Of a DNA stretch of 33,380 bases, positions 1-33,380 are shown one piece after another (within the stretch, counting starts at the first letter, position 1; the number at the start of each line of letters is the position of its first letter). The stretch covers positions 1 to 33,380 of the forward strand of contig CAZFYV010000001.1 in assembly GCA_964523195.1 (NCBI GenBank). The letters are read 5' to 3'. The DNA comes from an uncultured Pseudobdellovibrionaceae bacterium. GTDB lineage: Bacteria > Bdellovibrionota > Bdellovibrionia > Bdellovibrionales > JAGQZY01. Both the position numbers and the translations under genes were made by a program. The notes under the pieces are model-generated. The model was not told where the DNA came from. It ran no database searches and worked only from the letters and a program-made list of their open reading frames with translations.

Positions 1-836
1 ATTAGATATAGTTGATGGAACCCTCGTCCTCCAAATTTTACATAGACATAGTCTATGAAAGTAACTTGTTGAAGGCTATATACCAGCAATAGGATTGCCA
101 TGGCTGCATATTCAGGTTTCTTTTTTGCTGAGAACCAAAATAGGAAGAACATCATTGAAAATATAAATTCGAGAGTAAATAAAAGCCAAGGTGTTACATT
201 GTACTCAAAATATTTTTTGTTTTTCCAGTTAACTGTGTTTTTTAGATCCATAAAACCAGTCGGTCGAGAAAGCATAAAGCGATCTGGATATACAAATCCA
301 GATGTGTGACTCATGCGTAGAGCGATAAACATCGTTTCTTCAGATAAAATTTTTGAGCTTATCGGCATTAAAAAGTTGTCGCTGTGAATTTCGAATTTTG
401 ATGAAAAGAGTTTTTCACCATTAATCCATAAGTCGTAATCACCTGTGATTGTTCCAAGAGCCAAGTGGTTCGCATTGTGGTCAATCAGCTCTTTAATTTG
501 GTCGGGGCCGATTTGGGCATAGTACCAGATCACTTGGTTGCGACGGGAATTGGTGCGCTTCATATGGTCTTTGTCGGCACGAGTAAAAGTGGTCTCAGTA
601 AAAAACGGATGCTCTGGGTGAGCAGGGCAGGCTGCCGTAATTTCTTTTAGTGGATTGCAAACCTCATCGTAATTTTCCACATTAAGGTAGGCCACTTTCC
701 AGTCTTTTCGTTCCAGGGGGGCGTGGATTTTAAATTCACTATACTGACTGAACTGCATATAGGTGGCTGGAACAAAAATAAGAATCAGCGCTAAGAACAG
801 CAAACCAAATATAATCATTTTGGTCCGCGTGCTCAT
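1..836 (-). CDS. Membrane protein, N-terminal 278 codons only (gene runs off the window start). Possibly a 7TMR-DISM-type sensor: ectodomain followed by TM helices.
   Basis: Absent from the supplied ORF track because it is open-ended. I checked every minus-strand codon from ATG 836-834 down to position 3 and found no stop. Translation begins MSTRTKMIIFGLLFLALILIFV (TM/signal anchor). A soluble stretch of about 190 aa follows (..ALGTITGDYDLWINGEKLF..), then hydrophobic segments (WLLFTLEFIFSMMFFLFWF, AAMAILLLVYSL). The sensor-family assignment rests on architecture and motif resemblance only. Confidence 0.6.
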   Translation of the reverse strand, partial: MSTRTKMIIFGLLFLALILIFVPATYMQFSQYSEFKIHAPLERKDWKVAYLNVENYDEVCNPLKEITAACPAHPEHPFFTETTFTRADKDHMKRTNSRRNQVIWYYAQIGPDQIKELIDHNANHLALGTITGDYDLWINGEKLFSSKFEIHSDNFLMPISSKILSEETMFIALRMSHTSGFVYPDRFMLSRPTGFMDLKNTVNWKNKKYFEYNVTPWLLFTLEFIFSMMFFLFWFSAKKKPEYAAMAILLLVYSLQQVTFIDYVYVKFGGRGFHQLYL

Positions 837-1038
837 AGGGTCGCCCAGGAGTCGAGACTCCTCAGGGGGTCTTGCTATTTGAGTTGCGATATTCTCAAGC
901 CACTTCTTCACAGTGTCTGATCGGCAAATTCATGAAGTATTCAGAGGCTTTGGCGCTGAATCAAGACCAAAGATCATGGACCTATAGCGGTAAAACTTAA
1001 CATAATGCTTTAAGTAGGCTTAAAGTTGCGATTTAACT

Positions 1039-2268
1039 CTATTCTTGGCTGGGTACGAGCTGGAAGTCCTTCTCTAAGAAGATGTTCTGCAAGCTTCCGC
1101 CCACTTCTTTTTGTTGTTTCTGATTCATCCAGGCATTGGCAAGCCACACTACAAAAATCTTTTGCTTTGGATCTAACAGCATAAAACTTCTGAATCCTGG
1201 TGATCGGCCATTGTGCCAAAGAAGTGCGCGATTATCATAACCGGTATCGACAACGAAGCCTGTGCTGTATCCGCCTTCGGTGAATTTCTCGATGGATTCG
1301 ATCAGGTTTGGTTTCTTGTGTACGATTTGGTGAAATAAGTTTACCAAGTCGTTGGCGCTAAAAATCAAATCTCCTGCCCCATAGGACGAATCATTTCCCA
1401 AGCCCAATACAGAAACTGGTAATCCTATGGCCAGGCGATAGATTAAAAAGTGGGTATAGCCACTAACTCGCTTTTCAATAAGTTGATCGTGTGAAAGTTC
1501 ATTCAGGTGAAAATCCAAGTCTTCTGATTCGAAAATAGTTTTTATTGCTTTAAAGAAATTCTTTTTTGTATGGAGTTCGAGAATTCTCGAAAGAATTAAG
1601 TAGTTATAATTAGAGTAAATGAACTTTGACCGAGGACTCACATCAATACCCAGAGGGAACACGCCTTCCCATGTTTCAAGGGAATAAGGAAAGAGAGCGC
1701 CGCCGATATGTCTTAAGAATCGAATAGGTGATTTTGGTAGCGGTGGAATGCCACTTCTTTGTTTAAGTAATTCTATGATTCTCAATGCGTCGAAGCGAGG
1801 ACCACAGTACTGTTCAATAAACTTACAGACGGGAGTTTCTAAGTCTAAAAAGAGTTTGTCAGAGGAATCCTTTTGTCCCATTAAAAGAAAAGCCAGAGCT
1901 GTGATGGGTTTAGAGACAGATGCAACGGTGTAGTATTCGTTTTTCTCAGACGCATAGTTTTTATGGAATAGAGTCTCGGGTTTATCTTGATTTGCTAAAT
2001 TTACGATTTGGAGTTCGCCTGAAATTTTAAGTTCTTTATTGAGCGTTTCAAAAAGTTTGTTTGCGTTATCGAATTTTTCTTTTGTAGAGGTAACAGCTTT
2101 TTTACTTTCATAATTCCATGAAGGCCATATATCAGTGATTTCGTCGAAGACTATTACAAATGCCGTAAAATAACCAATATAAGCAAGTGTACGACTCACA
2201 CCCACAGGGGTTTTAGAGAGTTTCTTTCGTAAAATCTTTAGATTCTCTTTAACCTGGTTAATTGCCAT
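1039..2268 (-). CDS. Beta-lactamase-family serine hydrolase (class C / PBP4*-esterase type), membrane anchored
   Basis: 409-aa ORF. SxxK motif in YTVASVSKPITALAF, YxN motif (YSNYNY) and HNG in place of KTG. N-terminal TM helix LAYIGYFTAFVIVF. Its ATG directly abuts the stop of the upstream gene. Confidence 0.85.
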   Translation of the reverse strand: MAINQVKENLKILRKKLSKTPVGVSRTLAYIGYFTAFVIVFDEITDIWPSWNYESKKAVTSTKEKFDNANKLFETLNKELKISGELQIVNLANQDKPETLFHKNYASEKNEYYTVASVSKPITALAFLLMGQKDSSDKLFLDLETPVCKFIEQYCGPRFDALRIIELLKQRSGIPPLPKSPIRFLRHIGGALFPYSLETWEGVFPLGIDVSPRSKFIYSNYNYLILSRILELHTKKNFFKAIKTIFESEDLDFHLNELSHDQLIEKRVSGYTHFLIYRLAIGLPVSVLGLGNDSSYGAGDLIFSANDLVNLFHQIVHKKPNLIESIEKFTEGGYSTGFVVDTGYDNRALLWHNGRSPGFRSFMLLDPKQKIFVVWLANAWMNQKQQKEVGGSLQNIFLEKDFQLVPSQE

Positions 2269-3291
2269 CTATAGCTGCTCGTCATCAGTCATTGGAAGTT
2301 TATCGAGGTTTTTTAAAAAAGTTCCTTCAGGCAGATTAGAGTTCTTTAATTTCTGGCGTATAAGATCTTTCTTTTCTTTGTCTTGCTGAGCAAGTCTTAC
2401 TTCATATGAAGAAAGTAATTCCGCTGATGCTCTTTTGAACTCGGAGTCATATTTTTCGATCAAAGACTCGTGGAGTTGCCACATTAAAGGAAATTGATCT
2501 TTTATGGCTCGTCTAACCCAAAAGCCTGTAGCCGTTGCAACTAAATGAAGAGGGAATTTCTTTTTCAAAGCTGGCTCAATTTGTAGAAAGGCTTTTCGTT
2601 CAGATGTGAAGTAGTTGGGATGGAGAATCGTTTCGTAGAAAACCAGGCGCCCTTCTATGGGCTCTCCAAGTTTAATGATTCGATTGTAGAACTCGGTTTC
2701 AGACTTTAACCATTTGCCATTGGATTGTATTTTCAGTCCCACGATATATTGAGTTCTCAGAGTTTTTCTGAAGTATTTGTCGTACATTTTTTTGGAGTAT
2801 TTGAAAAAATCTGATTTGGTATCGATGGCCTTTACGAGGCCTATGGTTTTTTCTAAAAACTTAGGATTATAATACCCAAAGCTTTTGGCTTCATTAAAAC
2901 TGATTGAGTCATTGTGAGGACTATCTAAAAACACCGGCTCACCAATAACCGATTTTAGATTGATGAGATTTAGTTGTTTTGTATGGCACCAAAGAACCCT
3001 TAGGCCACCATGGGGGAATTGAGATCTCTTGAATTTATCTTTACAGTCTGTGCGAGGAGACTCGATACCTTGTAATTCTAAATTCACCTTTGCCGAAAAA
3101 TCCTTAAAGGTTTGCGAACCGACTTCGATCGCTTGTATTTTGACTTCGGGCATATTGATCTGCTCGGACTCGGCTTCATTTTTCTTTTCACACGCACTGA
3201 AAAAGAGTGCCGCGAAAACAAGGCAGCTAAGCATAGATTTTGAAACTAGACCAAGGCTATAGATTTCACCTTTGGCTTTTTGACGGCCCAA
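2269..3291 (-). CDS. Hypothetical lipoprotein
   Basis: 340-aa ORF. TTG start at 3291 is preceded by GGGAGGG plus a 4-nt spacer (minus strand). Signal peptide ends in the lipobox-like FFSAC. No recognisable catalytic motif. Stop TAG 2269-2271 abuts the ATG of the hydrolase gene. Confidence 0.7.
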   Translation of the reverse strand: MGRQKAKGEIYSLGLVSKSMLSCLVFAALFFSACEKKNEAESEQINMPEVKIQAIEVGSQTFKDFSAKVNLELQGIESPRTDCKDKFKRSQFPHGGLRVLWCHTKQLNLINLKSVIGEPVFLDSPHNDSISFNEAKSFGYYNPKFLEKTIGLVKAIDTKSDFFKYSKKMYDKYFRKTLRTQYIVGLKIQSNGKWLKSETEFYNRIIKLGEPIEGRLVFYETILHPNYFTSERKAFLQIEPALKKKFPLHLVATATGFWVRRAIKDQFPLMWQLHESLIEKYDSEFKRASAELLSSYEVRLAQQDKEKKDLIRQKLKNSNLPEGTFLKNLDKLPMTDDEQL

Positions 3292-3410
3292 TAAACCCTC
3301 CCAGATACCTCCAAAATCTTAATTCATTTGACAGGCCTAGACAAGTTGAGCTTCGCATCATTAAATAAGGGAGGGGATTATCCTTTTTAAGGGCGTGCAG
3401 GTAGTAGATA

Positions 3411-5456
3411 ATGGGTCAGCTTGAAGAGACACCAGTCCAAATAATTGATTCGGAGCTTACGCAAACTAAAGAAGCTCTGGTTCTTAAGAGCAAGGTCGAT
3501 TCTCGGAAAGTTGTTTTTCATCCCGATGAGGCACCATATCTGGTTTTGCTGAAATCTGGACAGACACTCAGGCATATTGTCCAAAGTCTGCGTCAGGACT
3601 TAAGGAATTTTCGTTTTCATGTTTTCTTTCGTGTCCTCGACCTTTTGAGTCTTCATGGCTTTATAAAAAACGATCAAGTCTTTAAAACTTTTCTCGATGA
3701 GGCTCGAACGCCATATATGTGGCCGGAGTCGGCCATGAAGGATGCTATTCTATCTGCCAGATTAATTAAACGGTTTTCCTTAGGTGGAGCTCTATGGCCG
3801 ATATCTATAGCTGTATCGTTATTGTTAATTGTTTATAGTTTTTTTTCGAGTTTCGAAGCTTTTTTTCAGAGTTCAATTGATTCTGGCTTTCTCATCGTTA
3901 ATGGCAATTATCTAAAAGGAATTCTTTTGATCTTAATGGTCAACTCCTTGATGCTGTCTCTAAAGGGCTTAGTTAGAAGTTTGTTGATGGCGCTTTCCAC
4001 GGGTTGGTTCCCAGAGTTAAAAATTAATGTGAGTTTCATCGGGATTTTTATCGACTGTCAATCGACAGACCCATTGTCAAAACCATTTCAACAAATCGCT
4101 TCTTTATTGGGTCTAATTTCTTCATTCCTTGTTTTGCTGCTAGTTCCTCAAGTAGTTAGTTTACTCGATCTTTATTTCGTGCCCATTGAGGCGTCTTTAC
4201 AAAAAGACATTGTCGCATTTTTTATGTTGGTGATCCTTGCTGAGATGTCCCCTTTTGTAAAAAGTGATTTTACCAAGGGTCTAATGATTCTCTACAATAT
4301 AAAATGGGAAAAGATAAACCAGTCATTTAGTCATTGGTGGGACCGCAGTCGAGATAAGGTAATATACGGTGTTCATTTTTTGGGTATAGTTTCTTGGTTG
4401 GCCTTACTAGGGATAGAGCTTATTCGCTATCTATCCTATGTTCCAAAGGATCAAATAGAAGTTTTTAAAAGTCTTAATTTGAGTGGGCCTCTTAGTTCTG
4501 TAGTTCTTTTGGTATTGTTAGTTATTTTCTTTGGTGGATTGTTGTACGAGATTATCAACAGTTTTACTTATAGTGGGCCGGTATCGGGCTTTCGAAGGTT
4601 CTGGCTGGTACGCCAAGCGCGTTTGGGTCAATTGGAGGAGTTTGAGTTAAAAACGGATAGCCCTTCAAAATTTTTGTCTGAGATTCCACCATTTAATCAG
4701 CTCGACTCAAAAATTTTAGATCAGATCGGCAAGGATGCCTCATTTAAGGAATACAATATAGGTTACGGTCTTTGTGAACAGGGGCAAGATTCAAGAGATA
4801 TGTTCGTAATCTTGAATGGTCGTGTTGGTGTGTATCGGCGCACGGGTATGGGTCGTAGGATTAAGGTTTTAGAATTAGGTGTAGGGGCTACATTAGGAGA
4901 AGTTGGCTTTTTTAAAGGTGGCCTGAGAACAGCCGATGTTTATGCTCTAGAAAACATTAGAGTGTTGAAAGTCAGATATAATCAGGAGTATCGCAATTGG
5001 TTTTTAGATGAAGCCAAGTTTCAATTTCTACAAGATCGTATGTGGCTTATGCAAACTCTAATGACTTCGAAACTTTTTAAGGACATACCGGTTGAGGCTT
5101 TAGATCTGTTTATTAAAGTCGGTGAATTTATTGATCGTCCTCCCCATCAAATCATTATTTCTGAAGGAGAAAACCCTGATGGCTTTTTTGTCATTGTTCA
5201 AGGGCATTGTCTTGTGACTCAAAAGGGAGATTATATTCGTGATCTCCATAGGGGAGATGTTTTTGGAGAAATCGGTCTGTTGTTGAATAGAACACGCACG
5301 GCCTCAGTAATGACTAAGGAGCCAACAAAGTTACTCAAGATCTCAAGAGAGGACTTTTGGAATATACTTTCTGAGAACGTGAATTTGGGTTTATTGCTTG
5401 AGAGAGTTGCCTTTTCCAGGATAGAGCAAGACCGCAGACGAATGCTTAATTCCTGA
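3411..5456 (+). CDS. Polytopic membrane protein with two C-terminal cyclic-nucleotide-binding (CAP_ED) domains
   Basis: 681-aa ORF. The N-terminal region of about 110 aa is soluble. Many hydrophobic helices lie between about aa 125-400. Two cNMP-binding signatures are present: LGEVGFFKGGLRTADVYA and FGEIGLLLNRTRTASVMT. No HExxH motif and no K+-channel selectivity filter seen. Confidence 0.8.
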   Translation: MGQLEETPVQIIDSELTQTKEALVLKSKVDSRKVVFHPDEAPYLVLLKSGQTLRHIVQSLRQDLRNFRFHVFFRVLDLLSLHGFIKNDQVFKTFLDEARTPYMWPESAMKDAILSARLIKRFSLGGALWPISIAVSLLLIVYSFFSSFEAFFQSSIDSGFLIVNGNYLKGILLILMVNSLMLSLKGLVRSLLMALSTGWFPELKINVSFIGIFIDCQSTDPLSKPFQQIASLLGLISSFLVLLLVPQVVSLLDLYFVPIEASLQKDIVAFFMLVILAEMSPFVKSDFTKGLMILYNIKWEKINQSFSHWWDRSRDKVIYGVHFLGIVSWLALLGIELIRYLSYVPKDQIEVFKSLNLSGPLSSVVLLVLLVIFFGGLLYEIINSFTYSGPVSGFRRFWLVRQARLGQLEEFELKTDSPSKFLSEIPPFNQLDSKILDQIGKDASFKEYNIGYGLCEQGQDSRDMFVILNGRVGVYRRTGMGRRIKVLELGVGATLGEVGFFKGGLRTADVYALENIRVLKVRYNQEYRNWFLDEAKFQFLQDRMWLMQTLMTSKLFKDIPVEALDLFIKVGEFIDRPPHQIIISEGENPDGFFVIVQGHCLVTQKGDYIRDLHRGDVFGEIGLLLNRTRTASVMTKEPTKLLKISREDFWNILSENVNLGLLLERVAFSRIEQDRRRMLNS

Positions 5457-5632
5457 CATTTGCTGCGATAGTGGGTAATATTTATACAGTTCTAAATCGT
5501 TAAATTTATTAGTTTCACGCCTTTACGCCATTTCTTTTCGTTTTAGAGTATTCACAAATATGTAAATTATGGCCTTCAATTTGCTCTTGTTAGCCTCGGA
5601 TTAGAAAAATTGAGACTACAGGAGTGTGGACC

Positions 5633-6769
5633 GTGAGAAGAATTCGTGTGTCTAAGTATATAGGTTTATTTTTAATTATTTTCGGAATGTCATTTTCGCA
5701 ATCGAGCTTAGCTGAACGGGATATCGAACCCGGTGATGGTTATATGGATGGAACTAAGCAAGTTAAACTTTGGCCAGCAGGCACAGAGTATGTTTGGGGA
5801 TATGTTACTGATTCGAGTAATCGTCCAGTTAGAAGTGGATGGGGCTTTTGTGTTAGAACTCGGTCCATGATTCACGTTTCTAAAATGAGAACAGAGTGTG
5901 ATGAGATTGCTGAGTTTGATCAACGCCAGAGAGACCCAGGTCTTTCATTTGAAAAAAGAATAATGAGAAAGACCGTTTTCTTCGACTTTAACAGGTCAAA
6001 TTTAAGAGCCCTAGGTCAAAGTAAAGTTTCACAAATGTACCAAAGACTATTAGCAGAAAGTGGGACTGCAGATAGGTTGGAAATCACGCGTTTGTCGATA
6101 CATGGCTATGCTGATCTGATGGGATCTGCTGAGTACAATCTAAAATTATCGGATAGAAGGTCGAGAGCGGTTTATGCAGCCATCAGTCGTCAGAACTCAC
6201 AGCTTGTGGATGACCTTCGTCGACAACGATTCCTTGATATCACATCTTTTGGTGAGTCTAGAGCTTCTAGTCTTTCAAGAGAGTGTATGCAAATTCAAGA
6301 TCGAAGTGCTCGAATTAGATGTCTACAGCCAGAGCGACGAGCAGAAATCGTGGTTGAGTATCAACTTGTCAATGAAGTTGACCGTGTTACAGGTAGTTAT
6401 ATGAACTTTAACGGTGCCGATTTAAAGATTTTCAAGAAATACTTTAATTGGGAAAATGATATCAACAATATTAGATTTAGCACAACGACTGAGGATATTA
6501 TGCCTACCGAAAGATTTAGAATTCGTAATGAAGGAAGCCGTTCTCTAGAGGGACTTAATTTTAGTTTTACGAATGGAGCTGATGTTATTTTGGTTGAATC
6601 ATCAACCTGTGGGACATCTATAGGTGTCGGTGGTGAGTGTTTTGTGAATCTTTCGGTGACGACATTATCTAGAGAAAAATTCGACACAATACTGCAAATT
6701 AAAAGCTATGATCAAGTTCTTAGAACGATTCCAGTGAAAGTTCAAATTCGATCTAAAAATAGTAGGTAG
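5633..6769 (+). CDS. Secreted OmpA-like (peptidoglycan-binding) domain protein with an extra C-terminal beta-sandwich-like domain
   Basis: The track ORF starts at GTG 5624, which overlaps the AGGAG at 5620-5624. GTG 5633 lies 8 nt after that SD and gives MRRIRVSKYIGLFLIIFGMSFSQSSLA (signal peptide). OmpA_C motif: IHGYADLMGSAEYNLKLSDRRSRAVYAAI. The C-terminal CGTSIGVGGECFVNLSV resembles choice-of-anchor-D/ASH-type domains. Confidence 0.8.
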   Translation: MRRIRVSKYIGLFLIIFGMSFSQSSLAERDIEPGDGYMDGTKQVKLWPAGTEYVWGYVTDSSNRPVRSGWGFCVRTRSMIHVSKMRTECDEIAEFDQRQRDPGLSFEKRIMRKTVFFDFNRSNLRALGQSKVSQMYQRLLAESGTADRLEITRLSIHGYADLMGSAEYNLKLSDRRSRAVYAAISRQNSQLVDDLRRQRFLDITSFGESRASSLSRECMQIQDRSARIRCLQPERRAEIVVEYQLVNEVDRVTGSYMNFNGADLKIFKKYFNWENDINNIRFSTTTEDIMPTERFRIRNEGSRSLEGLNFSFTNGADVILVESSTCGTSIGVGGECFVNLSVTTLSREKFDTILQIKSYDQVLRTIPVKVQIRSKNSR

Positions 6770-6790
6770 AGCTACGGCGGAATAAAGTTA

Positions 6791-6826
6791 AAAAAAGGTC
6801 GATCTCCATGAGTCCGACCTTTTTTT
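6791..6826. terminator. Bidirectional rho-independent terminator between convergent genes
   Basis: AAAAAAGGTCG (6791-6801), 13-nt loop, CGACC (6815-6819), then TTTTTTT (6820-6826). An A-run upstream and a T-run downstream allow function on both strands. Confidence 0.6.
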
Positions 6827-6845
6827 ATTAAGAAATTAAACTAAA

Positions 6846-8000
6846 CTATTTGTAATGCAGCTTTACCTTCGAAGCTGCATTTTTTGCTTTATTGACCGCC
6901 GCCTTAACTGATGAACCTCTAGCTAAAGCAACACCCATTCGGCGATAGGGTCTTGAGCTTTCTTTTCCAAAAATCCTTAAATCAGTTTTATCTTCAGACA
7001 AAGCGTCTTCCAGTCCAGAGTACTCAATACTCTCTGATTCACGGTCAGCTAGAATCACTGCAGATGCACTTGGTCCGAAGTATGTGATCTGAGGAATCGG
7101 TAAGCCTAGAATTGCTCTTAAATGTAAATCAAACTCTGACAGGCTTTGGGAAATCAAAGTAACCATTCCAGTGTCATGGGGGCGAGGTGAAAGTTCTGAA
7201 AAAATAACTTCCTCTTCAGTAATAAAAAACTCAACCCCAAAAAGTCCGGCACCACCAAGTCGGTCGGTAATTTTTTTTGCCATTTTCCGAGCCTGTTTGA
7301 TCTGGTGATCGGGAATTTTTGCTGGCAACCAACTCTCTTGGTAATCGCCGCGCTCTTGTCTGTGGGCTATAGGCCTTACAAAGCGAGTAGGGCCTTCTTT
7401 TTGTTTAATAGTGAGTAGAGTGATTTCTTGAGTGAAATTAATGAACTCTTCAATAATCACTTCTTGTTGATCACCGCGCATATTTTCACAGGCAAAATCC
7501 CAAGATTCAGTTAAGGCAGATTCTGATCTTGCAACGGACTGACCTTTTCCAGAGGAAGACATGATTGGTTTAATTACACATGGGAATCCAATTTCTTCTG
7601 CAGCTTCTTTTAACTCATCGAGGCTTGTTGCAAATCTGTAGTTAGCAGTTCTAAGTCCCAACTCGCGAGCCGCGAGATCGCGAATGGCTATTCGATTCAT
7701 TGTTAAGAACGTTGCTTCGGCTGTAGGAACAACATTAAAACCTTCATGTTCCAAATCTTGTAAAACTTCAGTTCGAATGGCCTCAATTTCAGGAACGATA
7801 TAATCTGGTTTGTACTGATAGGCGAGTTTTTTTAGCTTTTCGCCATCGAGCATATTTATAACCTCTGAGTCATCAGCAACCTGCATAGCTGGAGCATTTT
7901 CGTATCTGTCTACAGCTATGACATGGCAGCCCAGTCGTTTCGCAGAAATAGTAAATTCTTTTCCGAGCTCGCCAGCACCGAGTAACATAATAGTTTTCAT
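6846..8000 (-). CDS. purT: Formate-dependent phosphoribosylglycinamide formyltransferase (GAR transformylase 2)
   Basis: ATP-grasp protein beginning [16 protein letters not shown], with full-length resemblance to PurT. I prefer ATG 8000 (preceded by AAAGGGAA) over the track start at 8042, which adds 14 non-conserved residues. Confidence 0.9.
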
Positions 8001-8163
8001 GGATTCCCTTTCGCCAAAATGAAGAGCTATTGTCTCGATCAATTTTCAGATTGTCTATAGCCCGAGCGTCTTAATAGACGGGTGACAGTCTTAAGCATCT
8101 AGAATCCATTTGGCTCTATATCACAGGACCTTACCTGGCACTTGGTGTAGTTTGTCGGCTTGT

Positions 8164-9489
8164 CTAAAACGAGAACTCTTGAGAAAAGTTAACGCGATTA
8201 TATTCGTTGAGTGAAGTGATTCGCCCACCAAACATAAAGCCCGTGTTTTGAGTTTCAACAAATACAACATTGTGTCCATTGTACCAATGAACTCGTCTAG
8301 GGTTTTTCTTTCGACCTGCACGAGAGCGAGTAAAGCTGTGTAAAGAAGACGCCGTAATCTCAAGGCTTTCGTAGCCCAGAATTGAACTTTCAATACCCAT
8401 GAGTTCAGAAAAATGCGTGTCTCCAGAAACAAAAGCGATTGGAACTCCGGCCTGGGCGAACTGACTCATCAAATATTTGTAAGCAGCGGGATAGTCTCCC
8501 TCTAAGCTTTCTTTTTCGTTATAAGCGCCAAACCAAGGGGTTCCAGATATCATCCAAGATGGAAGTCTCGAAGAACTCAATCCATTGAATACGAAATTGT
8601 GTTGATCGGGACCATACATATAGGTGTCGATTTCTAAATTGTTGGGCTCTTTAAACGATCTGCTATCCCAAAAGAAAAAGTTTTGTCCATAGGCCTGAAA
8701 GAAGAAAGAAACTCCAGGGCCTCTAACCGCGTGGTTTGAAAACTCAGGAAGTTGGGCCGTGAAAGTTTCAAATACTCTTTGGGCTTCTCGTCGATATCTA
8801 TAAGTTGAGTCACCATTATTAATGCCGTAATCGTGATCGTCCCAAGTATACAGTGTTGGGAAGAGTTGGAGTGATCGGTAGTACATGATGTTTTCAAAAT
8901 ATCTGGCGTATTGATTCCAAAGTTGTTTAGAGTCAGCGGGTTTTACAATGTCGTCATCGCCACCCATCCAAATTCGATCGGCATACACACAGTCGCCAGT
9001 AATAAAGAAATAGTCAGGGGAGTTGCGGACGAGAGTTTCCCAGATTCCTGGATTTTGCCACTTTTCTTGAATGCAAGAGCCCATGGCTATGCGAGCAGTG
9101 CCTTGAGTGAGGTCTTTCAGTTGAAAAAAACGTCGGTCTGCAAGTCGGCCAGTATTATCTAAAATCTCAAACGTGTATCGCCCAGGGCCCGGTAAATTTT
9201 GGAACGCCAGCTTAACAACTGACCGATTGGAAAAACTGCGAGTCTCAAGGTGACTCCAAGTAGGGTTATAAAACTGTTCTGAACTGTCGTCTCTGAAAAC
9301 TCTAAACTGAAAAAGCTGTCCAGCAGGAACGAGAACACTGAATTGAGTAGACTGATGGTCGGTTAAACCTTGGACGACGGGAAAGCGTCCACTAAACATG
9401 GTTGATTGAGCATTGGAACTCCAAGGCGTCAGAGCTGCTGCTGAACCAAGAAGAAGCTGAATAAACTCGCGTCGCTTAAGTAATCCCAT
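8164..9489 (-). CDS. phoD: Tat-exported PhoD-family alkaline phosphatase/phosphodiesterase
   Basis: Twin-arginine signal MGLLKRREFIQLLLGSAAAL. Metallophosphatase motifs GDCVYAD, WDDHDYGINNG and VSGDTHFSE. Start moved to ATG 9489, which is preceded by GGTGGGGGGAA. The track start at 9519 would read through that SD. Confidence 0.85.
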   Translation of the reverse strand: MGLLKRREFIQLLLGSAAALTPWSSNAQSTMFSGRFPVVQGLTDHQSTQFSVLVPAGQLFQFRVFRDDSSEQFYNPTWSHLETRSFSNRSVVKLAFQNLPGPGRYTFEILDNTGRLADRRFFQLKDLTQGTARIAMGSCIQEKWQNPGIWETLVRNSPDYFFITGDCVYADRIWMGGDDDIVKPADSKQLWNQYARYFENIMYYRSLQLFPTLYTWDDHDYGINNGDSTYRYRREAQRVFETFTAQLPEFSNHAVRGPGVSFFFQAYGQNFFFWDSRSFKEPNNLEIDTYMYGPDQHNFVFNGLSSSRLPSWMISGTPWFGAYNEKESLEGDYPAAYKYLMSQFAQAGVPIAFVSGDTHFSELMGIESSILGYESLEITASSLHSFTRSRAGRKKNPRRVHWYNGHNVVFVETQNTGFMFGGRITSLNEYNRVNFSQEFSF

Positions 9490-9679
9490 AGGTTCCCCCC
9501 ACCTAAAAAACCACCACATCTACAATTGTTAGAACAAGTTCTAAACTAGATATAGTAGGTGGTCGAATTAGGGTTTTGACAAGATCAATATTTTTGACCA
9601 GGGCCTTAACTTGCGGAGCATCAATAGTGAGTTTTTGACACAGCTTTTCTTAGATTCTAAAATTTTTAATGGAGCAGTT

Positions 9680-10507
9680 ATGAACTCAAAGGTCTTATTA
9701 GACTCAAATTCGAAATCAGTGCGAAAGTTTTCCGGAGAGAGCTTTGAGAGCAAGTATTTTTCGTTGAAGAGTCCTATAAAAGAGACGGAAAATGAAGACG
9801 GGTTAGGGATTTTTGAGCTCGAAAACGGTAGAGTTGTTTTTGTGGTTACAGATGGACTAGGTGGTCACAAAGCTGGTCAGCGGGCTTCAGAAATTTCACT
9901 TCTCACATTTGAAGAGTTACTGTCCTCCCACGAAAAACAGAGAAGACAGTCCCAGGGACTTTCCCAAATTATTGTCGAGTGTTTTGAGGAAGCCAATAGG
10001 CGAGTGATTCGTGAAATTCCAGGGTCAGGAACAACCCTTGTTGTAGGACTGTTAGAAGAAAACGCCCTAAAGTCTTTTCACGCGGGGGACTCGGAACTTT
10101 TAGTATTTAACTCTGAATTAGAAGTTAAGTTTAGAACCCAAAATCATAGTCCTGTAGCGGCATTGATTCAAAGTGGCGAAATTACAGAAGAGGATGCGCT
10201 ATTCCATGAGGAAAGGCATTTGGTCGTAAATGTTATTGGCGACCCCGAGCTCGAGCCTGAGATCGGTCCATCTGTTAAACTGGATGATGGAGACTATTTG
10301 TTGCTCGCCTCTGATGGACTCTTTGATAATTACTCTTTGGGTCAGCTGTTATCAGTTTGGCAAGGAGATGACCTTGAATCTCTGGGGCAGAGTTTAAAGA
10401 ACTGCTTACTGCAAAAATATAAACTTTTTGAAGATGAAGACGAAGAGTCCGACGAGTGGGCAAAAGCTGATGATATGACTTTTCTCTTGTCTCGGTTTTC
10501 AATTTAG
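9680..10507 (+). CDS. PP2C-family protein serine/threonine phosphatase
   Basis: Motifs VVTDGLGGHKAGQRAS and LLASDGLFD. ATG 9680 is preceded by GGAG plus a 6-nt spacer. The track ORF starts at an upstream TTG (9611). Confidence 0.8.
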   Translation: MNSKVLLDSNSKSVRKFSGESFESKYFSLKSPIKETENEDGLGIFELENGRVVFVVTDGLGGHKAGQRASEISLLTFEELLSSHEKQRRQSQGLSQIIVECFEEANRRVIREIPGSGTTLVVGLLEENALKSFHAGDSELLVFNSELEVKFRTQNHSPVAALIQSGEITEEDALFHEERHLVVNVIGDPELEPEIGPSVKLDDGDYLLLASDGLFDNYSLGQLLSVWQGDDLESLGQSLKNCLLQKYKLFEDEDEESDEWAKADDMTFLLSRFSI

Positions 10508-10548
10508 TAGAAGTTAATTCCCATACATTTTAATTAAGGTGGTAGTCG

Positions 10549-11445
10549 ATGGCCAAATTACTAATCGCGTTTAGTCTCTTTTTGTTAGGGTGTCAGTCTT
10601 TAGGATTCATTGATAAAAAGTATGAGATTGATGTTCAAGGACATCGAGGAGCAAGATCAGTTAGGCCTGAGAATACAATTCCAGCTTTCAAAGAAGCTTT
10701 GGAGGCAGGTGTTGATACCATCGAGCTAGATTTGGCGGTTACAAAAGACAATGTGGTTGTTTCCAGTCACGATCTTCTGATTTCCCCAGTGATTTGTACA
10801 GGTCCTAAAGGGCAAAAGCTAACTTCAGGTGTAGCTATTAGAGCTTTAAGTCTTAAGGAACTTAAGAAGTACGATTGTGGCCGATTAAAAAATCCGCGCT
10901 TTCCTAAACAGATTCCTGTGCCAAATACTCGAATTCCAACTCTCGATGAGATTTTTAAATTTGTATCCACTTCAGGGATTGTTGGCTCAGAGAAGGTCAT
11001 GTTCAACATCGAAACCAAGATCGTACCTGCAAAGCCGGAATTAACTCCGACTCCGAAGCAGTATATCGATCTTATAATGAAAGTTGTGAAAAAATATAAA
11101 GTAGAGAGTCGGGTTGTGATTCAGTCATTCGATCATAGAACTCTAAGATACGTTAAGAAAAAATACCCCGAAATAAAAACATCCGCACTTATTGCAGGTT
11201 CCTTACCTAATTTGGTTTTATTGGCAAAAGATTTAAAAGCTGAATACATCAGCCCTTATTTTATGTTCATTAACAAAGAAGTCGTTAAAGAGCTTCAGGC
11301 TAATAATATTAAAGTAGTCCCATGGACAATTAATAAAAAAGAAGACTGGAAAATGATGCTCGATTTTGGTGTCGACGGAATTATTACTGATGATCCTAGG
11401 GCTTTGATAGATTACTTGAATGAACTCAATAAGGATAAAAAGTGA
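10549..11445 (+). CDS. glpQ: Lipoprotein glycerophosphodiester phosphodiesterase (GDPD family, GlpQ-like)
   Basis: Signal peptide with lipobox LFLLGCQ. GDPD signature QGHRGARSVRPENTIPAFKEALEAGVDTIELDLAVTKDNVVVSSHD. SD AAGGTGG lies upstream. Confidence 0.85.
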   Translation: MAKLLIAFSLFLLGCQSLGFIDKKYEIDVQGHRGARSVRPENTIPAFKEALEAGVDTIELDLAVTKDNVVVSSHDLLISPVICTGPKGQKLTSGVAIRALSLKELKKYDCGRLKNPRFPKQIPVPNTRIPTLDEIFKFVSTSGIVGSEKVMFNIETKIVPAKPELTPTPKQYIDLIMKVVKKYKVESRVVIQSFDHRTLRYVKKKYPEIKTSALIAGSLPNLVLLAKDLKAEYISPYFMFINKEVVKELQANNIKVVPWTINKKEDWKMMLDFGVDGIITDDPRALIDYLNELNKDKK

Positions 11446-12425
11446 AATTTAAAGCTTACCGCATATTTTCTCAGGATATCAAAAACCGTGGTCGCTTTGT
11501 TGAGATGTCTGTCGACGAATTGAGTCCCGGTGAGCTTTTAGTTAAAACGCACTACTCTTCGATCAATTACAAAGATGCCATTGCTGCAAAGGGAGCACGC
11601 CCAATTCTGCGAACATACCCTTTAAATGGTGGGATCGATGTGGTTGGTGAGGTAATAGAGTCAACCTCTTCTCACTGGAAGCCCGGCGAATTAGTCTTGT
11701 GTAATGGCTCTGGTTTAAGTGAAACCAGAGATGGTGGTTATTCAGAGTACATTAGAGTTTCAGAAGACATAGCAATTTCTTTGAATGGGTTATCTTCAAA
11801 AGAGTGCATGGTCTTGGGAACGGCAGGGTTTACAGCGGGACTTGCATTGGAGGCCATGCTTAGAAATGAACAGACTCCTGATAAAGGGCCGATCGTAGTA
11901 ACGGGTGCTTCAGGGGGAGTAGGATCGATTGCGACTAGGCTAATGAGTCAAATGGGTTTTGAGGTTTATGCTATCAGTTCCAAAGTAGAAGCCGTAGATT
12001 ATTTGAAGTCTTTAGGGGCGGCTAAAGTCATTCATCCAAGTGAATTAGAACTTGGGGCTCGTCCCCTAGAAAAAGCGCGATTTGGTGGAGTGATCGATAA
12101 CGTTGGTGGAGACCTCTTGGCAGGTCTTATTCGCCATATAGATTTGTTTGGAAATGTGGCCTCAATCGGATTGGCAGATTCTCCAAATTTGGTTTCAACG
12201 GTTATGCCCCATATTCTAAGAGGGGTTAATTTATTAGGGATTAGCTCAGCAAACACTCCTCAAACCAAAAGACAAAAGGTCTGGGATAAGCTTGGAAGTG
12301 ACTGGAAGATGGATCTCGGTCAATTGAAAGTTGAAGAGTGTGACTTTTCAGAGATCGAAGGGCAATTCGAGCGATTTCTTAACCGTAAGGTTACAGGTCG
12401 AGTTTTAGTCAAAATTGGTCACTAA
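11442..12425 (+). CDS. YhdH/AcuI-type MDR-family NADPH-dependent oxidoreductase
   Basis: HYSSINYKDAIAAKG and VTGASGGVGS (Rossmann fold) are typical of the YhdH/YhfP subgroup. There is a 4-nt overlap with the upstream gene. Confidence 0.8.
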   Translation: MKFKAYRIFSQDIKNRGRFVEMSVDELSPGELLVKTHYSSINYKDAIAAKGARPILRTYPLNGGIDVVGEVIESTSSHWKPGELVLCNGSGLSETRDGGYSEYIRVSEDIAISLNGLSSKECMVLGTAGFTAGLALEAMLRNEQTPDKGPIVVTGASGGVGSIATRLMSQMGFEVYAISSKVEAVDYLKSLGAAKVIHPSELELGARPLEKARFGGVIDNVGGDLLAGLIRHIDLFGNVASIGLADSPNLVSTVMPHILRGVNLLGISSANTPQTKRQKVWDKLGSDWKMDLGQLKVEECDFSEIEGQFERFLNRKVTGRVLVKIGH

Positions 12426-12500
12426 GACTAATAGTTAGACAATTTTCAATTGGGTGCTTGGACCCATCATTGCAATTAGTTTGTTTCGGCGGATGAGGGT

Positions 12501-12517
12501 GATTTGTTAAACAAATC
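12501..12517. promoter_or_regulatory. 17-bp perfect palindrome (candidate operator) upstream of the acidic lipoprotein gene
   Basis: GATTTGTT-A-AACAAATC. The arms at 12501-12508 and 12510-12517 are exact reverse complements. It ends 3 nt before the AGGAG (12521-12525) that serves TTG 12535. Confidence 0.35.
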
Positions 12518-12534
12518 GCTAGGAGAAGAGTCCC

Positions 12535-14940
12535 TTGAGACGTTTGAGACTGATTAAAATAGTAACACTCTCGGCATTTTGTGTCTTGATAGCCTTTGGC
12601 TGTGGGCGCAAAGGGCCGAAGAAAAAGCGCCCTGTGCAACCAGATGCTCAAGTGGAGCGAGATGGATCGCAATCTACGACTCCACCTGTAATCACTAGTC
12701 CAGACCCTAATGCGACAGCAACTCAATTAACTCCTCCAGCTGGAGAACCAGAAGAACAAACTCCAGAGGTGGTGGAAACTGAATGCGAAGATAAAACTAA
12801 TCCTGAATGTTTAACAGATGAGGAACTTGAAGAAAGAGAAGCTCGAGCTGCAGAAACTGCAGAAGAGCGTTTAGATGAAGAGCCTGAAGAAACTGCTGCT
12901 GTTGACCCTGAGGTCCAAAAAAGGCAGATACTTTCTGATTTTATTCAATCTGTATATAGTCGTGGAAATTTAGTGGATGAAAAGGTGCCTAGCTTGCAAT
13001 CAGATGCGGGATTTAGGGTCCTATCTCAAGCACGATTAAGAAGTATGCGTTTAAAAAATCAAAGTTTGAATTCCTACTGTTTCAGAGACCTTTGTCCTCT
13101 GATCAGTCCAATTACTCAAAGATCTCCCGCTTCGGGTAGTCATAATATTGTACTTCCTCCAGAATTAAGTGTGAGATTTACTCACAAAGATTTATGGCAG
13201 CAAATATTTATTGATAGAGACGGCGAAGATGTAGCGCGGCCCGGACGCCACTTTATAAGTTTAGGAAACAGCATAGTAGGAGTTATTGTTCAAGGCAGTG
13301 ATAAAAGAGAAGCAAAGATCATCGTCGATGAGCAATTGATCGGCTATCAAATAGCCATGGGCTACGACGGAGTAAACCATCACTTAGTTGTTGTTTCAGA
13401 TTATATAAGGGCTTTCGAGGTTTTCGAACAAGTAGAGAATAATAGTTTTCAAAGATATACTTTAACTGAGCCTAATAATTATTCGAAAGTAGGATCACTT
13501 ACCGTAAGTTACGGTAAAGTAGATGATGTCGACTTTGTTAACTCTGTTCCAATGGGGCTTTGGGATTCCGATTTACAACTCTATAAGGTTCAAGCAGAGC
13601 AAACGAGAATTGCAGCTGTAGTTGCGGAAGTGGTTGCCGAAGAAGGTGGTGCAGCACAAGATCGAGAAGTAGTATCTGAAGAAGATCGTGGGTCTGCAGC
13701 TCCTATTGTTGAAAATGATGATGCTCCGATTGAAGACAATCAAGTAACGGATCAGCCTCGAACTGAAGCGGATCCTGATTTGATCGAACAAGAAGTGCCG
13801 ACGGCAGCTGTAGATACTTCCCAAGGAGACACGGAACCTTCTGATCCATTTGGAAGGTTTTTCGTGAGTGACTTTGATATAAAGCAGATTCAATGTGTTC
13901 CAGCTATTGTTGACGAGGAGTCAGGTGAGTACTCAACGATAAAAACTGTCCTTAATTTCTTTCCTAAGGAAGGTTTTAGGTATCCCGAGTTTGATAAACT
14001 TGACGGTGCCGAAGTCGAAGATCTTCAAAATGAATTGCCTTTCGCTAAATTTCCAGATGGAACACCTATGAGTCCTGTTTTAGACAACGGTACGTTAAAG
14101 CTAGTTTCCCACGATGAAAATAGCACTTTGCTTGAAATACTTGATCAGACTGAATCAAAGCAAGGCGAATTGAAATTCGAAAAAAGAGAAGATAATCATT
14201 ATGTAGGGATTAAAAAAGAAGGAGATGAAACTTACAGTGATCTTCTTGTTTGTGTTTCCTATAACTCCTCAATAAAAGCAGGTTATATCCAGCATCCTGA
14301 AGTTCCTGGTGACCAGTCTTGGGATTTTGTAATTAGGCATCAAGTGCGATATGAGCATCTTACAACGATGGATATCTTTGCGTTATTCGTGGATTTAAGA
14401 GTCAAAACATCTGCTAATGACCCTTATTCAGTTAAAGATGGTCAAGTATATCACGATGGGAATCCTGTGGATTTAGCTAGTGGAAATGAAATATCAAAAG
14501 AGAAATGGGAAATGGAAATCGATGCCACTGGCATTCCAAAGATCATCCTTCCTGATGGAGAAGAAGAGGCACCGAATGGTGGAAAGATCCAAGTTTTAAG
14601 ACCTGTGTACTCTGAAGACGAAAACGACAATAATATAGTTTTCACTTTAGAAGTTTTATCTGATTCTGAAAATACTGGAAATTTACAAAGGATAGTAGAA
14701 GGTCTCGACTTAGATAATCGCGAAGAAGCTCTTCACTTAGCTATATCAGAAGGAACTAATCTGTGTGTGAACAAAACCTACACGCAGCTACAGGCTGGTT
14801 TAGATCGCCGCATAGGTCGACGAGAGGTGTTAGGCACTTGTTTTGGCCAGTTAAAGATTACACTGCCTAAAGATAGTCCTATCGAAATTTGGCGAGGAGA
14901 CAGGCAACTTTTTGAACCTGTAGAGATAAATCAAGAATAA
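12535..14940 (+). CDS. Large acidic lipoprotein, function unknown
   Basis: 801-aa ORF. Signal MRRLRLIKIVTLSAFCVLIAFGCG (lipobox). Two strongly acidic, Glu/Pro/Thr-rich low-complexity stretches lie at about aa 60-135 and 360-440. No catalytic motif recognised. Confidence 0.75.
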   Translation: MRRLRLIKIVTLSAFCVLIAFGCGRKGPKKKRPVQPDAQVERDGSQSTTPPVITSPDPNATATQLTPPAGEPEEQTPEVVETECEDKTNPECLTDEELEEREARAAETAEERLDEEPEETAAVDPEVQKRQILSDFIQSVYSRGNLVDEKVPSLQSDAGFRVLSQARLRSMRLKNQSLNSYCFRDLCPLISPITQRSPASGSHNIVLPPELSVRFTHKDLWQQIFIDRDGEDVARPGRHFISLGNSIVGVIVQGSDKREAKIIVDEQLIGYQIAMGYDGVNHHLVVVSDYIRAFEVFEQVENNSFQRYTLTEPNNYSKVGSLTVSYGKVDDVDFVNSVPMGLWDSDLQLYKVQAEQTRIAAVVAEVVAEEGGAAQDREVVSEEDRGSAAPIVENDDAPIEDNQVTDQPRTEADPDLIEQEVPTAAVDTSQGDTEPSDPFGRFFVSDFDIKQIQCVPAIVDEESGEYSTIKTVLNFFPKEGFRYPEFDKLDGAEVEDLQNELPFAKFPDGTPMSPVLDNGTLKLVSHDENSTLLEILDQTESKQGELKFEKREDNHYVGIKKEGDETYSDLLVCVSYNSSIKAGYIQHPEVPGDQSWDFVIRHQVRYEHLTTMDIFALFVDLRVKTSANDPYSVKDGQVYHDGNPVDLASGNEISKEKWEMEIDATGIPKIILPDGEEEAPNGGKIQVLRPVYSEDENDNNIVFTLEVLSDSENTGNLQRIVEGLDLDNREEALHLAISEGTNLCVNKTYTQLQAGLDRRIGRREVLGTCFGQLKITLPKDSPIEIWRGDRQLFEPVEINQE

Positions 14941-14969
14941 AAAAAAGAGCTCCGAGGAGCTCTTTTTTT
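14941..14969. terminator. Bidirectional rho-independent terminator between convergent genes
   Basis: AAAAAAGAGCTCCGAGGAGCTCTTTTTTT: a GC-containing inverted repeat GAGCTC..GAGCTC flanked by A6 and T7. The T-run overlaps the stop codon of the S9 peptidase gene. Confidence 0.65.
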
Positions 14970-16944
14970 ATTTTAGCTGCTTGCTAAAAAATCTCACAAT
15001 ATGTCCCAAGTATAAGACGACATTCTTACGTTTTCTAACACCGTGGCCTTCATCAGGAAACAGCATGAGTTCACTTTTTACTCCGCGTTTTTCAAGCATT
15101 TGGTGCATCTGATAAGCTTCTCCCACAGGTACTCTAGGGTCAGTGACTCCATGAATAATCAAAAGTGGATCCCTTGCACGGTCGATATAATTAATTGCAG
15201 AAAGTTTTTTTAATGCATCGAGATCCTTTTCTGGATCACCATACTCAGTGACTCGAAGATGTCTTCTGTAGGGAGCAGTGTTTTGTAAGAAGCTTAATAG
15301 GCTGCTCATTCCTACAATTGCGACTCCCGCATCATAGGCCCCAGCGTACTTAGTCATGGCCATCATTGTTGCATATCCGCCGTAACTGCCGCCCATCACT
15401 CCGATGCGTGGGGATTTGCCACTATTGCTTGCCCAATTCTTTTTGATGTAAATTGCAGCATCCTCAATATCAGAAAGAACCTCTAATCTTTTAGGGCCGT
15501 CATCTGCCATAGCCCATTTGCGACCATAGCCACTGCTCCCACGAACATTAGGGAAAACCATTACAAAGCCGTTGTTTAAAAAGTATTGTGAAGAAGCACT
15601 GAAGAAAGGTCTGGCTTGAGACTCTGGCCCGCCATGGAATTGTACGATTACTGGACAGGGATCTTTTGTTTTGTCGTTGCATTTTGTTGGACGCTTTACA
15701 AACATTGGAATTTTAGTTCCATCTCGCGTGGTGTAGTACTCAAGGCTTGGTTTAACAAAATTGGTAGTATCAATTTCAGGAGTGCTCGATTTAGTCCATT
15801 GTTCAAATTTACCATTATTCATATCGAAAACGTAGTTTACTGACGGTCGAGTTGGATAAGAAACAGTGAAAGGAAGGAAGCGACTATTCTTAGAAAAGCT
15901 GCCTGCCGTTACGTGAAGTGCAGATTTAAAGCTCGGAAACCATCTCGGTTTAAAGCTTGATGAGCTGATCATTTTGAGTGTCTTATAGCCTTTTCGGTTA
16001 AGAGAATAGGTTAAGTGTCTTTTATTTGGCGAAAGTGAAAACCTTTCGATGTCCCCATCTTCTTTCGCAATAGCTTTGAATTTCTTATTTTTATAGTGGT
16101 AAAGCGTTTGAAAATCTCGCATCTTGTCGGTCAAAACAAAGTACTCACCAGGCTTGCGACTTAACTTTACCCAGTAGGACTCTTTTTCACCTTGTCCAAG
16201 AACTGGCGTAAGCTTTTTCGTCTTGAGGTTAAACTCCGAAAATTCAGCACTCCTACTTCCTGTAAGATTGGCCATTAGGAGGATTCCTCTTTTTTCGTCG
16301 CGGTCAGCGATATACCAAGAACCAGGAGTATCGAGAAGAAGCTCCTTTTCTCCGCTTTCTATATTTTTACGGTAAAGTCGATAGTTCACCGGGTGATTGT
16401 CGTTAGCTAAGAAGTAAACCCACTTTGAATCATTAGAAACAAAACCATATCTTGGGCGAACTTTCTTTTGCATATAGATAGGATTGAGCGGTCCTCCTGA
16501 AAGGGATAAATAATAAAAGCCAGGATGCTCATTTCCTTTTTCATCTCTAGAGACGACAGCGAATTGATTGTTTGGTGATATCTCAAGTAAACGAGTCGCA
16601 TCTTCTCCACCGGTCAATTGAACGGGAAACTGATTTGGTCCATTGGATTTCCAGATTTGACGAACTCCTGTGACTCCCCAAGAAAACAAAAGGTGTTTTT
16701 TGTCTGATGTAATTAATCCTCTACCCGGAGAGCGAATATCAAGGAGGGCTTCGATTTTTCTAGTTTCATTAGCAGGTAATTTTTGAGGTAAGAATTTTGC
16801 GACGATTTCTTCAGAAATGCTATCTTCTCCGTGACCTTTGTAGCCCTGTTTACTGCCTTTTTTAACGGAGCTTGTTTGGCAGCCCAAAACAAAAACTGTG
16901 ACAAAGAAGACCGGCAAAATTTTGAAAATCGTTTTTAGTGTCAT
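14968..16944 (-). CDS. Prolyl oligopeptidase family (S9) serine peptidase, lipoprotein
   Basis: 658 aa. Lipobox VFVLGCQ. N-terminal beta-propeller-like region. Nucleophile motif GGSYGGYATMM, with downstream DPRVP and EGHG (catalytic Asp/His). SD GAGGAG lies 9 nt upstream of the ATG. Confidence 0.9.
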   Translation of the reverse strand: MTLKTIFKILPVFFVTVFVLGCQTSSVKKGSKQGYKGHGEDSISEEIVAKFLPQKLPANETRKIEALLDIRSPGRGLITSDKKHLLFSWGVTGVRQIWKSNGPNQFPVQLTGGEDATRLLEISPNNQFAVVSRDEKGNEHPGFYYLSLSGGPLNPIYMQKKVRPRYGFVSNDSKWVYFLANDNHPVNYRLYRKNIESGEKELLLDTPGSWYIADRDEKRGILLMANLTGSRSAEFSEFNLKTKKLTPVLGQGEKESYWVKLSRKPGEYFVLTDKMRDFQTLYHYKNKKFKAIAKEDGDIERFSLSPNKRHLTYSLNRKGYKTLKMISSSSFKPRWFPSFKSALHVTAGSFSKNSRFLPFTVSYPTRPSVNYVFDMNNGKFEQWTKSSTPEIDTTNFVKPSLEYYTTRDGTKIPMFVKRPTKCNDKTKDPCPVIVQFHGGPESQARPFFSASSQYFLNNGFVMVFPNVRGSSGYGRKWAMADDGPKRLEVLSDIEDAAIYIKKNWASNSGKSPRIGVMGGSYGGYATMMAMTKYAGAYDAGVAIVGMSSLLSFLQNTAPYRRHLRVTEYGDPEKDLDALKKLSAINYIDRARDPLLIIHGVTDPRVPVGEAYQMHQMLEKRGVKSELMLFPDEGHGVRKRKNVVLYLGHIVRFFSKQLK

Positions 16945-17057
16945 TGAGAATATCTCCTCGATTTATTTTTTGAAGTAAGTCTAAATTGAGCTTTTAATGC
17001 CTTATTTAAGACTTTTAGCCCGCTATTGGACCACTCACCAACAAAACACAAATTGAG

Positions 17058-17077
17058 CTCTGACACAACTCTGACAC
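17058..17077 (+). promoter_or_regulatory. Perfect 9-bp direct repeat at 11-bp phase (candidate response-regulator box) in a divergent promoter region
   Basis: CTCTGACAC (17058-17066), AA, CTCTGACAC (17069-17077). It lies 34 nt upstream of the PHP gene ATG and about 115 nt upstream of the S9 peptidase ATG. Confidence 0.3.
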
Positions 17078-17110
17078 CCTTAGTTGAAGCTATTTGCTAG
17101 CATTTAGTTA

Positions 17111-17842
17111 ATGGTTTTAGCTGACTTACACATTCATTCAACATTTAGTGATGGAAAAATGAGTATTTCAGAGATTGTCGACTTTTATGGTCAACGCGGT
17201 TTCGGAATGATAGCGATCACTGATCACCTTTGTGAGGAAAACTCTACCTTGGGAAAGGCGGCACGCTTTTTAGAAAAGACCCTTACTAGAGAAACATTTA
17301 GTGAATACATAAAAACTATTAAGTTAGAAGCGGAACGAGCTAAAGATCGATATGGTATGTTGGTGATCCCTGGATTTGAGCTCACTAAGAATTCTCTGGT
17401 TAACCATCGATCTGCACATATTCTGGCTTTGGGTGTGGAAGAATTTATATCTGCTGACGATGATGTGTTCGAAATCTGTCAGAAGATTCGAAATGCTGGC
17501 GGATTAAGTGTTGCAGCTCATCCTGTCGACACTAGAAAGTTTGAGCCCCAGACTTATCATTTATGGAGTCGTCGGCGCGAGTTATCTCAAGTTATCGATG
17601 CTTGGGAGGTGGCTAGTGGACCTCATCTATTTACAGAGGTTGTGGAAAGTGGTCTTCCAATGTTGGCTTCAAGTGATCTACATGCTCCCAAAAATATACA
17701 TGCTTGGAAAACTATTCTTCATACCGAAAAGAAGTTCGAGGCCGTTAAACAGGCTGTAAGAAAACAGAAATTATCCTTTAAGTTCTATAAAGAAGATGCG
17801 GCAGTATGTAGTACTGCTGCAATTCCACAGTTTGTGATGTGA
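17111..17842 (+). CDS. PHP (polymerase/histidinol phosphatase) domain metal-dependent phosphoesterase
   Basis: N-terminal LADLHIHSTFSDGK, later ITDH and AAHP motifs. 243 aa. No obvious SD. Confidence 0.85.
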   Translation: MVLADLHIHSTFSDGKMSISEIVDFYGQRGFGMIAITDHLCEENSTLGKAARFLEKTLTRETFSEYIKTIKLEAERAKDRYGMLVIPGFELTKNSLVNHRSAHILALGVEEFISADDDVFEICQKIRNAGGLSVAAHPVDTRKFEPQTYHLWSRRRELSQVIDAWEVASGPHLFTEVVESGLPMLASSDLHAPKNIHAWKTILHTEKKFEAVKQAVRKQKLSFKFYKEDAAVCSTAAIPQFVM

Positions 17843-17850
17843 CATTAGGT

Positions 17851-18855
17851 TTATGGAGCAGGTGTCGGTGTTGGAGCTGGTTCGTCTGGCTTTTCCGAAA
17901 GGTCAGTGAACTCAAACGAGATAGTATCTGTTCCAGCATTAAAACCAACATCTGGCTGGAGTAGTAACGGAGCTGCACCAGCAGGAAGTAGAGAGAACTC
18001 AGTTGAGTTTGCTGGCACTTCCAATTTGATATTCCTAAATGTGGTTTGTGTTCCAGAGAATTCATTATTGAAAAAGAGATCGATCTTTTCTACGAGAATT
18101 GCTTTATCTCCAGTAGTTATTCTTGGATTTCTGATTTTATACGCTGTGAATTCGTTATAGCATTTGCCATCTGGGCTTCGTACTTCGTCCGTACATGCAG
18201 CGCCAGTAACTTCTTCGCCTTCCCAGAGCATATCAAAGATGAGCTTTGCGCCTTCAAGATCGGAACCTCTCGCTAAATCCGCAGTTGTTTGCAGATCTAG
18301 TTCATAGCGAACGTAATTGGTCGAGTTCGTTGGCTCCAGTGGTAGCGCTGTCGAAATTTCCGTTGTACGAGGTTTGATAACTGGTGGTGTTCCGATACAG
18401 GTATCATGTGCGATTAGAGCTTTCGCCCAATCCTCGTTTGCATTTTCAATGGCAATTTTAAGATCGGGGCCAGAAGTCGGAGCTGGGTGACCCGGGTCAA
18501 CGGCATTCTTATCAATAAGAGCTAGTTTATCTGGATAACCGTATTCTTCTTCGTACATGGCTTTAAGCGCTTCGATAGGATCAGGGTCTGCAAAGTCACC
18601 AGGCCCTACAGCGCTTGCCTTACTGTGGCAGGCAGCACAATTGTTTTGAAAAATAGGAAAGTAGGATTCGTTAAAGACCTTAGTTAGTTCGTCAGCACAT
18701 TGAATTGAAGCTAAAGGTTTAAGATCTTCAGTAGTTTGATACCTACCGCAAGCGTTATAGCTCACCGTTATCGCTAGTGCGAGAGTTATCCATATGACTT
18801 GATTGAATTTAAAACGAGTTTTGTTAATCATCTTCCCAAATTTCCGCCCAACCAT
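17851..18855 (-). CDS. Secreted/lipid-anchored protein with a single c-type haem motif, function unknown
   Basis: 334 aa. N-terminal hydrophobic signal ending ..VSYNACG. CAACH (CxxCH) in FQNNCAACHSKAS. Pro/Thr-rich tail PAPTPTPAP. The start codon is uncertain (ATG 18855 or 18831). Confidence 0.7.
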   Translation of the reverse strand: MVGRKFGKMINKTRFKFNQVIWITLALAITVSYNACGRYQTTEDLKPLASIQCADELTKVFNESYFPIFQNNCAACHSKASAVGPGDFADPDPIEALKAMYEEEYGYPDKLALIDKNAVDPGHPAPTSGPDLKIAIENANEDWAKALIAHDTCIGTPPVIKPRTTEISTALPLEPTNSTNYVRYELDLQTTADLARGSDLEGAKLIFDMLWEGEEVTGAACTDEVRSPDGKCYNEFTAYKIRNPRITTGDKAILVEKIDLFFNNEFSGTQTTFRNIKLEVPANSTEFSLLPAGAAPLLLQPDVGFNAGTDTISFEFTDLSEKPDEPAPTPTPAP

Positions 18856-18958
18856 AAGTCTAGCAGAGTCTAATATTTCAAACTACTTACATGACTTTGG
18901 TTTCTCAGATTGAATCATCTAAAGGATGCGAAATTACCCCTAATAGCTTCCCTTAGAA

Positions 18959-18987
18959 TTGACATACCCACTGTAGAAGATTTCAAT
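18959..18987 (+). promoter_or_regulatory. Candidate sigma70-type promoter for the M15-like peptidase gene
   Basis: TTGACA (18959-18964), 17-nt spacer, TTCAAT (18982-18987). This would give a leader of about 190 nt. Consensus match by eye only. Confidence 0.3.
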
Positions 18988-19186
18988 ATCTGTGCCTGTT
19001 AGCTTTAAACCTAATTGGTTAAAAGTTTTGTGGTTGAACACTAATCTAACAGTTGAATATTGGGTGGACACTTTTTGGCAATCCGACCTAGGTATTAATC
19101 ATACAATTTCTTATTTTTCATTTCTGATAGGGCGACTAACCTTAATAGTGTGTTTCGAATTGATACACGAATGGGGACATTAGGAG

Positions 19187-20050
19187 TTGGGGGCAGTTTT
19201 GTCTGGTTCAAATCTTTTCAAAAATGCAAAAGTTTTGGCTTTTGCTATTGGGGTGCTTAGCTTTGTATTTGTCTATGAGCTTCAAGATTCTGGTGCAAAA
19301 TCTCTAAAGCCTGTTCTCGGTGATCAAGGTTCACAGCCATTTGACTTTGATGGTGAGTGTAGTGAGTTGAGGTCTGGAGAGAATCAGCGCCTAAAAAACA
19401 TAATTACTCAATTTGGAGGTACTCTTAAAGATCCTTATTCCTATCCAGATACGACAATTGGTTTTGGACAATTTATTTCTGATTCGGGTGTCGTCGATTT
19501 TTCGGGTAGAGAATTGGTTGAACTCCCTCCAGCAGACTCTTCTGACACATTTGAGTTAAGTCGACGAAGAGATGCTCTGTCATGTGGTTTGAGAAATTTA
19601 ATGCCGCCTCCTTGTCGCTGGTATCAGGCTGCTGCTTTGTTTTTAGTAATGCAAAGTATTCAGAGAGAGGTTGGAATACAGGTCGGAAAAATTCGCCATT
19701 GGTATCGTCCCGATTGTTACAATCGAGCACGGGGAGGAGCGCGAAGTAGTGATCATCGGCAAGCTCGCGCTATCGATTTTGATTTTACTTACCCAATAGA
19801 CCGACGCAAAAGCCAAGAGCGCCTTTGTCATTACTTTTGGAAAAACAAAAATTTGAATATTCAAGTCGGGCGCGGCTGCCAAACTCTCCATGTGGGGTTT
19901 GAATCTCCACGTGGTCGACGCACCTGGACATATGCATCTTTATTTAATCAAAGTTGTAGGCCTCAACAGGCACCAGATGATGCTTGCAGGTGGGTCACAG
20001 GCTCATTTTTACCCCAGAGACCAGAACGCTCCGACGAAGACCATAAATAA
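19187..20050 (+). CDS. Putative LAS/M15-type zinc peptidase (D,D-carboxypeptidase/endopeptidase-like), membrane anchored
   Basis: N-terminal anchor VLAFAIGVLSFVFVY. H-x6-D in SSDHRQARAIDFDF and a downstream His in TLHVGFESP, which fits the LAS metallopeptidase pattern. The TTG start at 19187 is poorly spaced from the AGGAG, so the start is uncertain. Confidence 0.6.
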   Translation: MGAVLSGSNLFKNAKVLAFAIGVLSFVFVYELQDSGAKSLKPVLGDQGSQPFDFDGECSELRSGENQRLKNIITQFGGTLKDPYSYPDTTIGFGQFISDSGVVDFSGRELVELPPADSSDTFELSRRRDALSCGLRNLMPPPCRWYQAAALFLVMQSIQREVGIQVGKIRHWYRPDCYNRARGGARSSDHRQARAIDFDFTYPIDRRKSQERLCHYFWKNKNLNIQVGRGCQTLHVGFESPRGRRTWTYASLFNQSCRPQQAPDDACRWVTGSFLPQRPERSDEDHK

Positions 20051-20158
20051 CTTCAAATAACAGCGGTTTAGGCCTCTTACTCTGTGCAACGAACGTAGAC
20101 TTTTTCCTCACAATTCAGTGTCATGGGATATTATTCTTTTTCTGTTGAGGGAACTGTT

Positions 20159-21943
20159 ATGAGAGATTTCTTTAAAATGATGGTCGCATCTGCTGCTGGG
20201 TACTTTATCGCTATTGCGGCTGCGAGTTTTATGTTCGTTATGTCTGTTTCTTTTCTTGCTGCCTTAGGTGGTGGAGGAGGAGCTAGCCCTGTCTCCCTTA
20301 AAGAAAATTCAATATTGCGTATTAACTTAATGGGGCAAATCGTTGAAAGAGATAGTCAGTTTGACTTTAACTTTCCTGGCCCTCTCGGTGGAGATTTCGA
20401 ACCAACAATTGGTCTCTACGATGTTAAAGCGGCGATTGAGCACGCAGCCAATGATGGCAATATTAAAGGGATTTATTTGCGATTTTACGGACCAAGTGGA
20501 AGTTATGCATCTTTTGAATCTCTGCGCAGAAGTTTAGAGAAGTTTAAGGAGTCCGGAAAGTTTATCTATGCTTACTCCGAGTTTTATGGTGAGGCTGATT
20601 CCTATCTAGCAGCGGTCGCTGACAAGATTGTTATGTATCCCCAGGGTTTTCTAGAGTCCAACGGGTTTGCTTCAATTCCAGTTTTTTTCAAAAAGACTTT
20701 AGCAAAACTTGAGATTAAGCCAACGATTTTTAGAGTGGGTGAATTTAAGTCTGCAGTGGAACCTTTTGTTCGAGAATCCATGAGCGAAGAAAATCGCTTG
20801 CAAACAAAAGAGTTGTTAGATGATCTTTGGAATCACTATGCGCTTAAAGTTTCTGAAAAGCGAGATTTTATGGTTGCAGACGTGAATAACTGGGCGAACA
20901 AGCTTTCTGTTATCAGGGCTAAAGATGCTCTTGATAAGAAGCTTGTTACCGAGCTCTCTACTGAGACAACAGTTCTTCAAGAGCTCATGCAAAAAACTGA
21001 ACTAAAAGATGAAAAGAAACCTAGATTTATTGGTTATAAAGGGTATTTGAATGCCTCTGGAGCCTTAAAGAAGTTTGCAATGGATAAGATTGCTGTCTTG
21101 ATGGTGGAAGGCGATATTGTTTACGGTGACTCTGATGAAGATTCGACAGGGTCAGAAACTTTTGTGAAACAGGTTAGAGAAATTGCCCAGGATGACTCTG
21201 TTAAAGGTTTAATTGTAAGAGTAAATAGCCCAGGTGGAGATGCTTTAGCTTCCGATGTTATGCATGAGGAGTTAATGCACTTAAAAAAGAAGATTCCTGT
21301 TTATACCTCTTTTAGCGATGTGGCAGCGTCTGGTGGATATTACTTAGCTGCAGGTTCAACCAAGATCTTGGCTGAAAATACGACTATTACGGGCTCGATT
21401 GGTGTGTTCGGTCTCATGTTCAACACCAAAGACTTTTTTGACTCTAAGTTGGGAATGCAATTTGATCGAGTTGTGACTAATCCTTACGCTGACAATATGA
21501 ATTCGAATCGAGATTTAACCGATCTTGAAAAGAGAAAGGTTCAAGACGTTATTGAATCTATTTACGATCGCTTTCTTTCTCTAGTTAAAGATGGAAGAAA
21601 GTTTGAGTCTCTAGATGCGGTTAAGAAAATAGCTGGTGGAAGAGTTTGGTCAGGTCGAAAGGCCTTGGAACTTGGGTTGGTGGATGAGCTTGGAGGCTTG
21701 GACACAGCTGTTGAAATGATGACCTCAGAGCTAAATATTAAAGATTTCAAAGTTCAGTTTTATCCTGGAGAGAAGGGGCCATTAGAAGCCTTGCTAAAGA
21801 AGTTTGGCGCTTCACTTTCTGATATCCTTGAAAGTCGCTTTGGGCTTTATTCTCACACTGGTGTAGATGTTAAAACGATTGAAAAAGTTAAAAGTTTTGA
21901 AGGAATTCAAGCCAGAATGCCGTTTGAATTTAAATTTCAATAG
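20159..21943 (+). CDS. sppA: Signal peptide peptidase A, 67K (tandem S49) type
   Basis: Two S49 repeats. Motifs SPGGDALASD and AASGGYYLAAG. N-terminal TM helix. ATG 20159 has GAGGGA plus a 6-nt spacer; the track start at 20123 adds 12 aa. Confidence 0.9.
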   Translation: MRDFFKMMVASAAGYFIAIAAASFMFVMSVSFLAALGGGGGASPVSLKENSILRINLMGQIVERDSQFDFNFPGPLGGDFEPTIGLYDVKAAIEHAANDGNIKGIYLRFYGPSGSYASFESLRRSLEKFKESGKFIYAYSEFYGEADSYLAAVADKIVMYPQGFLESNGFASIPVFFKKTLAKLEIKPTIFRVGEFKSAVEPFVRESMSEENRLQTKELLDDLWNHYALKVSEKRDFMVADVNNWANKLSVIRAKDALDKKLVTELSTETTVLQELMQKTELKDEKKPRFIGYKGYLNASGALKKFAMDKIAVLMVEGDIVYGDSDEDSTGSETFVKQVREIAQDDSVKGLIVRVNSPGGDALASDVMHEELMHLKKKIPVYTSFSDVAASGGYYLAAGSTKILAENTTITGSIGVFGLMFNTKDFFDSKLGMQFDRVVTNPYADNMNSNRDLTDLEKRKVQDVIESIYDRFLSLVKDGRKFESLDAVKKIAGGRVWSGRKALELGLVDELGGLDTAVEMMTSELNIKDFKVQFYPGEKGPLEALLKKFGASLSDILESRFGLYSHTGVDVKTIEKVKSFEGIQARMPFEFKFQ

Positions 21944-21955
21944 GTTCCAGGAGGC

Positions 21956-22573
21956 GTGTTGAAGGTAAAACATGTCGTTTTTGATTTTGGAGGAGTCCTA
22001 TACAATATTGATGTAGGACTTTCTGTTAAAGCGTTCGATGATTTATTCGTTAAGTATCCATACTGCGAGCGCTCAGAGTTAATGAACCATGAAACTGTAG
22101 ATAAGTTTGAAAGAGGTCATTACTCTCCTGATGAGTTTCGAGCTCTCATTAGTGCAAGGCTCAAGAATATGGTTAAAGATCATGAGATTGACGATGCTTG
22201 GAGAAAACTTTTACTGGGAGTTTTTCCAGATCGCGAACAGAAACTGAGGGACTTGAAAACGAGAGTGCCAATTTCATTATTGTCGAATACAAGCTCAATA
22301 CACTACGAGTATTTTTCTCCACAGTGTTCGGATCTACTGGGTTTGTTTGAAAAGCAATTTCTTTCCTTTGAGATGGGGCAGAGAAAGCCTGACCACGAGA
22401 TCTACCACACTATGATTGAAGAATTGGGATTGAAACCGGGAGAGGTCGTTTTTGTCGATGATCTTGCGGAAAATATCAAGGCCGCTAATGAGACGGGAAT
22501 AAAAGGTATTCACCTTAGCCACTCGGATAAATTTGATGATGTCTTGGCGGAGATAGAAGGGTTGATTAATTAA
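21956..22573 (+). CDS. HAD-superfamily hydrolase/phosphatase (subfamily IA-like)
   Basis: Motif I VVFDFGGVL, motif II LLSNTS, motif III Lys in QRKPDHEIY, motif IV FVDDLAEN. Strong SD CCAGGAGG. Its stop lies 1 nt before the ATG of the first radical SAM gene. Confidence 0.85.
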   Translation: MLKVKHVVFDFGGVLYNIDVGLSVKAFDDLFVKYPYCERSELMNHETVDKFERGHYSPDEFRALISARLKNMVKDHEIDDAWRKLLLGVFPDREQKLRDLKTRVPISLLSNTSSIHYEYFSPQCSDLLGLFEKQFLSFEMGQRKPDHEIYHTMIEELGLKPGEVVFVDDLAENIKAANETGIKGIHLSHSDKFDDVLAEIEGLIN

Positions 22574-22574
22574 T

Positions 22575-23747
22575 ATGGAAAAGGTCAAAGAAACAAGCGA
22601 GACATTTTGGTCAACTTATGATTTCCGCGATATACCCTATGAAGATATCGAGCTCGTCGGGCAGAGGTCTCTACTTTATCGCGATCTTTTTTGCGTGAGT
22701 TGGCTTCTAGGGCGTTTTTGCAATTACAAGTGTTCATATTGCTGGCCTTATGCTCGATCCGATACTAAAGATCATAGAACAACTGAACTCGTAATAAACA
22801 CCTTGGACGAGATAAAACGTCAGGCCCGAGAACGAGGTTTCAATTCTTTCCATTTCTCTTTTTCTGGTGGCGAACCGACGCTTCATCCTGGGTATCTAAA
22901 AATTATCCAGCACTACGCTGATGATTTAGAGAATACGAACTATCAGTCCCTTCACATGACAAGCAATATGAGTCCCGGTGTAGGCTGGCTCAAGAAATAT
23001 GCTTCGGTAACGAAAGATTTTCATCGTGTCAGTGTAACGGCAAGTTATCATAAGGAGTTTGCAAAAAAGGAAAGCTTTTCGGATAAGCTCGTTTTTCTTC
23101 AAGAAAATGATATTCAAGTGACGATTAATATGGTTATGGTTCCGGATCGTTTTGATTTATTGTGGGATGATGCTTTGTATTTTCACGAAAAAGGTATCAA
23201 TGTGACTCTCAAGCCACAAAGTGACCCCACAGCTTCTAACGTTGTTAGTGGGTACACCCAGGAGATGCTCGACCGTTTACAAAACGGCATGCCTCAAATG
23301 GATTACACTAAGAAGCGCCTAAAGGACCACGAAAAGCAGTCTCAAAGACCTAAGTATCATGGTCCGAAGAACAAAGTTCTCTTTGATCAAGAAAACTCTG
23401 ATGTGCCGGCAACTATGCAAGTTGAGTTTAAAGATAAAGCCAAAAAGACTTGGTATATGGATCAGGCAGAAAGATTTAATGCTTTTAATTTTAACAAATT
23501 CAAAGGCTGGGAATGTTCCTCTGGATATCGAAGTATAATCATTCGAGAGCCTGATGGGAATATCAAGCGCAGCTATAGTTGCCATGATGAACCTCTCGGA
23601 AATATTGAAACAGGTTTCCAGCTGTTCGAGAAGCCAGAGCCATGTAAGACTCCAAGTTGTGTCAGCAGTGCTGACAGTAAAATTCCAAAGAGAAAGCCCG
23701 GAGCGCAATGGCCTCTCTGGCCTGGTGATGAAACCTTTAAATCTTAG
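22575..23747 (+). CDS. Radical SAM enzyme A (singleton) with a C-terminal Cys-rich twitch/SPASM-like module
   Basis: CX3CX2C = CNYKCSYC (nt 22719-22742). SAM-binding FSGGEPT. The C-terminal segment WECSSGYRSIIIREPDGNIKRSYSCHDEPLGN...PCKTPSC supplies four extra Cys. Confidence 0.85.
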   Translation: MEKVKETSETFWSTYDFRDIPYEDIELVGQRSLLYRDLFCVSWLLGRFCNYKCSYCWPYARSDTKDHRTTELVINTLDEIKRQARERGFNSFHFSFSGGEPTLHPGYLKIIQHYADDLENTNYQSLHMTSNMSPGVGWLKKYASVTKDFHRVSVTASYHKEFAKKESFSDKLVFLQENDIQVTINMVMVPDRFDLLWDDALYFHEKGINVTLKPQSDPTASNVVSGYTQEMLDRLQNGMPQMDYTKKRLKDHEKQSQRPKYHGPKNKVLFDQENSDVPATMQVEFKDKAKKTWYMDQAERFNAFNFNKFKGWECSSGYRSIIIREPDGNIKRSYSCHDEPLGNIETGFQLFEKPEPCKTPSCVSSADSKIPKRKPGAQWPLWPGDETFKS

Positions 23748-23755
23748 AGAGTCCC

Positions 23756-24832
23756 ATGTATAGCTACGATTCCATAAAACATGTGCATCTAGAACTTACC
23801 TCTAAGTGTAATGCCCGTTGTCCAATGTGTTTGCGGACATTGTCTGGTGGGAAATTGAATCCGCAGCTACCTCTGACCGAATTGAATCTTGATGATATCA
23901 AAAAAATCTTTACACCGGAGTTCGTAAAGCAGTTGGATCGTATCTACATGTGTGGAAACTATGGAGATCCAATCGCAGCGAAAGAGACTCTAGAGATTTT
24001 TCAATATTTTAGATCTTTGTCCTCTACTATTCGATTGGAGATGTTCACGAATGGTTCTCTGAAAGGCAAAGAGTGGTGGGTTGAATTAGCAAAAGTGGTA
24101 AGTTTGGTTCATTTTTCAATCGACGGACTTGAAGATACGAATCATCTTTATCGAAAAGGGACTCAGTTTCCAAAAATAATGGAAAATGCTGAAGCATATC
24201 TTGGAGCTGGAGGTCGAGCCTTCTGGGACTTTATTGTTTTTAAACACAATGAGCACCAGATTGATGAGGTTAAGTCTTTGGCTGAAAAAATGGGCTTTGA
24301 AAAAATAAGTGTCAAAAAGACAGGCCGATTCTTTAGTAATGAAAGATCTAAAGTAAAAGAACAGCAAGAAGTCTTAGATTTAAATGGTGAGGTCGAGTAT
24401 TACCTGGAGATGCCAGATAATGTTGAATACCACAACACTAGCTTGCAGAAAGAACAGGCCCTTGTTGAACGCTATGGAAGTTTAGAGAATTACCTCAATA
24501 AAACGCCCGTGCTTTGTAAGGTAGCAAAAGAAAAGAGTCTATATATATCGGCTGAAGGCCTAGCGTTTCCATGCTGTTGGACCGGTAATCAGCTTTATCC
24601 TTGGTATTTTAAAGAGCGTGGTTCGCCTATTTGGAAAATGATTGATGAGCTTGGTGGAAAGTCGGCTCTATCTGCAATTGAGCGGCCTTTGCAGGAAATT
24701 GTCGAAGGACCGTTTTTTAATCAATCTTTACCAGACTCTTGGGGTAAATCTTCGATTAAAGAAGGTAAGTTAAAAGTCTGTGCTAAGACATGTGGAAGTG
24801 AGTTCGATCCTTTTGGTGACCAATTCAAATAG
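23756..24832 (+). CDS. Radical SAM enzyme B (paralog of C) with a C-terminal twitch/SPASM-like module
   Basis: LELTSKCNARCPMC. The GGE motif is replaced by MCGNYGDP. Also TNGS and SIDG. The C-terminal CKVAKEKSLYISAEGLAFPCCW ... CAKTC is a typical auxiliary-cluster pattern. Confidence 0.85.
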   Translation: MYSYDSIKHVHLELTSKCNARCPMCLRTLSGGKLNPQLPLTELNLDDIKKIFTPEFVKQLDRIYMCGNYGDPIAAKETLEIFQYFRSLSSTIRLEMFTNGSLKGKEWWVELAKVVSLVHFSIDGLEDTNHLYRKGTQFPKIMENAEAYLGAGGRAFWDFIVFKHNEHQIDEVKSLAEKMGFEKISVKKTGRFFSNERSKVKEQQEVLDLNGEVEYYLEMPDNVEYHNTSLQKEQALVERYGSLENYLNKTPVLCKVAKEKSLYISAEGLAFPCCWTGNQLYPWYFKERGSPIWKMIDELGGKSALSAIERPLQEIVEGPFFNQSLPDSWGKSSIKEGKLKVCAKTCGSEFDPFGDQFK

Positions 24833-24844
24833 GTATTTAGTTCT

Positions 24845-25951
24845 ATGGAAAATAGATTTAATTTTCAGTTATACAAATGGCATTTAGAAATTAGCACCAA
24901 ATGCGCTCTTAAGTGTCCTCGATGCCCTAGAACAGAAAAACCTGGGCAATACACCGTAGGGGAAATGTCGCTTGATTTTATTCGCGAGACCTTTACGCCA
25001 GACTTTCTCAAAACATATGTAAAAAGAATCATTTTATGCGGCGGTCAAGGTGATCCTATATATCATGGAAAATTTCATGATGTGATTCGGTACTTTAAAA
25101 CGGCACACCCGGGACTATCGCTGCAGATTACCACTAATGGTTCCTACAGGAGTAAAGAATGGTGGGAAGAGGTTGCCGGCATATTAGATGAAAAAGATAT
25201 TGTTGTTTTTTCCGTTGATGGGTGGGACCAGGAGTCGAACGAAAAGTATCGAGAGGGCTGTGATTTTTCTTCGATAGAAGATGCCATTAAGGTTATGTCG
25301 AAATCTTTAGCTCACATACGGTGGACAGCTATTGCATTTAAATTTAATCAAGACAGGCTCGAGGAGATGTCTGAAAAGGCTGAAGCTCTGGGCTGCGACT
25401 CCTTTACTGTTACATTGAGTTCTCTTTTTGGGAGCCAAAATTCATTTTATCTCGATGAAAATGGCGAAGATTTGCTAGAGCCAACTAAAGAAAACTTGCG
25501 AACACAATGGGGAAGGCACCAGAGAGTGTTTTTGGGAGCTGAATCCAAAATTGATGTGCAAGCCCCTTTTGTTGAATTGATGGAAGAGCGAGTTGGTGAG
25601 CTCAATTCTGAATTCAAAGATAAGTATATAAAACCACTCTGTTTGACCGGAATGAAGGCTATGTATGTTGATGTGGATGGCATTTTCTATCCTTGCTCTT
25701 GGCTCTCTCATCCTTTTGGAGTGCGAAAAAGCAAAGTGTCAGGGCGAGAAATAAAATATAATGATTCACTCTTTGTTAAGTATAAATCCGAGTTCGATCT
25801 CAACTTGAAATCTATTGAGCAAGTTATTAATTCAAGCCATCTTGGGGATTTAGTTCAGGGTTGGAAATCTGCAGATCAAAGTTTCATTGAGTGTGAGCAA
25901 AAGTGCCTTGCGCCCTGGGAGAAGTTTTTGGAGCAAAGAACTTCGGTTTAG
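24845..25951 (+). CDS. Radical SAM enzyme C (paralog of B) with a C-terminal twitch/SPASM-like module
   Basis: LEISTKCALKCPRC, LCGGQGDP, TTNGS, SVDG. The C-terminal segment is CLTGMKAMYVDVDGIFYPCSW ... CEQKC. Collinear with B (FTPEFVKQ / FTPDFLKT). Confidence 0.85.
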   Translation: MENRFNFQLYKWHLEISTKCALKCPRCPRTEKPGQYTVGEMSLDFIRETFTPDFLKTYVKRIILCGGQGDPIYHGKFHDVIRYFKTAHPGLSLQITTNGSYRSKEWWEEVAGILDEKDIVVFSVDGWDQESNEKYREGCDFSSIEDAIKVMSKSLAHIRWTAIAFKFNQDRLEEMSEKAEALGCDSFTVTLSSLFGSQNSFYLDENGEDLLEPTKENLRTQWGRHQRVFLGAESKIDVQAPFVELMEERVGELNSEFKDKYIKPLCLTGMKAMYVDVDGIFYPCSWLSHPFGVRKSKVSGREIKYNDSLFVKYKSEFDLNLKSIEQVINSSHLGDLVQGWKSADQSFIECEQKCLAPWEKFLEQRTSV

Positions 25952-27339
25952 GTATAAAGGTCTTCGACTGGTGGTTTATTTTTAAGATCCAGTCTAGCGG
26001 CTTCTTCTTCAATAATTTTAAAAAGATCTGGGTCAGCTATTTCTAGAGAATGTCCCCTGATTTCATCAAGGCGTTTGTGTGCAGCCCAAAATGATTTGAA
26101 TAGGTTATCCCTGCGGTTTTTCTCTAAAAAGTTCAAGGTGGAATCTTTGATTTTTAAAAACTTCTCGAGTTGGTGATTATCAAGCTTAGATTCAGCCAGG
26201 CGACTTTTTAATTCGTTTTCGTAATTTATAAATGATTTAACCGCGTGTTCTGCCCATTTCTTGGTCATGGCAGCGATACTTAAGTAGCTCGGTTGGTGAA
26301 GAAGATGAGTGCTTAAAACTAGAGTTCTTCCAGATTTTCTGCCAATCTTTTTAAAATCGGATTGAAGTACCCATTCAAAAAGGCGTGGAATATCAGCGAG
26401 ATTGTAATTCATAACTGTGACCGCAAACCAAACCACATATCGGTCGTCAGCTGCCTCATCTAGTTTTTTAATATTTTTTTCTAAGTTGGCCCACTTTGAC
26501 GGGTATCGAATGTAGTTATTGAGGTCACCAATGGCGTCAATTGAAATTCCAATGGAAACCTTTTTAAAGTTCTTCCACAATCTAATTGCTTTGTCAGGAA
26601 GAACCGTGAGATTTGTATTGTACTCCAGCTCAATATTTTTTGCTTTATCCATTTCTACAAGATGTTCTAAAAATTCATAATGCTTATTTATAAGTAAAGG
26701 TTCACCACCCACAAGATATAGCAACTCGAGATCGTCAATATTTACCTTTAAGTCTTGCCATGACTGGGAGTTATTCATCCAGTTATAGGAATCATCAGCC
26801 GAACGATAGGATCCGTCCTTAAGTTTCAATTCAACTTTACCATGAGTGTCGCTAAAGGTCTCTCGTTCATAGAGCTTAACGTGATCATCATACCAAGCGG
26901 AACTCTCTGTTGGGTTGCAGCTTCGGCATTTCAAATTGCATTGGTTTCCCAGTCTTAGCTCATAAAACTTAACAGGAACGTCATCGGTAGAAATAGTACC
27001 ATCAGGTGATGTTCTTTGAGTGAGATCTTGAGGAGGAAGGTCTTCCCAGTGTCTCTGCTCAAGAATTCTGCGGCTCTCTATTCCAGAGTCCTCTTCTTGT
27101 TTGCATCTTGCACAGACAGGGTGCCATTTCCCTTCGAGCATGGCCTTTCTGACTTCTTTTAACGTTTGAGAGTTTCGAGATTCAGTTAAAGAGTCTTGGC
27201 CGATTCTATACTCGGTTCCATCATCTTTAGTCAATGAGCCTTTGTTGGGGCCAGAATTTGCTGCACAACAAACTCTCAGATGTCCATTGGTTCTTGTGCC
27301 TTGAAAAATCCATGGTAAATAACAAAAGGTCTTGGTCAT
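25948..27339 (-). CDS. Radical SAM enzyme D with an N-terminal twitch-like Cys module (paralog of E and H)
   Basis: N-terminus FCYLPWIFQGTRTNGHLRVCC ... CARC. Core CNLKCRSC, VGGEPLL, and IRYPSKW conserved in all three paralogs. The start overlaps the stop of E (ATGA). Confidence 0.85.
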   Translation of the reverse strand: MTKTFCYLPWIFQGTRTNGHLRVCCAANSGPNKGSLTKDDGTEYRIGQDSLTESRNSQTLKEVRKAMLEGKWHPVCARCKQEEDSGIESRRILEQRHWEDLPPQDLTQRTSPDGTISTDDVPVKFYELRLGNQCNLKCRSCNPTESSAWYDDHVKLYERETFSDTHGKVELKLKDGSYRSADDSYNWMNNSQSWQDLKVNIDDLELLYLVGGEPLLINKHYEFLEHLVEMDKAKNIELEYNTNLTVLPDKAIRLWKNFKKVSIGISIDAIGDLNNYIRYPSKWANLEKNIKKLDEAADDRYVVWFAVTVMNYNLADIPRLFEWVLQSDFKKIGRKSGRTLVLSTHLLHQPSYLSIAAMTKKWAEHAVKSFINYENELKSRLAESKLDNHQLEKFLKIKDSTLNFLEKNRRDNLFKSFWAAHKRLDEIRGHSLEIADPDLFKIIEEEAARLDLKNKPPVEDLYT

Positions 27340-28754
27340 AGAGCGCTTTGCTTTTGTTCGTCTAAACCCTGTTCTTCATAGTCAAGTAATTCAGCCATTT
27401 CAGGAAATACTTCCCTGAAATTTGTTCCACGAATTGAGTCCATTTTGTTAATATACTCCTTGAACTCAGGCATGCGTTGAGACCAATCCTCGGCTTCCAT
27501 AAAAGAGACCATGCCTTTTAATCGAGGGATACCATATTTGTTTTCTAAAAACTCTTGGTCGTTTCGGTAGTTTTCTTTTAACCAGTCGTAAAACTCATCA
27601 TACTTTTTACGAACCTTTTCTTTAAAGCTCTTAGGGAAAACTTTAACGTTAAGGTGAGCCGGGTGGTAGACAAAATGAAAATTGATTAGACCAGCTCCTA
27701 AAGGGTAAGGGTTGATTTTTTTGAAGTTCTTTTTAAGTTTCCATTTAATGAAATCTGGCAAATAGTACATGTTTAGCATTTGAACTGCGCAGGCCACGGT
27801 AACTTCAACATTGTCTGTTGTGTTGTCTAGTAGCTCAAATTGCTTTTCAATATGAGGCCATTTTGAAGGGTATCGAATGTAATCGTTCATCTCGCCAACC
27901 GAGTCGATACTAAAATGAAATCGTACTCTTTGAAAGTGACTCCACAACTCAAACAAGCGATCGGGGAGTTCAATTCCATTACTGTTGTAGCGCAATTCGA
28001 TATGGGAAGCTTCGCCTCGTTTGATACACTCTTCAAGTAAAGTATAATGTTCCTCTATAATAGTGCTTTCGCCGCCAGCAAAATACAGTTGCTTCATATT
28101 TGGGATTTGTTCGTAAAGTTGTTCCCAAAAGACCTTATTTTCCTTGTGCCAATCATAGGTCGCACCATCAACTTGGCCCTTGTTGTTCCAAATCATAATC
28201 TGTTTAAGGCTGGGGTTTTTGATTTGCGGATAAAGTTTTTTCCAATCACCAACCCATAGTGAGCTGTCATGGGGGGAGCACATAATACACTTTAAGTTGC
28301 ACTTAGTTCCAAGTCTCAAGTCCACGTAGGTAATTTGAGGCGGAACCGAGCCATCTTCTTCGGTTTGTGCCAATAGATCATCGATATTAACTCGTTGTGA
28401 CCAGTACTCTGTCTCCCAAACTCGTTTGGAGCTATGGCCGGCAGCTTCTTCTTTAAAGCATTTGGTGCAAGAAGCGGGGATTTCGCCGGCCAGCATCTTT
28501 GTACGAACATCTTTCATATAAGAATTGTTCCACGCAGACAAAAGGTCGGTATGATTTAAGTTTGCCGGTTTGCCATCGTCATTTTTAAGAATTCCGACTT
28601 CTCCGCCGTATTTTTTGTCATTGGTAGCGCCAGCGCTAGAAGCATTAGCCGTGCAGCAAACCCTCATATGACCATTTGGCCTTGTAGAAAGATGGATCCA
28701 TGGAAGGATGCAAAAGGTTTTGCTAACTTTCTTTTTAATATCCTCAATTTTCAT
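27336..28754 (-). CDS. Radical SAM enzyme E with an N-terminal twitch-like Cys module (paralog of D and H)
   Basis: FCILPWIHLSTRPNGHMRVCC ... CTKC. Core CNLKCIMC, AGGESTI, IRYPSKW. SD GAGGAA lies 8 nt upstream of ATG 28754. Confidence 0.85.
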   Translation of the reverse strand: MKIEDIKKKVSKTFCILPWIHLSTRPNGHMRVCCTANASSAGATNDKKYGGEVGILKNDDGKPANLNHTDLLSAWNNSYMKDVRTKMLAGEIPASCTKCFKEEAAGHSSKRVWETEYWSQRVNIDDLLAQTEEDGSVPPQITYVDLRLGTKCNLKCIMCSPHDSSLWVGDWKKLYPQIKNPSLKQIMIWNNKGQVDGATYDWHKENKVFWEQLYEQIPNMKQLYFAGGESTIIEEHYTLLEECIKRGEASHIELRYNSNGIELPDRLFELWSHFQRVRFHFSIDSVGEMNDYIRYPSKWPHIEKQFELLDNTTDNVEVTVACAVQMLNMYYLPDFIKWKLKKNFKKINPYPLGAGLINFHFVYHPAHLNVKVFPKSFKEKVRKKYDEFYDWLKENYRNDQEFLENKYGIPRLKGMVSFMEAEDWSQRMPEFKEYINKMDSIRGTNFREVFPEMAELLDYEEQGLDEQKQSAL

Positions 28755-28818
28755 TGTCGAAGCTTCCTCTTATTTCAAATAACATTGTAATCTGTTTTTT
28801 GATTTAAATAAATCTCGT

Positions 28819-29511
28819 TTAAGTCTGAGACAGTTCTACCTCTTTGAACTTCTCTTCTAGCCAATCAAAGTCGTTGATTTTATTCAATTGCTCAGGTTGT
28901 TCCTTATTTACGTCTACAAATTCTCTACCCATATTAGCTCCAAGTATGCACCATTTTCCGAAAGGGCGATCAGCACCTAATTCACACCAGGTGTCTAGAC
29001 GTTCCTGGCTTTCCTTTTGTTGGGAGTTCTTAATTAGGCCACTAGACAGCTTTACACATTCTCGAAATGCAGACTTCCAGGTGTTGTAAGGATCAGTGTT
29101 AAACTGGGTTTCTGAAGCAAGTGTATGGATAATTCTATACTTTGGAGCAAGAGATGTGGACATATCCAAATTCATATTTGCTTTTGCTTGGACGTGGACC
29201 TTTGGGAAAAGTTTTATAGCCCCGTATCCGTAGACCAAGTCATTAACGGCATTTTTGCAACGCCAAACGTGAATAGCTTCTTGATCTTCTTCTTTTATTT
29301 CATAGTCAAAATGGAAGGAGTCGTAAACGTAGTTATCCCCATCAACAACATAAAAGTGAGATCCCTTAGAGTTCTCAGCGCACATTTTGTGTGCGTTAAG
29401 AATGCCCTTAATATTATCAATACGTTGGGCTTTGGGTTGAAGCTTTTTAAGACGAGCAAAATTCTCATCACCGTTGGGCTCTTTATAGGTCAGCATAAAA
29501 ATATCGTACAC
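28819..29511 (-). CDS. Uncharacterised DxD protein F (paralog of G). Possible GT-A-like nucleotide-dependent transferase.
   Basis: 230 aa. IFMLTYKEPN strand, RIDNIKGILNAHKMCAENS, VVDGDN, YGYGAIKLFPK and WCELGAD are all mirrored in G. The GTG start shares one nucleotide with the stop of G (TAGTG). Confidence 0.7.
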   Translation of the reverse strand: MYDIFMLTYKEPNGDENFARLKKLQPKAQRIDNIKGILNAHKMCAENSKGSHFYVVDGDNYVYDSFHFDYEIKEEDQEAIHVWRCKNAVNDLVYGYGAIKLFPKVHVQAKANMNLDMSTSLAPKYRIIHTLASETQFNTDPYNTWKSAFRECVKLSSGLIKNSQQKESQERLDTWCELGADRPFGKWCILGANMGREFVDVNKEQPEQLNKINDFDWLEEKFKEVELSQT

Positions 29512-30491
29512 TAGAACATCCGTCCTTCTCGAAGGGGGTTCACGTATGTCGACTTAAAAAAGCGGGAAGAGTCACCATTAAGATATGCGACCTGGAAATT
29601 AAGGCGGTCATTTAATATATCACCGATTCGGTGGATCTCGTTTTCAAGCATACTATTATTCCAAGAATAATTGGAAAAATCGCAGGAGTGGGAAGTTCCC
29701 GAAAATTGAGCTTTAATTTCGTTGGTCCAAAAATCGCGAAACCAGTCGTAATCTCTGACCAGAGAATAGTCCCATTCTGTTAGGAGAGTCATATATGTGC
29801 CCAAGCGAGCACCATAAATAGCCCAATTGCCATTGAATACATCTGCGCCAACGGAACACCATATTCTCAGGCGTTGCAAATTGGATCTGGCCAATAATTC
29901 AAAAATATCAGTGGGCTGCTCGCCGCTAAACTCTGGTATCTTTCCGCGGTCTAAGACCATTTTAACACCTTCTCGAAACCCAGCTCTGAATGCTTGGTAG
30001 GGAGTTGCTGTGACGGATGTTGTTGAAAGAATCTGGGGCATTTGTAAGTAGTTGAGCTGGAAGCAAAAGTCTACAGAGCTCTCCTCATCTTCGGCATTTT
30101 CGTGGGTCTTCATTTCCATGACCGTTTTTCGAGTCCAGCACTTTACACCACCGTTTCCATAACAAAGCCCGTTGAGTTCGTTTTTACTTGTCCAGCTAAT
30201 GACTTCGTTCTCGGCAAAAGAGTCAAAGTCCATTTCGGTAGAGTAATAAGTTTCTGTAAGGAGATTATCTCCATCAATTGTTATGAATCTTTCAGTTTTT
30301 GATTGTTCTGCGCATGCTTTATGGGCGGCATCGAAGCCTTTGACGCCGTCAATTCGCTTCACCCAAGGGGAGTTTTTTTTGATTTGCCTCCAAAAATCTT
30401 CCTTCAGGGGTTCATCGTAGGTAATAAAAAAGTTATCGATATCCCAAATTGCAGCCAAAGCGTTCTCCTGACCCATTATTAAAGTAAACAA
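29511..30491 (-). CDS. Uncharacterised DxD protein G (paralog of F, with a C-terminal extension of about 90 aa)
   Basis: 326 aa. FFITYDEPL, RIDGVKGFDAAHKACAEQS, TIDGDN, YGNGGVKCWTR, WCSVGAD. Start ambiguous (TTG 30491 or ATG 30476); neither has a clear SD. Confidence 0.7.
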   Translation of the reverse strand: MFTLIMGQENALAAIWDIDNFFITYDEPLKEDFWRQIKKNSPWVKRIDGVKGFDAAHKACAEQSKTERFITIDGDNLLTETYYSTEMDFDSFAENEVISWTSKNELNGLCYGNGGVKCWTRKTVMEMKTHENAEDEESSVDFCFQLNYLQMPQILSTTSVTATPYQAFRAGFREGVKMVLDRGKIPEFSGEQPTDIFELLARSNLQRLRIWCSVGADVFNGNWAIYGARLGTYMTLLTEWDYSLVRDYDWFRDFWTNEIKAQFSGTSHSCDFSNYSWNNSMLENEIHRIGDILNDRLNFQVAYLNGDSSRFFKSTYVNPLREGRMF

Positions 30492-30609
30492 AGCTTAGGG
30501 GGTCAATTGAGCCATGCTTAGAACTTACAGCGTCTCACTGTTAAACACAGCGTTAAGAAATGACTGCTTTAGCTCTTTATTTTTGAAAAGCCTGCTATAG
30601 ACTGAAGAT

Positions 30610-32010
30610 ATGAGTGAAAAACCCAAATCTTGGTGCCCTTTACCTTGGATGCACCAGGCACTTAGGAATAACGGAGATTTTAGAGTTTGTTGCCAGGCGA
30701 ATTCTAGTCTGAGTCGCGGGCTTTTAAATAGGTCTGACGGGCGGGTTATGAGTGCTAAGGACTCGGATCTCAATGAGGCGCGAAATTCCGTAGATTTAAA
30801 ACTGATTCGCAAGCAAATGCTCGAAGGTGTTTGGCCAGAGAGCTGTATGCGATGTGAGAGAGAAGAAGAGTCTGGAATTCGCTCTAGAAGAACATATGAG
30901 ACTGAGTTATGGGGACAGCATGTTAGCTATGAAGATGCTAGAGAGCTGACCGCATCGGATGGTTCGATTGACATTCAAAAGTTTCCGACTCGTTATTGGG
31001 ATCTTAGGTTTGGTAATCACTGTAACTTAAAGTGCCGAATGTGTGGCCCAAGTGACTCTCACTCCTGGTATTCCGATTTTCATGCGATGGGTATTAACGA
31101 ATTTAAAGATACCCACGGAACCATTGAGCTAGAGGCGAACGAACGAGGAATCGTCAAAGCCAAAGATGATCCCTACACCTGGTATGAAAGTAATGACTTC
31201 TGGGATCAGCTTTATGGACAGATCGAGTCTATCGAGCACGTTTATTTAGTGGGTGGTGAACCTCTTTTAATTCATCAACATTATGATTTTCTGAATGAGC
31301 TTGTTGAAAGAGGCCGAGCGCCCTTTGTAACATTGGAATACAACACAAACCTTTCAATCGTTCCTGAAAAGGCTTTAAAGCTTTGGGAACATTTTAAAAA
31401 AGTTAAGCTTGGTGTGAGTTTGGATGGTGTTGGTCCTATCAACGATTATATTCGTCACCCGAGTAAGTGGTCAGTGATGGAGAGAAATCTCCTGAAGATT
31501 GATAAAGCGCCTGGGAATATTGATGTTTGGTTGGCTCCGACTATACAAATTTTGAACGTTATGCATCTTCCAGAAATGATAAAATGGAAGATGGAAAGGC
31601 AGTTCAAAAGGATTAACAGTAATAGCTCAAAACCTTTTGTTACGACCCATTTGTTGCATAGGCCAGAATTTTACAACATTAGAACTCTTCCGCCATCCTA
31701 CAAACTACTTGTTGAAAAAGAGTATACCGAGTTTTACTCATGGCTTCAGGATTGGATGTCAGACAATAGTTTTAGTGAAAAAAAACGAACTCAGTTTATG
31801 GACGTTGCAAAGAGTTTACTCGGTGGATTTTTGAAGTATATGAACCAGGAAGATTGGTCGGGGAAACACCTTTCGCAGTTTTTGACTGTTACTAATCAAA
31901 TCGACCAAATTAGAAGTGAATCCTTAGAAACAGTGAGTCCACTTCTTTACGAGCATGTAATAGAGGAATTAAAAAAGCAGGGAAGCAATACAGTACGACA
32001 ACTAGGTTAG
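30610..32010 (+). CDS. Radical SAM enzyme H with an N-terminal twitch-like Cys module (paralog of D and E)
   Basis: WCPLPWMHQALRNNGDFRVCC ... CMRC. Core CNLKCRMC, VGGEPLL, IRHPSKW. Roughly half the residues are identical to D by eye over the N-terminal 100 aa. Confidence 0.85.
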   Translation: MSEKPKSWCPLPWMHQALRNNGDFRVCCQANSSLSRGLLNRSDGRVMSAKDSDLNEARNSVDLKLIRKQMLEGVWPESCMRCEREEESGIRSRRTYETELWGQHVSYEDARELTASDGSIDIQKFPTRYWDLRFGNHCNLKCRMCGPSDSHSWYSDFHAMGINEFKDTHGTIELEANERGIVKAKDDPYTWYESNDFWDQLYGQIESIEHVYLVGGEPLLIHQHYDFLNELVERGRAPFVTLEYNTNLSIVPEKALKLWEHFKKVKLGVSLDGVGPINDYIRHPSKWSVMERNLLKIDKAPGNIDVWLAPTIQILNVMHLPEMIKWKMERQFKRINSNSSKPFVTTHLLHRPEFYNIRTLPPSYKLLVEKEYTEFYSWLQDWMSDNSFSEKKRTQFMDVAKSLLGGFLKYMNQEDWSGKHLSQFLTVTNQIDQIRSESLETVSPLLYEHVIEELKKQGSNTVRQLG

Positions 32011-32012
32011 GG

Positions 32013-32948
32013 ATGATTCAGGCAGACGTATTTCAATCAAAAGTTCTTGGCTCAATAGAGTCAGTTATCTTCGGGAAAAAAGAAAAGATACAATTAGCAC
32101 TAACTTGCTGGTTAGCTGGCGGCCATCTTCTCATTGAAGATTTACCCGGGACAGGTAAAACCATATTAGCGAGAAGTATTGCGACGACCGTCGAAGCCCC
32201 TTTTAGAAGAATACAGTTTACTCCAGACCTTTTGCCCTCGGATATTATTGGGGCTTCAGTATTTAATCAAAAAAACCAAGAGTTTGAGTTTATAAAAGGC
32301 CCTCTTTTCACAACGGTTTTACTCGCCGATGAATTGAACAGGGCAACACCTCGAACTCAGTCAGCCCTTCTTGAAGCAATGGCCGAAATCCAGATCACCT
32401 CAGATGGTAAGACCTATGATCTACCTGAGAGTTTTTTTGTGATCGCAACTCAAAACCCAATTGAACAGGTTGGGACTTTTCCATTGCCTGAAGCACAGAT
32501 GGATCGCTTTCTCATGAGAATGGGGATGGGTTATCCAGAGCGTGGCTCAGAGATTGAAGCCGTTAAACAAATAAAGGGAACTCACCCGGTTAATAAATTG
32601 AGTTCTGTCACTAATTTGGATGCATTGAAGATGGCCAAAGAGCAAGTCAATGCCATTGAAGTGCACGACAAGATATATGACTACTCGATGAGAATTGTCG
32701 AAGAAACTCGGCGATCGGATGATCTTTTGTGCGGATCTAGTACGCGGGGCTTTATCGGTTTAATTAACTCCTCAAAGGCTTATGCATGGCTGCAAGGAGA
32801 CAAATACGTTAAACCTTCTCATATTTATCATTTGGCAGGGCCTGTGTTGGCTCATCGATTGGTACTTAAGCCTGAGGTTCGCCTTACAGGAATAAAAGCA
32901 AACGACGTTGTTAAAAAGTGTCTACAGAATGTTCCTAGCCCTGGCTAA
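32013..32948 (+). CDS. MoxR-family AAA+ ATPase
   Basis: Walker A EDLPGTGKT, Walker B LLADELNRA, sensor VIATQNP. 311 aa, which is typical MoxR size. The ATG lies 2 nt after the stop of radical SAM H. Confidence 0.9.
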   Translation: MIQADVFQSKVLGSIESVIFGKKEKIQLALTCWLAGGHLLIEDLPGTGKTILARSIATTVEAPFRRIQFTPDLLPSDIIGASVFNQKNQEFEFIKGPLFTTVLLADELNRATPRTQSALLEAMAEIQITSDGKTYDLPESFFVIATQNPIEQVGTFPLPEAQMDRFLMRMGMGYPERGSEIEAVKQIKGTHPVNKLSSVTNLDALKMAKEQVNAIEVHDKIYDYSMRIVEETRRSDDLLCGSSTRGFIGLINSSKAYAWLQGDKYVKPSHIYHLAGPVLAHRLVLKPEVRLTGIKANDVVKKCLQNVPSPG

Positions 32949-32951
32949 ACC

Positions 32952-33380
32952 ATGAAGAGTATTCGTCGACTAGGAACCAGAGATTTAATCAAGCAGTCGC
33001 GACGAATGATGAAGGAGATTCGAGGTTTTCCTATTTCGGCCCGCCTCATGAGTTTTTTCCATCCCTTTTATTTGGCGGTTCTTTTAGTTTTAGTTTGTTT
33101 GGGTTTAAGCCTCATGGATCGTTTTTTTACGGCTTTGGCAGCAACTCTAATATTTTCATTGATTTTTATATACATGAGGACATTAGGATTAGCTCAATCG
33201 ATATCGATTGAAAGAATTGTCCCTTACAGTGTGAAATTTGGAGAAGAGTTTAGGGTATTGTACGAAATTACTAATTCTAACTGGTCGAGCCTTCCTCATA
33301 TTATCTTTACAGATAGTTTTTCTGGTCAAAAAGATCGAAAACAGTTCTATTCCATTGAATCTGGCGTTGCTCCTAACCAA
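32952..33380 (+). CDS. Probable DUF58-family protein, N-terminal 143 codons (runs off the window end)
   Basis: Absent from the ORF track because it is open-ended. My translation from ATG 32952 gives MKSIRRLGTRDLIK...FYLAVLLVLVCLGLSL..TALAATLIFSLIFIY..ERIVPYSVKFGEEFRVLYEITN with no stop to 33380. Two TM helices followed by a beta-rich domain, in the canonical position after moxR. Assigned by context and architecture. Confidence 0.55.
   Translation, partial: MKSIRRLGTRDLIKQSRRMMKEIRGFPISARLMSFFHPFYLAVLLVLVCLGLSLMDRFFTALAATLIFSLIFIYMRTLGLAQSISIERIVPYSVKFGEEFRVLYEITNSNWSSLPHIIFTDSFSGQKDRKQFYSIESGVAPNQ

What the first reader, a model, noticed from the sequence alone, without database searches (positions are those of the whole stretch)
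22575..32010. Eight-gene island of six auxiliary-cluster radical SAM enzymes plus two DxD proteins, with no visible substrate, transport or classical pathway genes
Seen directly: six ORFs within 9.4 kb each carry a CX3CX2C triad (A CNYKCSYC, B CNARCPMC, C CALKCPRC, D CNLKCRSC, E CNLKCIMC, H CNLKCRMC). Each also has a second Cys constellation. The genes form three paralog sets (B/C; D/E/H; F/G) plus singleton A. Packing is operon-like. The HAD stop and A start are 1 nt apart, A-B 8 nt, B-C 12 nt. E/D overlap as ATGA, G/F overlap as TAGTG, and F-E are 64 nt apart. I see no B12-binding or methyltransferase domain, ABC transporter, peptidase or obvious precursor ORF. I also see no NDP-sugar synthesis, flippase or polymerase gene. 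Established knowledge: SPASM/twitch radical SAM enzymes either modify peptides and proteins (AlbA, PqqE, anSME) or oxidise and rearrange small molecules (BtrN on an aminocyclitol, MoaA on GTP). Inference: this is a multi-step radical tailoring pathway with an unknown substrate. The substrate could be a glycan, cyclitol or nucleotide (supported by the HAD and DxD proteins), or a peptide or protein encoded elsewhere. I cannot match the combination to any characterised cluster from memory.
Basis: partly seen in the sequence, partly recalled or inferred. Interest (0 to 1): 0.85.

Follow-up and report, generated by a model that had tools for sequence, protein, structure and literature searches.

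The report
Radical-SAM plus glycosyltransferase cassette shared with phages
The eight genes are real and form an uncharacterised cassette of six iron-sulfur radical enzymes and two sugar-transferase-like proteins; it is not unique to this genome, because it recurs across predatory Bdellovibrionota and, next to tail-fibre genes, in many marine and jumbo phages.

Summary
Six intact radical SAM (rSAM) genes (A, B, C, D, E, H) and two paralogous DGD-motif genes (F, G) lie at 22575-32010. All CX3CX2C triads and second Cys sets are conserved in relatives.

New findings:
- D, E and H pass NCBIfam NF033640 (N-terminal twitch rSAM).
- G, and by paralogy F, has a GT-A glycosyltransferase fold but matches no Pfam, NCBIfam or PHROG model. 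The family has at least 1,500 clusters at 50% identity.
- F-E, G-F-c8 and GT-B-G fusion proteins exist in nature.
- The closest relatives carry a 5-gene version (G, F, E, B, A) at the same SppA/MoxR site. The HAD gene is not part of the module.
- Near-complete counterparts (G, F, B, B', E, H, A) lie just downstream of tail-fibre genes in IMG/VR phage contigs. A reduced G/rSAM/F version lies in the tail module of Ralstonia phage RsoM2USA.
- In other Bdellovibrionota the A-E-B triad sits among GT2, sugar-kinase and NDP-sugar genes.
- A and E are 61-85% identical across phages and bacterial classes, whereas G and F are 26-68%.

Best reading (about 0.5): a soluble, cytoplasmic glycosylation cassette. 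A, B and E make or remodel a conserved sugar-derived moiety, and G and F transfer it. The substrate is unknown and I found no published characterisation.

The parts
22575..23747 (+). A: radical SAM enzyme, 390 aa. Triad C49/C53/C56 plus a C-terminal 4-Cys site (C314, C336, C357, C362). Core member and very conserved orthogroup.
   Evidence: Pfam Radical_SAM 50.4 bits. No NCBIfam cut-off is reached. 4792 homologues, the top 120 at 64-81% identity. Cys conservation. 61-81% identical in L004, L071 and phage locus L166.
23756..24832 (+). B: radical SAM enzyme, 358 aa. Triad C18/C22/C25 plus a C-terminal twitch-like Cys set (C254, C273, C274, C342, C346). Core member.
   Evidence: Pfam 38.8 bits. 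phrog_21308 E=2e-30. Orthologues are 47-72% identical. Cys conservation.
24845..25951 (+). C: radical SAM paralogue of B, 368 aa. Accessory member.
   Evidence: 29% identical to B, E=4e-38. Pfam 38.3 bits. Absent from the 5-gene version in L003/L004. Best counterpart is 40% identical, in L169.
25948..27339 (-). D: N-terminal-twitch radical SAM enzyme, 463 aa. Accessory paralogue of E.
   Evidence: NF033640 351.6 bits against a cut-off of 170. 34% identical to E. Absent from L003/L004.
27336..28754 (-). E: N-terminal-twitch radical SAM enzyme, 472 aa. Core member and the most conserved gene of the cassette. Occurs naturally fused to an F-like domain.
   Evidence: NF033640 444.7 bits. Top 120 homologues are 67-85% identical. 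F-E fusions P0177, P0178 and P0213. AlphaFold2 model pLDDT 85.6. Only generic rSAM structural neighbours.
28819..29511 (-). F: short GT-A-like DGD protein, 230 aa. Paralogue of G.
   Evidence: 31% identical to G, E=3e-31. No Pfam, NCBIfam or PHROG hit. The F-like domain is fused to E in P0177, P0178 and P0213. The F-like segment of P0361 (residues 308-421) gives a weak Glycos_transf_2 hit, E=0.001, below cut-off.
29511..30491 (-). G: GT-A-fold DGD protein with a C-terminal helical domain, 326 aa. Start codon uncertain (TTG at 30491; a database gene call gives 315 aa).
   Evidence: Model pLDDT 91.0, pTM 0.90. The best Foldseek PDB and BFVD hits are GT-A glycosyltransferases, with a few structurally related nucleotidyltransferases further down. 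Invariant D73-G74-D75. More than 7786 homologues, 1508 clusters at 50% identity. P0001 is 315 aa at 100% identity.
30610..32010 (+). H: N-terminal-twitch radical SAM enzyme, 466 aa. Accessory but a recurrent orthogroup.
   Evidence: NF033640 389.4 bits. 37% identical to E. H-type counterparts in L068, L171, L175 and phage locus L166, at 400-468 bits.
30492..30609 (.). 118-nt divergent intergenic region between G (minus strand) and H (plus strand). Probable promoter region for the G-F-E-D operon and for H.
   Evidence: Coordinates. The consensus promoter scan was not enriched over shuffles, so this assignment rests on gene arrangement only.
21956..22573 (+). HAD-IA phosphatase. Adjacent and possibly co-transcribed, but not a conserved part of the module.
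   Evidence: Pfam Hydrolase 56 bits. Best NCBIfam hit is glucose-1-phosphatase at 86.9 bits against a cut-off of 295. Absent between SppA and A in the syntenic loci L003/L004, and not found beside the module in any other locus.

Best explanation
The locus encodes a soluble, cytoplasmic glycosylation or glycan-tailoring cassette.

G and F are divergent GT-A-fold, DxD-type transferases that probably depend on a nucleotide-activated donor. A, B and E form a tightly conserved triad of radical SAM enzymes, each with an auxiliary Fe-S site. They make or remodel the sugar- or nucleotide-derived moiety that G and F transfer. C, D and H are accessory paralogues that add further radical tailoring steps in this lineage.

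The same toolkit is used by marine myophages and jumbo phages, where it lies directly downstream of tail-fibre genes. Other Bdellovibrionota also use it, embedded among GT2, sugar-kinase and NDP-sugar genes. The final acceptor is therefore most likely a surface or virion glycoconjugate.

Shown: gene integrity, family membership, GT-A fold, domain fusions, co-localisation and the conservation gradient.

Inferred: that the donor moiety is sugar-derived; the order 'radical steps first, then transfer'; and the chemistry. By analogy with BtrN, DesII and BlsE (from established knowledge), that chemistry would be dehydrogenation, epimerisation, dehydration or decarboxylation. There is no cobalamin or HemN-type domain for methylation.
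For: 1. G model: pLDDT 91, pTM 0.90. Its best PDB neighbours are GT-A transferases: RmlT (E=9e-5), GalNAc-T7, WrtF, SunS, PBCV-1 A64R and TarP/TarS. Viral GTs dominate the BFVD hits. The DGD motif is invariant.

2. Domain fusions tie the parts together:
- F-E in P0177, P0178 and P0213.
- G-F-c8 in P0361 and L156.
- A GT-B domain (Glyco_tran_28_C, 38 bits, above cut-off) fused to G in P0438.

3. The module G, F, E, B, A recurs:
- At the same SppA/MoxR site in L003/L004.
- In L022, L044, L060, L068-L072, L078, L169, L171 and L175.
- In phage loci L166, L156, L146 and L135.
- 53 of 80 IMG/VR loci have at least one related rSAM gene within 10 kb of G.

4. The neighbours are glycan genes. Bacteriovoracaceae loci carry three GT2 genes, a UGM-like flavoprotein and a polytopic membrane protein. 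L169/L170 carry GT2, NTP_transferase and an APH-type kinase. L171 carries GT2.

5. The conservation gradient is typical of 'conserved donor synthesis, variable transferase'. E is 61-85% identical, A 61-81%, B 47-72% (32% in L022) and G/F 26-68%.

6. G-F and the A-B-E triad occur on the same chromosome contig even when 45-120 kb apart (L002 with L174; L042 with L175).

7. All eight proteins lack TM segments (maximum KD19 of 1.16 or less).

8. Phage context: the tail-fibre block lies immediately upstream (PHROG tail-fibre hits). In RsoM2USA, ORF348-350 lie about 4.5 kb from the MS-confirmed structural protein ORF356 and about 7 kb from the tail sheath gene ORF359. Radical SAM cassettes and GTs were noted in the pelagimyophage host-recognition cluster (PMC7029224).
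Against: - No enzyme activity is shown for any component.
- G and F match no curated GT family, and structural similarity is modest (TM about 0.3 over the whole model).
- The window has no NDP-sugar synthesis gene, initiating phosphoglycosyltransferase, flippase, polymerase or exporter.
- The structural neighbours of E include peptide maturases (SkfB is the top hit; also anSME and SuiB) as well as sugar- and nucleotide-acting enzymes.
- E can occur alone, next to housekeeping genes (L168), and the triad sits beside rpsU-dnaG-rpoD in L174. A non-glycan core function therefore cannot be excluded.
- The c8 family, which accompanies the module in most loci, is missing from the window.
Confidence: 0.5

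Rival explanations
1. Protein or peptide maturation (RiPP-like). The twitch-type rSAM enzymes introduce cross-links, epimerisations or oxidations into a protein encoded elsewhere. Candidates are phage fibre proteins or predator adhesins. G and F then glycosylate that protein.
For: The best structural neighbour of E, and its only PDB sequence hit, is the RiPP maturase SkfB. The best PDB sequence hit for A is anSME. SunS (an S-glycosyltransferase for peptides) and polypeptide GalNAc-transferases are among G's neighbours. In phages the cassette directly follows tail-fibre genes and a Ser/Thr-rich 320-aa protein. No lipid-carrier or export genes are present, and all the proteins are soluble.
Against: The cassette has no precursor ORF, no PqqD-like RRE, no peptidase and no exporter. 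All RiPP-maturase NCBIfam hits are far below cut-off. A and E are 61-66% identical between phage locus L166 and this bacterium, and 61-67% across Bdellovibrionota classes. Yet the phage fibre, c2 and c4 proteins have no counterpart in the bacterial loci. The bacterial neighbours are GT2 and NDP-sugar genes.
Confidence: 0.2
2. Nucleotide or nucleic-acid modification. The rSAM enzymes act on NTPs or on bases (viperin-, QueE- or MoaA-like), and the GT-A-like proteins glycosylate a modified base, as TET-associated glycosyltransferases do.
For: Partial pVip/viperin hits to the rSAM core (PADLOC 1.6e-11 for A, 8e-12 for B. NCBIfam). Viperin and MoaA are among E's structural neighbours. QueC-like PP-loop ATPases occur inside some versions (L071 c41, L087 and the L166 SGGADS protein). 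A TAGT protein of phage phiRSL1 is among the BFVD hits (E=1.1e-3).
Against: All these hits are sub-threshold and cover only the N-terminal SAM-binding core. No TGT/DpdA, FolE, QueD or base-hydroxymethylating enzyme is seen. The phage copies sit in the tail and host-recognition module, not in the DNA-metabolism module. The bacterial neighbours are GT2 and sugar-activation genes.
Confidence: 0.12
3. Biosynthesis of a diffusible small-molecule natural product (aminoglycoside-, cyclitol- or nucleoside-like), with G and F as tailoring glycosyltransferases.
For: BlsE (blasticidin S) and DesII are among E's structural neighbours. By established knowledge, GT plus twitch-rSAM pairs occur in aminoglycoside pathways (BtrM with BtrN). 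The cluster is compact and has no carrier-lipid genes.
Against: There are no scaffold-forming, resistance, regulator or export genes. The cassette is widespread in lytic phage structural modules. The A-B-E triad is conserved at 60-85% identity across a whole phylum, next to housekeeping genes, which is atypical for secondary metabolism.
Confidence: 0.08

Closest known systems
NCBIfam NF033640, 'twitch domain-containing radical SAM protein' (N_Twi_rSAM); a computationally defined subfamily
   Same: D, E and H score 352-445 bits against a cut-off of 170 over the full model length. They share the N-terminal C...CC...CxxC module followed by the CX3CX2C core.
   Different: The family has no characterised member that I could find. 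Membership therefore names the proteins but gives no function.
Radical SAM cassettes and glycosyltransferases in the host-recognition cluster of pelagimyophages (Zaragoza-Solas et al. 2020, PMC7029224)
   Same: The gene families have the same arrangement. IMG/VR and TARA contigs carry tail fibres, then GT-like genes, then G-F, then arrays of B-, E-, H- and A-type rSAM genes on one strand.
   Different: The paper only mentions the cassettes in passing and assigns no function. Here the module sits in a bacterial chromosome without tail-fibre genes, c2/c3/c4, c8, the 75-aa protein or the PP-loop ATPase.
Carbohydrate-active twitch or auxiliary-cluster rSAM enzymes: BtrN, DesII, BlsE (from established knowledge; DesII and BlsE also appear as structural neighbours)
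   Same: They have a radical SAM core, in most cases with an auxiliary cluster. They act on (amino)sugars, cyclitols or sugar nucleotides and are encoded next to glycosyltransferases. BlsE and DesII are among E's best Foldseek hits (E=1.7e-4 and 8.5e-4).
   Different: Sequence similarity is negligible (there is no phmmer hit to the PDB for E). The twitch module of D/E/H is N-terminal rather than C-terminal. No substrate is known.
Virus-encoded GT-A glycosyltransferases that glycosylate virion proteins (PBCV-1 A64R; mycobacteriophage GTs)
   Same: GT-A fold with a DxD motif, a soluble protein, and a gene in a viral structural region. 2p6w (A64R) and mycobacteriophage GTs are among G's structural hits.
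   Different: Identity is about 10%. G has an extra conserved helical C-terminal domain of about 130 aa and its own invariant motifs (NGLxYGNGG, QAFRxGFREGVK). It is associated with rSAM enzymes, which those systems lack.
GT plus rSAM pairs in hopanoid side-chain (HpnH/HpnI/HpnJ) and mycofactocin (MftC/MftF) pathways (analogy from memory only)
   Same: They combine a glycosyltransferase with one or more radical SAM enzymes acting on the same small moiety.
   Different: No family-level hit reaches cut-off (HpnH 16.9 bits against 225; mycofactocin rSAM 30.5 bits or less against 265). No hopanoid genes or MftA/MftB genes are present.

Membership tests
Radical SAM superfamily (PF04055) | CX3CX2C motif that ligates the SAM-binding [4Fe-4S] cluster, and a profile match above the gathering score | tested here: met
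   All six proteins score 31.2-50.4 bits against 29.5. The triads are conserved in 12/12, 43/43 and 87/87 relatives.
NF033640 N-terminal twitch radical SAM subfamily | Full-length match above the curated cut-off (170 bits) | tested here: met
   D 351.6, E 444.7 and H 389.4 bits, all over the full model. A (37.6), B (54.5) and C (29.6) fail.
SPASM/twitch auxiliary-cluster rSAM enzymes | An additional conserved Cys constellation able to bind at least one auxiliary Fe-S cluster | tested here: inconclusive
   Conserved 4-5 Cys sets are present in all three families. However, the Pfam SPASM match is only 21.0 bits against 21.5 for E and absent for the others. Cluster binding itself cannot be tested here.
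GT-A glycosyltransferases | Rossmann-like GT-A fold with a DxD metal and nucleotide-sugar binding motif | tested here: met
   Model of G: pLDDT 91. Its top PDB and BFVD neighbours are GT-A enzymes at probability 0.95-1.0. D73-G74-D75 is invariant. F is assigned by paralogy.
GT-A glycosyltransferases | Membership of a curated GT sequence family, and demonstrated sugar transfer | tested here: not met
   G and F give no Pfam, NCBIfam or PHROG hit. There are only sub-threshold Glycos_transf_2 hits in fused homologues. Activity cannot be tested with these tools.
RiPP biosynthetic gene cluster | A precursor peptide ORF, an RRE (PqqD-like) domain, and a leader peptidase or exporter next to the maturase | tested here: not met
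   Intergenic gaps range from -4 to 118 nt, leaving no room for an ORF. No PqqD, peptidase or ABC domain occurs in the eight proteins. All RiPP-maturase equivalogs are far below cut-off.
O-antigen or capsule locus | NDP-sugar synthesis genes, an initiating phosphoglycosyltransferase, and Wzx/Wzy or an ABC exporter | tested here: not met
   None is present in the cassette or in window positions 6846-20050 and 32013-33380. Related loci elsewhere do carry GT2, NTP_transferase and kinase genes.
Prokaryotic viperin (pVip) defence | Full-length match to viperin models above cut-off (NF038283, 180 bits) | tested here: not met
   The best hit is 41.9 bits and covers only residues 41-118 of A. PADLOC pVip hits cover only the N-terminal core.
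The recurrent G/F + A/B/E cassette (uncharacterised; defined here) | Co-localised G/F-family GT-A-like gene(s) with E-type, B-type and A-type rSAM orthologues | tested here: met
   The window carries all five families. The same set occurs in L003/L004, L022, L166, L171 and L175. The c8 partner seen in most other loci is missing.

The most novel reading that the evidence does not exclude
A, B and E carry out three consecutive radical steps that turn a common nucleotide-activated metabolite into a previously undescribed sugar-like donor. The unannotated G/F transferase family attaches this donor to surface structures used for host or prey recognition. On this reading, marine myophages, jumbo phages and predatory Bdellovibrionota share one biosynthetic toolkit for an 'attack-surface' glycan, and lineages expand it (up to ten rSAM genes in a row) to diversify that glycan.
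Probability: 0.25. Interest if true: 0.85.

Novelty: new variant of a known kind. Interest (0 to 1): 0.62.

Why it matters
If the glycan reading is right, the cassette would define three new things:
- a new radical-SAM route to an unusual sugar or glycan modification;
- a function for a very large unannotated transferase family (at least 1,500 clusters at 50% identity, abundant in ocean viromes);
- a function for the orphan subfamily NF033640.

It would also explain the 'radical SAM cassettes' seen in the host-recognition regions of abundant marine phages. It would further reveal a biochemical link between phage and bacterial predation surfaces.

Practical entry points exist. One is a cultured phage that carries G, an N-twitch rSAM and F (RsoM2USA ORF348-350). 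Another is the natural F-E fusion proteins, which are suited to biochemistry.

Tried and rejected
- Curated family scans (Pfam, NCBIfam, PHROGs, PADLOC) gave no equivalog-level assignment and nothing for F or G.
- Sequence searches of the PDB with G, E and A profiles returned only SkfB (6e-5) and anSME (9e-6), matched over the SAM-binding core.
- Foldseek with the E model returned only generic rSAM folds, a mix of peptide, sugar and nucleotide enzymes. It does not discriminate between substrates.
- Eight literature searches found no characterisation. The only relevant text is a passing mention in PMC7029224. The RsoM2USA paper lists these ORFs as hypothetical.
- tRNA, Rfam and promoter/terminator scans found no RNA element, and promoter-like sites were not enriched over shuffles.
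- Base composition shows no GC anomaly, so there is no compositional sign of recent transfer.
- Searches of the window for the c8 partner, the 75-aa phage protein, the PP-loop ATPase and the c3 GT-like protein found all of them absent.
- HAD as pathway evidence is rejected, because it is not conserved with the module.
- The SppA-A adjacency (5 nt in L003/L004) was considered as a link to a peptidase and rejected. It holds only in this lineage, and SppA is a housekeeping signal-peptide peptidase.
- 'Decaying duplicates' is rejected.
- Source names for G-family clusters are all 'hypothetical protein'.

Full report
**1.

The ORF list gives eight genes at exactly the stated coordinates:

| Gene | Coordinates | Strand | Length (aa) |
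|---|---|---|---|
| A | 22575-23747 | + | 390 |
| B | 23756-24832 | + | 358 |
| C | 24845-25951 | + | 368 |
| D | 25948-27339 | - | 463 |
| E | 27336-28754 | - | 472 |
| F | 28819-29511 | - | 230 |
| G | 29511-30491 | - | 326 |
| H | 30610-32010 | + | 466 |

- The six quoted CX3CX2C strings are in the translations.
- All six proteins pass the Pfam Radical_SAM gathering score (31.2-50.4 bits against 29.5).
- Spacing is operon-like and as described: HAD-A 1 nt, A-B 8, B-C 12, C/D -4, D/E -4, E-F 64, F/G -1, G-H 118, H-MoxR 2.
- This gives three transcription units: (sppA-HAD-)A-B-C on the plus strand, G-F-E-D on the minus strand, and H(-moxR) on the plus strand. G and H are divergent.
- B/C are paralogues (29% identity, E=4e-38). 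So are F/G (31%, E=3e-31).
- D and H are 34% and 37% identical to E.
- Base composition is uniform across the window. No tRNA or Rfam element is present.

**2. What the individual proteins are**

- D, E and H are full-length members of NCBIfam NF033640, 'twitch domain-containing radical SAM protein'. They score 351.6, 444.7 and 389.4 bits against a cut-off of 170.
- In D, E and H the extra Cys module (C15, C33, C34, C96, C99 in E) lies N-terminal to the radical SAM core.
- A, B and C reach no curated cut-off. Their extra Cys sets are C-terminal.
- F and G hit nothing in Pfam, NCBIfam or PHROGs.
- An AlphaFold2 model of G, built on 26 homologues, is confident (pLDDT 91.0, pTM 0.90).
- The best PDB neighbours of this model are GT-A glycosyltransferases: RmlT at 9e-5, then GalNAc-T7, WrtF, PcManGT, SunS, PBCV-1 A64R and TarP/TarS, with a few related nucleotidyltransferases further down. 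Viral glycosyltransferases dominate the BFVD hits.
- D73-G74-D75 is invariant in the G family. So 'DxD proteins' becomes 'divergent GT-A-fold transferases'.
- An AlphaFold2 model of E (pLDDT 85.6) has only generic rSAM neighbours: SkfB, BlsE, MoaA, viperin, DesII and anSME. It does not identify the substrate class.
- Profile searches of PDB sequences give only SkfB (for E) and anSME (for A), matched over the SAM-binding core.
- None of the eight proteins has a hydrophobic segment (maximum KD19 of 1.16 or less). All are predicted to be soluble.

**3. The cassette is widespread, not an idiosyncratic island**

G-family proteins are very numerous:
- 1508 clusters at 50% identity;
- every source name recovered is 'hypothetical protein'.

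A scan of one genome per GTDB species found about 80 loci. They come mainly from Bdellovibrionota, from Rhodobacterales (G alone), and from contigs that carry phage tail-fibre genes.

I mapped the window's proteins onto all fetched loci:

(a) The closest relatives are the Bdellovibrionia MAG loci L003 and L004.
- They are syntenic with the window on both sides.
- They carry MoxR | G F E B A | SppA, a 5-gene version at the same site.
- HAD, C, D and H are absent.

(b) Bacteriovoracaceae loci (L044, L068-L072), together with L022, L060, L078, L169, L171 and L175, carry the A-E-B triad with G and/or F.
- L171 has ten rSAM genes in a row, including an F-E fusion.

(c) In phage contigs the genes lie on one strand in a conserved order.
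- The order is: tail-fibre genes (PHROG tail-fibre hits), c2, c4, two c3 genes, a gene of about 190 aa, G, F, c8, a 75-aa gene, B, B', E, (a PP-loop ATPase), H, A', A.
- Locus L166 has G, F, B (47%), E (61%), H (44%) and A (66% identity), a near-complete counterpart of the octet.
- 53 of 80 viral loci have at least one related rSAM gene within 10 kb of G, and 18 have four or more.

(d) The only cultured phage hit is Ralstonia jumbo phage RsoM2USA.
- Its ORF350, ORF349 and ORF348 correspond to G, an N-twitch-like rSAM and F.
- They lie about 4.5 kb from the MS-confirmed structural protein ORF356 and about 7 kb from the tail sheath gene ORF359.

[quoted passage not shown] It gives no functional analysis.

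**4. Evidence that the parts work together**

Natural fusions link the components:
- an F-like domain fused to E (P0177, P0178, P0213);
- G-F-c8 in one polypeptide (P0361, and the 1058-aa ORF of L156);
- a GT-B domain (Glyco_tran_28_C, above cut-off) fused to G (P0438 and others).

G-F and the A-B-E triad also lie on the same chromosome contig when separated:
- L002 and L174, about 45 kb apart on an 838-kb contig;
- L042 and L175, about 120 kb apart on a 937-kb contig.

The neighbours in bacterial loci are glycan genes:
- three GT2 genes, a UGM-like flavoprotein, a polytopic membrane protein and a PP-loop ATPase in Bacteriovoracaceae;
- GT2, NTP_transferase and an APH-type kinase in L169/L170;
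- GT2 in L171.

There is a clear conservation gradient:

| Protein(s) | Identity to the window's copy |
|---|---|
| E | 61-85% |
| A | 61-81% |
| B | 47-72% (32% in L022) |
| G and F | 26-68% |

E and A stay this conserved between this bacterium, another class of Bdellovibrionota and phages. This is the pattern expected when conserved enzymes make a fixed moiety and variable transferases attach it to different acceptors.

**5. Best explanation and rivals**

I think the cassette most likely (about 0.5) performs cytoplasmic glycosylation or glycan tailoring:
- A, B and E make or remodel a conserved sugar- or nucleotide-derived moiety by radical chemistry.
- G and F transfer it.
- C, D and H add lineage-specific steps.

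The chemistry is inferred only from established knowledge of carbohydrate-active rSAM enzymes such as BtrN, DesII and BlsE. Candidates are dehydrogenation, epimerisation, dehydration or decarboxylation. Methylation is unlikely, because there is no cobalamin or HemN-type domain.

Weaknesses of this reading:
- no activity data exist;
- the window has no sugar-activation or export genes;
- E can stand alone among housekeeping genes (L168);
- the c8 partner is missing from the window.

Rivals:
- Protein or fibre maturation with glycosylation (0.2). It is supported by the SkfB and anSME neighbours and by the phage tail-fibre context. It is weakened by the lack of any precursor, RRE or peptidase, and by enzyme conservation across hosts that share no candidate protein substrate.
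- Nucleotide or nucleic-acid modification (0.12). It rests on sub-threshold viperin hits, QueC-like neighbours and a TAGT structural hit.
- A diffusible natural product (0.08).

**6. Comparison with known systems and novelty**

- Membership is met for the radical SAM superfamily, for NF033640 (D, E, H) and for the GT-A fold (G).
- Membership is not met for any RiPP class, for O-antigen or capsule loci, for viperin, or for any curated GT family (see the membership table).
- The cassette works like a GT plus tailoring-rSAM glycan pathway. It belongs to no characterised one.
- I class it as a new variant of a known kind. The protein superfamilies are familiar, and the phage cassettes have been noticed before. 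The module as a unit, its fusions, its sharing between phages and predators, and its function are undescribed in the literature I could search.
- Interest is 0.62. It remains substantial because the families are very large, unannotated and experimentally tractable.

Noticed in passing
window 28819-30491 (F, G); proteins P0001-P0120 and P0361-P0508: The G/F family has no Pfam, NCBIfam or PHROG model. Even so, it has more than 7786 clusters at 90% identity, 1508 at 50% identity and at least 570 IMG/VR loci. It is a large, unannotated GT-A-like family with its own invariant motifs (NGLxYGNGG, QAFRxGFREGVK, DGD).
   Followed up: yes
P0177, P0178, P0213 (F-E); P0361 and L156:9986-13162 (G-F-c8); P0438, P0434, P0465 (GT-B-G): Natural multi-domain fusions link the GT-A-like domains to the E-type radical SAM enzyme, to the c8 family and to a GT-B glycosyltransferase domain.
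   Followed up: yes
L071:10924-11730, L174:12239-13528, L172:4369-5583, L166:11573-12424 (c8 family): A 270-430-aa family with no Pfam hit (only a weak Spermine_synth match, E=0.0014) abuts the module in most bacterial and phage loci. It is absent from this 33-kb window and from L003/L004.
   Followed up: partly
L166:12421-12648, L156:13149-13373, L146:12780-13010, L135:13711-13935, L060:5316-5531: A highly conserved protein of about 75 aa (..ATNNNI.QFN.QAHHNSQNWY..GPGK..) lies between c8 and the B-type rSAM gene in phage versions. L166:16336-17193 encodes a PP-loop ATPase (SGGADS motif, C-terminal CxxC) between E and H. Neither has a counterpart in the window.
   Followed up: partly
L171 (Logan SRR33677572_33286), 439-14016: Ten consecutive radical SAM genes on one contig, including an F-E fusion, followed by c8 and a GT2 gene. 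This is the largest expansion of the cassette seen here.
   Followed up: partly
L017, L037, L055, L075, L079 and other GTDB MAG contigs: Contigs binned into MAGs of Fischerella, Bifidobacterium, Legionellales, Pacearchaeota and Dojkabacteria carry the phage block of tail-fibre, c2, c4 and c3 genes upstream of G. They are probably mis-binned phage contigs.
   Followed up: partly
window 20123-22573, and L003/L004: sppA directly abuts the A gene in the closest relatives (5-nt gap). In the window a HAD-IA phosphatase is inserted between them (gaps of 12 nt and 1 nt). The A-B(-C) genes may therefore be co-transcribed with sppA in this lineage.
   Followed up: partly
window 12535-14940 (+), 801 aa; window 17851-18855 (-), 334 aa: Two sizeable ORFs upstream of the cassette have no Pfam domain at E<=0.001.
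   Followed up: no
L168 (3.04-Mb contig), 10001-11401: An E orthologue (76% identical) stands alone between an oligopeptide ABC transporter and rseP/tsaB, with no G, F, A or B within 10 kb. This shows that E is not always clustered with its partners.
   Followed up: no
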